DNA from: Verrucomicrobiota bacterium
GTDB lineage: Bacteria > Verrucomicrobiota > Verrucomicrobiia > Opitutales > Cerasicoccaceae
DNA: 64,000 bases
Reading direction: 5' to 3'
NCBI GenBank assembly: GCA_039818205.1
Contig: JBCBUK010000005.1
Coordinates: forward strand, 224,001 to 288,000
Within the stretch, counting starts at the first letter, position 1, and the number at the start of each line of letters is the position of its first letter. This document shows positions 1 through 64,000 of this stretch, one piece after another. A program made the position numbers and the translations under genes. The notes under the pieces were generated by a model. The model saw only the letters and a list, made by a program, of their open reading frames with translations. It made no database searches and was not told the origin of the DNA.

Positions 1-1
1 G

Positions 2-1432
2 TCCAACTACGGGATGGAAGTCGCGGTTGACCAAGGTGGCGGCACACGCGGGTACCAAGCCTCTTCGGACACCACAAACCCAATCGTTTTCGGATCACTC
101 ATATTTGAAGGCGAGGGCGTTTCGCCGGTCGCGGTAGACCCGAATGGAATCGCTGAAGCGATAATGCCATTGGACCCCGCCAATCGGGTTTCGGGAGGCA
201 ACCTATCGATCGGTACCTCCGGCATCTCCATCAGCAATCCTATCTGGGCCGTCATTGGGCATGCTAGCGTTGGTGAAGGAAACGTTATCGCGATCTTTGA
301 CCGGCAACCGCTGTGGAACAATGGTCCCGGATCGGACATCCTGGAAGAGGACAATCAAGAGATCCTGCGCCGCATGGTGCGCTACCTTGCGCGAGACTAC
401 GGGAACTCTCCCGAGTGGGTTAACCTGCAAATCCTTTCTGGAGATCCTAGTGACTTCCAAGTGAGTTACCGCCAATGGACTGGAGGCAGTGGTACCAATG
501 GCTTCAACTATACGGCTCGCAACACGCTATTTGCTGTCGAACAACAAGATGGTTTAGGCTCAAGCGATTGGCGCATTGAGTCGGGTCTGGTCGAGGATAT
601 CAGCTCAACCCCATTTGGTGATAGTGAAAGTGAAATTGTGACCTTACGTTTGCTTCCCGATCTCGCGGCTACACGATGGTTTGCACGAGTTCTCTATGAG
701 CCCGCAGATGGCGGTTCGCTACCGGCTGTCACTGCCGGTGGAGATCAATGGATCACAACTACCGGCAGCGCTTATTTGGACTCCACAATAATGAATGCAA
801 CGAGCCAAACCTGGACCAAGGAATCTGGACCAGGCACTGTCAATTTTGCCGATGACAGCGCGACTCAAACCACCGCAACATTTTCAACCGCGGGCACCTA
901 TGTCGTGACGATCACCGCCAATGGCGCGAGCGCCACGGCTGAAGATACGTTAACGGTGACCGTCGTCGATACAGCGGACGTTGAGATTGCAATCAACAGC
1001 GGTGGCTCAGTCTTCAGTTCGCAAACCGGATTCAGCTACGTTGCGGATGTTCATTTTGACGGAGGTGGTGTCGACTCATTCCCGGGTAACGCTGTTGAGG
1101 GAACTGCAGACGATGCGCTCTACAATTTCGCACGCTCGCAAAACAGTTCATTCGCCGGATATTCGATCCCGGTCACCAATGGCAATTACCTGGTGGTCTT
1201 ACAGCTCGCGGAGACCTTCTTTACTGAAGATAACAAGCGCGTGTTTGATATCTCAATCGAGGGGCAATTAGTTCTCGACGATATTGACCTGCATCAAGCA
1301 GCACCTGGCAAATGGGTAGCTATTGAACAAGCGTTCTCAACCACCGTCAGCGACTCGGTGCTCGATATCGATGTTTCGGCCTCAATCAACAATCCATTGA
1401 TCAACGCGATCATCGTGATTGATCAGCCTTAG
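2..1432 (+). CDS. 5'-truncated secreted/surface protein with an internal PVC-type beta-sandwich module, a PKD-like (K319L-type) domain and a C-terminal malectin domain
   Basis: The frame is open back to the window edge (TCC AAC TAC GGG ATG at 2-16). PKD-like segment: WTKESGPGTVNFADDSATQTTATFSTAGTYVVTITA. Malectin signature: AINSGG...YVADVHF...DDALY...YSIPVTNGNYLVVLQLAETFF...RVFDISIEG...INAI. Confidence 0.8.
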   Translation, partial: SNYGMEVAVDQGGGTRGYQASSDTTNPIVFGSLIFEGEGVSPVAVDPNGIAEAIMPLDPANRVSGGNLSIGTSGISISNPIWAVIGHASVGEGNVIAIFDRQPLWNNGPGSDILEEDNQEILRRMVRYLARDYGNSPEWVNLQILSGDPSDFQVSYRQWTGGSGTNGFNYTARNTLFAVEQQDGLGSSDWRIESGLVEDISSTPFGDSESEIVTLRLLPDLAATRWFARVLYEPADGGSLPAVTAGGDQWITTTGSAYLDSTIMNATSQTWTKESGPGTVNFADDSATQTTATFSTAGTYVVTITANGASATAEDTLTVTVVDTADVEIAINSGGSVFSSQTGFSYVADVHFDGGGVDSFPGNAVEGTADDALYNFARSQNSSFAGYSIPVTNGNYLVVLQLAETFFTEDNKRVFDISIEGQLVLDDIDLHQAAPGKWVAIEQAFSTTVSDSVLDIDVSASINNPLINAIIVIDQP

Positions 1433-1538
1433 AGTCGGGCGAAGGCCTATTTCCCGGCCAACGATCGATGCGGATTACTTGATACATTCTGCGCATTTCC
1501 CGTAATAATTTAATTGCGGGAACCGCGCCGTTTCTATC

Positions 1539-2543
1539 ATGTCGGGAAAGAGGACCATGACCCTGTCTCCGCCCAACGAAAACCCCGCGATCAAGATCTC
1601 CCAGATGCGCGTGGATTACGAATCCTTCACCGCAGTGGAGGGCCTGGATCTGAACATCGGAGCGGGAGAAGTGTTTGGATTAATTGGGCCAAACGGCGCC
1701 GGTAAAACCAGCACGTTCAAAGTCCTCGCGACATTGCTCGAACCAACCTACGGGGAAGTCTATCTTGGAGGTATCGACATTGCCGAGCAGCCGGGTGAGG
1801 CCCGACGCTTGCTTGGCTACATGCAGGACCTCGCACCGGTGCCAACCGACCTAAAGGTATGGGAGTTCCTGGATTGCTTTGCTCATGCCTATGGTCTTCC
1901 CAGGAAACAACGGAAAGCGCGGGTTGACGAATGTCTGGAATTGGTGGACCTCACCGAAAAGCGAAATGCCTATTGCAAGTCGCTCTCTCGAGGCATGACC
2001 CAGCGCCTGGTCTTAGCCAAGTGTCTGCTACATTCGCCTAAGGTCCTTCTACTTGACGAGCCAGCTAGCGGTATGGACCCAGTATCTCGGGTCCGCCTGC
2101 GCGATACGATTCACATGCTGGCCGAACAGAACGTCGCTGTCCTCATCAGTTCCCACATCTTAAGTGAGCTTTCCAATATCTGCTCGCACATTGGCATCCT
2201 GAACCATGGTCAACTCTTGGACCATGGACCGACATCGGACGTCGTTCGGCGCATGAGCCTAGAGGCGAACTTCCGTTTGATTCGCCTAAAGGTTCTGGAG
2301 GCCGATGAAAAGCTTGGCGAGTTTCTCGACCAGCATGACGACGTCCTTGATTTGGAAGTAAATGCAAGCACGGTAAGCTTCAAGTATTCCGGAAGTCCTG
2401 AGGATCAAGCGCAGCTGCTCAAAGAGATGGTCCTGCAAGAGTTTGCGATCTATTCGTTTGAAGAGCGGGAAACCAACATCGAGGACATTATTCTTGGTCT
2501 CGATGAAGCCTCAAAGCCTCCGCGCGCTACGACTGCCTCATGA
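1539..2543 (+). CDS. ABC-2-type exporter ATP-binding protein
   Basis: Walker A GPNGAGKT, signature LSRGMTQR, Walker B LLLDEP, H-loop ISSHIL. Confidence 0.93.
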   Translation: MSGKRTMTLSPPNENPAIKISQMRVDYESFTAVEGLDLNIGAGEVFGLIGPNGAGKTSTFKVLATLLEPTYGEVYLGGIDIAEQPGEARRLLGYMQDLAPVPTDLKVWEFLDCFAHAYGLPRKQRKARVDECLELVDLTEKRNAYCKSLSRGMTQRLVLAKCLLHSPKVLLLDEPASGMDPVSRVRLRDTIHMLAEQNVAVLISSHILSELSNICSHIGILNHGQLLDHGPTSDVVRRMSLEANFRLIRLKVLEADEKLGEFLDQHDDVLDLEVNASTVSFKYSGSPEDQAQLLKEMVLQEFAIYSFEERETNIEDIILGLDEASKPPRATTAS

Positions 2544-4177
2544 ATGGTCGACCGTTTAAGATCCGCAGCATCTTCACGGACCTCGCGTTCTGGAGTAATC
2601 CGATTTTCATTCGCTATTGCCGGGCGAAGTTGCGGCCGAAACCGCTCATCGCCTGGGTATTGGTTGTTCTATCGCTCACGGGATTCATATTCAGCCTGAC
2701 CTATCTGCTCCCGTTGCGCGAAGAGAGCATGACACGGGTTGAAGCCGCCCGCCTCAGCTTGATTCCGTTATTTATTATACAGTGCGCTATTCTGATGTTC
2801 AAGGGGTCATTCAGCGTGGCGTCTGGCATCACGCGGGAAGGCATGGAGGGCGTTTTGGACTACCAGCGCCTCGCGCCATTATCACCACTACAAAAGATTG
2901 TCGGCTACCTTTTTGGCTTACCTGTATTGGACTATTGCTTGTTTGCAGTGACCCTGCCCTTCCTGATTTTCACTGTCATCACGGGTAAGATTGCGGTGGG
3001 CCACCTGGTTAGCTTGTACAGCGTATTTGCAACCTCGGTTCTGCTCTATCACATGACGGCGTATATGGCTGGCATGGTCGTAACCAGACGCTTCCTCGCC
3101 GGCTTTATTTCGCAAACCTTGATGTTTGTCCTCTACTTCATTCTGCCAAACCTGAAGGGACTGGGCTACGTTTTTTTCGAATACCTGACGGTTCGGCCAG
3201 CCGTGTATTATCAATTGGCTCAAATCGTCCCCGACCAGGTCCGTCCATTGTTGGGCGTCAACCATGTGGACTTTTTCCAGCTGGACTTCTCGATCATCGG
3301 TTTTTCCCTCGTGATCCAGCTGTTATTGTTCTGGGTGTTCGCGATGGTCGTCTATCGCAAATGGCGACAAGAAACCCTACACATTTTAGGCAAACACTCG
3401 AGTGTGATTGTCTATGCCGGAATCGTTGTCGCGCTGGTTGGCAGCATGATTCCGCTGATTGAAACTGGCCGCATCTTTCCCTCCATTGCTTCCCAGCGCT
3501 TTTTTCATCTCGAGCCCAATATGGTGATCCCTCCGGAAGAGGCCGCAATCATACCGGGCATCTTCGGGTTTCTCATCTTGGCTTTGAGCATGACGATGAT
3601 CGGCCAAATGACCCCAACTCGCGACAAGCAAATGAAGGGATGGCGGCGCGTTTTTAAATACGGACGACGACGTATCCCCTGGGGCGATGACGCCTCAAGT
3701 TCCCTATGGCATGGGCTGGCAATTACCGTCGCTGGAATCGCTGGTTGGTGTGTATTCACCCGCTTCTTGCACACCTCGCATTGGTACTATCGCTGGGACT
3801 TGGGCGACGGGTATTGGATATGGGTCGCATTGGCTATTTTTGCTCCACTGATATTTTTCCAAATGATCATGGAGTTGTGGGGCATGCGAGGCGCGTTCCT
3901 ATTGTCGCTTGGCTGGCTGGTCATGCTATTTGGCGCGATCATCTTGATGGCTATATCCGACTATTGGATCAATGCGGCGACCTATCTCATGATGCTATCC
4001 GGATTTGCCCTACCCTTTTTCGCCGTCGAGGCCGGTATGGATGGCTCCATATGGCAAGAGCTCCCCAGCGCAAAAAGCGCCTTCTTCTACTCATTGATTC
4101 TTTATGCCTTTTGTTTTCCATTTCTTTGCAGCAAATGGTGGAACCACCACCGCGGACTTCGCCAAAACACTCAGTAA
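2540..4177 (+). CDS. ABC-2-type exporter permease (multi-pass membrane protein)
   Basis: ATGA overlap with the ATPase gene. About 12 hydrophobic segments. N-terminal NPIFIRYCR and ITREGMEGVLDYQRLAPLSP resemble ABC-2 permease motifs. Confidence 0.8.
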   Translation: MNGRPFKIRSIFTDLAFWSNPIFIRYCRAKLRPKPLIAWVLVVLSLTGFIFSLTYLLPLREESMTRVEAARLSLIPLFIIQCAILMFKGSFSVASGITREGMEGVLDYQRLAPLSPLQKIVGYLFGLPVLDYCLFAVTLPFLIFTVITGKIAVGHLVSLYSVFATSVLLYHMTAYMAGMVVTRRFLAGFISQTLMFVLYFILPNLKGLGYVFFEYLTVRPAVYYQLAQIVPDQVRPLLGVNHVDFFQLDFSIIGFSLVIQLLLFWVFAMVVYRKWRQETLHILGKHSSVIVYAGIVVALVGSMIPLIETGRIFPSIASQRFFHLEPNMVIPPEEAAIIPGIFGFLILALSMTMIGQMTPTRDKQMKGWRRVFKYGRRRIPWGDDASSSLWHGLAITVAGIAGWCVFTRFLHTSHWYYRWDLGDGYWIWVALAIFAPLIFFQMIMELWGMRGAFLLSLGWLVMLFGAIILMAISDYWINAATYLMMLSGFALPFFAVEAGMDGSIWQELPSAKSAFFYSLILYAFCFPFLCSKWWNHHRGLRQNTQ

Positions 4178-4186
4178 TCGCACGCC

Positions 4187-5119
4187 ATGAAAGCCAACCC
4201 CCTCTTACTTATTGCCGGAATTGGCATCGGACTATTCGGCCACGCATTTTTCTCGAACATCGGCGAGTCTGATCCTGTACCGGTGGAGCCGATATCCAGC
4301 ATTTTAGAAACGGATGACCTATCCGAACTCAAAGCACGCCTGGCGGCATCACAGCGGCGAGTGTCTCGGCTCGAGTCCATGCTGAGCGCTGCTACGATGG
4401 CCGAAAACCGACTCCAACAGATCAAGGATCCGGACAACACGGACACCAATCAAATCGGCAACATAGCCGACCTGATCGACAGATCAAAACCGGTCCTTAG
4501 GGCGCTCATCTTACCGGAGATTGAACGCAGCATAGCCAACAATGAATGGGGAGATGATTTTGAATTAAACTACTGGGCCGATACTCTTGAACTTAGCCCC
4601 GACCAAAGGAGCCGACTCCGGGGCGAACTTGACGCGCTCGCTCGAGCACGTGCTGAAATTTTCATGGACCAATTGAAAGACGATCAAACATCCATGTTCT
4701 CCTTGTTCCAGCAGATGTCCGACTACGAGAATATCGGCGACCCCAAAGTCGATTCGATTTACGCCAAACATCTGGACCCGGATCAGCGGGAACAATATGA
4801 TCAACACCAATTCGACGAACGAATGGAGCGCGTCGACAGCGAAGCGGCGAACCGGCTCGACATGATTGGCTACCACATCCCTGACCTTTCCGAGACCCAA
4901 CAGGATCAAATCTATACCGCGCTCGCCCGCAGCTCTAGAGCATATACGCCCGAGATGCAAATCGCCGCCGGCGACAATGTATCGCCCGAATATGGACCAC
5001 TAACTGGCGAAGAACGCGACCTCGCGATTGAGCAAATACTGCTACCTCACCAACAGTCCGATTGGGCGGTGTATCGCAATCGCCAAGAAATCCTTTCAGG
5101 CATCGGAGACTTCGACTAG
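4187..5119 (+). CDS. Membrane-anchored helical hypothetical protein with LTxxQ-like motifs
   Basis: N-terminal hydrophobic anchor and a coiled coil. Motifs LELSPDQ, HLDPDQ, DLSETQQ and ILLPHQQ. Starts 9 nt after the permease stop. Confidence 0.7.
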   Translation: MKANPLLLIAGIGIGLFGHAFFSNIGESDPVPVEPISSILETDDLSELKARLAASQRRVSRLESMLSAATMAENRLQQIKDPDNTDTNQIGNIADLIDRSKPVLRALILPEIERSIANNEWGDDFELNYWADTLELSPDQRSRLRGELDALARARAEIFMDQLKDDQTSMFSLFQQMSDYENIGDPKVDSIYAKHLDPDQREQYDQHQFDERMERVDSEAANRLDMIGYHIPDLSETQQDQIYTALARSSRAYTPEMQIAAGDNVSPEYGPLTGEERDLAIEQILLPHQQSDWAVYRNRQEILSGIGDFD

Positions 5120-5129
5120 TAAGTCCGGT

Positions 5130-6035
5130 TCAGTTCTTGCGGGCTGGTTGGGCATTTGCCGTTGTGCTGTCGTAGTAGGTATTCAGATCCTCAATTGCGT
5201 GTTCGCGCATGCGGGGGTCAGTGATCCCTTCCGCCCACGACATCAGGACCTCTTTCGGGGCTTCATGCTTCGATCGGATAACCAGGTTGAATACGGGTTC
5301 GTCCAAGGCCGGCGAGCTCTCCAGTGGGGCAAGAAACTCGGAGACTTGAGCAGCGTCTTGGACAATCCATTCGAGCAAAGCACCAGATAGCAGATCATTG
5401 CGAATGCGTCCGTCTTCCAGGCTTAGAAACGTCCGCACACTTGCTTCGGGATCTTGTTCGGCAAAATGTTCGCCAACCTGAAAGGCAGTCACATCGAACT
5501 GATCTTTATTTTCTGGCCGCAGCAAATAACTACCGATTTCGAGCGGATTGGTTTCATGAAGATGATTTCGGAGAAGCTCCACAACCGTATTGTTGAAGAC
5601 CGCATAGTTTTCACGAAACAACTCAAAGCGTTCCAAGGTCACGCCCGTTGGGAAATCCTGAAAGTGCGCAATCAACACGTCACCGACTTGATAATGCCAA
5701 TCATCCAAGTCCATGCGACCAATGGCTACCAAAGCCGCGGTTTGGTCGGACTCTAGCAGCGAGACAAGCAGCTGGCTGAATGCCGCAAGATCACTCGCTT
5801 GGCGGGCCTGATCAAGCTGTGCATAGACTGACGCCGAAACGGATTCTTGTTCGTCGTAATCGACGCTTAGCCCGGCATCAAAGCTCAGCAGATCGTTTGG
5901 CGTTGGCTCACTCGCCTCAGCAACCAGTGTTTGTGGCAAAGGGTTCGGCTCAGGCGCTCGCACACGATCCACTGCCCACCAACAAACGACGAACAGAAAC
6001 AACACGACAGGAAACAACTTTAATGCTTGGCGCAT
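5130..6035 (-). CDS. Membrane-anchored alpha-helical repeat hypothetical protein
   Basis: 301-aa ORF with an N-terminal TM segment and repeats such as FAEQDPEASVRTFLSLEDGRIRNDLL and WAEGITDPRMREHAI. Similar to 7568-9004. Confidence 0.72.
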   Translation of the reverse strand: MRQALKLFPVVLFLFVVCWWAVDRVRAPEPNPLPQTLVAEASEPTPNDLLSFDAGLSVDYDEQESVSASVYAQLDQARQASDLAAFSQLLVSLLESDQTAALVAIGRMDLDDWHYQVGDVLIAHFQDFPTGVTLERFELFRENYAVFNNTVVELLRNHLHETNPLEIGSYLLRPENKDQFDVTAFQVGEHFAEQDPEASVRTFLSLEDGRIRNDLLSGALLEWIVQDAAQVSEFLAPLESSPALDEPVFNLVIRSKHEAPKEVLMSWAEGITDPRMREHAIEDLNTYYDSTTANAQPARKN

Positions 6036-6039
6036 CTTT

Positions 6040-6076
6040 AAAAGTAGGACGCCGGGCCCACAAGGCCCAGCGTCCT
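6040..6076 (-). terminator. GC-rich hairpin with U tract downstream of the beta-helix gene (terminator or mRNA stabiliser)
   Basis: AGGACGC-C-GGGCC(cacaa)GGCCC-A-GCGTCCT at 6046-6076, followed on the minus strand by ACTTTT. Confidence 0.6.
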
Positions 6077-6105
6077 TGATTGTTACGGTTATCCAGAGAA
6101 ACGGA

Positions 6106-7359
6106 TTAGAAGGTGGAACTTGAGTTCAACCAACCACCACCAGGTAGTGAGAAGAATCCGCCGGAACCCTGACTGACTTCGGAACGAGCGAGTCCGGTGT
6201 TGCCAGTAAGCAGGATATTCTGACCAAGCGTCCAGGAGTTCACCTTCGGACCCGAGGCCGTCACCTGACTGAAGTCAAGGTTGCGCATTGTGATCGAATT
6301 ACACTTCACCACTTCAGCACCCCACTTGGTATTACCCTTCAGTGTGATGTTCTCGATCGTGCAGTTACGCACTAGCTGCTCAGGGAACTGAGATTCGGGA
6401 GCAGTGATCGCGATGATCGAGTTGAAGTTGTTTCCGTTAAGCGTCGTGTTGTTGTAGTTCATCAAGGTTCCACCGGCAGCATAGATATTGGCGGTACGGT
6501 CCTCAATATGTAGTGCCTGCGAATAGGTTCCATTCAACTGAGCACCGTAGTTACTGCGGTATAGACCACCGCCGCCTTCAACGGTATTGCGGAGCACATC
6601 AATATTCTTGGCCCGGGCAATCGCGATTCCGAACTCGCGCACCTTGGCAATGTAGTTATCCGCAACGAGCGATGATTGGTTGTTGGCCGACATATCAATT
6701 GTGGTCAACTTGCTGCGATCTTCATTGCCGTAATCGACATTGACTCCCATGAAACCGTCTTTGGCGATATAGGAGTTCTTGAATTCAAAACGACCAACCC
6801 ATAGCGGCGAAGGATTCGCATTCGAACTCCACAACCACAATCCATAGGCGTGGTTGCCAACGAAATGGGTGTTATCAATGACCAGGCCATTGGAGGCCTT
6901 ACCACCACCATTATGCACACCGTAGTTCACGCGGAAAACGGTTGATCCAATCAGCTTGGTATTGGACTTACCGTTGAAGATAACGCCGAAGCGGTCGGCA
7001 TTACCTGATTGGGGGGTAGCCACGTTGCCATTGATGAGCAAGCTGTTGAGCTCAACGTTGTCGACGGTGATCCGGATCACCGGGCCCCAGCCGCCATCAG
7101 TGCGCCTGAATTCGGACGACCAACGGCCGGCCCCGACAATGCGGACTGATCGATTTACGACGAGTTCTTGATTACTCACATAGGCACGCGCGGATAGATT
7201 TATTCGGCCGCCGTTACCAGCAGCATTACACGCATTAAGCAGGCTGCTACGCAGGGTCGAAGCCTGTCCGTTCCAATAGTTGTCTAGGTTCACCGTTTGC
7301 GCGGCGAAGGCAGCGGGCATAGCCATGCAGGCAGCCGCCAAAAGAAGCAACTTCTTCAT
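6106..7359 (-). CDS. Secreted right-handed parallel beta-helix (pectin-lyase fold) protein, probably polysaccharide-active
   Basis: Signal peptide MKKLLLLAAACMAMPAAFA. N-terminal helix plus GGRINL...LVVNRSVRIVGAG motif, and an Asn/Ile ladder pattern (VADNYI, IDVLRNTV, CTIENITL). Confidence 0.75.
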   Translation of the reverse strand: MKKLLLLAAACMAMPAAFAAQTVNLDNYWNGQASTLRSSLLNACNAAGNGGRINLSARAYVSNQELVVNRSVRIVGAGRWSSEFRRTDGGWGPVIRITVDNVELNSLLINGNVATPQSGNADRFGVIFNGKSNTKLIGSTVFRVNYGVHNGGGKASNGLVIDNTHFVGNHAYGLWLWSSNANPSPLWVGRFEFKNSYIAKDGFMGVNVDYGNEDRSKLTTIDMSANNQSSLVADNYIAKVREFGIAIARAKNIDVLRNTVEGGGGLYRSNYGAQLNGTYSQALHIEDRTANIYAAGGTLMNYNNTTLNGNNFNSIIAITAPESQFPEQLVRNCTIENITLKGNTKWGAEVVKCNSITMRNLDFSQVTASGPKVNSWTLGQNILLTGNTGLARSEVSQGSGGFFSLPGGGWLNSSSTF

Positions 7360-7567
7360 TCTATTAGGGTATTGAGGTTAGGGATTTATACGAGAGATGA
7401 ACGACTATACGGGGTGGTATGTCGCACGATGTTTAGTTTACACGCGTCTAGCTAAAAATCCAGTCTAATATCATCAATTAGCGACACTTTCTTGTGCCAC
7501 CAAATCTCTAACGAAAATCGCTCTTCGAAAAACTGACTGTCCGAACGGGATGCGACCCGTAGAACTC

Positions 7568-9004
7568 TTATTGAGGCAGCAAGATATCGACTATTTCGTT
7601 TGGAGACAATTGCTGCATCAGGGCAGCTTTCTGGTCAAGGTCGAGTCGTGCCGAGGTTTGCACTGCGGCCAGGGCCGAATCGGGATCAACACGATACCAC
7701 TGGCCGACAACCTTACTCGCGTGGGCCCAATAGTTACTGTCGGAGCTCATGCTTTCGGCAAGCTCATAGGCTTTGCTCGGATTGCCGTTTACGTATTGGT
7801 CAATCGCAACATTAAGCGCCCGCTGCTTCACTTCATTTTCTGGCAAAGCATACAACCAACGTTCCGCGGCAACGGGGTCTTGTTTAAACCAATGCTGTGC
7901 AACCTGCTCTCCACTACTTGCCTGAACGGCTTCGGGCAGCTCATTGATCTTGGCCGCAAGCATGACTGGATCAGTCCGAGCCAAGTTTTCACTCATCTGT
8001 CCAAGCAGCTGGGCGTATTGCCCGGTATTGTAGTTTTCCAGGGCATATTCAAGGGCTTGCATTGGCGCCTGCTGAGACCAGCGGTCTAGCGCAATCCAGG
8101 TGGCATTGTGGCGAGTTTTCTTATTATCGATTTTCTCTGCCCACTCCAGTGCTTTCGAAACGCTTTGTTGGTCGGCAAGCTGTCGCGTAAAACTCTCGGC
8201 AAGCTGCCCCTTCAGCTCGCTCTCCCGCATCTCCAGGATAACCATATCAGCATCGCCTGGATTCTGATCAATGTATCGGAACATGACTGACCGGTAGATA
8301 TCGAAGAGATCCTGGTTCAAGGGCTGGGTTTCAATCCAATCGAACACAGCACCAATATCCTGTCGGGCCCATTCCTCGATTACCGCGGCAACGGCATGGT
8401 TACGGACAATACCTTCCGGCAGATGCTCAGCCATCGTGATGACATCCTGTGGCGGATTGTTCGACGCGAGCCCAGAATAGATTGCAGGCAGCATGTAAGC
8501 ATCGGTCGATAGGTCTACAAAGTGTTGATTCACCCAATCGATTGCATCGGTTCCGTAAGCCCGCGCGTATTCTTTCAAGGCAATCTGGAGCAAGTCAGAA
8601 CGGAGTGCGCCGTCTTCAAGCCCAGAAACATATTCAAGCGATGCTTCAGGGTCTCGCTGAGACCATTCAGAGACCAACACCTGGGAAACGGCACGAACCA
8701 TAGTGGGGTCTCGGCCATTAATCGAGCGACCAAGGAGTCGCGAAAACTCTCTCGAGTCAACCGCATCAAAGAGACCAGAGAGATCGACCACAGCATCAAC
8801 CTGGGTCGCGGGCTCCGCTTCCTGGCTCGGGTGGGCGTCAAGCGCCGATGCTGAATCAACGCTCCCCGAGGAACTCGACACATATTTCGGCGACATCGGA
8901 TCGGCGCCGGGCTTACCGCCAATGTACTTTGCGATGAGGTAGCCTAGGAGCGCACCAACGCTAAGGGTGAATAGATATCGAAGGATTACAGACTTCATGG
9001 CCAT
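7568..9004 (-). CDS. Membrane-anchored alpha-helical repeat hypothetical protein
   Basis: 478 aa with an N-terminal TM segment and many ~30-aa W-x-x-x-D-P-x-x-A repeats (WSQRDPEASLEY, WARQDIGAVFDW, WFKQDPVAAERW, WYRVDPDSALAA). Confidence 0.78.
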   Translation of the reverse strand: MAMKSVILRYLFTLSVGALLGYLIAKYIGGKPGADPMSPKYVSSSSGSVDSASALDAHPSQEAEPATQVDAVVDLSGLFDAVDSREFSRLLGRSINGRDPTMVRAVSQVLVSEWSQRDPEASLEYVSGLEDGALRSDLLQIALKEYARAYGTDAIDWVNQHFVDLSTDAYMLPAIYSGLASNNPPQDVITMAEHLPEGIVRNHAVAAVIEEWARQDIGAVFDWIETQPLNQDLFDIYRSVMFRYIDQNPGDADMVILEMRESELKGQLAESFTRQLADQQSVSKALEWAEKIDNKKTRHNATWIALDRWSQQAPMQALEYALENYNTGQYAQLLGQMSENLARTDPVMLAAKINELPEAVQASSGEQVAQHWFKQDPVAAERWLYALPENEVKQRALNVAIDQYVNGNPSKAYELAESMSSDSNYWAHASKVVGQWYRVDPDSALAAVQTSARLDLDQKAALMQQLSPNEIVDILLPQ

Positions 9005-9209
9005 ATCCGATACAGGACCAAGCCCATAACGAGAAACAAGCCGGACCTAAAGGGGTAAAACGATAATGGAATCAACGTTCGAGCTACGGTAAGCCGTCCC
9101 CTTGTTTCCTGTCAACTATCGTCGAATCCAACGAACGCAGCGCGACAATGCGATGGCCTCAATTCTCGCTATACACGAGTTTAGAGAAATCGGCCAAACA
9201 TACATAATT

Positions 9210-9223
9210 TTGTATCGAAACAA
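9210..9223. promoter_or_regulatory. Candidate LacI-family-like operator
   Basis: TTGTATCGAAACAA is a 12/14 palindrome with a central CG, in the AT-rich divergent intergenic region. Confidence 0.35.
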
Positions 9224-9372
9224 TACGTTATTCCGTTGGATTCCTAGACTAATAATTGTGGAACATTGCGCTAAGAAAAGACAAATTCCATTTCCTTAAA
9301 ACATTGATATTCAAGTACAATAGGAACCAATACCAACGAATCTTTAATGATTTCCGAAAATCAAATCCATTG

Positions 9373-9400
9373 TTGACAGCCGCCCAGAATATTTTAGCCT
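9373..9400 (+). promoter_or_regulatory. Sigma70-type promoter candidate upstream of the GH86 gene
   Basis: TTGACA (9373-9378), 16-nt spacer, TAGCCT (9395-9400). Confidence 0.5.
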
Positions 9401-9919
9401 GAAGGCAGTCGTTTACACGAGCCCCAACCTAAAGTCCTATCAATTCTACTGTATCCCTAGATTCGACCAATCATATAACCCCCGGAGATTAAGGCCCCTC
9501 CCAAGCCATCTCCAAATCTCAGTCAACCTCATAGGACTCACATCGAAAATGACCTAGATTTCTTTGACCAACACCGGTTGAAGTCTTCGGCGTTCACACA
9601 TCGAGCGAATTACTCATTCGATCAACCCATCAATGAGAATCCCTCACCGAAGAACTTGCCAATCCTTCCCCCTAATTCGATCTCACCCAGCAAACTTCCC
9701 CCCAACTGTCTGGTGCGATCTTCCCAGTAAGAATCGTATATCTGCACCTGTTATCTCATGCTTCGCATCGAGACACCAAGCAGCCCCCTAGCGGACGTCC
9801 CCTCCGTTTTTTCCGTGACCATAACTCAATCCTCATGACCACACGGCCAAACTCACCCTGGTTTTGGTATCGCGGTCGTCAGTTATCGGACACGATTCAT
9901 TCGACCCCCTAAGATACCA

Positions 9920-12900
9920 ATGAATCTCAAGACTTGTCTCTGTATCCCAATCTTATGCACCTCTACGTTATTTTCCCAAACAGTTAACCTCGACCCAACC
10001 ATCCAACGTTTCATCGGCGGCGTTTCAGACCTCGATCGTTCGAAGTACTTTACGCTCCACTCCAGCAACTCGACCGACGCTGACCTGGTCCAATTCTACA
10101 ACGACTACGACGTCATCCGTAGCCGGGGATTCTGGGGTCCGTTCTCTTACGCCAACCAACAAACGGGCGTCATTGGACAGTATCCTGGCGACATACAAGG
10201 CGCCGGTGGGGTTCGCCCAGTGAACAACAAGTATATTGCCACCGAACATCCAAAAAACGTCATTCGCTACAACCTCGACACGAACGCAGCGGCCGACTGG
10301 GTCGTCGAATACTACAAAGACTATTCCGGCAACAATCCGATACCCGAGTTCTATGAGGTAATGAACGAACCCTTCGTTCACGCCGGCGATGCTGAGTTTT
10401 CCGCCCAGCAACCCGACGCACAGTTGATGCGCGTTCGCATGGCCGAATGGTTTGGTGCCATCGGAGAAAAGGTCGATCAGACTCCAGAATTGGCCAACCT
10501 AAAGATCATCGGTTTCGCCGATGCGTGGCCGCAGTATGAGCACATCACCAGCGGCAATATGTTTGGCATCTGGCACGCCCGCCAAAAAATGTTCATGGAT
10601 GTTGCCGGTGCCAATGTTGACGCATTTTCCACTCACCTCTATGACGGTGTGAACGTGAACCAAGATGGCGGTGAACGCTCCGGAAGTAACGCGATGGCGA
10701 TCCTAGACATGGTTGAGGCCTACAGTCACATCAAGTGGGGCTTGGTCAAACCACACGTAATTTCTGAGTACGGCGGGATCGCCTCGGGATATCCTGCAGG
10801 TTGGAATGACATTGAGGCAGCGCAGAGCGTCATGTCCCAGAACAAGATGATCTTTGACCTGATGGACCGCGAAGACCGGGTCGAAATGACGATCCCGTTC
10901 GTGACCGACAAATCGAACTGGCACCTGACCGCAGCAAACAACTACGAACCTTATGGCGCGGTCCTGCTGCGGCCCGGCAACACTGGATCAGGGCAAGCTC
11001 CTGACGGCACCTGGGTGTACACTCCCAAGGTCACCTTCTATGAAATCTGGAAAGGTGTTAAAGGAAAACGCATCGCAGTCTCAAGCGACCACGCTGACAT
11101 CCAAACTCAGGCGTTTGTCGACGGCAACAAGCTCTTCGTCGCGCTGAACAACCTGGACGACGTCACCCACAATGTGTCGCTCAACTTTGCCTCGACAATT
11201 CCTGGATTGCAGAACGTTCGCATCAAAGCGCTAAAGATTTATGCTAATTCGCCACATAGCCTGACGGACACAACCCAGACCACCGCACCCTCAAGCATAA
11301 CCTTGATCGCTGATGAGACGGTCATGCTGGAATACACTTACCAAAACAACATCACATTTGGTAACGCGATTCGCAGCCAATCCTACTACGCGGACAAGTA
11401 TCTACAGGATATCAGCGCTAACGTGACGCAGTCCTATCTGATCAACGGCGTCACGACTGGGACCTCCGGATATGCCAAACTCAAAATGAGCCTTGGCCGA
11501 ACGCATGCGAAATCAAAGGCTCCTACCCTAACGGTTAATGGTACCGCTGTTAGCATTCCCAGCAACTGGCGCGGTTACGATCAAACAGCCCGCGGTTCGG
11601 TATTCTTCGGCACGATCGAAATTCCTGTTCCCATCGGCTTAATCCAAGCTAACAACACGATCAACATCACCTTCCCCGATTCTGGCGGCGCGGTTTCTTC
11701 GCTCATCCTTGAGGTCGCTAAACACGACACACCAATCGTTTCCCAGGCTCCATTTGGTGGCACGGCCCACGCGATACCCGGCACGATTGAGGCCGAAGAT
11801 TTCGACATCGGCGGTGAGGATGTTGCTTACAACGACACCGCTAGCGGTAACAGCGGCGCTTCAACTTACCGTGCTGGTGAGAACGTGGACATAGAAGCGA
11901 CTACCGACACTGGCGGCGGCGTAAACGTTGGCTGGATTGCTGGCGGCGAGTGGCTTGAGTACACCGTTGATGCGGCCGAAGGCTCATACGACATCGAGCT
12001 GCGGGTTGCCTCCGGGGGTTCAACCGTTGGCGACGTGCAGGTCTCATTAGGTGGTACCGACCTTGGCACATTCGCCGTCGAGAACACAGGGGGTTGGCAA
12101 ACCTGGACCACGCTGACGCTCAGCAACGTTGCAGTCACTGGCGGAAGCGATCAAGTGCTCCGGCTAACTGCCGTCGGCGGCAACTTCAACCTCAACTGGA
12201 TTAAGTTTAACTCCCTTGCGCCCGAGACAATTGGATGCGAGCTCCTGCCGACCTCGATCGTATCTACAGAAACGATCACCGTGGATGTCCCCTACTCAGT
12301 CAATCAAGCACGAGATGTGGTGGTTGAATTCTGGGATAGTGGCTGGCTGGACCAGGACACGGTTACCGTTGGCCCTGGAACGGGAGTGGCTTCTGTAACG
12401 CTTACCCCAATGGGTGGTGCACCTGCAGCCGGAAGTGGATATCTATTCAAAACTAGCCTTCGGGAAGTTGGAGCGGGATGGCAAAACCCAATCGACAGCT
12501 GCAACTCAGTATTCACCGTCCTTGCACCACCAGAAACGATCGGATGTGAAATGCTGCCAACATCCATCGTCTCCGCAGCCAGCTTTTCGGTGGACGTGCC
12601 CTACTCAGTCAATGAGAGCCGTGACATCGTTGTCGAATTCTGGGACAGCGGTTGGTTGCACCAGGATCGCGTTACGGTAACCGCTGGCTCAGGCGTCGCG
12701 ACCTTAACGCTCGTTCCTGCCGGAGGCGCACCACCAGCTGGAACTGGATATCTTTTTAAAACCAGCCTGCGTGAAGTCGGAGCCGGATGGCAGAACCCGA
12801 TCGACAGCTGCAACTCAGCCGTCGAGGTCCTAGCCCCGGTGTTTTACACGGCAACCGGAGACATCGGCAGCACCGCTCTTACTGGGTCCACCAGCGAAGC

Positions 12901-13828
12901 GGGAGGTATCTATACGCTGCAAGCATCGGGAGCGGATATCTGGGGAACGGCCGATGAGTTCCAATTTGCCTCACAAGTCGCACCGGGTTCTGTGTCGACC
13001 ATAATTGCAAGGGTTGACTCGCTGACAAATACCAACACCTGGTCGAAGGCTGGCGTCATGTTCCGCGCCGACAACACCGCCGGTGCTCAGCACGCGATGG
13101 TGGTCGTTCGGCCCGACAAGCAAGTCGTCATGCAAGTGCGCACGGCGGCATCGGGTTCAACGGTCATCATTGGCCCATGGCTGGCCGGTGGCACGGTCGA
13201 CATCAAATGGGTTCGCTTGATTCGCAATGGCGATGTCTACACCGGTGCCTACTCAGCCGATGGCACCACCTGGACAACTCTAACATCCTCAACCATCGCG
13301 ATGGGATCTGATCCGCTCGTGGGCTTAGCGGTTACCTCTCACGACGCCGCGGCCCTGGCGACCGCCGAGTTCAGCAACGTAAGCATCCGCGCTGGTGGAA
13401 CCTACGACTTCGGAACGGCGAGTTCACCGACCCAAGCGGGATACACTCAAATCACCAATGCCACGACTTCAGGCTCGGCTCGATGGGCAAGTGCCAGCGG
13501 ACTCAACGCGACCGACCGCACGAGCGTGACTGACAATATTCAGCGAGACGTCAACTATGGCTCCCAAGCGAATACCTTCCGGGTCGATCTTAGCGATGGC
13601 GTTTACGAGGTCACCCTAACCATTGGCGACACTTACGCGCATGACGATATCGCCGTGAAGGCCGAAGGAGTCATCGCAGCCTCGAATATTGACCGTTCCG
13701 CCAACCAGTGGAGCGATGTCACCTTTACCACAACGGTAAGCGACGGGACCCTGGACCTGGAATTCTCTGATGGCGGTGGCACGGATGTGAACTGGGTCAT
13801 CAATGGAGCTATCGTCACCCCCCACTAA
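9920..13828 (+). CDS. Multimodular GH86-type beta-agarase/beta-porphyranase with CBM6, two tandem 103-aa domains and two further beta-sandwich modules
   Basis: Signal peptide. N-terminus LDPTIQRFIGGVSDLDRSKYFTLH resembles GH86 enzymes. Clan GH-A acid/base EVMNEP and nucleophile ISEYG. CBM6 motif IPGTIEAEDFD...NVGWIAGGEWLEYTV...GGWQTW...NLNWIKF. Confidence 0.82.
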   Translation: MNLKTCLCIPILCTSTLFSQTVNLDPTIQRFIGGVSDLDRSKYFTLHSSNSTDADLVQFYNDYDVIRSRGFWGPFSYANQQTGVIGQYPGDIQGAGGVRPVNNKYIATEHPKNVIRYNLDTNAAADWVVEYYKDYSGNNPIPEFYEVMNEPFVHAGDAEFSAQQPDAQLMRVRMAEWFGAIGEKVDQTPELANLKIIGFADAWPQYEHITSGNMFGIWHARQKMFMDVAGANVDAFSTHLYDGVNVNQDGGERSGSNAMAILDMVEAYSHIKWGLVKPHVISEYGGIASGYPAGWNDIEAAQSVMSQNKMIFDLMDREDRVEMTIPFVTDKSNWHLTAANNYEPYGAVLLRPGNTGSGQAPDGTWVYTPKVTFYEIWKGVKGKRIAVSSDHADIQTQAFVDGNKLFVALNNLDDVTHNVSLNFASTIPGLQNVRIKALKIYANSPHSLTDTTQTTAPSSITLIADETVMLEYTYQNNITFGNAIRSQSYYADKYLQDISANVTQSYLINGVTTGTSGYAKLKMSLGRTHAKSKAPTLTVNGTAVSIPSNWRGYDQTARGSVFFGTIEIPVPIGLIQANNTINITFPDSGGAVSSLILEVAKHDTPIVSQAPFGGTAHAIPGTIEAEDFDIGGEDVAYNDTASGNSGASTYRAGENVDIEATTDTGGGVNVGWIAGGEWLEYTVDAAEGSYDIELRVASGGSTVGDVQVSLGGTDLGTFAVENTGGWQTWTTLTLSNVAVTGGSDQVLRLTAVGGNFNLNWIKFNSLAPETIGCELLPTSIVSTETITVDVPYSVNQARDVVVEFWDSGWLDQDTVTVGPGTGVASVTLTPMGGAPAAGSGYLFKTSLREVGAGWQNPIDSCNSVFTVLAPPETIGCEMLPTSIVSAASFSVDVPYSVNESRDIVVEFWDSGWLHQDRVTVTAGSGVATLTLVPAGGAPPAGTGYLFKTSLREVGAGWQNPIDSCNSAVEVLAPVFYTATGDIGSTALTGSTSEAGGIYTLQASGADIWGTADEFQFASQVAPGSVSTIIARVDSLTNTNTWSKAGVMFRADNTAGAQHAMVVVRPDKQVVMQVRTAASGSTVIIGPWLAGGTVDIKWVRLIRNGDVYTGAYSADGTTWTTLTSSTIAMGSDPLVGLAVTSHDAAALATAEFSNVSIRAGGTYDFGTASSPTQAGYTQITNATTSGSARWASASGLNATDRTSVTDNIQRDVNYGSQANTFRVDLSDGVYEVTLTIGDTYAHDDIAVKAEGVIAASNIDRSANQWSDVTFTTTVSDGTLDLEFSDGGGTDVNWVINGAIVTPH
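12221..12838 (+). repeat. Intragenic tandem duplication, 2 x 309 nt (103 aa)
   Basis: PETIGCE(L/M)LPTSIVS...VEFWDSGWL...GYLFKTSLREVGAGWQNPIDSCNS begins at 12221 and again at 12530. Confidence 0.95.
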
Positions 13829-13859
13829 CCAACTGATCTAACTCAATACGAAGCTCCGC

Positions 13860-13889
13860 AAAGCCTCCGCCCAACCAGGCGGGGGCTTT
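13860..13889 (+). terminator. Rho-independent terminator after the GH86 gene
   Basis: AAAGCCTCCGCC(caacca)GGCGGGGGCTTT, a 12-bp stem followed by CTC. Confidence 0.75.
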
Positions 13890-14004
13890 CTCGTGCGTCG
13901 GAAACAGCATATGGTTAAACTGCAAATGAGTTGATTTTATCCACGCGAGATGTACACCAATAAGGGGTCACCGTTATCACCCTCCTCACCCCTTTGTTGT
14001 TATC

Positions 14005-16080
14005 ATGAAATCTCTATTTGCCGCCACCCTGTGGTTGCTTGCAGCCCTTACCTCCTACGCCACCCCCTTGACTCCAGAAGAGTATGGTCGGATTCAGTTG
14101 CAGGAGCAACTGGCACAATCAACCAAACCCGATGCCATCATTGAAACCGCGATCAACAATGAACTCGCTGCTGAAGCCTTTCGCATCGAGACCGGCGATG
14201 GAACGATCCAGGTCACTGGCGGTGATGAAATTGGGGTCATGTACGGGCTTCTGGATACTGCCGATCAGCTTCGGCTAAATGGTGGCCAGATCACGGAGAT
14301 TGTTGAAAAGATGGAGATGCCACGATTTCCATTTCGTGCGGTTAAATTCAACTTACCCTGGTCCGCATATCGGGACCACGCCGTCGTCCGGCCACACATG
14401 CAAACCTGCCGCGATCTCGTGTTCTGGGAAGAGTTTCTCGACATGATGGCGGCCAACCGCTTCAACCGCCTGACTCTCTGGAATCTCCACCCGTTCCCCT
14501 ACATGTTTCGGCCAACCAGTTTTCCAGAGGCCACCGACCTGACTGACGAGGAACTGGCCGAGTGGAAGATATTCTGGGAACGCCTTTTCGAAATGGCTCA
14601 TGAGCGCGGTATTAAAACCTATATGGTTTGGTGGAATATTTTTGTATCGCCAGAGTTTTCAAAGGCGCATGGCAACATCGCCCAATACAGCCAGAATCTC
14701 AGTTTCTTTGGTGGCGGAGAGCACAACGAACTGATTAATCGCTATAACCGGGAATGCGTCACCCAGCTGATAAATGAGTATCCCAACCTTGATGGGATTG
14801 GTATCTCTCTTGGGGAGCGCATGTACCACATCGACGAGGACGCCCGCGAACAATGGGTGTTGGATGTGATTGTCGAGGGCATGCGCGATGCCGATCGCCA
14901 AGTCGAGTTCATTCACCGGGCTCCATTTACCCCGCATGCAGAAGTTACGCGTCAAGGCATTGAATCGCTAACAGATTTTGAGAAACCGATCTGGGTAGAG
15001 TTCAAATTCAACGCCTCTCACGGACACTCCGCCGTAGAGCTCGCCGCAACTCATGGTGGTCACGTCAACCCCGCCTACTGGGAGCCTGCCCCAACGAACT
15101 ATCAAATGACTTGGATGATGCGGAACGAAGACTTCGTGATGCTACGGTGGGGGCAACCTCAGTTCATCCGTGACCATATTGCCGAAAACGGACAAGACTA
15201 CGTCGGTGGATATTTTGTGGGGTCAGAGACTTATATACCGGCTGTTGAATACATGCAAAAAGAGGACGACCGCATGGATTGGACCTATGCTTTCGAGCGC
15301 GATTGGTTGTTCTACAAAGTGTGGGGTCAGCTCCTGTTCAATCCCGAAACCGACGACCAAATATTTATCGATGAATACATTCAGCGCTATGGCGAAAAAA
15401 ACGGACCGTTGTTGTTCAGCGGGATGGCAGAGGCCAGTAAGACACCGTTGCTAATCTGCTCATACCTTCGTGGGGGCAACGACCCATCACTAACCGCCGA
15501 GCAGTTGCTCTCAAGCCAAGTTTCCCGATATAAAACGACCAAGAGCGTTTTTATCGACGTCAACCAGTTCATCAACTTCCCGACTCTCGACCCGGCATTC
15601 ATCAACATTGAACAGTATATTGATCGCAAGTCCAAAGACCAAGAACTACCGGAAGGAACCGTTAGCCCGCTCGATGTTGCCGAACGTGCTGAAGCAATCT
15701 CCAAGGAGTGTTTGGCCATTGTGAATCAACTCGAGCCTGATGGCTCGTCGATGGACTTCGAAATTGCCGACATCGAAGCCTGGGGCTTATTGGCCCGTTA
15801 TTTCGGATTGAAAATACGCGCGGCAACGTCACTTCAGACCTTTCGGGTGACTGGCGATATAGAACAACAAGCAGCGGCGATAGCCTACCTCGAGGAGGCA
15901 CTTGTCACATGGAAGGAACTCAGCGAAGTCACTGATGCGGTCTACAACGAAGTCGAATCAGCGAAACTTATCTGGATCGAGAAGCCAAAGCTCCTGTCCT
16001 GGAAAGCATTTATTGGCGATGCTGAGTATGACATCGAGATTGCCAGCGAAAACATTCAGACGCAGCTACCTCGAAAGTAG
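14005..16080 (+). CDS. Secreted putative glycoside hydrolase of unassigned family (GH20/GH67-like N-terminal domain plus probable TIM barrel)
   Basis: Signal peptide. EAFRIETGDGTIQVTGGDEIGVMYGLLD followed by PRFPFRAVKFNLP matches the zincin-like N-domain junction of GH20/67/115-type enzymes. FLDMMAANRFNRLTLW is barrel-like. Confidence 0.6.
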   Translation: MKSLFAATLWLLAALTSYATPLTPEEYGRIQLQEQLAQSTKPDAIIETAINNELAAEAFRIETGDGTIQVTGGDEIGVMYGLLDTADQLRLNGGQITEIVEKMEMPRFPFRAVKFNLPWSAYRDHAVVRPHMQTCRDLVFWEEFLDMMAANRFNRLTLWNLHPFPYMFRPTSFPEATDLTDEELAEWKIFWERLFEMAHERGIKTYMVWWNIFVSPEFSKAHGNIAQYSQNLSFFGGGEHNELINRYNRECVTQLINEYPNLDGIGISLGERMYHIDEDAREQWVLDVIVEGMRDADRQVEFIHRAPFTPHAEVTRQGIESLTDFEKPIWVEFKFNASHGHSAVELAATHGGHVNPAYWEPAPTNYQMTWMMRNEDFVMLRWGQPQFIRDHIAENGQDYVGGYFVGSETYIPAVEYMQKEDDRMDWTYAFERDWLFYKVWGQLLFNPETDDQIFIDEYIQRYGEKNGPLLFSGMAEASKTPLLICSYLRGGNDPSLTAEQLLSSQVSRYKTTKSVFIDVNQFINFPTLDPAFINIEQYIDRKSKDQELPEGTVSPLDVAERAEAISKECLAIVNQLEPDGSSMDFEIADIEAWGLLARYFGLKIRAATSLQTFRVTGDIEQQAAAIAYLEEALVTWKELSEVTDAVYNEVESAKLIWIEKPKLLSWKAFIGDAEYDIEIASENIQTQLPRK

Positions 16081-16174
16081 GACCACGGTTTAATCGGACG
16101 ACGGTCTCAATCAATCTTTGGTTCGAGACCTAGGATGCTTGCTATCGCTGCAACGGTTGTGTGTATTGCGACCT

Positions 16175-17446
16175 ATGGCCGATTCGAAGCCCACAACACC
16201 CAAGACAAACCTACTCGCTGGTGCTGTTGGCAATATCTTGGAGTGGTTCGATTTCGCCGCCTATGGTTTCTTTGCCTCGGTCATCGGTTCGCAATTCTTC
16301 CCCAGCGACGATGAAACCATATCATTGCTCGCAGCCTTCGGCGTTTTTGCCTCCGGCTTTATCGTTCGGCCAATTGGCGCGGCGGTATTCGGCCACATTG
16401 GCGACCGCAAGGGCCGGGAAGTCGTCTTAAAATGGTCCGTTATATTGATGGGCCTCTCGACGTTTTTAATGGGTGCATTGCCCAATTACGAGACTATCGG
16501 CTTGGCCGCACCAATCCTACTGACCCTACTACGGATACTTCAGGGCTTTTCGGTTGGCGGTGAATTCACCGGCTCCATCATCTATTTGGTTGAAAACGCG
16601 CCACCCCACCGACGCGGATTCATTGGATCGCTTGCGTTCGCCGGCGCCTTTGCTGGCATACTCCTGGGATCTGCTGTTGGTGCCTTAATCAACCATGTAT
16701 TGAGTCCGGAACAAGTGAGTAGTTGGGGTTGGCGAATTCCGTTTCTCGGCGGTGTTGTTATCATGATTCTTGCCGCCTTCTTTCGACGGAATCTAAAGGG
16801 AACCGGCGAGCGCCCTCAGTCCAATCAACTCCCGCTACTGATGGCTTTCAAGACCGAGTGGCGGTCCATGCTTAAAATCATTGGCATATTTTTGCTAGGC
16901 AGCTCTGGCTTCTACATGATGTTTATCTACCTGACCACCTATCTCCATACCGAGTTTGGCATATCGGAGGAGAAGGCGCTTGAGGTAAATTCATTCTCAC
17001 TGTTTGCGCTCATTATTTGCACGTTAGGAATGGCCCGCGTGAGTGATCGCTTTGGCCGAAAACCGGTACTTCTTATTTCCGCTGTGGGATGTGTTTTACT
17101 CACCTACCCGCTCTTCAAAATCATTGATGCGGGCACTCCGCTCTATGCCCAACTAGGACAACTTGGATTTGCATTCCTGATTGGAACAAACATCAGTGCA
17201 ACGACAGCCGTCATGGTCGAAAACACACGTTCGACCTATCGCTGTACAACGATCTCCCTTGCTTATAACATTACGCTCGCAGTCTTTGGCGGCACTGCGC
17301 CAATGGTTGCCACTTGGTTAATTGCCGAATCCGGCAATCGCATAGAGCCGGCATTCTACCTGATGTTTACGGCTGCCGTTACCTCGATAACGGTTCTCTT
17401 CCTACCCGAGACGCATAAGCTAAAGCTTCATGGCGAAGACGCCTAA
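16175..17446 (+). CDS. MFS transporter, MHS (ProP-like) family
   Basis: GNILEWFDFAAYG, RPIGAAVFGHIGDRKGR, LRILQGFSVGGE and SDRFGRKP. The ATG at 16175 is preferred over the non-ATG start at 16118. Confidence 0.92.
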   Translation: MADSKPTTPKTNLLAGAVGNILEWFDFAAYGFFASVIGSQFFPSDDETISLLAAFGVFASGFIVRPIGAAVFGHIGDRKGREVVLKWSVILMGLSTFLMGALPNYETIGLAAPILLTLLRILQGFSVGGEFTGSIIYLVENAPPHRRGFIGSLAFAGAFAGILLGSAVGALINHVLSPEQVSSWGWRIPFLGGVVIMILAAFFRRNLKGTGERPQSNQLPLLMAFKTEWRSMLKIIGIFLLGSSGFYMMFIYLTTYLHTEFGISEEKALEVNSFSLFALIICTLGMARVSDRFGRKPVLLISAVGCVLLTYPLFKIIDAGTPLYAQLGQLGFAFLIGTNISATTAVMVENTRSTYRCTTISLAYNITLAVFGGTAPMVATWLIAESGNRIEPAFYLMFTAAVTSITVLFLPETHKLKLHGEDA

Positions 17447-17839
17447 CGGCCGACACAAGCAAGCCAGGATTCAACGCTCGCTGTAGCGCACACGCTTAGG
17501 TGCACTGCGACTACCTATGCTATAGGATAGTATCTTTTGGATACCTTGTTAGACGGTATTTTTTTGGTATCATTCCTAACACACTCGGATCACTATCCCC
17601 AGAGCCAACGAACATCCACCGTAAGGATCTACTATGCTTCCGCCCGTATCTCTCGGATACATCTAGCTACCCAGACACGCTCTGGGCGCCGAACAACTAG
17701 GCTCCAACGAGCCATCTCCCTCGGGCTAGAACCTTCGCCTTAAACGATTCAAGGGAGACACCTGAGATCCATTGCAGCCAATGCGGGCAATGGCCGGTCC
17801 TGTCATATTATTTTATACGAACCCTAATGAAAACAAACC

Positions 17840-18397
17840 ATGAACCAGACTAAAGAAATCATACACAACCCATTGGGAAAACACCTCTCGGCCATGCTAC
17901 TCCGAATTTGGTTAGGAATGCGAGCCGTTCAAGCCGGCGTCGAGAAGTTTGCTGGAAAAGACCTAACCGAAGTGCCTTCGATCATCGATGGTAAACCGAA
18001 CGACAGCGGCCTCATGGAGGTCGTCGAAGTTAAAGTCTATTCCTGGAATGCATACAAAGGCATACCGGAAGCGCTAAGTGGCAAATTCTACCGTGAGCCC
18101 CTCCTGCCCGATTTTTCCCTCATTATCTACAACTGGATTCTCGGACCCGCGTTTATCATCCTCGGCATGGCACTGCTTCTCGGCATCGCTAGTCGTTTAT
18201 CGCTTTTCGCCATGGGGCTGCTTTACACTAGCTTGACCTTTGGTCTCATACTACTCAACCAATCGTCGGGCATCGCCTGGCTTGGCGTCCATCTATTCTT
18301 GATAGTCATGATGCTCAATCTGGCCGACTACAATCGCTATGAACTTGGCAACCTGTTGGCTGATCGGCTCAAGCTCTCGTTCTTAAAACAAAAATAG
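17840..18397 (+). CDS. DoxX-family membrane protein
   Basis: LLRIWLGMRAVQAGVEKF and LGMALLLGIASRLS, with four hydrophobic segments. Confidence 0.72.
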   Translation: MNQTKEIIHNPLGKHLSAMLLRIWLGMRAVQAGVEKFAGKDLTEVPSIIDGKPNDSGLMEVVEVKVYSWNAYKGIPEALSGKFYREPLLPDFSLIIYNWILGPAFIILGMALLLGIASRLSLFAMGLLYTSLTFGLILLNQSSGIAWLGVHLFLIVMMLNLADYNRYELGNLLADRLKLSFLKQK

Positions 18398-18409
18398 GAG
18401 GCTATTGAA

Positions 18410-19834
18410 ATGAGCGAAAACGAAATCATCAGTCGCCGAAACTTCGTGAAGGCGAGCGGCGTTGCCAGCGCAGGCATACTACTGGGTGCACCCAACATCA
18501 TTCGCGCAGAATCACTCAGGGCACCGTCCGACGAGATCCGCGTTGCTTTCATCGGATGCGGCAAGCAGCATCTCGTGCTTTGGGACGTGATGAAGAACAT
18601 TCCCGGGCTGCGATTTGTAGCTGCCTGCGACATCATGTGGGAGAGTCGCCTCAAAGCGACCGTCGGCCGTGTACGCGGCACCTTCGGCAATATGATGGCT
18701 TACTATACCGATGCGGAGGAGATGCTCACGAAAGAAGGTAAGAACATCGATGCCGTGATCGTGACTACCCCAGATTTTTGGCACGCCCCGCACACAGTAA
18801 TGGCTCTCGAAGCGGGTTGCCATGTCTATTGCGAGAAGATGATGTCGGATACTCTGGAAGGTGCACGCAGCATGGTTGAGGCGATGGACCGCACGGGAAA
18901 ACTTTGCCAGATCGGACACCAGCGGCGTAGCAATCCCCGCTATCGATTCGTTCTCGATGAACTAATCAGAAAACATCGACTCTGCGGAAAGATCTTGAAC
19001 GTAAACGGTCAATGGAACCGATCACTCGGATCCTCCAATGATCAAACTTACGCGGTGACTAAGCACCTTCCCGACGCGGCCACCTTGCGCCAATATGGTT
19101 TCAATGGTGGAACCAACAAACAGCTATCGCTTGAGGAACTCCAGAGACGGTTTCTGAACTGGCGATTCTATAAAGCACTTTCTGGAGGACCAATCTCAGA
19201 CCTCGGCGCCCACCAAATTGACATCTTCAACTGGTATCTGAAAGCGCGTCCTAAAAGCCTTGTCGCGTCCGGTGGCCGAAGCTACTTCAAGGACCGCGAA
19301 CACTTCGACAATGTCATGTGCATCTTCGACTACGATACGCCGGACGGAAATGCGCGAGCCTTCTATCAAGTACTCACAACGACCAGCGCAGGCGGCGGAT
19401 ATTATGAATCGTTTATGGGAACGGAAGGCACCATCGAGATTTCGGAGCGTGAGGCCTTCACGAATATCTACAAAGAATCCGGTGCCGATGGCGCAAAGTG
19501 GGACGACCTTGTTGCCCGGGGATACTTGAAGAAGGGAGCAGTTGGTGTCGCGGCTGGGGGTCCAGATGCAATCGCATCCTACGCCTCTCCACCGCCAGAC
19601 CGATACTCACTTCCTGGCGGCCTCGGAGTGATTAAAAACCTCAAAGGAAAATCCCGCCACAAACCACCTCATCAACCGCACGTTGAAAACTTCTTTGACG
19701 CGATTCGGGGTAATGCCACACTGACTTGCGATGCCCGACATGCATTAGAGTCCGAAGCTCCAATCTATTGGGTTAACGAAGCGGCTGAAACAGGCGAATC
19801 AATCAAGTTCACTGAGGAGCACCTTCGGGTCTAG
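18410..19834 (+). CDS. Tat-exported Gfo/Idh/MocA-family oxidoreductase
   Basis: Twin-arginine SRRNFVK, Rossmann IRVAFIGCG, TPDFWHAP, HVYCEKM, QIGHQRRS and DLGAHQID. SD-like GGAGG upstream. Confidence 0.92.
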   Translation: MSENEIISRRNFVKASGVASAGILLGAPNIIRAESLRAPSDEIRVAFIGCGKQHLVLWDVMKNIPGLRFVAACDIMWESRLKATVGRVRGTFGNMMAYYTDAEEMLTKEGKNIDAVIVTTPDFWHAPHTVMALEAGCHVYCEKMMSDTLEGARSMVEAMDRTGKLCQIGHQRRSNPRYRFVLDELIRKHRLCGKILNVNGQWNRSLGSSNDQTYAVTKHLPDAATLRQYGFNGGTNKQLSLEELQRRFLNWRFYKALSGGPISDLGAHQIDIFNWYLKARPKSLVASGGRSYFKDREHFDNVMCIFDYDTPDGNARAFYQVLTTTSAGGGYYESFMGTEGTIEISEREAFTNIYKESGADGAKWDDLVARGYLKKGAVGVAAGGPDAIASYASPPPDRYSLPGGLGVIKNLKGKSRHKPPHQPHVENFFDAIRGNATLTCDARHALESEAPIYWVNEAAETGESIKFTEEHLRV

Positions 19835-19840
19835 CACCCG

Positions 19841-20692
19841 TCACTCTTTAGTGGAGGTCGCGCAATGTGTTGGCGGGTGGCCAAATGTCTTCGTGTAGAA
19901 ACGTGTAAAATCATTGGCATGTTTGTATCCGAGCTTAAAAGCAACCGCCTTCACCGGATCTCCTTCCTCTAATAGCCGCCGGGCAGTGTCCGCTTTCAAG
20001 GATTGAAAAACGGTTAGCGGGCGCTGGCCACCATGCTTCAAAAAGATGCGCTGCAGCGTCGACTCCGAAACACCAAGGTAAACCGCAAGCTCCGAGACGG
20101 GTTGAACCGCGTGCAAATTCTGATGCATCCAATGCAGACCAATCTCATAGCGATTCTTGCGGTCGGCCTTCGAAGAACTTCCGACTCTCGACCGCACAAT
20201 GAAAACATCCAGGCTATGTCGCAGCCCCGTCAGAGCCGATGCAGTATAGTCGTCGAGAACGCCGATCTCATGGCGACAATCGCGGTGAAGTTTCTCCAAT
20301 ACCGGAAGTTGCCGTTGGTCCAACTTCCAAACCTTGTGCCCTCTCTGCTCGGGTTTCAGCTCAGCAATGGTTGGAGCTTCATTCCAAATCCAAACCAATA
20401 TCTTGCATTGAACTTTAGGTGCGTCCGACCAACCCATCGGACAAAGCTCATCAAAGATCGCAATCGACCCTTCGGGTATTTCTACCTCTGAGGCTTCAGT
20501 CACGACTTTCGGGCAACCCTCAAGCACAGCCGCATACACGAATCCAAAATTGTCTTGAGCACTGAGTGGACAATCACCGAACCGTCGTGCACCCCAACCG
20601 AGGTAAACAAGTGGAATCGATACCTTCGTTTCGGGAATCGTAAATCCGCGCCGCCCGGGCGGAGGCCGAAATTTTGAGGCAATTTGTTCCAT
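19841..20692 (-). CDS. AraC-family transcriptional regulator
   Basis: C-terminal double HTH: VSELAVYLGVSESTLQRIF...VKAVAFKLGYKHANDFTRFYTKTFGHPP. Confidence 0.9.
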   Translation of the reverse strand: MEQIASKFRPPPGRRGFTIPETKVSIPLVYLGWGARRFGDCPLSAQDNFGFVYAAVLEGCPKVVTEASEVEIPEGSIAIFDELCPMGWSDAPKVQCKILVWIWNEAPTIAELKPEQRGHKVWKLDQRQLPVLEKLHRDCRHEIGVLDDYTASALTGLRHSLDVFIVRSRVGSSSKADRKNRYEIGLHWMHQNLHAVQPVSELAVYLGVSESTLQRIFLKHGGQRPLTVFQSLKADTARRLLEEGDPVKAVAFKLGYKHANDFTRFYTKTFGHPPTHCATSTKE

Positions 20693-20773
20693 TCAAACTG
20701 AAAATTAGCAGATAATGGGTCGGCTCAAAAGCAAGAATACCTCCTGATGACAATACCGCTAATCCGCATCAAA

Positions 20774-22828
20774 TCAATCAACCACTGAAACCTGTGAATA
20801 GCGATCCTCCGCCTGATAGGGTTTCAATCCAAGCGCAATATCAATGATCTCCTGAGCACGCCGCAACCCATTCCCAGTTACGGCACCAATTGCAACTTGC
20901 TCTTGAAGAAATCCAAGGCTTGCTTGTCCGTCAGCAATGAACGCCCAGCGTGCTTGATCGATCTTACCAGCATCATCACCCACGAGGTCATTCCAACGCA
21001 TTTGGCGCTGATCAGGACCGAGCTCATTCACCCCACCCAACAAGGTCACGGAAAAATTATCAATACCCCATTCCCGACTCGGCTGGCCACCCATATAGAG
21101 CCGTAACGATTCCGTCGAATGAGGAACGATGATCGAAAAGCGGTACATCGCATCGGCCGAGAAATCATAGTCCCGCAACTCACAGTGGCGCAAATAGCCC
21201 AATGCTTGAGTTTCGCTGGCACCGCTACCGGCGATAAATTCCGAAGCTCCCGCAATTGAATCGGGAAAGTGCTGTTGATACTTGTCGATTCCATCCAACC
21301 CCACGGGCGAGATTTCCTCCGGTAGAAAAATGTTGTTAAACGAGGTATGCAACAGCGTCGGCCCACCATCAACCCAAAGCTTCCACTCCGAGGGACCGTA
21401 CTGTCCGTGACCGCCCCACGAACCCAAAATGAGCAAATCAAATTCGATCTTAATCGCTTGGTGGCTCTCCAAATCGGCCAGGTTTAATAATTGCCGATCA
21501 CTCGGCCAAAACGGCCCAAGGAATTGTCGCCTACCAGTCGGCGATTCAGAAACCCAACGACGCAACCACCACGGACCTGAGGTCCCGTTGTCAAAGTTTT
21601 CATTGATGAGAGCAACTGATTCCGGTGGTACGATCCCAGACGCAGCGGAAGCTATCTCAACATCACTTGGACCATGCCAGTAGGCCTCAGCGACAGCAAA
21701 CTGTCCGCCACGCCACGCAAGCAACACACCAAGCACCGCCAGAGGAACGAACAATGCGTAGGTCGGAAATCTCAATGGCGGAGAGTCAGCCTCGGCCAAA
21801 ATACGACTGACCCGGCCAAGCGTAGACTCACGCGCAGCAAGCCCAGACGCGGCGAGCACATGACCACCTTCCATACGTCGCTCTTCTATCTGCGCCAGAG
21901 CCTTTGCATACTGTATGCGGTCGGAACCGGATTGCGTCGCCAGGTCATCACAACAGTTTTCACGCTCTAATCGAACATGCCGATTGAGTAGCCAAACAGC
22001 GGGCTGAAAAAACAAAACAACTTCCGTTGTGACCTGCCAGAGATTAACCCAGTAATCATGGCGTTTTATGTGGGCAAGCTCGTGGGCGAGGATTCCCTCC
22101 AAACCTTCATCGTCCTCGTTCGACCAAAAGTTGTCTGCCGGAATCAACAAGGTCGAACGCAAGCCTCCGATCACCAACGGTGAATTGATCAAGGTGGAAC
22201 CCTTGACCTCAATCTCCTGGCCGATCCCCATTCGCTCCTTCAAACTGCCGATAACCGTATAAGCGCGGCGCGGCATCGGTGCGCCACTGCAGTTTGCGAG
22301 CTTCCGCGCCCACAGATATTGAGTCGCGACAAACACCAATCGCAAAATCATCCCCAAAAACGCGACAAGGCCGACCCAATAGGCCCATGGCGCCAGGGGC
22401 TGCGAACAATGATGCCAAACGAACTGATTAAACCGAGTCACAAAGGAGGTGGCCTCCGCACTCTCCGCAGCGACTACAACCGGATCAGATTCAACCAGTG
22501 TTTGACCGTCATTGACTTCGCCCGTCGATTGCGCGGCCGGTGGGGTACTAATTGCCGAGTTGCCAACAGGCACCGGCAGCTGGATCGGAATTGCACCGGG
22601 TTCGCGAATCGATAACTCGTAGTTGCGATAGCTCGATACCCACCAACCCAGGAAAGCCACCTGAAGAACTATAAGAAACGTTAGACCCAATGAGTAGCGT
22701 AACGACGCTTGGCGAAGATCAACCCACCGCAGCACGAGGAGCCCAATTGCTCCGAGCAAAAGCAGCGGCAGGAAGGACAACAAGATCGCCCAGCCCAGAG
22801 CAGCAAGTTGGTCATTAATGTTCATCAC
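20774..22828 (-). CDS. BlaR1-like M56 metallopeptidase/antirepressor with a non-penicillin-binding extracytoplasmic domain
   Basis: ILAHELAHIKRHDYWVN (HExxH), FFQPAVW and ERENCCDD. TM helices. Directly downstream of blaI. Confidence 0.88.
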   Translation of the reverse strand: MMNINDQLAALGWAILLSFLPLLLLGAIGLLVLRWVDLRQASLRYSLGLTFLIVLQVAFLGWWVSSYRNYELSIREPGAIPIQLPVPVGNSAISTPPAAQSTGEVNDGQTLVESDPVVVAAESAEATSFVTRFNQFVWHHCSQPLAPWAYWVGLVAFLGMILRLVFVATQYLWARKLANCSGAPMPRRAYTVIGSLKERMGIGQEIEVKGSTLINSPLVIGGLRSTLLIPADNFWSNEDDEGLEGILAHELAHIKRHDYWVNLWQVTTEVVLFFQPAVWLLNRHVRLERENCCDDLATQSGSDRIQYAKALAQIEERRMEGGHVLAASGLAARESTLGRVSRILAEADSPPLRFPTYALFVPLAVLGVLLAWRGGQFAVAEAYWHGPSDVEIASAASGIVPPESVALINENFDNGTSGPWWLRRWVSESPTGRRQFLGPFWPSDRQLLNLADLESHQAIKIEFDLLILGSWGGHGQYGPSEWKLWVDGGPTLLHTSFNNIFLPEEISPVGLDGIDKYQQHFPDSIAGASEFIAGSGASETQALGYLRHCELRDYDFSADAMYRFSIIVPHSTESLRLYMGGQPSREWGIDNFSVTLLGGVNELGPDQRQMRWNDLVGDDAGKIDQARWAFIADGQASLGFLQEQVAIGAVTGNGLRRAQEIIDIALGLKPYQAEDRYSQVSVVD

Positions 22829-22832
22829 ATCA

Positions 22833-23234
22833 TCAACCGTTGTGTCCGCGTTCGGATTCAGCTTGCTCGATCATCTTCTTGATCTCGGACAACTCATCAC
22901 TATCGATTTTCTTAGAATCTAATAGACTCATAACCACCTTCTGCGCACTGCCTTGAAACGCGCGATCAGTGATGTCCGCCAAAATCTGCTGACGAGTTAC
23001 ATCACGCGATTTAGCCGGACGGTAAAGCATCGGGTGAACTGAGTCGTCTCGAATCACTAAGCCCTTCTCCACCATGACACGCACCATTGTCTGAATGGTC
23101 GTGTAGCTCTTGGTTTCGGAATTGCTAATATTGTTTTGGATGATGCCCAAGGGACAAGGCGCGTGCTCCCAAAGTACTTCCAAAATATGTAGCTCAACTT
23201 CTGTAGGCTGTTGTGACGCTTTTCGAGGCATCAT
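22833..23234 (-). CDS. blaI: BlaI/MecI/CopY-family repressor
   Basis: PTEVELHILEVLWE...SYTTIQTMVRVMVEKGLV...FQGSAQKVVMSLL...ELSEIKKMI. Confidence 0.9.
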   Translation of the reverse strand: MMPRKASQQPTEVELHILEVLWEHAPCPLGIIQNNISNSETKSYTTIQTMVRVMVEKGLVIRDDSVHPMLYRPAKSRDVTRQQILADITDRAFQGSAQKVVMSLLDSKKIDSDELSEIKKMIEQAESERGHNG

Positions 23235-23405
23235 TTCAACCTACTGGATCAACTATCCAATGACCAGCTGAATTCGCATCTAATGTGTAAATTATTAGTC
23301 AATGAAACTCGACTTCCAACATGACTAAAAGTCGCTTTAACCTTTCATAATCAATAATTAATGAACCCAAATAGTAGTTCTAGATTTTCAATCGATTGCC
23401 GCTCA

Positions 23406-23443
23406 AACTATTTTCATAGTTGTCTTAACTAATAATTTAGTTA
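23406..23443. promoter_or_regulatory. Two tandem BlaI-type operators (ACTA-N6-TAGT)
   Basis: AACTA-ttttca-TAGTT (23406-23421) and TAACTA-ataatt-TAGTTA (23426-23443), with centres 21 bp apart. They lie between divergent blaI and the di-haem gene. Confidence 0.7.
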
Positions 23444-23578
23444 TTCATCGAACCATATTTTCTTGGCCACTGTATCATTCAGAAATCCATGGTGCCCAAG
23501 ATGCCTAAGCCTGAATATTATTCGATCCATTGATAGTTGGCGACGCTGTGTCGCCTTTTTAATCCGCTGAATTCTGCT

Positions 23579-26500
23579 ATGAAATCCTTCTCTAGCATTG
23601 TCCGTGTTTGCCTGTTGGCATCCACCTATCTAACCATTCATTCCTCCCTGACCGCTGCCGGGTTTGCCAATGTGCAACAAACGGAAGGCGCCTTGCTCAG
23701 CGGCATCATCGCTGAGAACCAGGGGCGAACCGCGCTCATTGCCTACCACAACGGCATCCTGTTCTCGATACCAGAGAGTCCGGGAAGCCGTTCGGGTTCA
23801 GACCTGCAGGTGCGAACCTGGAACATCTCCGATCCAACCAACCCACAGGAGCTTGCCCAGTGGGGCGTCACGCCGCAGCCAGGCAATGCCCATGGCTACA
23901 CCAAGAGCGGCGACTATCTGATCATCGGCCCGAACGGGTTCAACGTTGATCCCTGGTCATTCCGAGCCGACGGCGCACTCGGTTCAGGCCAACTAACTCG
24001 CACTCAGTTTCCATCCATCTCCGGATTTCTACCAGTCGGTGTTCGTGGCGGATTGATGTATCCATTCTATGTCCGCGAATACTGGAGCTATAGCGCTATT
24101 CCGGAAGGCGAAGCGGGCTACGCTGAATTGCGGCGGGGAACACCGTTCACGCAGGAGCCCCTGGCTTCATGGGACCATATCGGACTCACTGGCGTTATTG
24201 GCCACCCATTTGTGGTCGGCAACTTGTTGATCTATGCCTCAGACCAAAGCCGAACTGGCGTAGCCACCTATGACATCAGCGACTTGTCCAACCCGGTATT
24301 GCTTGATGTGCTTACGACTGGCGGGGCCGGTGGCTATTGGCCCGAACTTTGGGGTAGCGGCGATGGTAGCCTCTATGTTGTGTTTCCCTACCGTTCGGGG
24401 GGTAACGGTATGCGAGTCGTCGACGTCACCGATCCCAGCAATATCGAGTTCGTTACCGACATACCGCTCTCAGGGCAGGAGGCAATGTATTGTCAGTTCC
24501 AAGACGAGTTTGCATTCATCGGCAACCATAAGATCGACATGCGCACCTACCAATCCGTGCTCGACTTTCACGACCCAGCCAATGGAAACGGTGACACAAC
24601 CTACATCAACGTCAGCCAGTTTGCCCTGCCAATTGGAAACCTGCTTGTAACCGGTGGTGTTGATGCCTTTCAGGAAGGTGCTCAGGGGATGGCAATCTGG
24701 GCCCACCAAGCGGACCCCGATACCCGCGGCCCTTACGTAGCCTATCACATCCCGCGCAGTGGCGAAACCAACTACCCGCAATCAGCGTCCATCAGCTTGC
24801 TAATCCACGAAACCCTGGAAACACCCAGCATTGCCAATGGAACCTCGTTCATTGTTCGGCCCGTTGGCGGAGATGCGATATCCGGTATCCTTAGCTTCGC
24901 CTTTGACGACATACTAACATTCACCCCGGACTCGGACCTCCTTCCGAACACAACCTACGAAGTCATCCTGCCAGCAGGCGGTATCGAAGACGCCGCAGGC
25001 AATGGCATGGAAGAGTACTCGTTTACCTTCTCAACCGGAGACAACCTCTCGGGCAATCTTGCTCCGGTGATTAGCAGCTACACAAGTAATCAGTATCCAC
25101 TTGCGCCAGGCGTGACGGTGACCTTGTCAGCCACCGCTGCGGACCCCGAAGGCAGCGCAATCGAATACCGATTTGATTATGGAGACGGCTCTCCCAAGAC
25201 CGCATGGGGCAACTCCGCAAGCGTTGATGTATCTTACTCCGAGCCTGGGCACTACAAAACATCAGTCCAGGTCCGCGATACCGACGGTAGCATCAGCTCA
25301 GCGGTCCATACGGTAACGGTCGTCAACGCCCTACCCCAACCCCAACCCACCCACAGCACACCCATCCTTTGCGACGACAACACGGGATACGTCTGGACAG
25401 TAAACCCGGATAACAACACCGTAACCGCCGTTGATTCCGCTACCTTGCAAACGATCGTTGAGGCACCCGTTGGACGAGATCCACGCAGCATCGCATTGGC
25501 CTCTGATGGAAACATCTGGGTGACCTGCCACGACGACGATCAAATCGATATCCTTGCCGGAGACACCGGTCTGCTTATTCAAACCATACCGCTCGACTAT
25601 GGAAGCGCGCCGATGGGCATTGTCATGTCGCCCGATGGCAACACCGCCTTCGTCGCCCTCTATGGCAGCGGTGACGTCGTTCGTTTCAACGCGGTAACCC
25701 GCGTATCAACCGGATCAACGGTATTAGGTGACACACCGTTCGCACTCGCCGTGACGGCGGACGGAGGGAACGTCCTCGTTACTCGACTTGTTTCTCCGCA
25801 AAACCACGGTGAAGTTTGGGACGTAGACACGGGCACGATGACGCTCGCTCGCACCATCCAGTTGCCCAAGTTTGGTGGCGGTCCTGACTTTCCGGGCACA
25901 CCAAATCTCGATGGCACGGCGAGCGGCCGGGGCGTTCCAAACTACCTCGCGGGTATCATCATTACGCCTGACAACCAACGAGTTTGGATCTCTGGAACCA
26001 AAACAAACACCGAACGGGGGACACTCTTCACGCCGGACCTCGACCAGGACAATACGGTTCGAAATATCCTTTGCGCCGTCAACCTCGCCACCGGTCAGCT
26101 CTTAGACAATACCATCGACCTGGACAACAGCATCTCTGCAAAGGGAATGGCATACTCGCCCCTTGGCGATTACCTTCTGGTCACTCTAGAAGGTAACGAC
26201 GGTGTCCTCCTGTTCGATGCGCTCAAGTTTGATTCGACGACGGGCACTGGTGCTCTGCTATCGCGTCTCGATGTTGGTGCGGCTCCTCAAGGTGTATGTG
26301 TCGACCCAACGACAAATCGCATTTTTGTTAAAAACTTTATGGATCGCTCAATCACGGTGCTCGATGCCGACTCGTTCTTTCAAACCGGCGACAGCACCAT
26401 GACGACAACTACGGTCGGAACCGTTAGCAACGAGCAACTCGATCCGGAGATTCTCCTCGGAAAGCAAATCTTCTACAATGCTTCTGATGAGCGCATGAGT

Positions 26501-28084
26501 GCCGAAGGCTACATGACCTGTGCAACCTGTCACGTCGATGGCGGGCATGATGGCCGAACCTGGGACTTTACCGGCCGCGGTGAAGGCCTCCGCAATACCA
26601 CCTCATTGCGAGGCCGCGCGGGTATGGGCCATGGCAACGTCCACTGGACAGCAAACTTTGATGAGATTCAGGACTTTGAAAACGACATCCGGAACGGATT
26701 TGGCGGGGAGGGTTTCCTAACCAACAACCAGTTCAGCGCAACCAGCGACACTTTGGGCACGCCCAAGGCTGGGCTTAGCTCAGACCTCGACAGTCTGGCG
26801 GCCTATGTTGCCTCGCTACGCCAAGGCAGCGTGCCCCGTAGTCCACACCGGGACTCCGACGGCTCACTGACGACTCAAGGAGAAGCGGGCCGCGCACTAT
26901 TCAATAGCATGAACTGCGCCGACTGCCACACCGGGGCCTCCTTCACCAACAGCACCGCGCCATTGGCAAACTTGATGGATGTCGGGACGATTCGGACAAC
27001 CTCCGGCAATCGCCTTGGTCAAACTCTGAATGGATTGGACGTGCCCACCCTGCATGGCATCTGGGCAACCGCACCATACTTTCACGACGGTTCGGCACCG
27101 ACTCTGGAGGATGTCTTCTCGATGGCGGGTGGAACGGTAATTCCCGGAGAAACCGGTACGCTTGCTGGCAGCGCTAATATAGTCGCAGGAGGCGGAGTGG
27201 TAAATTCCAACGACGACTCCGCCCATGGTCGGGCATTTGCCAACCTGGAAACCAACGGAAGCGTAAGCTTCAACAATGTAGAGGTCGGCTCGGCAGGCAC
27301 GGGCGCAATCGAGATTCGCTATACGTTGAGCAATCCGCGAAATGTTCGCCTCACCGTCAATGGAGTCAACCACGAGGCTATCCTTCCTGCCACCGGGAAC
27401 TCACCCACATGGCGTCAAACGCACTGGCTAAACTATCGTTGGGAGAACATTAGCTTCAACGCAAACGACAACAACGACATCACAATTACGATGCTCGGCA
27501 ACTGGCCGCCCATTGGCATCGACAACCTCATCGTTTCCACTCCCGACGACCTCGCGCAAGCGCTACCTCACCGCCAAGTTCTTAGCCTAACCCCCAGCGA
27601 GCAAGCCGACCTAATGGCCTATCTGCGGCAACTCGATGGCCGCCCTGAGGATCCGGCAAATCCCAACGCAACCTTCGCGGACTGGATCAATGCCAACGAG
27701 CTCAACGGCATCGAAGCAGATCCAGCAAGCGATGGAGACCTGGACAACATTCTCTTGGCGGAAGAATACCTCTACGATCTCAATCCGTATACCTACTCCA
27801 GCAACCCGGTTCAGGGCGCAGGATTCGAAACGGACCAAAATGACGATCAGTTCTTCACCTTCCTGTATCGCCGAAACAGCAACGCCGGTAATGCCTCCTT
27901 TGTGTTTGAAACTTCAAGCGATCTGTCCATCTGGACAGCACCAACCTTCGATAGTGTGAATGCAATTCAGGAAGTCATCGACCCAGACATCGATGGCGAT
28001 GGTAGCGCCGAGCTCATACGTTATCGCATCCGACTGAACCCTGGCGAAACGCGACTCTTCGGACGGATCGAAACAGTCGAATAA
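23579..28084 (+). CDS. Giant secreted protein: LVIVD-like propeller, Ig-like, PKD, YVTN propeller, di-haem cytochrome c (CcP/MauG-like) with inserted CBM6/35-like module, and PVC-type C-terminal domain
   Basis: Signal peptide from the ATG at 23579. Haem motifs CATCH (26519-26533) and CADCH (26915-26929), with RNTTSLRG and VPTLHGIWATAPYFHDGSAPTLEDV. PKD motif YRFDYGDG. Propeller motifs VWTVNPDNNTVT and VGAAPQGV. Confidence 0.85.
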   Translation: MKSFSSIVRVCLLASTYLTIHSSLTAAGFANVQQTEGALLSGIIAENQGRTALIAYHNGILFSIPESPGSRSGSDLQVRTWNISDPTNPQELAQWGVTPQPGNAHGYTKSGDYLIIGPNGFNVDPWSFRADGALGSGQLTRTQFPSISGFLPVGVRGGLMYPFYVREYWSYSAIPEGEAGYAELRRGTPFTQEPLASWDHIGLTGVIGHPFVVGNLLIYASDQSRTGVATYDISDLSNPVLLDVLTTGGAGGYWPELWGSGDGSLYVVFPYRSGGNGMRVVDVTDPSNIEFVTDIPLSGQEAMYCQFQDEFAFIGNHKIDMRTYQSVLDFHDPANGNGDTTYINVSQFALPIGNLLVTGGVDAFQEGAQGMAIWAHQADPDTRGPYVAYHIPRSGETNYPQSASISLLIHETLETPSIANGTSFIVRPVGGDAISGILSFAFDDILTFTPDSDLLPNTTYEVILPAGGIEDAAGNGMEEYSFTFSTGDNLSGNLAPVISSYTSNQYPLAPGVTVTLSATAADPEGSAIEYRFDYGDGSPKTAWGNSASVDVSYSEPGHYKTSVQVRDTDGSISSAVHTVTVVNALPQPQPTHSTPILCDDNTGYVWTVNPDNNTVTAVDSATLQTIVEAPVGRDPRSIALASDGNIWVTCHDDDQIDILAGDTGLLIQTIPLDYGSAPMGIVMSPDGNTAFVALYGSGDVVRFNAVTRVSTGSTVLGDTPFALAVTADGGNVLVTRLVSPQNHGEVWDVDTGTMTLARTIQLPKFGGGPDFPGTPNLDGTASGRGVPNYLAGIIITPDNQRVWISGTKTNTERGTLFTPDLDQDNTVRNILCAVNLATGQLLDNTIDLDNSISAKGMAYSPLGDYLLVTLEGNDGVLLFDALKFDSTTGTGALLSRLDVGAAPQGVCVDPTTNRIFVKNFMDRSITVLDADSFFQTGDSTMTTTTVGTVSNEQLDPEILLGKQIFYNASDERMSAEGYMTCATCHVDGGHDGRTWDFTGRGEGLRNTTSLRGRAGMGHGNVHWTANFDEIQDFENDIRNGFGGEGFLTNNQFSATSDTLGTPKAGLSSDLDSLAAYVASLRQGSVPRSPHRDSDGSLTTQGEAGRALFNSMNCADCHTGASFTNSTAPLANLMDVGTIRTTSGNRLGQTLNGLDVPTLHGIWATAPYFHDGSAPTLEDVFSMAGGTVIPGETGTLAGSANIVAGGGVVNSNDDSAHGRAFANLETNGSVSFNNVEVGSAGTGAIEIRYTLSNPRNVRLTVNGVNHEAILPATGNSPTWRQTHWLNYRWENISFNANDNNDITITMLGNWPPIGIDNLIVSTPDDLAQALPHRQVLSLTPSEQADLMAYLRQLDGRPEDPANPNATFADWINANELNGIEADPASDGDLDNILLAEEYLYDLNPYTYSSNPVQGAGFETDQNDDQFFTFLYRRNSNAGNASFVFETSSDLSIWTAPTFDSVNAIQEVIDPDIDGDGSAELIRYRIRLNPGETRLFGRIETVE

Positions 28085-28222
28085 GGAAACGCTGGAAGAC
28101 TTCTACATCCACGGCATCAAGATCATGTGCACTCGACTCTCATAGCCAAAAAACGCCAGTCACTACTTACCGGTAACTAGCGCAAGCCCAATCGCAGTGG
28201 GTCTTGATGCCCTAGGGTTACA

Positions 28223-28261
28223 AGAGAAAAGGGCCGTGGAGCTAGGTGCGCTCCACGGCCC
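28223..28261 (-). terminator. Rho-independent terminator after the sulfatase gene
   Basis: GGGCCGTGGAGC(taggtgc)GCTCCACGGCCC is a 12-bp perfect stem, followed on the minus strand by TTTTCTCT. Confidence 0.8.
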
Positions 28262-28296
28262 GTAAACCGTTCAATAACCAATCGAACTTGAAAATC

Positions 28297-30630
28297 CTAT
28301 TGAGTCGAAATGATCAAATAGCGAACCTCTTCAGGCACGTGATTCACTTCCGCGTCGAACGAGGCTTCCTCTTCAACCTTTAACTCAACCGAAGTATTCG
28401 ACACGAGTTGCGAACGCAACGCGCTAGTATCTCCGCCGGCAAAGGATGTAATCTGAGCGAACACTGCGGGCCCGCTGATGCTACGACCAAAGTTGAGCAC
28501 GCTCCACTCATGGGTAACCGAGGTGCCCATATTGCCGACGAGAATGTCCGTGCCGTTCTCGGTTCCAAAACCAATACCCGCTGCGAGGTATGCGACGGTT
28601 TCCGCACCGTGGGTTTGGACTGCTGCACCTTGCTCCTTCTGGAGGCGAACGTCAAAGCTTCCCGCAGTAATATTGCGCATGCGAACGCTCGCGCTACTTG
28701 GGTCGTTGTTGGTTACCACTTGGGTCAACACCGTTTGCCCACCAAAGTAGTTGGGGGATTCAAAGCTCACCGTTTGCCAGGCATCGGTCACGCTCGCTAT
28801 GAAGCCAGCCTCAATACCACGACCACCAATCACGTGGCGACCCGCCTCAATTGCGATAAATGGGATGTCTTCGTTAGCCCAGTGATCACCATCAAGATAG
28901 TCCCACTCGTCGACGGTGAATTCAAACCCACTTGGCGTGATGTTTCGCACGCGCACAGTGCTCGGGTCAGCTCCATTGAAGCTTGGTGGACCCATGATGA
29001 TAACCGGGTTGGTGAAGCTTCCCTGCAAGCTTACCGATTTCCAACCGTTTGGCTGTGTCCACTTTTCAATACCCACCTCAATCACTGATGGTTGGCTCGT
29101 CCCTGGGTTGTTGATCGGAGAGGTGCGGTTCGGGCTGTTGCGTAAGGCCAGGTAGCGGTCCCGCATGGTTTGGACCCGTGTGGCTTGCGTCGGATCATTA
29201 ACCAAGTTGCCACTCTCATTCTCACCCGGATTGCTTTGGAGGTTGTAGAGCGCAATTGGTGTGAACACGTTTGCTGCAAAATTAGAGTCGAGCACCAGCT
29301 TCCAGTCGCCCTGACGGAACATGACGTCCTGGGCACTACCGCTTTGGAGAATCAATTCCGAGCGTGGCTGATAAGTGGAATCGCCCTTCAACAGTTTGGA
29401 GAAATCGTGTGAGTCCTTTGCTTCGCCGGACGTCACTTGAACACCAGCAATCGAAGCAATCGTTGCGACGAAGTCCGTGCCGTTAATCATGTGATCTGAA
29501 CGCGAATTGGGCGCAACGACACCAGGCCAGGTCACAATCAATGGAACGAGGTGGCCACCTTCGTGATAGCTATTCTTGTGCCCGCGAACCAATCCACCGT
29601 TTGAGTTGTGGCCAGCGTTTTGCGCCTGCCAATCGAAGAGGCCTCCATTGTCCGAGGTAAAGATGATGACCGTATTATTATATTCGCCGGTGCTCTTGAG
29701 CGCATCAACAATTTTGGATACTTCCCAATCAAGGACGCGGTTCATGTCCAAGTGATAAGTTGGCGTCGTTCCGCGAATGGGTTCTCCATCTAGGGAAACT
29801 TCAGGAGCGTGTGGGATGTGAACGGCTGGCGACCAGTAGCAGAGGAAGAAAGGCTCGCTACGACTCGATGCATCTTGGATGAACGAAACTGCGTTGCTAG
29901 CGAGCTTTTGATTGAGCGTGTATGCGCTCCACAAGGAATCACCCGGCCCCGGGCCCTTATCCGAAACAAACAGTGGATCCAGTGCGGTATTTTCATCCAA
30001 GTGAATGATCTGGGATGCCGGGCCAAACTTGTCCCAGGAGTCGTTGAGGTAAGCCAAGTATACTGGGCCTTGGACGCCCGTAGGTACGGTAAAGTTCCAA
30101 TCGAAACCATAGCTAGAAGGACCACCCGAAACCCAGGTGTTCAAGTCAACTTCCGCAGCGGTCGCATCTTCATCGCGGCCTCGATAGAATTGCGTTGAAC
30201 CATTGCGGCGGAAATCGCCACCCAAGTGCCACTTACCCACAAATCCAGTATAGTATCCTGCGCGTTTTGTGATCCGCGCCAAAGTCGTGTCACTCGCAGT
30301 AATGGCATTCTGACCATATGCGTTCCAAACGCCCCAAGGAGCCGAACTGCGGTAGTTGTAGTTCCCCGACATCACCGCGTAGCGGCTTGGCGCACAAAGC
30401 GAAGTAGGCGAATGCGCGTCGTCAAACCACATGCCTTCGTTCGCCAAGGTGTCCAAAGTTGGCGTAGGAGCCAATGCAGGCTGACCCGTTCGTTCGGTAT
30501 GCTGGCGCCCGATATCACCCGGCCCGACATCGTCGGCCATGATAAGAACAATATTGGGTTTTGCTTGTGCCACTGATACCGCCAGACACGCGACTAACCC
30601 GATGAAAGAAACAACACGTTTTGTGTTCAT
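28297..30630 (-). CDS. Secreted family S1 (formylglycine) sulfatase with three C-terminal beta-sandwich repeats
   Basis: Signal peptide, PNIVLIMADD, CAPSR (CxPxR), GKWHLG and FTSDNG. The C-terminal ~260 aa consist of three similar units. Confidence 0.92.
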   Translation of the reverse strand: MNTKRVVSFIGLVACLAVSVAQAKPNIVLIMADDVGPGDIGRQHTERTGQPALAPTPTLDTLANEGMWFDDAHSPTSLCAPSRYAVMSGNYNYRSSAPWGVWNAYGQNAITASDTTLARITKRAGYYTGFVGKWHLGGDFRRNGSTQFYRGRDEDATAAEVDLNTWVSGGPSSYGFDWNFTVPTGVQGPVYLAYLNDSWDKFGPASQIIHLDENTALDPLFVSDKGPGPGDSLWSAYTLNQKLASNAVSFIQDASSRSEPFFLCYWSPAVHIPHAPEVSLDGEPIRGTTPTYHLDMNRVLDWEVSKIVDALKSTGEYNNTVIIFTSDNGGLFDWQAQNAGHNSNGGLVRGHKNSYHEGGHLVPLIVTWPGVVAPNSRSDHMINGTDFVATIASIAGVQVTSGEAKDSHDFSKLLKGDSTYQPRSELILQSGSAQDVMFRQGDWKLVLDSNFAANVFTPIALYNLQSNPGENESGNLVNDPTQATRVQTMRDRYLALRNSPNRTSPINNPGTSQPSVIEVGIEKWTQPNGWKSVSLQGSFTNPVIIMGPPSFNGADPSTVRVRNITPSGFEFTVDEWDYLDGDHWANEDIPFIAIEAGRHVIGGRGIEAGFIASVTDAWQTVSFESPNYFGGQTVLTQVVTNNDPSSASVRMRNITAGSFDVRLQKEQGAAVQTHGAETVAYLAAGIGFGTENGTDILVGNMGTSVTHEWSVLNFGRSISGPAVFAQITSFAGGDTSALRSQLVSNTSVELKVEEEASFDAEVNHVPEEVRYLIISTQ

Positions 30631-31143
30631 CGATTGAATGAGTTTAAAGCTAGATTTTGATAACTATATAGAGGGATTGAGAAACCAATGCTGGTTTGCT
30701 CGTGCATAGAAAAAGCACATCGCACCCCCATCGCGCAAGCATGTAAGTTTTGGGTCTTTACCTAGGGCATTAAGTCCTTTATTTTGAATTTTTGATCAAA
30801 TTTTAGGGAATAAACCCTCATGCATATACCGCCAAAAAGCACTAAAATCGCGCAAACATACAAAGCTAAGGTTAGCTATTTGCATAACTTTACACGTGCA
30901 ATTAATGAATCCTTCGACTTTTGACAATCGGCTTGGGCTGCGCCAGATATCGATCGCTCAAGAATATGGTCAGCAGTCTAGCCACGAGCCAGATCATGCT
31001 GCTTCACTCCACAACAAAACGGACGATTTCAATCTGCTTACGAAGCTATCGCCAAGCGATAAGACGCAGGCAAATGCCAACGCTCAGCTTAACGCCGGAC
31101 TATTCCAGATTCAGAAGCCAGTGCGAGAAGCGTGATCTTCCAT

Positions 31144-31632
31144 CTACTGAGTAAGCTCCTCTTTGACGCCACCGCAACGTAGCATCATGGAACCATAATA
31201 GGGGTTGGCAACTGTCTCATCGGCTTGTATCCAACTCCCACCTTTTCCACCAAAAGCCATTGGGCAATGAACCAGATAAAGACTTTCACCATCAGGAAGC
31301 GCTTTGCTTTTGACCATCGCAATCATGCCTTCTGACAGAGGCAAAAAGGCAGCTCGCGCCGCCTTAATATCGGTCGATTCGGCAATCGTTGTCGCCGAGG
31401 CTTTCATTTGCGCGATCGATGCACTGCCAACCGGAGCACCATTGGCCAGCTGGACGAATGCCTTGGCACCTTTCTGAGCCTTTCCTAGGTCATCCTCAGC
31501 CAAACCCGACTGCATCTGCAAATAGGGTTGAACAAGAGCTGCCGCAAACTCGGCATTGCCGGACTCTGCGTGAAGGCCAAGGGCCGATGAGAATAAGAAT
31601 ATAAAAGTGAAGAGAGCGATGCGCATAATCAT
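31144..31632 (-). CDS. DUF3347-type periplasmic heavy-metal-binding protein
   Basis: Signal peptide, YLQMQSGLAEDD and HCPMAFGGKGGSWIQ...NPYYGSMMLRCG. Last gene of the Cus-type operon. Confidence 0.85.
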   Translation of the reverse strand: MIMRIALFTFIFLFSSALGLHAESGNAEFAAALVQPYLQMQSGLAEDDLGKAQKGAKAFVQLANGAPVGSASIAQMKASATTIAESTDIKAARAAFLPLSEGMIAMVKSKALPDGESLYLVHCPMAFGGKGGSWIQADETVANPYYGSMMLRCGGVKEELTQ

Positions 31633-34600
31633 GTCGAACCTTGGTGATGTTTAAAACGTAACATTATCTCTGCCAATCCGCAATAGAGTACTGGCACGAC
31701 GAAAATCGATATCGTAGCTAGCACCATGCCACCGAACGATGGTATTGCCATCGGAACCATGATGTCTGAGCCGCGCCCAACCGACGTCAACACCGGGAGT
31801 AAGGCCAAGATCGTAGTCGCGCTGGTCATAATGGCTGGGCGAACGCGTCGCGCACCCGCCTCAATGGTTGCCTGACGAATCGCCTCGATCGAATCTGGCT
31901 TCCGGTTCTTGAAGGTCTGCTGTAAGTAGGTGCAGACGATCACCCCGTCGTCGGTAGCGATACCAAACAACGCCAGGAAGCCCACCCAAACAGCAACGCT
32001 CAGGTTAATGGTCCCCATTTGAAATAGTGCCCGCAAATTATGTCCAAACAGATCGAAGTCCAAGAACCACGGTTGGCCATACAACCAGATAAGGATGAAG
32101 CCACCGGACCAGGCGAACGCGATACCGGTGAATACCATAAAAGTCTCGGGGATCCGTTTGAACTGTAGATACAACATCAGCCAGATTATGACCAAGGCAA
32201 TGGGTAGCATCATGGCGAGCTTCTTGGCCGCTCGCACCTGGTTCTCATAATTGCCCGTGAAGACGTAGCTAACACCGGCAGGAATCTCGAAATCTCCCGA
32301 CGCCTTTTTCGCATCGAGGAAACGCTGCGCTTGCTCGACGACTTCCACTTCAGAAAACCCGGGACGCTTATCAAAGATAACGTATCCAACCAGAAAGGTG
32401 TCTTCACTTTTGATTACTTGCGGTCCACGCACATAGTTAATTGAAGCAAGTTCACGTAGGGGCACTTGAGTTCCGTCAGGCCCGGCAACTAAGATTTCTT
32501 TGATTGCTTCAATGGTGTCCCGCAGTTCACGCAAATATCGAACCCGAACCGAGTACCGCTCACGCCCTTCAACCGTTTGAGTGATCGGCCTACCGCCAAC
32601 GGCCACCTCGATCACATCCTGTACCATCTGAATTTTGACGCCATAGCGAGCGATCGCATCGCGATCGATTTCGATCTCGAGATAAGGCTTCCCCACAATG
32701 CGATCGGCGAGCACTGCCTCGGCCTTTACCGACGGCACCTCCTTCAAGAAACCTTCGATCTCCAGGGCAACCTTCTCAATCGTTTCGAGATCAGGGCCGT
32801 AGACTTTCAATCCCATCGGTGCCCGCATTCCACTTTGAAGCATTACGAGCCGAGCCGCGATCGGTTGCAACTTGGGGGCCGAAGTCGTACCTGGAATCGT
32901 GGCCGCGGTTACGATCTCATCCCAAATATCATCCGGACTGTTGATCTCATCACGCCATTGGCGAAACGGTCGCCCACGGTCATCCGGAACTAGCTCGCCA
33001 GAGTCATCGCGGACAAACTCATTGCGATCCGCATCGTAGCGAAATGTGAGCACTCTTCCATTCTCGTCCGTCTTAAATTCTGACTTATAACTAATGATCG
33101 TCTCGATCATCGAAATCGGCGCTGGATCAAGCGGACTGTCCACGCGGCCCAACTTACCCACTGCAAGTTCAACTTCAGGAATCGCGTTGATGGCCATATC
33201 CTGCTTGCGCAACACGTCCATGACCTCGCCAATCGATGCATGCGGCATCGTCGTTGGCATCAACAGGAAAGACCCTTCGTCCAGATCCGGCATAAACTCT
33301 TTGCCCAACCCTGGCACCTGGTGCGCCATAAATACAAAGGGACTCGATTTCTTGATTGGCTCGGGCAACCAGCCGAAGACTTTGCCCCAACCTAGCCAAA
33401 TCGAAAAACCAAAAACGACGACAAGCGCGCTAACCCCCAGGAACACGGTTTTGTATCGCAGGATTGCCCCAAGTATCGCCGTGTAGAAGTGTAGAAAAAG
33501 ATGAAAGAAACTGAGCAATCCACCAACTGCCAGGAGCACAAATAGAACATTGTGAAAGCGCTCGTCTGGTCCAAGCGGCTGCCAATCCGCCGCCAATAGA
33601 ATTGAAACGTAGATCGCGACTAGAAAATTGAAGGCTATGAGAAGAGCACGCTCAATCCTACCAGGAATTTTCTCTCGGAACCAATGGAACGCGGCTGCTC
33701 CAACTAGCAGGAGCCCAAGAGCCCATGGAAACCAGGCCAAGAACGCTGGCCCAAGGATACCGACCGCAGCCACGATCGCCCACAAGCTACGCTTCGCCCA
33801 ACCCGATCGGTAGCAGCCCGCGATAAACCAGTGGGCCAACGGTGGAATGATCGTCAGCGCGACCACAATTGAGCCAATCAAGGCGAAGGTCTTTGTGTAA
33901 GCCAAGGGTCGGAAAAGCTTCCCTTCGGCTGCCTCCATCGAAAAGACCGGCAAGAAACTAATCACCGTCGTGAGTACGGCGGTCAACACGGCACCCGCAA
34001 CTTCCGAACAAGCACGGTAAACCACATTCAGACGGTTCTCGTCCGGGGAAGCACTTTCCAGATGTCTCAGGATATTCTCAATCAACACGACGCCCATGTC
34101 GACGATGGTGCCGATAGCGATGGCGATACCAGACAACGCAACCACATTGGCATCAACGCCGAATAGGCTCATACCAATGAAAGCAAACAGTACGGCCAAC
34201 GGAAGTACCCCTGAAATCAACGAGGCGCTACGCAAGTGCAGCACCATCACCACAACAACGATAATGGTTACCAAGATTTGTTGGCGCACGGCGTCCTCCA
34301 GGGTCCCCAGGGTCTCGTAGATCAAGCCCGTTCGATCATAGAAAGGAACAATTGCCACTTGGCTAACCGTCCCATCAGCCAGCGTTTTTTTAGGAAGCCC
34401 GGGAGAAATCTCATCGATCTTCTCCTTTACGCGTTTGATGACGGACAAGGGATTCACGCCATAGCGGGTAACCACAACGCCACCGACGGCTTCAGCACCT
34501 GCCTTATCTAATGCTCCACGGCGGAGCGCCGGCCCATAGCCAATCGTCGCGACCTGCTCCAAAGTAATTGGAACATTGTTCCGCTGTGTAATAACCGTTT

Positions 34601-35411
34601 TTCGCAGGTCATCAAGATCCTCAATAAAGCCAAGACCACGAATGACGTACTCGACACGATTGATCTCAATGGTACGGGCCCCGACATCAAGGTTGCTCCC
34701 GCGAACGGCATCAAAAACCTCGTGCAAAGGAATGTCGTAAACCCGGAGTGCATCCGGGTCCACATCCACTTGATACTCTTTGACGAAGCCACCCACGGAC
34801 GCCACCTCGGCAACGCCGTCAACTCCCTGCAAAGCATAGCGCACATACCAATCCTGAACACTTCGCAACTCCTCTAAATCCCAGCCACCAGTTGGCTCTC
34901 CATCGGCATCCATTCCTTCCAGTGTATACCAGAACACCTGGCCCAGGGCGGTGGCATCGGGGCCGAGCTGAGGCGAAACACCTTGAGGCAGTGTTCCAGC
35001 CGGCAAACTATTGAGCTTCTCCAGAATCCGACTACGCGTCCAATAGAACTCAACGTCTTCCTTAAATATGATGTAGATCGAAGAGAACCCGAACATCGAG
35101 TAGCTGCGGATAGTCTTAACCTCCGGCAACCCAAGGAGTGCGGTTGTTAGCGGGTAAGTAATCTGATCTTCAATGTCCTGCGGCGACCGCCCCATCCATT
35201 CGGTAAAAACAATCTGCTGATTCTCACCAATATCGGGAATCGCATCGACCGGGATAGGGTCCCGCTGCAAATAGCCCACCTCCCAGTCAAACGGTGCCAC
35301 CGCAACTCCCCAAAGAATCACCCCCAAGGCAAAAATCAGCACGACCAGCTTGTTCTGAAGACAAAACAAGAGGACCCAATCGACCGGACCTTTGGGCTTA
35401 TCAATTGGCAT
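31629..35411 (-). CDS. cusA: CusA/CzcA-family heavy-metal (Cu/Ag) RND permease
   Basis: DAIPDIGENQQIVFTEWMGRSPQ, LGPDATALGQV, MLQSGMRAPMG, GIATDDG and RVRPAIMTSATT. The ATG at 35411 overlaps the end of cusB. Confidence 0.92.
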   Translation of the reverse strand: MPIDKPKGPVDWVLLFCLQNKLVVLIFALGVILWGVAVAPFDWEVGYLQRDPIPVDAIPDIGENQQIVFTEWMGRSPQDIEDQITYPLTTALLGLPEVKTIRSYSMFGFSSIYIIFKEDVEFYWTRSRILEKLNSLPAGTLPQGVSPQLGPDATALGQVFWYTLEGMDADGEPTGGWDLEELRSVQDWYVRYALQGVDGVAEVASVGGFVKEYQVDVDPDALRVYDIPLHEVFDAVRGSNLDVGARTIEINRVEYVIRGLGFIEDLDDLRKTVITQRNNVPITLEQVATIGYGPALRRGALDKAGAEAVGGVVVTRYGVNPLSVIKRVKEKIDEISPGLPKKTLADGTVSQVAIVPFYDRTGLIYETLGTLEDAVRQQILVTIIVVVVMVLHLRSASLISGVLPLAVLFAFIGMSLFGVDANVVALSGIAIAIGTIVDMGVVLIENILRHLESASPDENRLNVVYRACSEVAGAVLTAVLTTVISFLPVFSMEAAEGKLFRPLAYTKTFALIGSIVVALTIIPPLAHWFIAGCYRSGWAKRSLWAIVAAVGILGPAFLAWFPWALGLLLVGAAAFHWFREKIPGRIERALLIAFNFLVAIYVSILLAADWQPLGPDERFHNVLFVLLAVGGLLSFFHLFLHFYTAILGAILRYKTVFLGVSALVVVFGFSIWLGWGKVFGWLPEPIKKSSPFVFMAHQVPGLGKEFMPDLDEGSFLLMPTTMPHASIGEVMDVLRKQDMAINAIPEVELAVGKLGRVDSPLDPAPISMIETIISYKSEFKTDENGRVLTFRYDADRNEFVRDDSGELVPDDRGRPFRQWRDEINSPDDIWDEIVTAATIPGTTSAPKLQPIAARLVMLQSGMRAPMGLKVYGPDLETIEKVALEIEGFLKEVPSVKAEAVLADRIVGKPYLEIEIDRDAIARYGVKIQMVQDVIEVAVGGRPITQTVEGRERYSVRVRYLRELRDTIEAIKEILVAGPDGTQVPLRELASINYVRGPQVIKSEDTFLVGYVIFDKRPGFSEVEVVEQAQRFLDAKKASGDFEIPAGVSYVFTGNYENQVRAAKKLAMMLPIALVIIWLMLYLQFKRIPETFMVFTGIAFAWSGGFILIWLYGQPWFLDFDLFGHNLRALFQMGTINLSVAVWVGFLALFGIATDDGVIVCTYLQQTFKNRKPDSIEAIRQATIEAGARRVRPAIMTSATTILALLPVLTSVGRGSDIMVPMAIPSFGGMVLATISIFVVPVLYCGLAEIMLRFKHHQGST

Positions 35412-37284
35412 CTTTTGCGTCACCACCAATCGTTTCTTTGACCTCGCCGCACTTCAACATCATCGCCCCGAAGTAGGGATTCTTGAGTGGCTCAGACGCC
35501 TGCAACCAATCAGCCCCGGTATCGCCATAAACCATTGGGCAGTGCATAATGAGTAGTTCACCAGACGATGCGGTAGGATCAGCTTTTATTGCGTTGATCA
35601 TGGCTGCTGAAAGCTGATCAAAGCCCGGCTTGCGGATTGCCTCCAAGGAGTCGGCTGCCATCATCTCGCGAATCAGCTCAGGAAGCGGACCTAAATGTCC
35701 TGTCGTTACGGCCATCGATATCAAAGCCTTCTTCGCTCCGTTCAAATCATCATTCGCGAGCATCGCCTGAAGCTTCAAATAGTCCGGGAGAAGCTTCTTT
35801 GCCATCGTTCCGGGTATGGTCAGCTGCGGTTCTCTGTCCCCCATATCCATGGGCATGTCCGCATGATCATGACCGCGTGGCGATCCACCACCTTCCGGAT
35901 TCATCATGCTGGGTTTGGCTTGAATCTGCAGCGCGCTATCGATCTTGAACGCACCGTTACTCACCACAAATTCACCGGCCTCAAGCCCCTCCATAACCAC
36001 AAACTGATCGCCAGCACGGGGTCCCAAGGTGATCTCACGCCCTTCATAGGTCGGATTCTCAGCGGTGAGATCCTGCACGTAAACCACCGAACGTTTACCC
36101 GTACGCAATACCGATGAAGCAGGAACCACCAAGGGCGGCTCGTCCGAAATTTCCTGCACGTATCCCAGCTCTTCCGCGGGGACGAGCGCCATTCCGCAAA
36201 CATCACAGTCGCCTGGTCCATCTTTGATAATTTCAGGATGCATCGGGCTGATCCACTTACCTGCCAATTCCGGGGCGACGACTTGACCGCCATCGGCCAT
36301 TTTTGCGGACACGATTCCCCGGGCAAACATGCCAGGCTTCAACCGGCCATCTTCATTCGGAACATTGACGCGCACCTGAGTCGTTCGCGTCTGCCGATTG
36401 ACCTCCGGATTAATAAACGCTATCCGCCCTTCAAAAGCTTCGCCTGGAAAAGCCTGAACCGTAAAGCTCACATTCTGCCCGTAGCGCAGCCAGGTCAGGT
36501 CCGATTCATAGGCATCCAGATACAGCCAGAGCACACTTAAATCCACGATCTTGAAAAGCGTCTCACCCGTTTGAATGTAGTCCCCTTCCTTGACCTTCTT
36601 ATAAACCACAACCCCGCCGATCGGCGCCCGCAATACAAACTCACTCGTTGCCTCGCCACTCTCAACGATGGCATCGATCTGGTCGGGTAATAGATCCCAA
36701 AGGCGCAATTTCTCCTTCGCCGCTTGAGTGATGGAACTCGCGGGGTCCCGCCGATAGGCCGTTAGCAATTCGCGCTGGGCCGTTAGAAGATCTGGGCTGT
36801 AAATTTTGGCTAGGTGCTCCCCCTTTTTCACGCGAACTCCAGTGAAGTTTACGAACAGCTGATCAATGCGAGCCGGGAAACGCGCCGTTAGCGCCTTCTC
36901 TCGGGTTTCATCGTATTCGAGCTCCCCGACCAGGCGAACCGCGACTTCGGGAAAACGACGAATGACCTCCGTGGTCTCGATTTCTGCAAGGGCCCGCGAA
37001 CTTTCGCTCATGCTCATCGCTCGCGGGTTATCACTCACATGATCGTCTTGTGTCAGGGGAATGAGATCCATACCGCAGATGGGGCAATCACCCGGCTCCG
37101 TCTGACGGATCTGCGGATGCATTGAACAGGTCCAAATCGTTTCATCAGCAAAACTATCAACACTCTCGGCGGCCACCGATCCATCGGCATCGCTAGCATT
37201 CGATCCCGCCGGCATTAGGTAACGGCCCGCCATCAAGCCAAGGAGGACAGCAACTGCAGCGATGATGATTGCTTTCTTATTCAT
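35401..37284 (-). CDS. cusB: CusB-type periplasmic adaptor with heavy-metal-binding domains and a C-terminal DUF3347-like domain
   Basis: WTCSMHPQIRQTEPGDCPICGMDL, ISPMHPEI...CDVCGMAL, LKPGMFA and HCPMV...NPYFGAMMLKCG. The ATG at 37284 is preferred. Confidence 0.9.
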   Translation of the reverse strand: MNKKAIIIAAVAVLLGLMAGRYLMPAGSNASDADGSVAAESVDSFADETIWTCSMHPQIRQTEPGDCPICGMDLIPLTQDDHVSDNPRAMSMSESSRALAEIETTEVIRRFPEVAVRLVGELEYDETREKALTARFPARIDQLFVNFTGVRVKKGEHLAKIYSPDLLTAQRELLTAYRRDPASSITQAAKEKLRLWDLLPDQIDAIVESGEATSEFVLRAPIGGVVVYKKVKEGDYIQTGETLFKIVDLSVLWLYLDAYESDLTWLRYGQNVSFTVQAFPGEAFEGRIAFINPEVNRQTRTTQVRVNVPNEDGRLKPGMFARGIVSAKMADGGQVVAPELAGKWISPMHPEIIKDGPGDCDVCGMALVPAEELGYVQEISDEPPLVVPASSVLRTGKRSVVYVQDLTAENPTYEGREITLGPRAGDQFVVMEGLEAGEFVVSNGAFKIDSALQIQAKPSMMNPEGGGSPRGHDHADMPMDMGDREPQLTIPGTMAKKLLPDYLKLQAMLANDDLNGAKKALISMAVTTGHLGPLPELIREMMAADSLEAIRKPGFDQLSAAMINAIKADPTASSGELLIMHCPMVYGDTGADWLQASEPLKNPYFGAMMLKCGEVKETIGGDAKDAN

Positions 37285-38599
37285 GGTCTTGTGTGGCGTG
37301 AAAGGTTCCCAGAATCGGTTGGTTAGCAAGCGTCTGGATAATGACGCGCTGTTGCCAGGCATCGGTGGCGGCTCGCCAATAAAGCAGCTGCAGTTCCAAA
37401 AGGGAGCGTTCGCTATCGATCACCTCAAGAATTCCTGTGCGTCCATTCTCATAGCTGTAGCGGCTATTCTCAGCAGCCTGTTCGGCGAGCCCCAGCAACT
37501 CATCACCGTACAAGGCAAGTCGACGATTAGCATCATTCAATCGCGCGACCGACGCACTTAGCTCAGCCCGCAAGCGATTGGAGCGATTGTCATATTCATT
37601 TTCATTCGCCCGTTGACTGGCCAATGCTTCTGCTCGGGCCGCATCGTATTTCTTAAACCAAATCGGAATCGTGAGCGCAACGGTGAAGCCCCATGGATCT
37701 TCACCTGCATCGGGCGTGTTGGGGCTCACCTCTGGTTCGCCCGTTTGAATGTAGTTAAACCCGAGGGTGATATCCGGAAAACTTTCCAACCGGGCGATCT
37801 CGCGACGCGCTTCAGCACTTGCTACTTGTCGCTCTAACATCAGCAGCTCTGGATTGTTGGTTTCAATCGCGACTATTAGCGATGGCCCATCTACCTGGAT
37901 GACTTCGGGACGATCCCAATCTGGCCACGGAAGCGTTGATTGAGCCGCCGTTGCCAACAGCTCATTGAGTTTCGCCGACTGGGCGATTCGCTTCTGCTTA
38001 AGTGATTCCAATTGGTCTCCAATCTTCCCAACCTCAACCTTGAGACGAAGCAACGCATTCAGGTCTCCTCCTGCTTTGACCTTTTCTTCCACGACGGGTT
38101 CCAACTGCTGAAGCAGGTCCAAATTTTCTTCGGTTAACTCAATCGCATGCCCGGTGAACCCATACTCATAGAAATTCAAGGCAACTGAACGAGCCACCAT
38201 GAGTTGCTGGCTTTGAAACGCATACCAGAGTGCCTCCGCTTCGGCCGAGGCAGCATTCTCCCGGCTTCCAAGTTTGCCAAACCAAGGAATGGTTTGGCTG
38301 AGCATAAACACATTCTCTTGTGGTCCGGTTCGAGTCTGCACGGACTCAACAAAATGGGTGATCTGAAATCGTGGCTCAGGCAAGGCCGACGCCTGCGGTA
38401 TCCGTTGCATCGCAGCTTCGTACCGCGCCTCAAATGCCTTAAGTTGAGGATTCGCGGCTTGAGCTTGCTCTAGGTAGCTTTGCAGATCCGTTGGGCCAGC
38501 GTCACTGGATTGAGCATGGGAGGCACAACTCAGCCCAAGGATAAGCGTGAGCGCCAGCGAACACTTGAGTCTTTTCTGAGCGTAACTGCGAAGAACCAT
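37277..38599 (-). CDS. TolC-family outer-membrane channel of the Cus-type system
   Basis: Signal peptide, AQAANPQLKA, LSQTIPWFGKL, FPDITLG and YENGRTGILEVIDSER. Overlaps the cusB start. Confidence 0.9.
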   Translation of the reverse strand: MVLRSYAQKRLKCSLALTLILGLSCASHAQSSDAGPTDLQSYLEQAQAANPQLKAFEARYEAAMQRIPQASALPEPRFQITHFVESVQTRTGPQENVFMLSQTIPWFGKLGSRENAASAEAEALWYAFQSQQLMVARSVALNFYEYGFTGHAIELTEENLDLLQQLEPVVEEKVKAGGDLNALLRLKVEVGKIGDQLESLKQKRIAQSAKLNELLATAAQSTLPWPDWDRPEVIQVDGPSLIVAIETNNPELLMLERQVASAEARREIARLESFPDITLGFNYIQTGEPEVSPNTPDAGEDPWGFTVALTIPIWFKKYDAARAEALASQRANENEYDNRSNRLRAELSASVARLNDANRRLALYGDELLGLAEQAAENSRYSYENGRTGILEVIDSERSLLELQLLYWRAATDAWQQRVIIQTLANQPILGTFHATQDHE

Positions 38600-38694
38600 A
38601 ACTTGCGTCGTTGTGTCCTAGGACACTCGATAATACCCGTAAACTCAATCCATAGTTTTCGGATAATCGTCGAAGCGATTGGAGCCCGCTATGG

Positions 38695-41600
38695 TTACTC
38701 AGAGGTGTCGGCGGGTTTTGCTTTTTCGCTGACGTAATCCAGAACCGCTGCACCAAACGTAAAACCACCGCCGAATGCAACCAGAGCAACACGGGCATTG
38801 CCGGGCAGATCTTCCCAGTTTTTCGAAAGGCACAATGGAATACTGCTGGATGAGGTGTTGCCGAAATTCCGGATATTCTCCCAGACCCGCTCCGGGCGAC
38901 CACTCAGGCGCTTCGCCAAGGCACGACTGATACGTTGATTTGCCTGGTGAGGCACAATCACATCTAAGTCGTCCATCTCAAGTCCACTGGCAGCACACGC
39001 TTGTGTCATCGCATTGGTCATATGGCGGACCGCATCATAAAAGACGCGTTTGCCGCGCATCGCGGTCGAATCAGGGCTATCGGTCAAGGGAACATTCAAG
39101 CTCTCGCCGGACTCCCCAATACCCGAAATAAGCGGCTTGTGCAGACGCAACTCATCACTGAGCTCGGGCTCACCGGAATCGGCCGAACGCGCACTGATCA
39201 GAGTCGCGGTAGCCGCATCGCCAAATAAAAACGCCGTATCGTAATCTTCAAGATCAAGCGTCCGGGAAAGCACTTCAGTAGTCACCAACAACACATTCCC
39301 AGAGCGACCTTCCAAAAAGTCATAAGCGCATTGAAGACCGTATAGATAGCCCGAACATCCCGCGGAAATATCATAACCCGGGCAGCACTGCTCCGGAGCC
39401 AATGCATGTAAGACTCGCATGGCCAGCGAAGGCGTCCCGCGGTCAGGAGTCGTTGTCGAACAAATTACCAGATCGATATCCTCCATGGCCACTGGCGTTT
39501 TCTCGAGCAGTTGCTCGACGGCTTCTACAGCCAAGCTGAGCGGCGTTTGTTCTGGGGAAGCCCAATAGCGGCTCTCGATACCCGTGCGACGGACAATATC
39601 GTCGCTGGTTTTTTCTGGGAAGCGCTTGAGCAACTCTTCGTTGCTAACTTCGACGCTACCATGGGCAATGCCGATAGCGCCCAAACGAACGATTGTGTTC
39701 TCATCCGAACGAGGGCCACTTGCCAAGAGCGGTGCGGCATCGTCTGTCGAAATAATATAAGGCTTCTTCTTTTGATTCTTCGTCGAAGAACGCTCAGTCG
39801 TATTAGCCTCAGCGCATCGAATGCGCATGATTGGGTCGCCCACGCTGATTGAAACGCCTTCGTCGACCGCCAGGGCCTCAACAACACCCTCAAAAGGAGA
39901 GACCATTTCGGCGGCAGCTTTATCTGCCTCTATAATCGCGATGTCCTGGTCTACGCTGACCGTGTCGCCTTCCTTGACCAACCATTCAACAACGGTTACC
40001 GAGTCGTCAGAAGCTCCGACGCCCATCGCGGAAATCGTCTCTATATTTGAGCTTTCCACATCATCGCTTGCCCAGCCCAGCTGTAAATCCATCAGCTCAG
40101 CTGCGGCCTCAATAATGTCGTCGACCGATGGCAAAATCTCCAGCTGGTTGGCCAGGTTGAACGGCACAAGCGCTTCGGGCCGGGTTACCCGTCGAACGCG
40201 GGCAGGCACCGATTCACCTTCAACGACACACGCACAAATTTCGGCGCCCACACCACAAAATCCATTGTCCTCGTGAACGACAACCAAGCGCTTCGTCTTG
40301 CGAACGGAACTGCGAATCGCGTCTTCATCCCAAGGAGTGATCGAGCGCAAGTCAATGACCTCGGCGGACACCCCGAGCGCCTCTAATTGTTGAGCCGCCT
40401 CTTCGCACAGAGGGACCGTATTGGCCCAACCAACCAAGGTGACATCGTCGCCGCTACGGCATTGGTGGGCTTTTCCAATTGGCACCCAATAGTTCGCGAC
40501 GTCTCCGCTCGAAGCCCGCAGCTTGGCGTTAATCAAATTCTTGGGATACAAGATGACCGTCGGACGATTCGAAGCCAGGGCTGCGTTAACCATTCCCGCA
40601 GCATCGCGCGCGGTGGAGGGCATCACGATATCAACCCCGGGTGAATGCGCCAAAACCGACTCTAAGGTCTGCGTGTGAAAGGGCCCAGTACCCCCGCGAT
40701 AACCACCGCAGGAAACCATGATCACCACTGGGCAATTCCATTGCCCGGCTGATCGCCAATACATCGAGGCCAGTTCGTTGTGATAAAGGTTCTGAATCAG
40801 CGGAAGAAAATCAGCAAACTGAATAAACCCGACTGGCTTGCCGCCGGCCAGAGCTTGCCCAATGGTGAGCCCCATGATGCTGGCCTCTGCCAGTGGCGCG
40901 TTGCGAACCCGGTCCGGGAACGCTTCCGATAGGCCTTGGGTCACCCCAAATACATCGCCTTTGGGGTCTTCGATGTCCTCGCCCAGAAGCGTAACCGCCT
41001 CGTCCTTGCTCATCGCCTGATGCAAGGCTTCGCGCATGGCTGCACGCATCGTCACCCCAATACCGTTGGTATCGATTCGACGCCCCTCCTTGGGCTCGGT
41101 CTGGTTTACGTAGTCGGCACTGAGTGGTGCCTTGACCTCCAAGGATAAAACTGGATCAGCAGATTGTCGGGCCTCGTCGGCCGCGGACTTCACCGCCACC
41201 CGGGCACTCTCCTCGATTTCGAGCAACTGATCGTTGTCCACACCGAGATCCAAAAGCTGCTTGCGAAATTCGATCAGTGGATCACGAAACTTAGCATTCT
41301 CGGCCAGAGTATCCGCATTGCGGTAGGCCTGCTGATCATCGGCGTTCGAATGGCTGCCCAAGCGCTCGACCCGCATCACCGCAATCGCTGGACCACGAGT
41401 CGATCGAATCTTGCTGCAGAGGTTGCCAAACTGTTCACGTGAATCGATGACATCGACGCCATCCCAATAATGAATTGGCACACCGAGGAAGCTTTCCGCC
41501 TGCCCATCCGGGAGGGAGAAAAAGGTTTGCCCTCCCGTCGTAGTCGAAAGCGCATAACCATTGTCCTGGATCAAGAACAACACAGGCAAATTCGCTCGAA

Positions 41601-42144
41601 CCGCCTCACCGACGGCCTCATAAAAATCCCCCTGCTGCACGCCGCCATCGCCAATTGCACAATAGACCAGCGGAGCACCAGGATCATCTTTGATGCGAGA
41701 AGCGACGCCCACGGCAGGCAACAGATTGTTGCCCACCGAAACTGGCATACTCATGACATTCAGCGCCCGGTCCGAGTGCATCACATTCATGTGCCGCCCT
41801 GCCGAACAAGAAGCCTCGTTCGCAAACAGAGAATCAAAGAATGATCGAGGCTCGACCCCGCGAGCGAGCAAAAGAGCTCGATCGCGGTAGTGACAACCCA
41901 GCCAATCGTCCGGAGTCAGAAACTCCGCGAGGGTTGCCGTTGCCTCGTGCCCCGCACTTGCAATGTGGAAGTGCCCCTCACCTCGAGCGATGATCTTGCG
42001 TTCCTCGGACTCGATTTCGCGTGAGCGGACAAGACAGCCATACAAATCCAGGTACCGTTCCAGTAGATCAGATCGGCACGAATCCGGGGTGGATTCCGCT
42101 AAACGGGTCATGGGTTCAACCGGTCGGTCCTTGAAGACATCCAT
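38695..42144 (-). CDS. Fusion protein: 2-oxoacid dehydrogenase E1alpha + E1beta + lipoyl domain + FabH (KAS III)
   Basis: ThDP motif GDGGVQQG...QDNGYA. E1beta motifs LLGEDI...GVTQGL, NAPLAEASIMG and IQFADF. Lipoyl motif EADKA (K742). KAS III motifs DISAGCSG (C930), PHQAN (H1066), GNTSSSS (N1096) and AFGGGFTFG. Confidence 0.9.
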   Translation of the reverse strand: MDVFKDRPVEPMTRLAESTPDSCRSDLLERYLDLYGCLVRSREIESEERKIIARGEGHFHIASAGHEATATLAEFLTPDDWLGCHYRDRALLLARGVEPRSFFDSLFANEASCSAGRHMNVMHSDRALNVMSMPVSVGNNLLPAVGVASRIKDDPGAPLVYCAIGDGGVQQGDFYEAVGEAVRANLPVLFLIQDNGYALSTTTGGQTFFSLPDGQAESFLGVPIHYWDGVDVIDSREQFGNLCSKIRSTRGPAIAVMRVERLGSHSNADDQQAYRNADTLAENAKFRDPLIEFRKQLLDLGVDNDQLLEIEESARVAVKSAADEARQSADPVLSLEVKAPLSADYVNQTEPKEGRRIDTNGIGVTMRAAMREALHQAMSKDEAVTLLGEDIEDPKGDVFGVTQGLSEAFPDRVRNAPLAEASIMGLTIGQALAGGKPVGFIQFADFLPLIQNLYHNELASMYWRSAGQWNCPVVIMVSCGGYRGGTGPFHTQTLESVLAHSPGVDIVMPSTARDAAGMVNAALASNRPTVILYPKNLINAKLRASSGDVANYWVPIGKAHQCRSGDDVTLVGWANTVPLCEEAAQQLEALGVSAEVIDLRSITPWDEDAIRSSVRKTKRLVVVHEDNGFCGVGAEICACVVEGESVPARVRRVTRPEALVPFNLANQLEILPSVDDIIEAAAELMDLQLGWASDDVESSNIETISAMGVGASDDSVTVVEWLVKEGDTVSVDQDIAIIEADKAAAEMVSPFEGVVEALAVDEGVSISVGDPIMRIRCAEANTTERSSTKNQKKKPYIISTDDAAPLLASGPRSDENTIVRLGAIGIAHGSVEVSNEELLKRFPEKTSDDIVRRTGIESRYWASPEQTPLSLAVEAVEQLLEKTPVAMEDIDLVICSTTTPDRGTPSLAMRVLHALAPEQCCPGYDISAGCSGYLYGLQCAYDFLEGRSGNVLLVTTEVLSRTLDLEDYDTAFLFGDAATATLISARSADSGEPELSDELRLHKPLISGIGESGESLNVPLTDSPDSTAMRGKRVFYDAVRHMTNAMTQACAASGLEMDDLDVIVPHQANQRISRALAKRLSGRPERVWENIRNFGNTSSSSIPLCLSKNWEDLPGNARVALVAFGGGFTFGAAVLDYVSEKAKPADTSE

Positions 42145-42148
42145 TCTA

Positions 42149-43447
42149 TCAGACGGCCTGCTTTTTATACTGCCGGAACTTTCGTTTTTGGGGACGGTGG
42201 TTATCGCGTGATTGCCTCATTGGTTTGCCATTTCGTTTTTTCCCACGAGAGGAAGATTTACCCTTTGGAGCCCGCAAACCAATCAACTTCTCTTCATGGA
42301 ATTCATGATCACGATGAATGGTAATCTGGGTCTTAATCAGGCGCTCAATAGCACGAAGCTCGCCAATCTCCTCGGCCGAGCAAAATGAGAAGGCGCAACC
42401 TTCAGCACCCCCACGCGCCGTGCGGCCAATCCGATGAACGTAGGCTTCCGGATCGTTTGGTAGATCGAAATTAATCACCAGCGTGATGTCTTTCACGTCA
42501 ATACCGCGAGCAGCAACGTCCGTCGCCACCAAAACTGGTGTCTTGCCGCGGCGGAAATTCTCGAGTGCACGTTGGCGGGCACGTTGGCTCTTATCGCCGT
42601 GAATAGCCTCGGTCCGCACACCTGAACGGTCAATGTGCTTGGCCAAACGCTCGGCACCATGCTTGGTACGGCTAAAGACCAATGTCAAATTGCGCCCTTC
42701 TTTGCCCTTCTGCTCATCAATCAACGACGAGAGCAAGTCCCGCTTATTGTCTTGCTTGAGAAGGCATAGGCGGTGGTCGACGCTCTCTGCGGTGGTCTTG
42801 TCGGGGGCAATCCGAACCTCGGTTGGATTGGAAAGGATTGTACTGGCTAGCCCCTCGACCGTCGACGAATAGGTCGCCGAAAAGAAAATCGATTGCCGTT
42901 GTTTCGGAAGCTCCTTCACAACTTTGCGAATGTCATGGATAAAGCCCATGTCCAACATGCGGTCGGCCTCATCCAACACGAAAAACTCGACGCTACCAAA
43001 GTCCAAATGCCCTTGGCCAAACAGGTCGAATAGACGGCCAGGCGTTGCAATAAGCACGTCAACCCCACGGCGAAGCGCTCTAATTTGTGGTCCTGCAGGA
43101 ACGCCACCGTAAATCGCAGTGGTGCTGATGCGGGAAAATTTCCCGTATTCCCGGAAACTCTGAGCCACCTGCGCAGCCAGCTCGCGAGTCGGAGTCAGCA
43201 CCAACGCGCGGAACTGGTTCGGGCTCAGACGCCCTGGATTCTCAATCATTTGATTAAGAATCGGTAGTGTAAACGCAGCAGTTTTCCCGGTTCCGGTTTG
43301 GGCCGAGCCCAACAAATCATGCCCTTCGAGCAGCGGCGGAATGGCCTGCGCCTGAATTGGCGTTGGCTCGTCGTAGGACTTTTCGGTGAGTGCTCGCTGG
43401 AGTGGATCAGCCAAGCCCAGCGCACTAAATTTTTGAATCGTTTCCAT
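42149..43447 (-). CDS. rhlE: DEAD-box RNA helicase, RhlE-like
   Basis: AQTGTGKT, PTRELA, TPGR, DEAD, SAT, ARGID and YVHRIGRTARGG, with a basic C-terminal tail. Confidence 0.9.
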   Translation of the reverse strand: METIQKFSALGLADPLQRALTEKSYDEPTPIQAQAIPPLLEGHDLLGSAQTGTGKTAAFTLPILNQMIENPGRLSPNQFRALVLTPTRELAAQVAQSFREYGKFSRISTTAIYGGVPAGPQIRALRRGVDVLIATPGRLFDLFGQGHLDFGSVEFFVLDEADRMLDMGFIHDIRKVVKELPKQRQSIFFSATYSSTVEGLASTILSNPTEVRIAPDKTTAESVDHRLCLLKQDNKRDLLSSLIDEQKGKEGRNLTLVFSRTKHGAERLAKHIDRSGVRTEAIHGDKSQRARQRALENFRRGKTPVLVATDVAARGIDVKDITLVINFDLPNDPEAYVHRIGRTARGGAEGCAFSFCSAEEIGELRAIERLIKTQITIHRDHEFHEEKLIGLRAPKGKSSSRGKKRNGKPMRQSRDNHRPQKRKFRQYKKQAV

Positions 43448-44005
43448 GTCTTATTTCCATCCGCAGGTCTCTTCAAAAATATGCGGATTCTTCGATGATA
43501 GTGATTATGCCTAAATCAATCACTCATCGATGGAGACCGTTCAGGATAGGTATTTGCGCAATGCCGTCAGGACAGCAGAGGAAATACGATTAACTCTCGG
43601 AAAATGGACCATTTAACCGCGCACGCAAGAGAAATAGTCGATCACAAGAACCCGGGATAACGGATACTCATCAGGAACGTTAAGCCCTCTTCTTCAAAGT
43701 TTCTGCGACAATTCGGCCCATCCGTTCACGATAGTGCCGAGAAAACGACCTGACCGGCGCTCACTATGGAGAAATCAAATACTCGCAAAATGCTCACAAA
43801 CAAGATCTTAGGAAACAAAACCAACTAATCGATCAACGACACCATCAGAGCTATTCTCGGCCGATGGTGCTAAAGATGTTATTTCATGGATTATTGCCGC
43901 GGACCACCTTTCGGAGCTGCTCCGGGGATTGCGAGAAACCTGTCCGAAAGATACGTTGATTCACCGCCAAACAGGCAGCTACTCTATTAATAAACCCACA
44001 CCAGT

Positions 44006-45994
44006 ATGAAACAAACACTCCTTTGCAGCCTCGGTCTATGCCTTGCGGCAACTACATTGTTGGCGGAAAATGCGCAAAACGACCGAAAAATGAACGTCAT
44101 CTTGATCGTCGCCGACGATATAAGCGCCCGCGAATTCCCCTTTTATGGTTCTTCGAAATGGTCTGGCGAACGCCGAGCCCAGACGCCGGTGATGGATCGC
44201 TTGGCAGAAGAAGGATGCTTCGTCGAAACCTTTTGGGCTGCAACCATTTGCAAACCGAGCCGAGTCTCGATGATGAACGGCACCTATGCCCACCAAAACA
44301 AATACTGGGACAATCGTCACATCGGGGTCGACTGCCGGACCGTCTACTCCGCCTACGAAAGCGCTCCGATCACCCTCGGTAACATGAGCCGGGACGCCGG
44401 ATATGCGAACATTTGGGTCTCTAAGACCCATATCACGGCCGGTGGCGACATCCTCAGCATGGGTTTCAACGAATGCGTACTCAACCCTGCGGAGCCGGCG
44501 CGGCATATGGGCTGGACTCCATTCGGCACTCCAGAACCAAACCCCTATCCAATTTTCCGCACCCCCAATCCTGACGACTGGGACCACGAATCCTTCTTCT
44601 TCTGGCCGGAGATACAGCTGATCAACCACCCGGACCACCCCAATGAGACCTTCACATGGGAGAAAACCGAAATCAACGACTACGCTCCAGATGTTGAAAT
44701 GGAACACATCTATGCGTTCATGGATCGATCCAAAGCCGCGGGAAAACCCTTTTTCATCCTCCACACGCCGCACCTGGGCCACCTTGCCAAAGACCCGACT
44801 CACCCCGACTTTCCAACCGTCTGGCCCGGCACTCCAGAAATTGAGTGGACGGGTGACGGCTACGTCCGCAAAGACCCCAAGATTACCAAGCTGGCAGACG
44901 GAACCTACGAAAAAGAAAACATCACGCCCGACGGGTTAAGCTACCACATCGACTATCTGGATTTTCAAATTTGGGAGATGCTGCAGAAACTCGAGGAGAT
45001 CGGTGAGCTCGACAACACCGTGATACTCTTCAGCGCGGACAACGGCACCCAATGGAATGCATGGGGCAAAGGCAATGTTCGCAGCCAGCAAGGCCAACAT
45101 GTTCCTCTCCTCATCTACGCCCCCGGCGTTGAAGGATTTGTCCAAGGACGTCAAAATATCAGCGCCGACATAACGGACTTACTGCCGACGCTTGCCGAGA
45201 TCATGGATTTCCAGTTCCCTGAAGGCTACGACAAGCTCGACGGTCAAAGCCTCTGGCCTTACCTCACGGGTGAGGCGGATCATCACCGCGACTACATTTA
45301 CTCAATGCGGATTGAAACCCAGATGATTCGCAATGACAAAGTCATGCGCGACGGGCATGGAACATGGTATGATGTCAACCAGCGCCCTGGAGACTTCGAG
45401 AGCTTCACCAAGCTCGACGATCTACCGGAAGGAGAATACAAAGACACCTTGCTCGCCGAAAAGGCTAAGCTCGAACCGATGCTCGCGCAGTACGACCTTT
45501 ACGACATTGAATCCGAAGCACCGAAACCGCCGGCTGATGCCGATAAAGATGGCATTGCGGACTGGTTTGAAGAGCGGCACGGCGACCTTAAGCCCAACGC
45601 AGATCCCGATAAGGATGGTGTCAGTAACTACCTTGAATACATTCATGCCGGTGATCCCCACGACCCAAGCTTACCGACTCAGGAACAATTGCCCCACGCG
45701 ATCGAGCTATCCGACGCACAAGGCAACTACCTGGGCCTGCAGTTCGTGCGGCGGGAAGAGCTGGGGCCCGACTATTGGTTTTTAATCGAGGGGTCAGCCG
45801 ATGGCGAGGAATGGACGACTGATGGCGTCATCCAACAGCACACGCTTCGGTCCAATGGGGACGGAACTGAGCGGGTCATTGCACGCATCGCCGCCGACAA
45901 AGACAAAGCAAACCTGTCCGAGATGCGCTTAACGGTTCAGAAGCCTCGCGAACGGAAGGCACGCAAATACACCTACTTGCTCAAAAAAGACTAG
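44006..45994 (+). CDS. Secreted family S1 sulfatase-like hydrolase with a PVC-type C-terminal domain
   Basis: Signal peptide, NVILIVADD, CKPSR and FSADNG. C-terminal DADKDGIADW...DPDKDGVSNYLEY...IEGSADGEEW module. Confidence 0.88.
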   Translation: MKQTLLCSLGLCLAATTLLAENAQNDRKMNVILIVADDISAREFPFYGSSKWSGERRAQTPVMDRLAEEGCFVETFWAATICKPSRVSMMNGTYAHQNKYWDNRHIGVDCRTVYSAYESAPITLGNMSRDAGYANIWVSKTHITAGGDILSMGFNECVLNPAEPARHMGWTPFGTPEPNPYPIFRTPNPDDWDHESFFFWPEIQLINHPDHPNETFTWEKTEINDYAPDVEMEHIYAFMDRSKAAGKPFFILHTPHLGHLAKDPTHPDFPTVWPGTPEIEWTGDGYVRKDPKITKLADGTYEKENITPDGLSYHIDYLDFQIWEMLQKLEEIGELDNTVILFSADNGTQWNAWGKGNVRSQQGQHVPLLIYAPGVEGFVQGRQNISADITDLLPTLAEIMDFQFPEGYDKLDGQSLWPYLTGEADHHRDYIYSMRIETQMIRNDKVMRDGHGTWYDVNQRPGDFESFTKLDDLPEGEYKDTLLAEKAKLEPMLAQYDLYDIESEAPKPPADADKDGIADWFEERHGDLKPNADPDKDGVSNYLEYIHAGDPHDPSLPTQEQLPHAIELSDAQGNYLGLQFVRREELGPDYWFLIEGSADGEEWTTDGVIQQHTLRSNGDGTERVIARIAADKDKANLSEMRLTVQKPRERKARKYTYLLKKD

Positions 45995-46009
45995 TTGGTG
46001 TCATTTTTC

Positions 46010-46050
46010 AAAAGCGGGCCGACATCGATTTGGGTGTCGGCCTTGCGTTT
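46010..46050. terminator. Hairpin between convergent genes, probably a bidirectional terminator
   Basis: GGCCGACATC(gatttg)GGTGTCGGCC, flanked by AAAA upstream and TTGCGTTT downstream. Confidence 0.6.
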
Positions 46051-46127
46051 ACTAGCCGTCCGCAACGAAACAAACCCGTTCCGCCACAGAATAACCGCGA
46101 GATCATTTCAGCTGGCCAACTCCGTGG

Positions 46128-46796
46128 CTAGCGCCACTTTCGACGGAGAAAAGCCACAGCGGTAAACGCGGCAACAGCAATCACCATCACGGTTTTGCCA
46201 GGCTCCGGCACCTGCGTGATCTGTCCCCGGATTTCTCCAGCTCGAAAAGCAAAGGTGTGCACCTGGAAATAGAGCTCCCCCGCAAACAGCGCGTCAATCG
46301 CATCGCTGAGCGGTACGCTGTCTCCCGGCCCCCGGGAACCATCCGAACCAAAATCAAGATCACCGTCGTCCCAAAGCCCGGACAGCGATGAGTTGCTGGC
46401 ATTGACCAGGAGGTCGTCGTCATCCTCTCGGGGAAATCCGTAGACATTGAGAGCGTGAACGTCGTTCTCCCCCGCGGCCCCAAAATGAATGTGCACGGCG
46501 CGAGAGAGGTCGTCGGGACCGGAAAGCGTGGGTCGCGGAACCGTTTCTGAAAAATCGATGCCATTGAGCGAAAGCGTATAAGCGAGGGTCGGCCCATCCA
46601 AACCTCCCGTCGTCAGCAAGAGCTCCGCGACGCCTGAGGCCGTTGAGATGCCCGCAGGATCGTCGATTGGGCTACCAGGGACTACCGCCTCAGGCGTCAA
46701 TATTGCCTCAAAGCGATACATGGCTGCCGACATCGAAGCACTCAGCCCGATGAACAGGCAGATAAAAACGAGGAGTCGCACGTTGTTTGATACCAT
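46128..46796 (-). CDS. CHRD-domain protein with PEP-CTERM sorting signal
   Basis: Signal peptide, VHIHFG and LYFQVHT...GEIRGQI. C-terminal VPEP, then a TM segment and RRKWR. Confidence 0.9.
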   Translation of the reverse strand: MVSNNVRLLVFICLFIGLSASMSAAMYRFEAILTPEAVVPGSPIDDPAGISTASGVAELLLTTGGLDGPTLAYTLSLNGIDFSETVPRPTLSGPDDLSRAVHIHFGAAGENDVHALNVYGFPREDDDDLLVNASNSSLSGLWDDGDLDFGSDGSRGPGDSVPLSDAIDALFAGELYFQVHTFAFRAGEIRGQITQVPEPGKTVMVIAVAAFTAVAFLRRKWR

Positions 46797-47023
46797 GGTG
46801 ATTAACTTTATTCCATACTTATATCAGTTCAGGCAACGGGATTGTCGATATTCTCGGATCGCACAAAGAGGTCTTGGTCGAAATAAGCCATGCATAAAAA
46901 TTGAACGACAATATTGAGGGCCTCAATGAATCACAGGTGTCGATCGCGCCCGATTCATGAATATCACTAATTCTAATAGCTAAATATCAACTATTCAGGA
47001 GACAAAATGGCCAGGCCGGTTCG

Positions 47024-47039
47024 TGGCATGGCATGTGCT
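47024..47039 (+). promoter_or_regulatory. Sigma54 (-24/-12) promoter of the importer operon
   Basis: TGGCATGGCATGTGCT matches TGGCACG-N4-TTGCW with exact GG/GC spacing, 41 nt before the SBP start codon. Confidence 0.7.
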
Positions 47040-47043
47040 TTCA

Positions 47044-47071
47044 GTATTATGATTTTCCAAAAACGTAATAC
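47044..47071. promoter_or_regulatory. NikR-type operator 1 (GTATTA-N16-TAATAC)
   Basis: Perfect 6-bp inverted half-sites with a 16-nt spacer, the geometry of the E. coli NikR site GTATGA-N16-TCATAC. It overlaps the predicted sigma54 transcription start. Confidence 0.78.
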
Positions 47072-47080
47072 CGCTTAATC

Positions 47081-48082
47081 ATGAAAATGCATATACTATC
47101 AAATGTATCTCGCCTATTGGCAATCGCTGCCTTGGGTTTTGCCTCCACAACGCTCCACGCAAAAGAACCCCTGAAAATCGCCTATAGCGATTGGCCAGGT
47201 TGGGTTGCCTGGGAAATTGGCATCAAGAAAGGCTGGTTCGAAGAAGCTGGCGTCGATGTCGACTTCCTTTGGTTTGACTACGTTGCATCGATGGATGCTT
47301 ACGTGGCTGGCAAGGTCGACGCGGTATCAATGACCAATGGTGATGCGTTGGTCACTGGCGCCACCGGGAAGCCATCGGTCGGCATTATTCTGAATGACTT
47401 CTCCAACGGCAATGACATGATTGTCGGCGGCCCGGGAGTTGATTCGATCAAGGACTTGAAGGGCAAGAAGGTCGGCGTTGAAGAAGGCTTTGTTTGCCAC
47501 CTGCTTCTGCTCAAAGGGTTATCGGATAACGGTATGTCCGCTGACGATGTGACCATCGTCAACACACCAACCAACGAAACGCCCCAGGTGCTTGCTTCGG
47601 GCGCTGTCGCAGCAATTGGCGCATGGCAGCCGAACTCAGGTGAAGCCTTGAAAGCGACGCCAGGCTCTTCACGCATTTATTCATCGGCTGATAGCCCAGG
47701 TATCATCTATGACTTCCTTTTCGTTTCTCCGGAGTCGTTGGAGACCCGTCGCGATGACTGGATGAAAGTGGTTGGCGTCTGGTATCGCATCGTCGACTAC
47801 TTAAAGGACGAAGACAATATCGACGAAGCGCTCGAGATACTCTCATCACGCGTCAACTTGAAGCCTTCAGAGTATGAGCCGCTGTTTATTGGCACCCACA
47901 TCCTCTCGCTCGATGAAGCGCTTGAGCGCTGGAAAAAAGGCGACGGCCTCGGCAGCGTCTACGGTTCTACTGACTTTGTTGATGACTTCAACGTGAAGTT
48001 TGAGGTCTATGAGGAGCCACTCAATACATCTAAGTATTTAGATCCGAGTCTGACAAAAGAATATGCGAAGTCCGCGAAGTAG
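47081..48082 (+). CDS. NitT/TauT (SsuA/THI5-like) ABC substrate-binding protein; predicted guanidine/amine-type ligand
   Basis: Signal peptide, [33 protein letters not shown] and [13 protein letters not shown]. The ligand is inferred from gene context only. Confidence 0.85.
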
Positions 48083-48109
48083 GGAATCGTGGTATCGTTA
48101 AAATAGGTA

Positions 48110-48147
48110 GCTTTGGCACCAAGCCGGATAAGGCTTGGTGCCAAGGC
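48110..48147 (+). other. Intercistronic 16-bp hairpin (mRNA stabiliser or attenuator) after the SBP gene
   Basis: GCTTTGGCACCAAGCC(ggataa)GGCTTGGTGCCAAGGC, with no U tract on the plus strand. Confidence 0.65.
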
Positions 48148-48173
48148 AAAACCACTGCTGCACTACAACTACT

Positions 48174-49571
48174 ATGTCCAAATTCGATCCATGGTTGGCG
48201 ATACGCAAACCACTGTCGCCACAGCGACAAGCACTACTCACGGTCGTTTCATTCCTACTGCCGATCTTTGTTTGGTGCATTGTCAGCTACATACCGTGGC
48301 TCTGGCATCCGGACATGGTTGTTACAGTCTCCGCCGATCGCCATGATGTCACCACCGTCTACTCGGTTGGCGATCGATTACCACGTCACAAAGAAAGCGA
48401 AGACGACTTTGCCTTTGTCGATTTCGTCGAAGATGTTCGCGAGCGTAACGAAGAAATTCAAGCTGCCCGCGATTCTGGAGAGCCGATGGAAAGCTCCCGT
48501 CGCGCGAACAAGAAAGTTCTGCGTCACCTGGCACCGGTTGGCATTGCCGAAGGCTGGCTAACACGGGACCAGGCCACTGATGATACGGCAATCTACACGC
48601 TTTGGGGAGAGATTGCGCGGGGTGAAAAACAACCGTCCAAAGTCCAACTCTCCCAAGAGAATTTGGCAGTCGTCCGGGACAACTGGAGTAAGGTCGGAGC
48701 GATCAGCGAAACCTACGATTCGAAGAAAATCCCGACGGAAATTCTCCTCAATTTAATTCCACAAGGCAAACCATCCAATCCCGTATTTGTACCCGCACCG
48801 CACGAGGTTGTTCAAACGGGCATTTATGATTGGACGCACCAACGCGACCCAGACAAGCCGGCGATGTTCGAGCGCTACGGTCACTCGTTGACCATTGTCT
48901 TTAGCGGCTTCCTGCTTTCCTGCTTATTTGGCGTCCCACTCGGGATCTTAAGCGGAACCTACGACTTTTTTGCCAAAATTGTTGAGCCCTTTACTGATTT
49001 CTTCCGCTACATGCCTGCCCCGGCATTCAGCACAATATTGGTCGCCATTTTATCGGTGTATGACGCGCCGAAAATCGGCCTGGTTTTTCTCGGCACTTAC
49101 TTCCAAATGGTGTTGGTCATTTCCAACACGACGCGAACCTTAGACCGCTCGCTTCTCGAAGCTGCCCAAACCCTGGGCGCCAAGAGCAAAGACATGATGT
49201 TCCGAGTCATCATCCCAGGCATCATGCCAAAGCTCTACAATGACCTTCGCATTTTGCTCGGCTGGGCATGGACTTGGCTCGTGATCGCAGAACTGATCGG
49301 AACCAAGTCAGGCTTGACCGAGTTCATTGAGACGCAGGGCCGTTTTCGGAATTTCGACAGTGTCTACCCAACGATCATCATCATTGGCCTAACCGGCTAC
49401 GTGACCGACCAAATTCTCGCCGCCCTGCGCCCGCTTTTCTTCCCGTGGGATCCGCAGCATTCTAGTCAGAAGCTCAATGTGATCATCCGCTTTTTCAAAT
49501 GGCTCACGAACTCGGAGTGCTACGTAAAGTCCGAGCAAGACACCAAAACACTAACCTCCAACGACCAATAG
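48174..49571 (+). CDS. NitT/TauT ABC permease with a large inserted soluble loop
   Basis: [22 protein letters not shown] motif [10 protein letters not shown] and [14 protein letters not shown]. The ATG at 48174 is preferred. Confidence 0.9.
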
Positions 49572-49581
49572 AAGGCTTCCC

Positions 49582-50478
49582 ATGATTGATGAATTGCAAT
49601 TACCGAGCTATCGGGAACAAAGCCCAGAAGTTGCCAGCCGTTTCAAGTCCATCTATGAGCGACCCGTTAAGCTGGAGGTCAAAGGGTTAGGCCGAACCTT
49701 CAACTCGAACAAGGGTACTGTTCGTGCGCTCCACGATATCAGCTTCAACGTTCACCGCCGCGAATTCATCTCGGTCATTGGGCCATCTGGCTGCGGTAAG
49801 TCGACCTTGATCCGTATTTTGGCAGGCCTAGATTTCCCGACATCAGGCGAGGCACTGCTCGACGGTAAAACAATCTTTGGCCCTGGTCGTGACCGCGGAA
49901 TGGTTTTTCAAGGGTATACGCTTTTTCCTTGGTTAACCGTCAAGAAGAACGTGATGTTCGGTCTCGAAGTGTCTGGCAGGACAGGATCATCTGTAGAAGC
50001 GGAAGCCCGCTCCTGGATTGAGATCGTCGGCTTGGCCGGGTTTGAAAATGCCTATCCAAGCCAACTTTCAGGGGGCATGAAACAACGCGTGGCGATCGCC
50101 CGATCCCTTGCGAATAATCCAAGCATGCTGTTCATGGACGAACCGTTTGGCGCCTTGGATGCCCAAACGCGGTGCCAGATGCAATCTTATCTCCTCCAGA
50201 TTTGGCGCAACGTTGATGTCACGATCATGTTTGTGACGCACGATCTGGATGAGGCGATTTACCTTTCCGACCGCATCCTCGTGCTCAAAGCCAAGCCCGG
50301 GGAGATCAACGAGTTCATCGAAGTTCCAGTTCCCCGCCCACGCTCGGTTGACCAACTCCTTTCGCCAACCTTCCTCGCAACCAAAAAGCGTCTGGAAGAA
50401 CTGATTCACCCAGAGGGAACGGAGATCAAGGAGCTCCCGGTAAAACGGTTCGTATCGGCTGACGAGGAAATTGAATGA
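49582..50478 (+). CDS. NitT/TauT ABC ATP-binding protein
   Basis: [27 protein letters not shown] and FVTHD. Confidence 0.95.
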
Positions 50479-51245
50479 CCGGCGCCAAGGCATCAAGTTC
50501 ATGGGAACACCTGACCTGGCCGGAGATTGGCCAGCGGCTGGAAAGCGGCCAAGACGCTGCGATCCTTCCCGTGGGTGCAACCGAACAACATGGCCCCCAC
50601 TTGGGCGTCGGCATGGACACGGCCTTGGCTGAACGACTGGCGCTCGCCGTATCGGCGTCGACTGGCGTTCCCTGTCTGCCAGCGCTCCCCTATGGTTGTT
50701 CAATAGGGCATTCTCACCGCTGGCCAGGCACCTTGGCGCTCAACCCGAAAACGCTCATTGATGTCATCGCCGACATTGGCCGTTGGTTCTACAAGAGTGG
50801 AGGCCGTCGCCTCTTTCTTGTCAACGGGCACGTAGGCAACCGTGCTCCCTTGCGCTGTGCGCTCGAAGTACTCCGAGCGGAATGTGAAGACTTCAAGATC
50901 GCGATTTTTACCACCGGCGACATCAGCGACCGCGTCGCGGCAGCGTTTTCTCAAGACGCAGCAGACTGGCATGCAAATGCGGCCGAAACGGCCCTTATGA
51001 TGCATCTTAGCCCAGAATCCGTTCGATTCGATCGGGTCCAGGACGCCGATGATCCGGATCGCACCAACGATTGCGTTTTTGCCCACCCGGTAAACCGAAC
51101 AAGCCTTAACGGTGTGACCGGCAAGCCATCGACGGCGACTTCCGCAATGGGCGAACAGCTGTTTGCGATCATGGTCGATGACCTCAGTGAACACATCATG
51201 AAGGGCCTGCAGGAGGCGTCGCCCCTCGAATTCCCCTACAACTAA
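50475..51245 (+). CDS. Creatininase-fold amidohydrolase of unknown substrate
   Basis: [13 protein letters not shown]...DT, VNGHVGN and [12 protein letters not shown] overlap with the ATPase gene. Confidence 0.88.
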
Positions 51246-51262
51246 GCCACAAGGAATTTACG

Positions 51263-52681
51263 ATGAACTTGACCGAGTATACCGCACTGCCCTTTCAGAA
51301 ATCTCAGGGAAACGCCTATGGCACACTGCCGGGTGACGAAGAAATCAACGCCGTTCGCAACACCTTGGCTGAGGCAGGAGTAAAATACGTAACCGGTGCC
51401 TATGTCGACATTCATGGCGTCCCCAAAGGTAAAGTCGTTCCGCTGTCGCATTTTGAGAGCTTTGCCAAAGGATCGGAGCTCTACACGGGCTACGCGCTCG
51501 ATGGATTGGGCCAGCTTCCAAATGACGATGAAATCTGCTCGATTCCAGATCTGGGCAACATCGTTCAGCTTCCTTGGCAGCCGGAGATGGCCTGGATGCC
51601 GGCCGACAATGGATTCAAGGGGGAGCCCTACGAAGTTAACACTCGTGTCATTCTCCAGAAGGTTCTCAAGAAAGCAGAGTCGATGGGCTTCGGTTTCAAC
51701 CTTGGTATCGAATGCGAGTTATTTGTCCTGCGCAAGCTTGCCGATGGCACTATTGAAATTCCAAATCCTGAGGACAAGCAGGTAAAGAGCTGCTACGACC
51801 TCAACGGGTTCATGGCCCGCTTTGACTGGCTGGACAAAATGGCAACCACCATCGATGCCCTCGGGTGGGACCTCTATTCCTTCGACCACGAGGACGCGAA
51901 TTCTCAATTCGAATTCGATTTCAAGTATGCTGATGCCCTGACCATGTGTGATCGGTTCATCTTCTTTCGCTTGATGGCTAAACAGTATGCCCAAGAAGAA
52001 GGCTTAGTTGCTTCATTTATGCCCAAACCCTTTGCCGACAAAACCGGCAGCGGTGCCCACTTCAATATGTCGCTGTTTGACCTGGAGAGCGGGTCCAATC
52101 TTTTCGCCGATAGCAACGACACTCGCGAACTCGGACTCAGTAAACTCGGCTATCAATTCTGCGCGGGAATCCTCAAGCACGGACCAGCGCTGTGTGCCGC
52201 CTTTGCGCCAACCGTGAACAGCTACAAGCGCCTCGTCCGCCGCGGCCTAATGGCCTACTACTCATGGGCGCCGGTATTCAATTCCTACGGCAGCAACAAC
52301 CGAACCAACTCCTTACGCATACCGATGGACGGAGGCCGGGTCGAGTCGCGCAACGCCGACGCATCCTGCAACCCCTATTTGGCGGCCACGCTAGCCTTGG
52401 CAGCTGGACTTCAAGGGATCGAAGAAGACCTCGATCCCGGAGAGCCCCAGGAGGACAACCTCTATGCGCTTAGCAAGGAGCAGCTGCATTCGCGCGGGAT
52501 CGATGAATTGCCTCGGAGTTTGCTGGAGGCAGTCGAAGCTTTTGCCGAAGACCCGTTCGTCGCCGAGGTCCTTGGAGATGGCCTGCGAAATGAATTTATT
52601 ACCTACAAATCTGAGGAATGGCGCCAGTTTCATCAACGGGTTCACGCATGGGAAATTGATGAATATTTGCTCAAATTTTGA
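51263..52681 (+). CDS. glnT: GlnT/GmaS-clade glutamine-synthetase-like gamma-glutamyl ligase
   Basis: [30 protein letters not shown] (GmaS-like rather than HHEVA), FMPKPF, NSYKRL, NRTNSLR and [15 protein letters not shown]. Confidence 0.85.
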
Positions 52682-52688
52682 TCCCGCG

Positions 52689-52716
52689 GTATTAACAATT
52701 TGCCAAAAATTAATAT
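52689..52716. promoter_or_regulatory. NikR-type operator 2 (GTATTA-N16-TAATAT)
   Basis: Same half-sites and 16-nt spacer as operator 1, with a similar TTT..CCAAAAA spacer. It ends 36 nt upstream of the NikR-like gene. Confidence 0.75.
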
Positions 52717-52752
52717 TGAATTGATCCCTGGAAACGCTAATCCATCAACCTT

Positions 52753-53202
52753 ATGACGGACCCCATTGAGAGAATCAGCATATCGATGCCGAAGCGCCTA
52801 ATCGAACGATTGGACGATATGAATGCGCGCCGGGGTTTCGATAGCCGCTCTCAGGCAATCGCTTCGATGGTCGAACAGCAGCTGGTTGAATACGATGAAA
52901 GCCTCGGGGAAGAGGTCATGACTGGAACCATCACCATCGTCTATGACCAGTCAAAGAACAATTTGAAGAAACGCTTAGCGGAAATCGAATACGAGAACAT
53001 TGCCGAGGTGATTAGCTCGCTGCACGTGCTGCTCGAGAATGAGCACACCATGGAGGTCATTCTGGTCCAAGGTCCGGGCAAAAAACTACGCCACATCGCA
53101 GACCAACTAGTTTCCTGCAAAGGGGTAAAGAATGGAACCATGAGCCTCCACAGTGCCCTTATTCCACCGCTTCATTCGAAATCAATTAGCAAAAAGAAAT
53201 AA
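52753..53202 (+). CDS. nikR: NikR-like ribbon-helix-helix/ACT regulator lacking the canonical nickel site
   Basis: [19 protein letters not shown]...SRSQAI. ACT-like domain GTITIVYD...[21 protein letters not shown]...KGVKNG. Confidence 0.85.
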
Positions 53203-53930
53203 TGTCTGAAACTCCTCCCCTCTTATATAACCGCCGAATCGGTGGCGGCCAAATGTGGTCAAAGGTCATCGGCCGAGGCAAATGCCTCAAGATAACCGAC
53301 CTCGAAGGCGGTGCCAACGTCGGTATGATGCTCTACAATGCCAACGAGAAAACAGAGCGCTACAACATGCCCGATACCCTCAAAGGGCAAAAGATCTTTT
53401 ACCTAAGGGCCCCCTACTGCCTGCACTCCGACATGGGCCGGCTCTTTGCCTCGATTGTCGACGATACGGTTGGCTGGCACGACACCGTCTGTGGCTCAAC
53501 CAATGCTACCATGGTCGAATCCAAGTATGGTACGAACGACTATCAAGATGCGCGGAACGATTGGTACCGCAATGGACGTGACTGCTTCCTGATCGAACTT
53601 GGTAAATGGGGAATGGGCGAGCGCGACCTGATCCCGAATATCAACTGGTTTAGTAAAGTCAGCCCTGACGAATCGGGCAAACTCACCTACCAGAGCGGCA
53701 ACTCACCAGCTGGCGCAAGCGTGACCCTGCGCTTCGAGTTGGACACCCTGGTTGTGCTTAATACCTGCCAGCACCCGCTGGACTCAAACCCGACCTACGA
53801 CCCCAAACCGGTTCAACTCGATGTCCTTCCGGCGCCAAGTGTGAGCGAGGAAGACCCCTCTCGGTCGATTCGGCCGGAGAATGGACGCGCGTTCCAAAAC
53901 ACTGAAGAATACAACCGCCTACGCTTCTAA
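53202..53930 (+). CDS. cgdA: Urea-carboxylase-associated protein 1 (DUF1989), carboxyguanidine deiminase subunit A
   Basis: [34 protein letters not shown] and NTCQHPLD. Confidence 0.88.
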
Positions 53931-53933
53931 CTT

Positions 53934-54578
53934 ATGAGCAACTTTACCGAAAGCAGTCTTATTGAATCCGACGCCGTTTATAGTAAAGTCGTACGGGCCG
54001 GTGACTTTTGGATCCACCAGATCAATGCCGGCCAAACGCTGCGCATCGTCGACCTCGAAGGAAACCAAGCCGCAGACACTCTCTTTTACAACGCCGATGA
54101 TCCGGACGACCGCTACAGTGCGTGCGATACGATTGCCGCACAACAAGCCCTCTACCTAACTTCGGGTACGCGGCTCATGTCCACCCGTGGAACTGAACTG
54201 CTGAAGATCGTCGCCGATACCTGTGGTCGGCACGACACCTTAGGCGGTGCCTGTTCGCGCGAAAGCAACACGATGCGCTATGCGATGGACAAAGAGCCCA
54301 TGCACGCGTGTCGCGATAGCTTTTTGCGCGGGGTGCAAAGTTGGAGCCCTCACCTCGATAAGCGAGATGTCACCTGCAACATCAACTTTTTCATGAATGT
54401 TCCCGTGTCTCCCGATGGCCAACTTGATTTTGCCGATGGCGTTTCAGCCCCAGGCCGGTACGTAGAGATGCAAGCGACCAGTAATGTGATCTGCTTGATA
54501 TCCAACTGTCCGCAACTCAACAACCCGTGCAACGCCTACAATCCCACACCAGTTCAGGTCTTGATCTGGGACTCCTGA
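53934..54578 (+). CDS. cgdB: Urea-carboxylase-associated protein 2 (DUF1989), carboxyguanidine deiminase subunit B
   Basis: [41 protein letters not shown] and [17 protein letters not shown]. Confidence 0.9.
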
Positions 54579-54591
54579 AACCCCGACCCAT

Positions 54592-57500
54592 ATGTTCAAA
54601 ACGATCCTGATTGCCAATCGAGGAGAGATTGCTTTGCGCATCTTGCGCACCGCCCAGCGGATGAACATTCGCACGGTAGCAATTTACTCCGAAGCAGACT
54701 CGCAAGCACCACACGTTTACCAGGCCGATGAAGCCATTTGCGTTGGCCCACCATCCGTCGCAGAGAGCTACCTCAACCAAGAGAAGATTCTGCAAGCAGC
54801 GTTGCAGTGCGGCGCCGAAGCGATCCATCCTGGCTATGGCCTGCTAAGCGAGTCCGCCGAGTTTGCGCAAGCTTGTGCTAACCGTGGTATTGTCTTTATC
54901 GGTCCGCGAGTCGAGCACCTCCAACAGTTCGGGCTAAAGCACGCAGCTCGCGAACTGGCTTTGGCTTCTGCCGTACCTTTGGTACCAGGGACCGACCTTC
55001 TCGGTTCGCTCCAGACGGCAAAGCAAGAGGCGGAGAAGATTGGATTTCCGGTGATGATGAAAAGCACTGCCGGTGGTGGTGGCATCGGCATGGAGGTTTG
55101 CCGCTCGATGGACGACCTCGATGCATCCTTCGATCGCGTCCAGCGCCTCGGCCAATCCAACTTTGGGCAAGGTGGAATTTTTCTTGAGAAATACGTTGAG
55201 CGAGCCCGCCACCTTGAAGTGCAAATCTTTGGAGATGGCAAAGGCAATGCCGTGTCTTTAGGAGTCCGGGACTGCTCGAGTCAGCGGCGAAACCAAAAAG
55301 TTATCGAGGAAACGCCGGCATGCGGGGTTCCCGAAAGCGTGATCAATGGACTGCAGGCGGCCGCGATTCGGCTGACCGAAAGTGTCGGGTATCTCTCAGC
55401 GGGCACTGTTGAGTATATCTACGACGTCAACGCCAGCACGTACTACTTCCTCGAAGTCAACACGCGCCTGCAAGTCGAACATGGCGTGACGGAAGAAGTG
55501 GTCGGAGTCGACCTCGTCGAGTGGATGATTCGGCAAGCAGCTGACGATCTGCCCAACCTGGACTTACCCAGTGAGCGTCCAGGTGGACACAGCATCCAGG
55601 CCCGAATTTATGCGGAGGATCCGGACAAGAATTTCCAGCCCTCAAGCGGCCTATTAAATCATGTGTCGTTCCCCGAGAGCATTCGATGCGACCATTGGAT
55701 CTCTTCTGGCACGGAGGTCACCAGCCACTATGATCCACTACTGGCGAAGCTGATCGTGCACGCCCCGACTCGCGAAGAGGCAATTGCAGAGCTCCATGCG
55801 GCGCTTGAGCAAACCGCCATCTACGGAATTGAGACGAACCGCGAATATTTGAGTGCCCTGGTCCAGAGCGATCTCCTTCGGGAGAATAAGATGACCACGC
55901 AATCGCTCAAAGCATTTCAGTATGAAACCCTGACCATCGATACGCTTAAGTCCGGTGTTCAAACGACTGTGCAGGACTATCCGGGACGCGTCGGCTACTG
56001 GGAGGTCGGGGTCCCGCCTTCGGGCCCGATGGACAGCCTTTCTTTTCGCTTGGGCAACCGGCTTTTGGGTAACGATGAATCAGCGGCCGGCCTCGAAACA
56101 ACACTGGAAGGCCCGACTCTACGGTTCAACGCCCCAACCACAATCGTGCTAACGGGCGCGGAGAGCGATGCGAAGCTTAATGGGCAAGCGCTGAGCTTCT
56201 GGGAGCCGATTGAAATCGCGTCCGACGATGTTCTGGAAATGGGACAGGTCACCGGTATCGGTATGCGTACTTATTTGTGTATCGCTGGTGGGTTAAACGT
56301 CGCGGACTACCTGGGCAGCAAATCAACCTTTACGCTTGGGAAGTTTGGCGGGCACGGCGGCCGCCCACTCCAAACCGGTGACGTTCTCCACGTCAATCGC
56401 TCAAGCAATGCGATCGCGGCCAAAGCCTTACCCGCCGAGTATCGCCCCAAGATATCAAACCAGTGGACTATCAACGTACTCTATGGTCCACACGGGGCAC
56501 CCGATTTCTTTACCGATGATGATATCGAGACGTTCTTCGCCACCGAGTGGGAGGTGCATTTTAACTCGGCCCGGACTGGGGTTCGCCTGATCGGACCCAA
56601 GCCGCAATGGGCCCGTCCCGACGGCGGCGAGGCCGGACTTCATCCATCCAATATTCACGACAATGCCTACGCGATCGGAGCAATCGATTTTACGGGAGAC
56701 ATGCCAGTCATTCTCGGCCCAGACGGGCCAAGTCTCGGTGGCTTTGTTTGCCCAGCGACTGTTGCCTTTGCCGACCTCTGGAAGATCGGACAGCTTCGGC
56801 CAGGTGATCGAATCCGATTCGAATGCATTGACCAAAGTAGCGCTGCGCTACTGGTAAAAAACCAAGAGAACCTCGTCAACGCGCTTCGCAACGAGGAAAC
56901 TCCAGCAGTGCCGTGTATTACTCCAAAGGCAACGGATCTCATCCTCACAGAGACGGGCGACGGCAACGAGCGAATGGTCATTCGGCAATCCGGAGATGAC
57001 AATGTATTGATCGAATTCGGACCTCCACTCCTGGACCTCCGACTGCGATTTATCGTCCACGTATTCTATGAGCAGCTACTCAAGAATCGACTAGAAGGAG
57101 TCATCGACCTCACACCCGGAATTCGTTCTCTCCAAATTCATTTCGATCGGGCCGCGTTGGAACTGGATTGTGTTCTGGAGTGGCTGCTCGCCCATCACGC
57201 GGACCTCAAATCTCTAGAGGAACAGAAAGTATCCTCGCGCATCGTCCACTTACCGCTTTCGTGGGACGACCCTTCGACGCAGCTAGCTGTTTCTCGCTAC
57301 ATGCAAACGGTTCGTCCCGATGCGCCTTGGTGCCCGAATAACCTGGAGTTTATCCGCCGAATCAATGGACTTGAATCGGTCGATCAGGTGCGGGAAATCG
57401 TCTTCAACGCCAGCTATGTTGTACTCGGCTTAGGGGACGTCTACCTTGGCGCTCCAGTCGCAACTCCTTTGGACCCGCGTCATCGGTTGATCACGACAAA

Positions 57501-58182
57501 GTATAACCCAGCCCGAACCTGGACTCCGGAGAATGCCGTGGGAATTGGCGGAGCGTATATGTGTGTCTACGGTATGGAAGGCCCGGGCGGGTATCAGTTT
57601 GTCGGTCGCACCCTTCAAATGTGGAACCGCTATGGAAGCGTCGATGCATTTCATGACGACAAGCCCTGGTTACTTCGGTTTTTTGACCAGATTCGGTTTT
57701 TCCCAGTTTCGGCCGATGAACTCACGCAGATCCGAAAAGACTTTCCCCAGGGCAGGTATCCGATAAAAATTGAGCAGAGCTCCTTTGACCTCCACGAATA
57801 CGAGGCGATGCTCGCCAAGAACGATGCCGATATCCAGGCGTTCAGGAGTCAACAGCGTGAGGCATTCGATGCGGAACGTGGGCGCTGGAGCGACACGGAC
57901 CAGCGTTCGGACCTGGACGAGGTAGCCGTGGATTCGACAAGCGATATCGAGCTACCTGAAGGCTCTCAGGCTATTGAGAGCTCAGTATCGGGTACGGTAT
58001 ACAAAGTGCTAGTTAACGAGGGTGACCACGTTCAAAAGGGCCAAACGACCCTGGTGCTCGAGTCGATGAAAATGGAAATTTCGGTATGCAGCCCTTATGC
58101 GGGCGAAGTGATGCATGTCGCCGTTGCAAATGGTGGCTTCGTCAAACCTGGCGATCGGCTTTTGGCGGTTCGCTCAGACTAA
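54592..58182 (+). CDS. uca: Urea-carboxylase-family enzyme, predicted guanidine carboxylase (Asp type)
   Basis: Biotin carboxylase [10 protein letters not shown]...[10 protein letters not shown]. Carboxyltransferase [22 protein letters not shown] (D699). Biotinyl motif ESMKME. Directly follows cgdAB. Confidence 0.92.
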
Positions 58183-58241
58183 TCACTGCGCATAAGAAAT
58201 TTGCATTGAGAAATATGTGATTCGTTTTTCAATTGAGAACA

Positions 58242-58934
58242 ATGTCTTCGTCAAAATCGAATACTAAGAAAAATCGAAGTGAAGATATCTTTAATATCCT
58301 GCAAAGTCGGATCCTCTCCTGGGAGTATCAACCTGGGCATCGATTGAAAGAGGATGAGCTTTGCCGAGAGTTCGATGTCAGCCGAATTCCCATCCGGGAA
58401 GCTCTTAGCCGCCTCAGTCAAATCCATTTGGTGGAGCGCAAGGCCCACGTCGGCTGTTCGGTAAAGCGTTGGACACTGGAGGAAATTAATGAACTCTATG
58501 AGTTTCGTGTCGCATTGGAGACCTATGTTGTTGAGGCGCTTGCCCAGAAAGAGGATCCCATTGCCGAACTAAAAGAACTCAAAAAGGAATGGCAGGGCTA
58601 CCTAACCGAAACGGATGACACCAGTTTTGCCCAAAAGAATTGGTCTACCCGGGACGAACACTTTCATGAGACGCTGGCCGCTGCACTTGGAAACCAACAG
58701 ATTCTAAATTCGCTGCAAGACGTGAACTCTCGGCTTCGGTTTTTGCGCGTCCAGGACATCACGACGCAAGAGGTTTTAACGAAAAGCAGTAAGCAGCATA
58801 TCTCCATTATCAACGCGATTCGACGCAGCGACGACGAGTCCGCGAAAAAGTTGATGCGAACCAATATTCAGATGGGTAAGGGCAACGTAAAGAGCGCTCT
58901 ACAGCAAGTTCTCATGCGCTCCTATGAAGATTAG
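58242..58934 (+). CDS. GntR-family (FCD) transcriptional regulator
   Basis: YQPGHRLKEDELCREFDVSRIPIREAL, ELYEFRVALE, DEHFHETL and QHISII. Confidence 0.9.
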   Translation: MSSSKSNTKKNRSEDIFNILQSRILSWEYQPGHRLKEDELCREFDVSRIPIREALSRLSQIHLVERKAHVGCSVKRWTLEEINELYEFRVALETYVVEALAQKEDPIAELKELKKEWQGYLTETDDTSFAQKNWSTRDEHFHETLAAALGNQQILNSLQDVNSRLRFLRVQDITTQEVLTKSSKQHISIINAIRRSDDESAKKLMRTNIQMGKGNVKSALQQVLMRSYED

Positions 58935-58944
58935 AATGACCGCG

Positions 58945-60723
58945 CTAGCTGCCTGCTAGGCTGGACATATACCGCCGCCACGACTGTAGATGGGTAATCT
59001 CAGTGGAACCTTCCACAGCGCAAGCCTCGGCGATAAAGCCCATGCACTCGACATCGCCCTTAAGGAAAACACGACCGAGACCGAGCGGAGCGCCGATGCC
59101 CTCCAAGAAACTCCCAAGCGTTTCACGCGGCAGCTGCCAAACCTCAACAGCGATGCTACTCCCGTGCATGGAATCTCTAACCAAAGCGGGCCGTCGGGGC
59201 TCGCCTTCGAGGGCAAACAACCGGTACATCGGCAAGGTCTCCGTCTTACGAACAAACCGACCGTTCCGCTCTAGCAGCTGAAAATTCAGTGGCATATCTT
59301 TCATGTGCGCACCACAAACCACGATCGGAACCAGACTATCCAAATTCTTTGATTCAGCAATGACTTCCGGTGGGCTTAACTTACTCGTACCCATGGTCAA
59401 ACCTGTCTTTGCGTGCAGCTCACCCGCAATCTCCAACAGGTCAAGATCCCTACCCGAACCGGCAAATAGTGTTACACCATGCGGAAGGTTGTCCTTACGA
59501 AACGCTACTGGTGTTGCAACTGCAGCAAGGTCAAAAAGGTTCATGAAATTCGTGTAGTAACCCAACTCAGAATTCAGCGCGAGAGGCTCGTTGAGAACTT
59601 GCTCAGTCGTGTAGACGGTGCCGCATGTCGGAGTCATGATTCCATCAACTTGTTCTAGAACCTCGTCACCCAATCGCTTCAAGTCTTTTAGTTTATACTC
59701 AGCCCGAAAATAGTCGACCGCTGACGCCCGGTTACCCTGCTCAATGATCTGACGAGTGACCGGGTGGAGAATGTCTGGCCGTTCGGCGAGAATACTTTCT
59801 AACACAGAGTAACGTTCAGCCAACCAAGGCCCCTCATACAGCAAGCGAGCGGCATCTTTGAAGGGCTCAAAGTCAATCTCAACGACGTCATAACCAAGTT
59901 CGCGAACTAAATCGATTGCCTTGTCAAAAACGATCTTGGTCTGTTCATCACCGAAAAACTCCAACTGCTCCGATTTCGGTATCCCAATTGATTGTCGGCG
60001 ACTACCAGCCTGCAGCGAAATGCTCACCGCATAAGGATCTTCGGCATCGTAGCTTGCAGCAACTTCCAAGACCGCTTGAGCATCAGCATTTGAAAGCGCA
60101 AATATTGAAACGCAATCCAAACTGCGACAGGCGGGGACTAATCCCGTCGTGCTCAAAAGACCTCGACTTGGTTTTAGTCCAACAATGTTATTCAAAGAAG
60201 CCGGGATTCTTCCCGATCCCGCCGTATCAGTCCCAAGTGCAAACGAAACCAAGCCTTTGGACACCGCGACCGCAGAACCAGAACTGGATCCGCCCGGAAT
60301 GTATCGTGGATCAAACGGATTCGATGGAATGCCGTAGGGAGAGCGAGTTCCCACCAGGCCCGTCGCGAACTGATCAAGATTCGTTTTACCGATCGGAATC
60401 GCTCCGGCATCAATTAGTTGTTGAACAACGTAGGCGGAATTGGTCGGAGTGTATGCATAGTCGGGACACGCGGCAGTTGTCGGAACGCCTGCCAGATCTA
60501 GGTTATCCTTAACTGCAAACGGTATACCATAGAGCGGGTGTGTTTCCGGTGACTTGTCTTTCAGCTTTTCAACATAGACGGCTATTTCCTCACGTGAGAG
60601 GACGTAGATCCAGATCGCGGGATCCTCAACTCGAATGCGGTCCAAGACACAGTCAAGCACCGCTTGCGGATGGATCTCCCGATTGGCGTATTGCTTAATC
60701 AAGTTATCAATTGAAATATTCAT
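58945..60723 (-). CDS. atzF: Allophanate hydrolase
   Basis: PLYGIPFAVKDNLD, GKTNLDQFATGLVGTRSPYG, GGSSSGS, GTDTAGSGRIP and C-domain VVCGAHM. The ATG at 60723 is preferred. Confidence 0.93.
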   Translation of the reverse strand: MNISIDNLIKQYANREIHPQAVLDCVLDRIRVEDPAIWIYVLSREEIAVYVEKLKDKSPETHPLYGIPFAVKDNLDLAGVPTTAACPDYAYTPTNSAYVVQQLIDAGAIPIGKTNLDQFATGLVGTRSPYGIPSNPFDPRYIPGGSSSGSAVAVSKGLVSFALGTDTAGSGRIPASLNNIVGLKPSRGLLSTTGLVPACRSLDCVSIFALSNADAQAVLEVAASYDAEDPYAVSISLQAGSRRQSIGIPKSEQLEFFGDEQTKIVFDKAIDLVRELGYDVVEIDFEPFKDAARLLYEGPWLAERYSVLESILAERPDILHPVTRQIIEQGNRASAVDYFRAEYKLKDLKRLGDEVLEQVDGIMTPTCGTVYTTEQVLNEPLALNSELGYYTNFMNLFDLAAVATPVAFRKDNLPHGVTLFAGSGRDLDLLEIAGELHAKTGLTMGTSKLSPPEVIAESKNLDSLVPIVVCGAHMKDMPLNFQLLERNGRFVRKTETLPMYRLFALEGEPRRPALVRDSMHGSSIAVEVWQLPRETLGSFLEGIGAPLGLGRVFLKGDVECMGFIAEACAVEGSTEITHLQSWRRYMSSLAGS

Positions 60724-60772
60724 TGCTGAAATCGGATTCACAAATACTTGGGAGATCTGGCTGGGAACGCAA

Positions 60773-63700
60773 TCACTCCGGCTTGATACCAACTAACTGC
60801 TGGCCTGTTCGCACCGGCGAACCCTCCTCAGTCAGAATCTGCGCAACTTTACCGCTAACGGTCGCCTGCACCGAAATCTCCATCTTCATTGCCTCGACAA
60901 TCAGGATAGTTTGCCCGGCTTCGACAACTTCATCTACGCCCACGACAATCTTCCAAACGTTGCCATTGATATGGCTGCAAACTGCTTCTACGCCATCAGG
61001 AAGGTCGGCTTCTTCGGGCGGCTCGGGCTCAAATGAGTCTGTCACGGCATTCTGGCCAGCCGCTTCCCACCGTTCCCGCTCCTCTTCGAATGCTTTCTGT
61101 TGTCGCGCCTTAAACGCGGCAATGGACTCAGCGTTTTCATCCAGAAACTCGTTGTACTCCTTCAGGCTAAAGTCCTGCTCCTCGATTTTAACCTCAAACG
61201 TGCCAGCGTGGAAGTCACGTCGCATCTCGACGAGTTCTTCCTCTTCGACCGGATAGTATCGCACCTGGTCGAAAAACCTAAGAAGCCAGGGTTTTCCTTC
61301 CTCGAAGGGTCCCGTCTTGAGATAGCGATTCCAAATGGGAACTGTTTGACCAACGAGCTGGTATCCACCGGGGCTATCCATCCCATAGATGCACATATAG
61401 ACGCCGCCGATCCCCACCGTACCTTCGGCCGTCCAAGTGCGAGCAGGATTATACTTGGTCGTTAGCAAACGGTGTCGCGGATCAACCGGCACCGCCGCCG
61501 GCGCGCCCAGGTAAACGTCACCAAGCCCCATGACCATGTAGCTCGTACTGAAAACGATATCTTTCACCTCATCGACTGATTCAAGACCGTTGATGCGACG
61601 CATAAATTCGATATTGGACGGGCACCACGGAGCATCCTTACGGACAGATTTCTCATACTTGCGAACTGCAGCCTGAGTCATCTCATTGTTCCAGCTCATC
61701 GGCAGATGAAGGACACGGGTCTTGATCACCATTTCCTCAATTGGTGGAAGCTCTTTCTCCGCCGCAACCAGCAGGTCCAGAAGCGCCTGCAGCCGAATCA
61801 CCCGTGAGTCGTAGTGGAGCTGCAATGACCGAACGCCTGGTGTGATATCGATCAGGCCCGGGATCGGATTCTTGTCGATCCAATCCATCAAGGCGTAGAT
61901 GCGGAAGCGGAAATTCAAGTCGAGAACGATGGGACCGTATTCGATTAGGAGATACTTGTCTCCGCACGGCCGGTAGTTGACCTCCACTGGCAACTCTCCC
62001 TTCGGCAGAGTCACCGCCACGCAGGGCTCACGCTCCAACCCATCAGTCAGCTCATTAACGACCGCCTGATCGAGTTGTTGAACCCCGGCGTCCTGCAGCT
62101 CCTCCAGCGTATTGGCCGCTACCTGGGTGACGCAGGTGAAGCGAATGGAATCACCCGGACGTAATTGACCAATCATCCAAAGGTCTGCTTGCACGATCGT
62201 TACTGGGCAAACGAACCCACCCAGGCTTGGTCCATCGGGTCCAAGTATAATCGGCATGTCCCCGGTAAAATTGATCGCGCCAATCGCATAAGGATTGTCG
62301 TGAATATTCGACGGGTGGAGACCTGCTTCGCCACCATCTTTACGCGCCCACTGCGGCGTACTTGGGGCAATCAACCGGATGCCGGTCCGGGCAGAATTAT
62401 AGTGGACCTCGAACGTTGATGCCAAAAATGTATCGATATCCTCTTCAGTAAAGAAATCGGGCGCGCCATGGGGACCGTAGGTTACCCGGATCTCCCACTC
62501 ATGATTATACTGGGGAATGAAGTCCCCCGGCAATTGGCGTGGGACGGTCTCTCCGACCTGATCGGGTTCCAGGAGGTGCAACACATCCCCTGGCAAGAGA
62601 GTCCGTCCACCATGGCCACCAAAGTTACCCATTGAGAAGGTCGCCTGACTGCCGAGATAAAAGGGAACATCAAAGCCACCGGCAACAGCCAGATAGGCGC
62701 GGCAACCCACAGAGGTAATCTTACCGAGCTTTAACACCGAGCCTGCCGAAACTGTCAACGTTCGCCACATCTGGACGGGCAACCCATCCAAGTCTGCCTC
62801 GATCGGAGCACCCGTGATAGCGATGCTCGCGTCTTGGTTGAACTTGAGCGTCGGCCCAATCAAAGTGATTTCGAGAGCCGCGATTCCTTCCTCATTCTGC
62901 ACCAGGCGATTGGCCAACCGAAAAGAAAGGTTATCCATTGGCCCCGATGGCGGAACCCCGATATCCCAGTACCCGATTCGGCCAGGGTAATCTTGAATGC
63001 TCGTTTGCGTTCCCGGGGTAATGACATCGACCCCGGTAGTCGGATACGAGAAGTCTTTAAGAAACGCGGTTGTGATCGTGCCTTGTTTGAAATCAGGCGT
63101 CGCCACGATTCGACTCAAGTATTCTAGATTCGTTTCGATCCCGTGCAATGCGGTGGCATCCAACGCTTCACTCAAAGAGGCGATGGCCGCTTCCCGCGAG
63201 TCCGCCTTCACGATGAGCTTAGCGAGGAGTGGATCGTAGTTTGGTGTTACCTCGGTTCCCGTGGCGATCCAGGTGTCGCAACGCACGCCTTCTGGAAACA
63301 CAACCTCTGAGAGCACGCCCGAAGACGGCTGGTAGTTCTTACGGGGATCTTCAGCGTAGATCCGAACTTGAATCGAGTGGCCAGCGGTTGTGACAGAATC
63401 AACCCCTGCGGTCGGATCCTCCCCCCCAGCCAAGGTCAACATCCATTCGACGAGATCGACGCCCGTAACTTCTTCGGTCACCCCATGCTCAACCTGCAAG
63501 CGCGTATTCACCTCGAGGAAGTAGAACTCCTCGGTATCCACATTGACCAAAAACTCGACGGTTCCCGCCGATCGATACGCAATGGATGACGCGAGTCGCT
63601 GCGCGGCCTCGGTAAGGCCCGCCCTTAAACTGTCGGAAATGTTCGGTGCAGGTGTTTCTTCAATCACCTTCTGGTTTCGGCGCTGTGCTGAACAATCTCG

Positions 63701-64000
63701 CTCGCCCAACGTAACGACGCCCCCCTGCCCGTTTCCAAAGATCTGAACTTCAATATGGCGAGCCCGGCCGACGAACTTCTCCAAGTAAATACCCGCCTGC
63801 CCAAAGTTAGTCATGCTTAGGTGCTCCACCTGCTCATAAGCCGCTCGGAGACTGCCGGGCTCCTCGCAAATGCGCATCCCGATGCCGCCCCCACCAGCGA
63901 CGCTCTTAAGCATGACCGGATAGCCAATCTCGTCCGCCCGCTCCAAAGCTTGGTCCGCCGACTCCAGCAAACCCGTTCCAGGCAACATCGGAACATTGGC
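60773..64000 (-). CDS. uca: 5'-truncated second urea carboxylase (Asn type, predicted urea-preferring)
   Basis: The frame is open to the window edge. [39 protein letters not shown] and EAMKME. Directly upstream of atzF. Confidence 0.92.
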   Translation of the reverse strand, partial: ANVPMLPGTGLLESADQALERADEIGYPVMLKSVAGGGGIGMRICEEPGSLRAAYEQVEHLSMTNFGQAGIYLEKFVGRARHIEVQIFGNGQGGVVTLGERDCSAQRRNQKVIEETPAPNISDSLRAGLTEAAQRLASSIAYRSAGTVEFLVNVDTEEFYFLEVNTRLQVEHGVTEEVTGVDLVEWMLTLAGGEDPTAGVDSVTTAGHSIQVRIYAEDPRKNYQPSSGVLSEVVFPEGVRCDTWIATGTEVTPNYDPLLAKLIVKADSREAAIASLSEALDATALHGIETNLEYLSRIVATPDFKQGTITTAFLKDFSYPTTGVDVITPGTQTSIQDYPGRIGYWDIGVPPSGPMDNLSFRLANRLVQNEEGIAALEITLIGPTLKFNQDASIAITGAPIEADLDGLPVQMWRTLTVSAGSVLKLGKITSVGCRAYLAVAGGFDVPFYLGSQATFSMGNFGGHGGRTLLPGDVLHLLEPDQVGETVPRQLPGDFIPQYNHEWEIRVTYGPHGAPDFFTEEDIDTFLASTFEVHYNSARTGIRLIAPSTPQWARKDGGEAGLHPSNIHDNPYAIGAINFTGDMPIILGPDGPSLGGFVCPVTIVQADLWMIGQLRPGDSIRFTCVTQVAANTLEELQDAGVQQLDQAVVNELTDGLEREPCVAVTLPKGELPVEVNYRPCGDKYLLIEYGPIVLDLNFRFRIYALMDWIDKNPIPGLIDITPGVRSLQLHYDSRVIRLQALLDLLVAAEKELPPIEEMVIKTRVLHLPMSWNNEMTQAAVRKYEKSVRKDAPWCPSNIEFMRRINGLESVDEVKDIVFSTSYMVMGLGDVYLGAPAAVPVDPRHRLLTTKYNPARTWTAEGTVGIGGVYMCIYGMDSPGGYQLVGQTVPIWNRYLKTGPFEEGKPWLLRFFDQVRYYPVEEEELVEMRRDFHAGTFEVKIEEQDFSLKEYNEFLDENAESIAAFKARQQKAFEEERERWEAAGQNAVTDSFEPEPPEEADLPDGVEAVCSHINGNVWKIVVGVDEVVEAGQTILIVEAMKMEISVQATVSGKVAQILTEEGSPVRTGQQLVGIKPE

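Follow-up and report, generated by a model that had tools for sequence, protein, structure and literature searches.

The locus and its open reading frame

The window, by which we mean the whole analysed stretch of 64,000 nucleotides, carries an open reading frame, P0001, that runs on the minus strand without an internal stop (Table 1); the plus-strand frame over the same interval is riddled with stops. Pfam places E1_dh at residues 47-329, Transket_pyr at 364-538, Transketolase_C at 557-669, Biotin_lipoyl at 709-775, ACP_syn_III at 924-989 and ACP_syn_III_C at 1050-1136, and finds no match on P0001 to the E2 core (2-oxoacid_dh, PF00198) or to E3_binding. An earlier note on this DNA, from which the strand was absent, had described one uninterrupted 1149-aa E1alpha-E1beta-lipoyl-KAS III frame with K742 (EADKA), C930, H1066 and N1096; the Pfam matches and the stop-free translation agree with that description, and all four residues are where it put them. 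GC content is even along the frame (0.53-0.58). The AlphaFold2 model has a mean pLDDT of 88.4, with low values only at the termini and in the linker between the lipoyl and KAS III domains.

Table 1. Position of P0001 and its features in the window
Feature	Position	Strand	Basis or remarks
Whole ORF P0001, E1alpha-E1beta-lipoyl-KAS III	38695..42144	-	1149 aa
E1alpha domain, ~residues 25-340	41125..42072	-	ThDP/Mg motif GDG165-167...N195, F59, Y86, R87, H265
E1beta domain, ~residues 360-690	40075..41067	-	invariant E420, QFADF 442-446, H490
Lipoyl domain, ~residues 700-782	39799..40047	-	acidic, 17 D/E vs 4 K/R
K742, predicted lipoylated lysine (EADKA)	39919..39921	-	sequence motif, conservation
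Flexible linker, ~residues 783-814	39703..39798	-	low pLDDT; no E3-binding (PSBD) domain
KAS III (FabH-fold) domain, ~residues 815-1140	38725..39702	-	Pfam, structure comparison
D849 replacing E. coli Trp32 (CoA adenine stacking)	39598..39600	-	alignment
T904 replacing E. coli Phe87; acyl pocket opened, cf. M. tuberculosis FabH	39433..39435	-	
C930 (E. coli C112), predicted acyl-accepting Cys	39355..39357	-	120/120 homologues listed
Y968 replacing E. coli Arg151 (CoA adenine stacking)	39241..39243	-	alignment
H1066, R1071, N1096 (E. coli H244, R249, N274)	38857..38949	-	each 120/120 homologues listed

An RhlE-type RNA helicase gene ends 4 nt upstream of P0001 and a CusCBA-type efflux operon lies downstream. 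A Pfam scan of 35 other large ORFs in the window detected no E2 core, E3, ACP, PKS or NRPS domain, as had been noted before. The promoter and terminator scan gave results at chance level (3 versus 3.4 and 9 versus 6.5), Rfam had zero matches in the window, and no RNA sequencing run containing the stretch is listed. The genome, which is 99.97% complete, has two E2 cores, those of PDH and OGDH (SucB), and none to spare; it also encodes two E3 proteins, ACP, and LipA and LipB, both of the latter above their cut-offs. The E2 cores, both above-cut-off E3 genes and the above-cut-off ACP gene are all on other contigs, and a separate FabH gene adjoins plsX.

The same six Pfam families occur in all 120 homologues listed (query included; 46-63% identity, 94-98% coverage), and 26 full-length copies were found among 301 genomes of the phylum, which is the outcome of the architecture survey that the earlier note had suggested. 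That orthologues might expose the fusion as an assembly artefact had been considered in advance; they do the opposite, because the architecture is the same in every homologue listed. The stretch is present in one sequencing run only, possibly its source, but given these copies and catalytic residues that are invariant across all modules, we regard an artefact or a decaying chance fusion as having a negligible probability. Shorter proteins were mostly contig-edge fragments, with no split gene seen among them, and the ESM Atlas returned only clusters of identical architecture.

Named homologues belong to Opitutales, Planctomycetes and Spirochaetaceae, and the one-chain build is seen in Verrucomicrobiota, Planctomycetota, Spirochaetota and others. 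Distribution is patchy at close range: the gene was not found in two of four genomes of the genus and three of eight of the family. A conserved gene neighbourhood was sought; the best neighbour cluster recurred in just 5 of 50 distinct metagenome locus groups, and 144 flanking ORFs taken from these groups had scattered functions. A lipoate ligase (L145) and a FabF-like gene (L092) turned up once each, as anecdotal cases. A search of named genomes with the P0001 protein gave only two unrelated E1 loci.

A KAS III domain in the place of an E2 core

The closest non-identical architecture is E1alpha-E1beta-lipoyl-E2 core, found by score in 33 of 151 genomes of the order. Where these sister proteins were checked with Pfam, the E2 core stood exactly at the place of the KAS III domain (25 of 25), in line with the earlier remark that FabH occupies the usual E2-core position. 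Their E1 forms the sister clade of the fusion E1 (support 0.978, with a thin outgroup). A related family, lipoyl-PSBD-KAS III, is in effect an E2 with a KAS III core: all 120 members listed have lipoyl and KAS III domains, and 110 also have a PSBD. Of the 151 genomes, 17 carry this family; each of these has an additional E1 for which there is no matching E2, and none has a third stand-alone E2 core; no E2 core at all was found in one of this type, G061 (96% complete). Orphan E1 genes also occur in two genomes that lack the family, G020 and G148. The three architectures scarcely overlap (fusion in 5 genomes, lipoyl-PSBD-KAS III in 17, the E2-core form in 33), and two of them occur together only in G075.

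The fused KAS III domain superimposes on solved FabH structures with TM scores of 0.87-0.93 over the target. It falls below the TIGR00747 (FabH) cut-off, with 225.9 against 292.1 bits, and passes the broader subfamily NF006829 (256.9 against 249). The Cys-His-Asn triad is retained in 120 of 120 close fusions listed and 36 of 36 diverse ones, and the triad together with R249 in 28 of 28 fusions from genomes. H1066 and N1096 correspond to the malonyl-decarboxylation pair, and R1071 we take to be an ACP contact.

The residues around the CoA site are different. In FabH, the adenine of CoA stacks against Trp32 and Arg151 (PMC4606726). None of the 120 close fusions listed has both residues; they occur together in 0 of 36 diverse full-length fusions versus 46 of 59 stand-alone-length KAS III proteins, and in 0 of 28 genome fusions versus 25 of 25 housekeeping FabH proteins from 25 fusion-bearing genomes. 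These counts are not independent, since the main clade of fusions represents a single lineage. Exceptions are two divergent fusions that retain Trp32 and one that retains Arg151; the lipoyl-KAS proteins P0429 and P0436 keep Tyr/Arg at the clamp positions, and five untethered FabH-like proteins (L081-L085) likewise lack Trp32. Since the fused domain is without both clamp residues, acyl-CoA is probably skipped. All 28 genome fusions have Thr at position 87, where 24 of 25 housekeeping FabH proteins have Phe; Thr is also frequent in stand-alone KAS III (17 of 59). Replacement of Phe87 by Thr is known to favour larger primers (PMC3734052, PMC12625853).

In two trees, the KAS domains of the single-chain fusions and those of the lipoyl-PSBD family fall in separate places, which suggests convergent loss of the clamp; we do not claim convergence, because an AU test does not reject a single origin of all lipoyl-tethered KAS III domains (p 0.845), and the loss may have been one event. 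Canonical FabH is present in 25 of 25 fusion genomes, which rules out the idea that the fusion is the only FabH of small genomes.

The fusion could also be a Rosetta stone and nothing else, the acyl group leaving through the E2 of PDH or OGDH in trans as acyl-CoA and reaching the fused FabH in the textbook way. The two E2 cores of the own genome, and at least one in 24 of the 25 other fusion-bearing genomes, would permit this, and Arg36, reported as a pantetheine contact in FabH (PMC4606726), is mostly retained (24 of 28 genome fusions). We nevertheless find it quite unlikely: the adenine clamp is gone in every genome fusion, the KAS III domain takes the exact place of the E2 core, and no E2 core was found in the fusion-bearing genome G203 (97% complete) or in G061.

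A further possibility is that the domain transfers acyl groups from the lipoyl arm via Cys to holo-ACP, as a primer for FabF, or to CoA, as an E2 replacement, and does not condense. KAS III-fold acyltransferases are known (DpsC and OxaC; PMC12308425), QncL-type systems end in acyl-ACP in the account of PMC6335953, and the shortfall against TIGR00747 fits a departure from FabH. DpsC and OxaC, however, have Ser-His-Asp as described there (PMC12308425), against the Cys-His-Asn of the fusions; CoA as acceptor is poorly compatible with the loss of the clamp, and the KR domain of P0388, the one homologue with a KR-ACP extension, implies a 3-oxo product. We judge simple transfer improbable.

Substrate and predicted reaction path

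The E1 residues G165, N195, H265, E420 and H490, as expected of an alpha/beta-type E1, are each present in 120 of 120 homologues listed; E420, QFADF 442-446 and H490 presumably have the catalytic roles known from E1 structures. K742 is Lys in 120 of 120 close homologues listed and 35 of 36 diverse ones, and with this conserved hairpin lysine, and LipA and LipB in the genome, the domain has the features of a lipoyl carrier. The solved structure closest to E1alpha is the branched-chain E1alpha of T. thermophilus (1um9, 126 bits, versus 78 for PDH 1w85), whose F66, Y95 and M128 are matched in the alignment; these and His131 we take to be residues of the hydrophobic substrate pocket. The His131 equivalent is F, M or H in 80, 22 and 18 of the 120 fusions listed and H in 25 of 25 sister proteins, so the substrate may differ from that of classic BCKDH. 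For E1beta, the ranking does not clearly favour either PDH or BCKDH. The branched-chain substrate of the earlier note thus stands as likely on the evidence of E1alpha, and is weakened by the variable His131 position and by the lipids of Cerasicoccaceae, the family of the nearest homologue, in which C14:0 and C18:1w9c are described as predominant (PMC10288369).

The same relay and condensation might serve another substrate, such as 2-oxobutyrate, pyruvate, a ketose phosphate, or a 2-oxoacid that is longer or aromatic, or might yield a specialised lipid in place of membrane iso/anteiso acids. Besides the mainly straight-chain lipids of the family (PMC10288369), the patchy distribution, a pocket motif that departs from the GRQ[LM]PxH of the sisters, and the PKS-like KR-ACP extension of P0388 point that way. 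On the other hand, E1alpha scores far higher with BCKDH than with PDH, Thr87 argues against acetyl, and the scattered neighbourhoods hold no conserved tailoring genes. We therefore consider such a variant unlikely, though with an appreciable chance.

Our best reading, and a fairly probable one, is that lipoyl-bound acyl groups pass directly to the Cys and prime fatty acids, the primers being larger than acetyl and probably branched-chain. The ThDP-dependent E1 would decarboxylate a 2-oxoacid larger than pyruvate, most likely branched-chain, and reductively acylate a lipoyl group installed on K742 by LipB/LipA. Reductive acylation of the lipoyl arm is established E1 chemistry. The new step would follow: the arm swings to KAS III and the acyl group is trans-thioesterified onto C930, after which H1066 and N1096 would decarboxylate malonyl-ACP, and 3-oxoacyl-ACP would be released to elongation. 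One of the E3 proteins encoded elsewhere would reoxidise dihydrolipoamide. The fusion would act beside the housekeeping acetyl-CoA FabH, providing a minor or conditional class of primer.

The passage of acyl groups from lipoyl-Lys to the FabH Cys without free acyl-CoA and with E3 in trans, as first put forward in the earlier note, is still something we infer, now with comparative support: from the exchange of KAS III for the E2 core in sister proteins, from the pairing of lipoyl-PSBD-KAS III with an orphan E1, and from the loss of the clamp with the triad kept. The presence of E3, LipA and LipB in the genome supports the relay with E3 in trans, and a 3-oxoacyl-ACP product fits the continuation of P0388 into KR and ACP. 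A complex prediction that combined the KAS III dimer with the lipoyl domain scored 0.00, with its controls not folded, and is evidence neither way.

In textbook initiation, acyl-CoA is made by the E2 of a 2-oxoacid dehydrogenase and used by FabH. On balance the sequence comparisons favour P0001 as a single-chain 2-oxoacid dehydrogenase with KAS III in place of the E2 core, a CoA-independent starter of type II fatty-acid synthesis. The CoA-independent route would seem to come in two builds, one chain, or a KAS III-core E2 with an orphan E1, and it is reasonably likely that bacterial initiation with lipoyl-lysine as acyl donor to a ketosynthase is widespread. If true, the handover from lipoamide to ketosynthase would give the lipoyl arm a third fate and represent a new enzyme-to-carrier chemistry. 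It would explain the priming of branched lipids in genomes that have an orphan E1 without matching E2, keep branched primers apart from the acyl-CoA pool, and let lipoyl-KAS III serve PKS-like assembly lines as their loading module (P0388). One soluble protein from cultured, harmless marine genera (Cerasicoccus, Ruficoccus) would suffice to test the proposal directly, and a starter that leads from 2-oxoacid to 3-oxoacyl-ACP with a single gene would be of use in the engineering of branched-chain lipids or polyketide starters.

Comparison with known systems

We found no description of the E1-lipoyl-KAS III architecture in the main texts of CC-licensed PMC articles and bioRxiv. The actinobacterial OdhA/KGD (8p5v, 2yid) likewise joins domains of a 2-oxoacid dehydrogenase complex in one chain. 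OdhA retains the acyltransferase core and makes acyl-CoA, is not known to have a lipoyl domain of its own, and has no ketosynthase. In OdhA/KGD it is the E2 core that is fused to E1o (bioRxiv 10.1101/2020.07.24.212647).

In the quinocarcin (QncN/QncL/QncM) and scleric acid (SclQ1-4) systems, too, acyl groups loaded onto a lipoyl arm by a ThDP enzyme enter an ACP-based pathway without free acyl-CoA (PMC6335953), as is proposed for the fusion. The quinocarcin relay had been cited earlier as a precedent for E1/lipoyl/KAS III, which does not hold: QncL combines a lipoyl domain with an E2-type acyltransferase that loads the ACP QncM, and the passages of PMC6335953 on this step name no KAS III. These systems have an E2-type acyltransferase exit, a dedicated ACP, an NRPS cluster and a ketose phosphate donor (PMC6335953). 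The fusion shows none of the first three; it has a KAS III exit, predicted to be condensing, no cluster and a BCKDH-like E1alpha. Its Cys-His-Asn triad also sets it apart from the Ser-His-Asp type of DpsC and OxaC.

With FabH (E. coli 1hn9, B. subtilis 8vd9) the fused domain shares the fold, C112/H244/N274, R249, M207, G209 and F213. Unlike FabH, it is tethered to lipoyl and E1 modules, has W32 and R151 replaced and Thr for F87, scores under the TIGR00747 cut-off, and coexists with a canonical FabH in its own genome as in the 25 fusion genomes. A close counterpart is the BCKDH complex (E1 alpha2beta2/E2/E3) followed by FabH, the textbook iso/anteiso route summarised for Akkermansia (PMC9328018). 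Unlike that route, the fusion is a single chain without E2 core or PSBD, its KAS III lacks Trp32 and Arg151, and its gene stands alone outside any bkd operon; the two are alike in E1alpha/beta fold and catalytic residues, in the lipoyl domain, in a Cys-His-Asn KAS III, in the need for E3, and, as predicted, in their overall input and output.

The fusion gene, its surroundings and its distribution

A single open reading frame encodes the fusion, and its Pfam order, E1alpha-E1beta-lipoyl-KAS III, is that described in the earlier note, which had also placed the lipoyl lysine (K742, EADKA) and the residues C930, H1066 and N1096 correctly. The Pfam scan found neither an E2 core nor an E3-binding domain in the chain. 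AlphaFold2, run on a 59-row alignment, gave a model with a mean pLDDT of 88.4 and a pTM of 0.71; confidence dropped only at the two chain ends and at residues 786-788 and 801-815, where the lipoyl and KAS domains join. Foldseek matched separate parts of the model to FabH and E1beta structures; among the matches listed no single chain spans the entire fusion, and the best TM-score over the query was 0.46.

Features located in the window, the fusion protein, the host genome and related loci
Feature	Location	Strand	Remarks
Fusion gene	window 38695..42144	-	1149 aa, stop-free
E1_dh	fusion residues 47-329		Pfam
Transket_pyr	fusion residues 364-538		Pfam
Transketolase_C	fusion residues 557-669		Pfam
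Biotin_lipoyl	fusion residues 709-775		Pfam
ACP_syn_III, two halves	fusion residues 924-989 and 1050-1136		Pfam
CusCBA-type heavy-metal efflux operon	window 31144-38599	-	with DUF3347 protein; directly downstream of fusion
Helicase directly 5' of fusion in a congener	L027:4927-6261 (G089)		
Lipoyl-E3_binding-KAS III examples	L075:823-2466 (G014); L077:1435-3045 (G034); P0243-P0362		Opitutaceae and relatives; fused E1a-E1b unlinked; L077 homology gone after GKYG motif (frameshift or sequencing error)
Single-chain E1a-E1b-lipoyl-E2	L031-L055		divergent core, 73-108 bits vs 267-274 canonical
Nitrogen-scavenging cluster	window 47081-63988		ABC transporter, creatininase-like, glutamine synthetase-like, NikR, two DUF1989, GntR, allophanate hydrolase, two urea-carboxylase-like genes facing each other
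Secreted-type protein, 1515 aa	window 23537-28084	+	Ig, PKD, beta-propeller, di-haem cytochrome c (MauG/RoxA-like) segments
Beta-porphyranase-like multidomain protein	window 9920-13828	+	CBM6/35
Two sulfatases	window 28297-30630 and 44006-45994		
Stop-free frame, 16,270 codons	G000:C1:377975-426784	-	own genome; adjoins membrane-fusion protein, HExxH metalloprotease, SecA-like gene
Thiolase-fold OleA-like KAS	L013:4824-6753		own genome; haloalkane-dehalogenase-like neighbor
Type III PKS	L014:5084-9218		own genome; with methyltransferase and MMPL transporter

Both immediate neighbors, an RhlE-type helicase ending 4 nt upstream and the CusCBA-type pump downstream, are unrelated to the fusion. 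The helicase is kept in the one gene-bearing congener and was not seen beside the fusion in the other family members checked. RND pumps, among the few recurring neighbors, also lie near some metagenome homologs (L088, L117, L124, L163). An Rfam search of the nitrogen-scavenging cluster gave no riboswitch match. E2, E3, ACP, PKS and NRPS domains are absent from the 35 other large ORFs of the window, in agreement with the earlier note. A conserved neighborhood was sought at 80 metagenome loci (50 distinct groups) and none was found; the top recurring neighbor occurred in 5 of 50, and the functions of 144 flanking ORFs (of 158 candidates) were scattered. The fusion behaves as a stand-alone metabolic gene rather than a member of a biosynthetic cluster.

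The same six Pfam families occur in all 120 homologs listed of 1400 matches (query included), at 46-63% identity; those named include Cerasicoccus arenae (63%), Ruficoccus, other Opitutales, Planctomycetes and one Spirochaetaceae bin. These names suggest that the host is a member of Opitutales close to Cerasicoccus. A search of 50%-identity representatives brought in 138 new proteins, 36 of them further full-length fusions. Across the phylum, 26 of 301 genomes have the fusion at full length and 2 have it at contig edges, and the 5 carriers among 151 genomes of the order all belong to the host's family (5 of 8 genomes; 2 of 4 within the genus). The fusion is thus conserved in the survey of architectures that the earlier note had proposed, and an artefact is hardly credible.

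KAS III in the place of the E2 core

The closest Opitutales relatives, found by score in 33 genomes, are proteins of 1000-1140 aa that match fusion residues about 30-780. All 25 that were checked continue from E1a-E1b-lipoyl into a 2-oxoacid_dh E2 core with a DHRxxNG motif, indicating that in the fusion KAS III stands in the place of that core. Their E1 is the sister clade of the fusion E1 (FastTree support 0.978; few outgroups). A third form, lipoyl-E3_binding-KAS III, is an E2 with FabH as its core. This family is large, with lipoyl and KAS III domains in 120 of the 120 matches listed and the E3-binding domain in 110, and the members named among those matches are from Opitutaceae. All 17 of its carriers among the 151 order genomes have an extra E1, which in the two checked is a fused E1a-E1b without a lipoyl domain; a third stand-alone E2 core was found in 0 of the 17, and in one carrier (G061, 96% complete) no E2 core was found and E3 is present. 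The three forms (fusion, lipoyl-E3_binding-KAS III, E2-core relatives) are nearly exclusive among the 151 genomes (5, 17 and 33, counts that span related, non-independent genomes), with only G075 having two. Orphan E1 genes in G020 and G148, which have no lipoyl-KAS protein, argue against strict pairing.

In the host genome (99.97% complete), E1 is encoded three times (PDH, SucA, fusion) and an E2 core only twice (PDH-type and SucB), leaving the fusion E1 without an E2 of its own. The other seven family genomes have exactly two E2 cores each, with three E1 genes in the four fusion carriers and two in the three non-carriers. Because the host has adjacent LipB and LipA genes and two E3 genes above cut-off, the arm of the fusion could be lipoylated and reoxidized. 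The host also encodes ACP and a canonical FabH near plsX. Canonical FabH, E3 and lipoate ligase/transferase are present in 25 of 25 further fusion genomes and an E2 core in 24, suggesting that the fusion is an accessory source of primers.

The CoA clamp, the acyl pocket and the likely substrate

Trp32 and Arg151 of E. coli FabH stack the adenine of CoA, according to the available text of PMC4606726. The aligned fusion residues are D849 and Y968. In the 120 close fusions among the matches listed, the residues are D97/E13/K9/H1 in place of Trp32 and F85/Y22/L8/P4/V1 in place of Arg151; Opitutales housekeeping FabH keep both residues (20/20). In a diverse set the pair occurs in 0 of 36 full-length fusions (W in 2, R in 1) and in 46 of 59 stand-alone-length KAS III, and 8 of the 13 remaining stand-alone-length enzymes nest within the fusion clade. 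At genome level both residues are found in 0 of 28 fusions, whereas all 25 housekeeping FabH of 25 fusion-bearing genomes have them. In the lipoyl-E3_binding family, none of the 120 matches listed has a Trp32. An AU test did not reject one origin for all lipoyl-tethered KAS III (p 0.845), so clamp loss may be one event. Trp32 is missing also in five untethered FabH-like proteins, and two lipoyl-KAS proteins, P0429 and P0436, retain Tyr/Arg at the clamp positions. These two and P0431 and P0433, divergent lipoyl-tethered KAS III with Trp32 or with Tyr32 and Arg151, are possible intermediate states. The loss of the clamp favors an acyl group that bypasses free CoA; passage through acyl-CoA, which an E2 acting in trans could make in the carriers that encode one, is improbable.

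The Cys, His and Asn of the active site are retained throughout, as is Arg249. At the Phe87 position all 28 fusions have Thr, and 24 of 25 housekeeping enzymes have Phe; Thr87 also occurs in 17 of 59 stand-alone enzymes. Phe87 limits E. coli FabH to acetyl, in the accessible parts of PMC3734052 and PMC12625853.

In the E1 module, the ThDP-binding and catalytic residues G165, N195, H265, E420 and H490, and likewise K742, are invariant in 120 of 120 matches listed. E1alpha scores 126 bits against the Thermus thermophilus branched-chain E1 versus 78 bits against Geobacillus PDH, and the E1beta ranking is mixed. Fusion F59, Y86 and M119 align with T. thermophilus F66, Y95 and M128, which we take to line the substrate pocket. 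The His131 position is F80/M22/H18 in the fusions among the matches listed and H in 25 of 25 E2-core relatives. Lipid descriptions, not tied to an architecture and available in part, point both ways on branched-chain products: C14:0 and C18:1w9c predominate in Cerasicoccaceae (PMC10288369), and iso/anteiso acids are abundant in Lacunisphaera (Opitutaceae; PMC5303756). That the relay proposed below acts on a different substrate, or leads to a specialized product, is an unlikely alternative.

The proposed relay and known systems

We infer that E1 decarboxylates a 2-oxoacid larger than pyruvate, probably branched-chain, and acylates lipoyl-K742; the lipoyl arm would hand the thioester directly to C930, condensation with malonyl-ACP would give 3-oxoacyl-ACP, and E3 would reset the arm in trans. 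We favor this whole relay with moderate confidence; its domains, their conserved residues, the exchange of an E2 core for KAS III and the genes for its partners are observed, and lipoylation, substrate, direct transfer and product are predicted. One homolog of 1942 aa, P0388, extends the fusion C-terminally with a PKS-type KR, an ACP and a further region; by its domain order it may be a 2-oxoacid-primed mini assembly line, and KR and ACP in that position fit a 3-oxoacyl-ACP product. Transacylation without condensation, by comparison, seems rather improbable. The lipoyl-to-Cys mechanism proposed in the earlier note is plausible from sequence: the E2-slot swap, the clamp loss and the partner genes strengthen it, and its branched-chain substrate has mixed evidence.

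The quinocarcin-type clusters presumably hold a KAS III-like gene. The KAS III relay precedent claimed from them was misstated, however: in the part of PMC6335953 available, the QncL/QncM step has no KAS III, and QncL joins lipoyl and acyltransferase catalytic domains, with QncM as its partner ACP. No description of this architecture was found in the literature covered, subscription journals and supplements lying outside it; the modules are known, and the acyl hand-off was not found described there. DpsC-type KAS III-fold transferases have Ser-His-Asp (PMC12308425, available in part), unlike the triad of the fusion. The KAS III of the fusion departs from canonical FabH in two respects, the adenine clamp and the TIGR00747 cut-off. 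Overall, the fusion would work like BCKDH plus FabH, a route outlined in the available text of PMC9328018, but unlike the BCKDH complex it has no E2 core.

What the first reader, a model, noticed from the sequence alone, without database searches (positions are those of the whole stretch)
50475..58182. Creatininase-fold hydrolase plus GmaS-type ligase in front of the guanidine carboxylase pathway: a candidate undescribed catabolic route for substituted guanidines
Seen: importer, hydrolase, GlnT, nikR-like, cgdA, cgdB and Asp-type carboxylase are co-oriented and share operators. The hydrolase keeps the E-x-H...D, H and H-x4-E metal motifs but has GHVGN where true creatininase has GHYEN, so its substrate may differ. 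The ligase has the GmaS-like DHEDAN motif, yet no N-methylglutamate synthase/dehydrogenase genes are in the window. Known: carboxylase plus CgdAB convert guanidine to allophanate and ammonia, and GmaS glutamylates methylamine. Inference, two models: (a) an N-alkyl or acyl guanidine is hydrolysed or carboxylated/deiminated and the released amine is trapped as a gamma-glutamyl amide; (b) ligase and hydrolase form a glutamylation/deglutamylation pair that processes the imported compound before carboxylation.
Basis: partly seen in the sequence, partly recalled or inferred. Interest (0 to 1): 0.8.

Follow-up and report, generated by a model that had tools for sequence, protein, structure and literature searches.

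The report
Guanidine operon's unexplained ligase–hydrolase pair
Two uncharacterised enzymes, a glutamate ligase and a metal hydrolase, sit between a predicted guanidine importer and the known guanidine-breakdown genes in many bacteria, and they likely attach guanidine to glutamate and release it again, which would be an undescribed step in how microbes use this nitrogen source.

Summary
An ABC importer, creatininase-fold hydrolase (Crn), GS-like ligase, NikR-like regulator, cgdA, cgdB and Asp-type carboxylase are co-oriented behind a sigma-54-type promoter and two operators.

Crn and the ligase form a fixed pair (151 of 153 loci). The pair stays with the importer and needs a guanidine-destroying partner: cgdA in 47 of 50 genomes, a guanidinase in four loci. 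Elsewhere it sits directly behind guanidine-I riboswitches.

The hydrolase is not creatininase. The ligase is neither housekeeping GS nor orthodox GmaS: it forms its own clade and is kept beside GmaS in 11 of 11 methylotroph-type genomes checked. The importer has a plain guanidine-type pocket, and this genome has no outlet for gamma-glutamylmethylamide. That weakens the 'substituted guanidine, trapped amine' model.

Best guess (0.4): a make-and-break pair on gamma-glutamyl-guanidine. Methylamine trapping (0.3) remains open, because two loci put the same ligase beside mgsABC-like genes. A stand-alone third guanidine route is unlikely. No reaction is shown. Nine paper searches found no description. 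This scan noted the pair and the regulator before, on other genomes.

The parts
47024..47038 (+). sigma-54-type promoter (-24/-12)
   Evidence: the same motif precedes the operator in 34 of 46 related loci, background 336 of 42453 windows
47044..47071 (.). operator 1, consensus GTATTAC-N14-GTAATAC, just downstream of the -12 box
47081..48082 (+). binding protein, GimA-like, predicted to bind guanidine (W38, W41, D113, W183, D211)
   Evidence: spacing matches GimA W59, W62, D135, F205, D233 given in PMC12704784 with a one-residue shift
48110..48147 (+). 16-bp hairpin between binding protein and permease genes
   Evidence: -33.6 kcal/mol; no shuffle control run
48174..49571 (+). ABC permease
   Evidence: PF00528
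49582..50478 (+). ABC ATPase
   Evidence: PF00005
50475..51245 (+). creatininase-fold metal amidohydrolase (Crn), uncharacterised subfamily
   Evidence: PF02633 233 bits; below the CrnA, MftE and IolN cut-offs; model matches creatininase at TM about 0.8 and 30% identity
51263..52681 (+). GS-like gamma-glutamyl ligase, TIGR03105, in a clade apart from mgs-linked GmaS
52689..52716 (.). operator 2, in front of the regulator gene
52753..53202 (+). NikR-fold regulator lacking most nickel ligands; predicted guanidine-responsive repressor
53202..53930 (+). cgdA, carboxyguanidine deiminase subunit
   Evidence: TIGR03425 319 bits, over cut-off
53934..54578 (+). cgdB, carboxyguanidine deiminase subunit
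   Evidence: TIGR03424 324 bits, over cut-off
54592..58182 (+). guanidine carboxylase, Asp-type (D699, D949)
   Evidence: TIGR02712; motif; criterion from PMC11410670, applied by motif and approximate position
58945..60792 (-). allophanate hydrolase atzF, last gene of the convergent urea operon, probably shared by both routes
   Evidence: TIGR02713 over cut-off; only close copy in the genome
60773..64000 (-). second carboxylase, Asn-type (urea carboxylase); starts beyond the window, after urtABCDE-like genes
   Evidence: the urt genes were named from their translations, not scanned

Best explanation
The two genes are a fixed, importer-linked cassette of a guanidine-use operon, and they likely work as a make-and-break pair: the ligase would use ATP to join imported guanidine to glutamate, and the hydrolase would cut the resulting gamma-glutamyl-guanidine to feed guanidine to the carboxylase. 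Shown here: gene order, pairing, shared control sites, catalytic residues, and dependence on a guanidine-destroying route. Known: carboxylase, CgdAB and AtzF turn guanidine into ammonia and CO2. Inferred: that guanidine is the acceptor, that Crn cuts the acyl-guanidine bond, and that the purpose is to hold and buffer a toxic cation entering faster than it is degraded. In relatives with added oxidases, the same pair could be the protect and deprotect steps around an N-dealkylation (inferred).
For: (1) Crn has the ligase within 2.5 kb in 151 of 153 scorable loci, 18 of 171 unscorable at contig ends; divergent subfamilies stay paired. This points to a substrate-product link. (2) The importer is co-oriented in 77 of 84 fully flanked loci, cgdA in only 42: the pair goes with import. 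(3) It accompanies either degradation route: cgdA in 47 of 50 genomes and 23 of 24 Methylophilaceae, or a GdmH-type guanidinase in L080, L210, L211, L262. (4) Guanidine-I riboswitches head the module in 6 of 7 loci scanned, which were chosen for lacking the regulator. (5) The binding-protein pocket equals that of operons without the pair. (6) mgsC is found in only 21 of 62 cassette genomes and not in this one; 11 of 11 mgs-bearing genomes checked keep their own GmaS as well; 24 of 24 Methylophilaceae Crn loci keep the ligase. (7) MgdH-like dioxygenases lie in four cassette loci (L247, L227, L084, L265), so methylguanidine may already have its own route there. (8) The bond creatininase cleaves is an acyl-guanidine (established chemistry, recalled).
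Against: No enzyme is known to me to N-acylate free guanidine, and guanidinium (pKa about 13.6, recalled) is a poor nucleophile. Making and breaking one bond is an ATP-wasting cycle unless regulated. L195 and L198 place same-clade ligases, L195 with an identical 26-residue pocket signature, beside mgsABC-like and HODM genes. Narrow-clade ligases lack an adjacent Crn in 2 of 13 scorable loci, and G1199 has no Crn found in the genome. A class I glutamine amidotransferase, another possible deglutamylase, follows the ligase in L057/L301 (one genome), L207 and L300. The wider ligase superclade often lies in methylamine clusters. The pocket changes against GmaS (Q175 to S, N188 to D) are shared with those relatives, and the Asp also with GlnA, so they are not guanidine-specific. 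G329 keeps the pair without any guanidine route found.
Confidence: 0.4

Rival explanations
1. Hydrolase first. Crn splits a small substituted guanidine or urea, such as methylguanidine or an N-methylcarbamoyl-guanidine, into guanidine or urea plus a methylated amine. The ligase traps the amine as a gamma-glutamyl amide, which N-methylglutamate enzymes use where present.
For: GmaS catalytic residues are kept (D208, E217, R347, W335). L195 and L198 carry the pair with mgsA, B, C-like genes, a HODM demethylase and an APC permease, with no other ligase seen in those loci. Superclade relatives lie beside Tmm, Tdm, gmaS-mgs and Amt genes. True creatininases lie near the cassette in L057 and L051. 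The fold binds 1-methylguanidine (PDB 3a6d), and a methylguanidine amidinohydrolase activity is cited in PMC12623156.
Against: 41 of 62 cassette genomes lack mgsC by this query, including this one, so the amide would be a dead end that costs a glutamate. The ligase is never dropped beside GmaS in Methylophilaceae. MgdH-like genes co-occur. The importer pocket is the plain guanidine type. L195 and L198 may be one evolutionary event.
Confidence: 0.3
2. Crn is an acyl- or carbamoyl-guanidine hydrolase (a guanylurea-hydrolase analogue) that frees guanidine, and the ligase is an auxiliary glutamine synthetase that captures the ammonia released.
For: The bond type fits the fold. RhGmaS accepts ammonium, Km 8.7 mM. 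Superclade members lie next to Amt genes. The ligase can occur without Crn.
Against: The ligase lacks the Asp50' and Glu-flap residues (T75 and W335), and the genome has its own glnA. The ligase tracks Crn rather than cgdA: 12 of 29 Verrucomicrobiota with cgdA carry it.
Confidence: 0.12
3. A stand-alone third guanidine route: the ligase acylates guanidine and Crn cuts at the amidine carbon, giving glutamine plus urea.
For: It needs no other enzyme and avoids a futile cycle. G329 keeps the pair with urease but with no carboxylase, cgdA or ureohydrolase found.
Against: Of 50 genomes, 47 have cgdA, G341 has a guanidinase next to the cassette and G349 has a carboxylase, leaving one. Four loci place a guanidinase beside the pair. 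Creatininase attacks a carbonyl, not an amidine carbon (recalled).
Confidence: 0.08

Closest known systems
Guanidine carboxylase pathway operons (Gca, CgdAB, AtzF with an ABC importer; PMC12186494, PMC11410670) and their MgdH/MgdL extension (PMC12508155)
   Same: Importer, cgdA, cgdB, Asp-type carboxylase and atzF are all present; the operon is extended by extra enzymes, as in V. boliviensis.
   Different: The extra enzymes are a ligase and an amidohydrolase, not a dioxygenase and a lyase. Control is by a NikR-like operator rather than a riboswitch. atzF belongs to the convergent urea operon.
GmaS, gamma-glutamylmethylamide synthetase (PDB 7cql, 9qur; PMC7948447)
   Same: TIGR03105 member; D177, E179, E186, R312, K30' and the Trp flap are kept.
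   Different: Only 34-41% identical to mgs-linked GmaS against 62-82% within its own clade; Q175 to S and N188 to D; separate clade; no mgs or mgd genes in the genome.
Creatininase CrnA (PDB 1j2t, 3a6j)
   Same: Fold (TM about 0.8) and all five metal or catalytic positions E, H, D, H, E, plus the catalytic His.
   Different: About 30% identity; 130 bits against a cut-off of 235; Y121, E122, W154 and W174 replaced; its own conserved DWHAN, DDPDRT and HPVNRTS motifs.
Gamma-glutamylation catabolic routes (PuuA/PuuD, IpuC/IpuF, aniline and naphthylamine routes; recalled)
   Same: A GS-like ligase travelling with a hydrolase; Rieske or desaturase-like oxidases in some relatives.
   Different: The core module has no oxidase, and the hydrolase has the creatininase fold rather than a glutamine amidotransferase fold.

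Membership tests
Creatininase CrnA (TIGR04448) | score over the curated cut-off | tested here: not met
   129.6 against 235; a true paralogue in L057 scores 328
Creatininase CrnA (TIGR04448) | substrate residues Y121, E122, W154, W174 | tested here: not met
   alignment; positions named from PDB mutant titles and recall
Creatininase-fold amidohydrolases (PF02633) | fold and two-metal site | tested here: met
MftE (TIGR03964) | score over the cut-off | tested here: not met
   138 against 172
GmaS | TIGR03105 score; catalytic D177, E186, R312 | tested here: met
   621 bits; D208, E217, R347
GmaS | methylamine pocket Y147, Q175, D177, E179, E186, N188, K30' | tested here: not met
   5 of 7 kept; S206 and D219 in 52 of 52 core-clade rows
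GmaS | groups with mgs-linked GmaS and has mgsABC/mgdABCD | tested here: not met
   separate clade of 80 rows, SH-aLRT 99, quick tree with long-branch warnings; no mgsC or soxA
GmaS | micromolar Km for methylamine | not testable with these tools
   needs an enzyme assay
Glutamine synthetase type I | Asp50' and Glu flap | tested here: not met
   T75 and W335; TIGR00653 310 against 429
Guanidine carboxylase | Asp at the K. lactis 1330 and 1584 positions | tested here: met
   D699 and D949 by motif; 46 of 46 scorable carboxylases in cassette loci are Asp-type, 9 of 55 truncated
GimA guanidine-binding protein | W, W, D, F, D pocket | tested here: inconclusive
   four identical and F to W, by spacing only; the GimA sequence was not aligned; TIGR03427 153 against 334
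NikR nickel sensor | H76, H87, H89, C95 nickel ligands (numbering recalled) | tested here: not met
   only the H87 equivalent (H91) is kept
Gamma-glutamylation catabolic routes | an oxidising step between ligase and hydrolase | tested here: not met
   no Rieske, desaturase, TIM-barrel, MgdH-like, x65 or HODM homologue in the genome at E below 1e-5 with the queries used

The most novel reading that the evidence does not exclude
The ligase is the first enzyme that N-acylates free guanidine, making gamma-glutamyl-guanidine (5-oxo-arginine), a new metabolite that bacteria of several phyla use to hold and meter guanidine nitrogen. Crn is its dedicated acylguanidine hydrolase, and the NikR-fold protein is a protein sensor for guanidine that replaces the riboswitch.
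Probability: 0.3. Interest if true: 0.85.

Novelty: new variant of a known kind. Interest (0 to 1): 0.62.

Why it matters
Guanidine is a recently recognised nitrogen source with two known breakdown routes. This cassette is common in guanidine-using bacteria: 12 of 29 Verrucomicrobiota and 23 of 36 Methylophilaceae genomes with cgdA. No reaction is assigned to it in the papers I could search. Two soluble enzymes and a short substrate list make the question directly testable. The answer is either new acylguanidine chemistry or a link from methylated guanidines to methylamine metabolism. It would also correct annotations: the ligase is scored as type III GS/GmaS, a marker for methylamine use, in genomes with no N-methylglutamate pathway.

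Tried and rejected
No riboswitch in the window (Rfam) or in 29 Verrucomicrobiota genomes with cgdA (only 42 candidates scored per genome, strict filters).

Complex prediction of ligase with Crn: no answer; no evidence either way.

Sequencing runs: no RNA holder listed.

Longer forms of Crn: 4 hits (two with an ABC ATPase domain, one with PF00440, one with no other domain), no ligase fusion; weak evidence.

ESM Atlas gave only automatic names.

CgdA/CgdB signatures between operons with and without the pair: none in CgdA; two CgdB columns, probably from paralogues mixed into the set.

Handling of carboxylase by-products such as N-methylallophanate: rejected, because the pair also accompanies guanidinase.

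The gene after NikR in G1199 was suspected to be a ureohydrolase and is not.

Two script slips were corrected: minus-strand coordinates (redone) and the sigma-54 pattern (redone).

Three key papers were not held (Nelson 2017, Schneider 2020, Sinn 2021), and no supplements were read. Their gene-neighbourhood tables may list these genes.

The structure model gave no coordinates, so pocket geometry was not measured.
Full report
OBSERVATION. Nine intact co-oriented genes run from 47081 to 58182 with gaps of -4 to 91 nt: binding protein, permease, ATPase, creatininase-fold hydrolase (Crn), TIGR03105 ligase, NikR-like regulator, cgdA, cgdB and a carboxylase. The carboxylase has Asp at the position that separates guanidine from urea carboxylases (D699; criterion in PMC11410670, applied by motif). 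A second, Asn-type carboxylase and atzF lie on the other strand after urt-like genes. Two copies of a 28-bp palindrome, at 47044 and 52689, are beyond chance and are the best matrix hits in the genome. A sigma-54-type promoter lies just upstream of the first. The genome has its own glnA. It has no mgsC, soxA/mgdC, urease or ureohydrolase.

THE TWO ENZYMES. Crn keeps the fold and metal site of creatininase but has about 30% identity, misses the CrnA, MftE and IolN cut-offs, and has lost creatininase's substrate residues. Its best 120 hits are 59-70% identical, with invariant DWHAN, DDPDRT-like and HPVNRTS motifs. The ligase's closest structures are GmaS. Mapped on the RhGmaS residues in PMC7948447, it keeps D177, E179, E186, R312, K30' and the Trp flap, lacks the two GS ammonia residues, and changes Q175 to S and N188 to D. 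It falls in a clade of 80 rows apart from mgs-linked GmaS (quick tree with long-branch warnings). Identity is 62-82% inside the core clade (74 rows; five divergent rows left out) and 34-41% to GmaS. So it is a gamma-glutamyl-amide ligase of unknown acceptor.

DISTRIBUTION. In 92 genome loci, Crn was found in 91, the ligase in 85, importer genes in 73-75, cgdAB and carboxylase in 53, the regulator in 51 (many loci end at contig edges). Over 171 genome and metagenome loci, the ligase lies within 2.5 kb of Crn in 151 of 153 scorable cases. Sampled from the ligase side, 11 of 13 scorable narrow-clade hits have Crn adjacent (one of the 11 read). The pair is optional for guanidine catabolism: 12 of 29 Verrucomicrobiota with cgdA have it (a thirteenth TIGR03105 hit, G123, is a GmaS). 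The cgdA regions fetched from 13 genomes without it show the same importer family, often the regulator, and cgdAB-carboxylase. The reverse dependence is strong: cgdA in 47 of 50 cassette genomes and in 23 of 24 Methylophilaceae. Of the three exceptions, G341 has a GdmH-type guanidinase right behind the regulator, G349 has a carboxylase, and G329 has neither. Three more loci join the pair to a guanidinase (L210, L211, L262). When the operon is split, the pair stays with the importer: importer co-oriented in 77 of 84 fully flanked loci, cgdA in 42. Related genomes are not independent samples.

REGULATION. The operator precedes the binding-protein gene in 48 of 80 upstream regions (background 90 of 3018 windows), a guanidine-I motif in 6, and never both. 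Rfam confirms guanidine-I riboswitches at the head of the module in L037, L061, L066, L075, L085 and L087 (6 of 7 loci scanned), none of which has the regulator in the locus. The regulator has lost most nickel ligands (E. coli numbering recalled). It is predicted to be a guanidine-responsive repressor on a sigma-54 promoter (34 of 46 loci). Earlier notes of this scan say the same for other genomes.

WHAT IS IMPORTED. The binding protein has W38, W41, D113, W183 and D211, matching the spacing of the docked guanidinium site of GimA (KD 97 nM, PMC12704784). The pocket motifs are the same in operons with and without the pair. They change in eight operons that add a Rieske oxygenase set (L031, L045, L049, L060, L065, L091, L103, L106), while the ligase pocket there does not change. 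So added oxidases seem to deal with bulkier guanidines, and the pair acts on something common to all the operons.

MECHANISM. Two orders are possible. If Crn acts first, the gamma-glutamyl amide needs an outlet. mgsC is found in 21 of 62 cassette genomes (G123 dropped for lacking the cassette, G325 not counted at 36% identity) and in none of the 12 high-quality Verrucomicrobiota. Where it is present a separate GmaS is kept, in 11 of 11 genomes checked. If the ligase acts first, Crn is the outlet, nothing else is needed, and the bond is the acyl-guanidine type that creatininase cleaves. I therefore favour a make-and-break pair on gamma-glutamyl-guanidine as a holding pool (0.4); every chemical step of it is inferred. 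The contrary evidence is real. L195 and L198 put the same ligase type beside mgsABC-like, HODM and permease genes (MgsC 55-65% and MgsA about 31% identical to canonical copies). A glutamine amidotransferase follows the ligase in three settings. G1199 has the ligase without Crn. The wider superclade lies beside Tmm, Tdm, gmaS-mgs, Amt and Rieske genes. Methylamine-type trapping therefore stays at 0.3, an auxiliary GS plus acylguanidine hydrolase at 0.12, and a stand-alone third route at 0.08.

LITERATURE. Searches pairing these enzymes or the regulator with guanidine genes showed no description in their listings. The term glutamylguanidine had no occurrence in the 40 of 43 papers listed. What I saw: PMC7948447 passages and section 4; PMC12508155 the first of seven parts and passages; PMC12186494 parts 2 and 3 of 5; passages only of PMC12704784, PMC11410670, PMC12623156, PMC12625717, PMC2667541, PMC4222082 and PMC9533460. 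Nelson 2017, Schneider 2020 and Sinn 2021 were not held, no supplements were read, and subscription journals are mostly outside the library.

VERDICT. A real, conserved and apparently undescribed two-enzyme extension of guanidine catabolism; the reaction is unproven. New variant of a known kind; interest 0.62. The scan has met the pair and the regulator before on other DNA.

Noticed in passing
L275:4569-9194 (G309) and L057:648-6795: Clusters of desaturase-like, SDR and true creatininase genes; in L275 they follow a guanidine-I motif and a binding protein. A candidate oxidative route from creatinine towards guanidine.
   Followed up: partly
L319, L323, L324, L329, L320-L322, L326, L327: A wider TIGR03105 superclade sits beside canonical gmaS-mgs, Tmm, Tdm, Amt-like transporters, glutamine amidotransferases or Rieske oxygenases; it may be a second methylated-amine ligase, for example for dimethylamine.
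   Followed up: partly
L247:3226-4041, L066:6265-7032 and five more loci: An uncharacterised protein with a faint HRI1 hit lies beside MgdH-like dioxygenases or desaturase-like genes; it may be an MgdL-type lyase, but MgdL itself was not compared.
   Followed up: partly
L031, L045, L049, L060, L065, L091, L103, L106: Operons adding Rieske, PuuE-like, FGE-domain, SDR and TIM-barrel genes carry a binding protein with a changed pocket, suggesting another imported guanidine.
   Followed up: partly
window 58242-58934 (+): GntR/FCD regulator between the two convergent carboxylase operons; target unknown.
   Followed up: no
G000 C2:543723 and C2:267646: Next-best operator-like sites, 19.6 and 17.7 bits against 33.2 and 21.0; the genes behind them were not examined.
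   Followed up: no
G000 C15:102274-102669: A second, distant NikR-fold gene (30% identity) that also lacks the histidine motif.
   Followed up: no
L187 (G361): Crn, the ligase and cgdA all appear broken in this one genome, that is, they decay together.
   Followed up: partly
window 46128-46796 (-) and 44006-45994 (+): A CHRD-domain protein with a PEP-CTERM-like tail and a sulfatase flank the operon; unrelated.
   Followed up: no

Follow-up and report, generated by a model that had tools for sequence, protein, structure and literature searches.

The canonical NikR regulators of E. coli (1q5v, 2hzv), P. horikoshii (2bj1) and H. pylori (2ca9, 6mrj) have the RHH plus ACT-like fold in common, bind nickel through His76, His87, His89 and Cys95 in the E. 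coli numbering (PMC7055735), and control nickel uptake or nickel enzymes. As for guanidine, a 2025 review names riboswitches as the sole guanidine receptors known, transporters and enzymes aside, and guanidine-binding transcription factors as yet to be found (PMC12186494). In the enterobacterial layout outlined in the same review, the guanidine-I riboswitch heads the operon and guanidine-II precedes the carboxylase. The name CgdAB was taken from a further report (PMC10927577). For Synechocystis gdmH, dual control by NtcA and guanidine-I is described in another study (PMC12704784).

Judged from its sequence and surroundings, the NikR-fold regulator described here is a strong candidate for a guanidine-responsive activator of gene expression. 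No description of its subfamily was found in the mainly open-access papers searched.

The guanidine locus and its NikR-fold regulator

The window, meaning the whole stretch of 64,000 nucleotides that was analysed, carries a forward-strand importer consisting of an NMT1/SsuA-like ABC substrate-binding protein (47081..48082, below the TIGR03427 cut-off, with no close solved structure found), an ABC permease (48135..49571, given as the longest ORF, with the true start perhaps some codons further on) and an ABC ATPase (49582..50478), all assigned by profiles. Compared with the usual SsuC/TauC type, this permease is extended ahead of its Pfam domain by a long inserted stretch, roughly residues 60-210. 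A creatininase-family amidohydrolase (50475..51245; PF02633 and PDB matches, below the creatininase and MftE cut-offs) and a GmaS-like type III glutamine-synthetase-like (GS-III) ligase (51263..52681; above the TIGR03105 cut-off) follow, the best PDB match of the latter being the glutamate--methylamine ligase 9qur. Downstream of the regulator lie, also on the forward strand, cgdA for a carboxyguanidine deiminase subunit (UAAP1, 53202..53930, above the TIGR03425 cut-off) and cgdB (UAAP2, 53934..54578, above the TIGR03424 cut-off), the pair at 53202..54578 being named CgdAB here.

The carboxylase that comes next (54592..58182, forward) has Asp699 at the position of K. lactis Asn1330, where Asp marks the guanidine type and Asn the urea type according to the review cited above (PMC12186494), and was assigned by profile and by this rule. 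It converges with a second carboxylase on the reverse strand (60773..64000, 5' end beyond the window), assigned to the urea type by profile and its Asn signature residue, with a urtABCDE-like operon upstream of it beyond the window. Between the two lie a GntR/FCD regulator (58233..58934, forward; profile and Pfam) and a single allophanate hydrolase on the converging urea operon (58945..60792, reverse; above the TIGR02713 cut-off). An Asp-type carboxylase after cgdAB and an Asn-type one after a urtA-type operon thus indicate separate guanidine and urea routes in this genome, with the allophanate hydrolase presumably common to both; cgdAB, Asp-type carboxylase and allophanate hydrolase, which characterize a guanidine carboxylase operon, are all present. 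The GntR/FCD gene was dismissed as a part of the system, being conserved in none of the 80 loci compared below.

The regulator itself (52753..53202, forward) is a protein of 149 aa with Pfam RHH_1 and NikR_C domains, and its RHH plus ACT-like architecture was confirmed by an AlphaFold model (mean pLDDT 82) and by fold searches, in which NikR structures were the best matches. It passed the NF003381 NikR profile (117.6 against a cut-off of 105) and scored under the cut-offs of NF002169, NF002815, NF001884 and TIGR02793. Its identity to 2bj1 is 38%, and superposition on 2y3y gave a VIA Z of 15.8 with an rmsd of 1.1 Å over 83 residues. The first-pass annotation had held that of the four nickel ligands only the H87 equivalent remains, and the C-terminal domain, which aligns with 1q5v free of gaps at an offset of 4, bears this out: H76 corresponds to Y80, H87 to H91, H89 to L93 and C95 to T99, and the square-planar His3Cys site is absent. 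Equally borne out were an intact DNA-binding strand (R7-I-S-I-S, the R-x-S-x-S strand common to canonical NikR) and an overlap of 1 nt between the regulator's TAA (53200-53202) and the ATG of cgdA (53202).

Relatives were compared as the best 120 of 1,594 homologues and as the best 80 of 557 GTDB loci, some of which are truncated. Cys at the Cys95 equivalent (position 99) occurred in 0/120 homologues and 0/80 loci. All three histidines were kept in 64 of the 120 homologues and 19 of the 80 loci, and the Y-H-L-T pattern of the window regulator was found in 24 homologues. The H87 equivalent is kept in 79/80 loci, while the H76 position drifts (R, H, Y, C), as does the H89 position (H, Q, L). Y64, E85, Q106 and P138 are each present in 80/80 loci, H141 in 73/80 and H98 in 52/80, E101 is common, and the ACT-like domain and the C-terminal PP(L/I/V)H tail are strongly conserved. 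Loss of Cys95 together with gain of the PP-x-H tail is therefore what all members of the subfamily share, with histidines that erode variably. The earlier claim of ligand loss therefore stands for the window regulator, in which three ligands are gone, but only the loss of Cys95 extends to the whole subfamily. Further departures from canonical NikR are H62, found in 100% of canonical representatives and not conserved here, the change of E30 to Q, and the loss of R33. E85 and Q106 were weakened as unique signatures, as each turns up in one canonical NikR of solved structure, E85 in that of P. horikoshii and Q106 in that of H. pylori.

A quick tree was built from the 150 best representatives at 50% clustering, the window regulator and its paralogue, that is 63 His3Cys rows, 74 non-Cys rows, 1 other and 14 truncated rows, the last of which were dropped. 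A branch with SH-aLRT 90 (not starred) set apart 71 non-Cys rows and no canonical one, all 63 His3Cys rows fell within a group of 65 (support 99), and three non-Cys rows stood on the canonical side. A sub-lineage with three histidines and Tyr at the Cys95 position (L215, L217, L218, L220, L221, L222; P0142, P0209) sits at the same guanidine operons, and two representatives showing this pattern branch beside canonical NikR; it is possibly an evolutionary intermediate.

The subfamily is widespread and auto-annotated as NikR. Genes for cgdA, cgdB, the carboxylase or atzF were found in 73/80 subfamily loci, the other seven having importer or GS-III genes, and every carboxylase with a legible signature residue, 62 out of 62, had Asp there. 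Among the 80 loci, with the truncated ones counted, cgdA occurs in 69, GS-III in 36 and creatininase in 33. In locus L082, a porin-like gene, apparently duplicated, lies upstream of urtA.

Operators, promoter and nickel context

The two matching operators of the first-pass annotation were recovered by motif and matrix. Operator 1 (47044..47071) reads GTATTA-N16-TAATAC with 0 mismatches and ends 9 nt before the ATG of the binding protein, and operator 2 (52689..52716) has 1 mismatch and ends 36 nt before the regulator ATG; the latter presumably serves autoregulation and the control of cgdAB and the guanidine carboxylase. The motif GTAWTA-N16-TAWTAC has these 2 sites in the window against a chance expectation of 0.14, with two sites in 0/100 shuffles. 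When the 4.85 Mb host genome was searched with a matrix from relatives, they ranked as the top two with 33.8 and 22.4 bits, the next match scoring 20.1. A third near-match (C11:135413) and the next matrix matches lie near unrelated genes, and a global regulon in the host was accordingly rejected. The 28-bp palindrome has the 6-16-6 geometry of the canonical NikR site GTATGA-N16-TCATAC. A near-identical motif also precedes a canonical His3Cys NikR in genome G452 (L226), which makes the operator a NikR-family motif rather than one unique to the subfamily.

Across the relatives, the consensus GTAWTAC-N14-GTAWTAC was found in 69/80 loci, and several of the 11 misses are truncated. Upstream regions, defined as those before the binding protein, the regulator or cgdA, had 77 operators in 62 kb, compared with 2 in the other 1.26 Mb. 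An exact whole-genome scan of 50 of the 80 genomes, picked mostly for long loci, returned 46 sites, of which 42 were at the locus, one was before a detached importer-GS-III module and three were unrelated; the reversed motif gave 5 sites in the same scan, so that away from these genes the operator is no commoner than chance. With 43 of 46 sites at guanidine-module genes, the regulon is confined to the importer and the cgdAB-guanidine carboxylase genes. Since the subfamily member is the sole NikR_C protein in 48 of these 50 genomes, the operator would most simply be read by that protein, and reading in trans by a canonical NikR was rejected for most genomes.

A predicted sigma-54-type -24/-12 motif, TGGCA-N7-TGC (47024..47038, forward), precedes operator 1, which, counted from the predicted start, runs from about -6 to +22, a placement that points to repression. 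Among importer-side operators, 36 of 49 have such a motif 20-34 nt ahead of them, whereas none of the 35 regulator-side ones does; the background is 0.66%. When the two promoter regions were scanned for sigma-70 promoters, the results were at chance level. The host has rpoN, and its best NtrC-like match falls below the cut-off.

In an alternative reading, the regulator would keep the polarity of NikR and answer to general nitrogen status, with glutamine, 2-oxoglutarate, ammonium or a partner protein on the C-terminal tail as co-repressor. The same host genome does encode a second NikR-like protein without nickel ligands divergent from a urtA-type transporter and formamidase, and both targets are nitrogen-scavenging operons. 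The regulon is, however, strictly local, and nitrogen status is probably read already through sigma-54, so that this reading is quite improbable. The second protein (L085:19245-19697, in G000:C15 at a contig end) has R/T/H/V at the four ligand positions and is divergent from a urtA-type ABC operon and the formamidase gene fmdA, with sigma-54-like motifs in the spacer. A homologue search with it returned itself only and no close homologue, and it forms a long branch in the quick tree; it is possibly an amide- or urea-sensing branch.

In many cases the gap between the operator and the start codon of the regulator itself is 2-6 nt, as would suit an autorepressor that caps expression independently of any ligand, and co-repression, the ancestral polarity according to a NikR study (PMC7055735), would suit guanidine as a co-repressor closing down the importer once levels become toxic. 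Both variants are very unlikely, as the ACT-like domain and tail are strongly conserved and the operator also heads degradation genes and replaces a riboswitch that is described in the review as gene-activating (PMC12186494). The operator stands directly before cgdA in L044, L113, L115 and L116. In ten loci (L014, L016, L024, L029, L037, L042, L046, L047, L051, L078) the regulator-side operator lies 2-3 nt before the start, which suggests leaderless autoregulated transcripts.

The first-pass annotation had also remarked on the absence of urease and nickel transporters. The host genome, 99.97% complete, extends this beyond the window, with no urease, arginase-family enzyme (guanidinase included), NiFe hydrogenase or HypA found, and no member of the three nickel transporter families searched, NicO, CbiM and HupE/UreJ. 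NiSOD is present, and its contig has no top operator match. No nickel uptake or enzyme regulon was seen among the 46 genome-wide sites described above. Canonical nickel sensing by the regulator is unlikely, in agreement with the earlier view of a protein that has lost nickel ligands and has its own operators.

The retained His triad of some members and the common H98, H141 and E101 make a changed metal site possible, and the regulator could respond to nickel or another ion through a rebuilt site rich in His, so as to keep the carboxylase route, which needs no nickel, repressed while metal is abundant. The near-invariant H87 equivalent, the resemblance of the operator to canonical NikR sites and the passed NF003381 cut-off are compatible with this. 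Against it stand the nickel-poor gene content of the host, the missing high-scoring operator on the NiSOD contig, urease in only 25 of 50 subfamily genomes, the freely drifting H76 and H89 positions, and genome G152, in which a His3Cys NikR beside a CbiM-like gene coexists with a subfamily member at cgdAB. Metal response in this form is accordingly quite unlikely. With the NikR fold and operator geometry kept and both the defining nickel site and the nickel regulon missing, the protein ought to be kept apart from the nickel-responsive NikR class.

Exchange with the guanidine-I riboswitch

No Rfam match was obtained in the window, where guanidine classes III and IV were checked, and the host genome gave neither guanidine-I (150/160 candidates scored) nor guanidine-II (94/509 candidates scored). 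A sample blind to NikR was drawn from 351 genomes of the class of G038, of which 27 matched cgdA; after G038 itself and two matches below the cut-off were dropped, 24 cgdA loci were left. Guanidine-I was found in 17 of the 19 loci without regulator and in none of the five with regulator or operator (Fisher p=5e-4, or 1.7e-3 without L113, both inflated by kinship). L113 is one of the five, with ~300 nt of upstream sequence only and the regulator on another contig; of the two other loci without regulator, one is truncated and one lacks guanidine-I. In two of the 17, the riboswitch faces a divergent importer.

The exchange extends to orthologous genes. L120 and L124 have the same importer-creatininase-GS-III module under guanidine-I and no regulator, with identities to the window of 55-70% for binding protein, ATPase, hydrolase and ligase and 51-53% for the permease, and their guanidine-I-led binding protein is a 60% identical orthologue of that in the window. 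The regulator replaces the guanidine-I riboswitch on such genes. Compared with guanidine-I (RF00442) at the head of ABC-cgdAB-gc-atzF operons, the operator takes the same position before importer and cgdA and has the same target genes, though a protein on a DNA operator at initiation, with a putative ligand, stands in for an RNA aptamer. A sigma-54 motif also lies at 12 of the 17 riboswitch-led operons, so the layer that the regulator replaces is that of the substrate rather than that of nitrogen. The guanidine-I operons resemble the regulator-led ones further in that guanidine-II can precede the carboxylase. The two-layer logic, a global nitrogen signal and a guanidine-specific switch, is that of Synechocystis gdmH (PMC12704784), which differs in pathway (Ni-dependent GdmH) and regulators.

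In the phylum of the host, 27 of 300 other genomes have cgdA, at least two of them already among the genomes of the 80 loci; a NikR-type match was found in 22/27, within 7 kb in 21/27, and guanidine-I in 0/27. Five of the 27 cgdA loci have neither regulator nor any Rfam match, which counts against the reading as a guanidine-released repressor. These loci (L227-L231) have two cgdB-like genes each, and their leader may hide another control element.

The mutual exclusivity with guanidine riboswitches that the first-pass annotation had proposed survived only in part. The 0/5 against 17/19 distribution supports it for guanidine-I, but guanidine-II was found in 13/51 genomes and in 11 of these between cgdB and carboxylase inside regulator-led operons (9 above cut-off), which rules out strict exclusivity with all guanidine riboswitches. 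These operons match the enterobacterial layout, with the operator standing where guanidine-I does. Guanidine-I occurs in 7/50 regulator-bearing genomes (<=61 candidates scored per genome), exactly those with cgdAB outside the operator-led unit, and in six of them directly before cgdA; in four loci a guanidine-I-led cgdAB unit adjoins an operator-led importer unit.

Split loci bear on what the effector is. If the regulator answered to a substrate or product of the importer-creatininase-GS-III module, such as an amine or gamma-glutamyl amide, or else a larger precursor of guanidine, rather than to guanidine itself, it would be expected to stay with the importer while cgdAB passes to guanidine-I, as it does in L059, L060, L072 and L077; the likeness of GS-III to glutamate--methylamine ligase fits as well, and L088 and L094 additionally have a different riboswitch-led binding protein, 27-29% identical to that of the window. 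This reading is nevertheless unlikely, as GS-III and creatininase are much rarer in the 80 loci than cgdA (36 and 33 against 69, truncated loci included), in L120 and L124 it is guanidine-I that leads the same module, and operators can stand directly before cgdA. The creatininase-like hydrolase and GmaS-like ligase occur as a pair under guanidine-I or the regulator in many genomes (e.g. L111, L112, L120, L124), which points to a side route, so far undescribed, that would handle a substituted guanidine; the literature search returned no primary paper on the pair.

A proposed inducer-type switch

On balance, the regulator is rather likely to be a repressor that lets go of its DNA when guanidine, or one of its close derivatives, is present. 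It would then be a NikR-derived tetrameric repressor that has departed from nickel sensing and become the substrate-specific switch of the guanidine-assimilation operon. Under nitrogen limitation the sigma-54 promoter would be active, the ligand-free tetramer over the start site would block transcription, and binding of guanidine or a close derivative (carboxyguanidine, methylguanidine) to the ACT-like domain would release the DNA. Such a polarity would be opposite to that of Ni-NikR, and induction would need the allosteric polarity to be reversed. The guanidine-released repressor has further points against it: guanidine-II already supplies guanidine sensing inside 11 regulator-led operons, guanidine-I and operator heading neighbouring units in four loci would fit two signals, and the three histidines are kept in a part of the subfamily.

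ACT domains bind organic ligands, and an organic effector may be bound by the ACT-like domain here. ACT modules of the AHAS small subunit, RelA, Lrp/AsnC and TM1266 have the same beta-alpha-beta-beta-alpha-beta fold (Z 9-13.5) at 7-17% identity to the regulator, a shared fold that shows neither function nor ligand. One candidate site is the edge of the ACT-like domain facing the DNA-binding domain, with E85, Q106, M56 and the PP-x-H tail. By strand and hairpin register, E85 and Q106 would be close to M56 and the tail, at that end of the sheet which is remote from the former nickel site. The counterpart of M56 in H. pylori NikR is Lys64, which is described as part of an interdomain allosteric hub (PMC9860126).

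A broader claim is evenly balanced, namely that the subfamily represents the first transcription factor to sense guanidine, with the scaffold of a metalloregulator turned into an organic-ligand, inducer-type repressor that is interchangeable with guanidine-I and, in the phylum of the host, has the leading part in regulating guanidine assimilation. If true, it would correct a broad misannotation, explain guanidine carboxylase operons without a leading riboswitch, provide a case of a metal sensor that has come to sense an organic ligand, and yield a guanidine biosensor made of protein; the paralogue next to the urea/formamide operon would then be a further non-metal branch. The question is directly testable, since the protein is named, its 28-bp operator is defined, and the relatives include cultured hosts such as Pelagicoccus and Novimethylophilus strains.

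Elsewhere in the window, an ORF of 1149 aa on the reverse strand (38695-42144) looks by eye like a fusion of 2-oxoacid dehydrogenase E1 alpha/beta, a lipoyl domain and a FabH-like ketosynthase.
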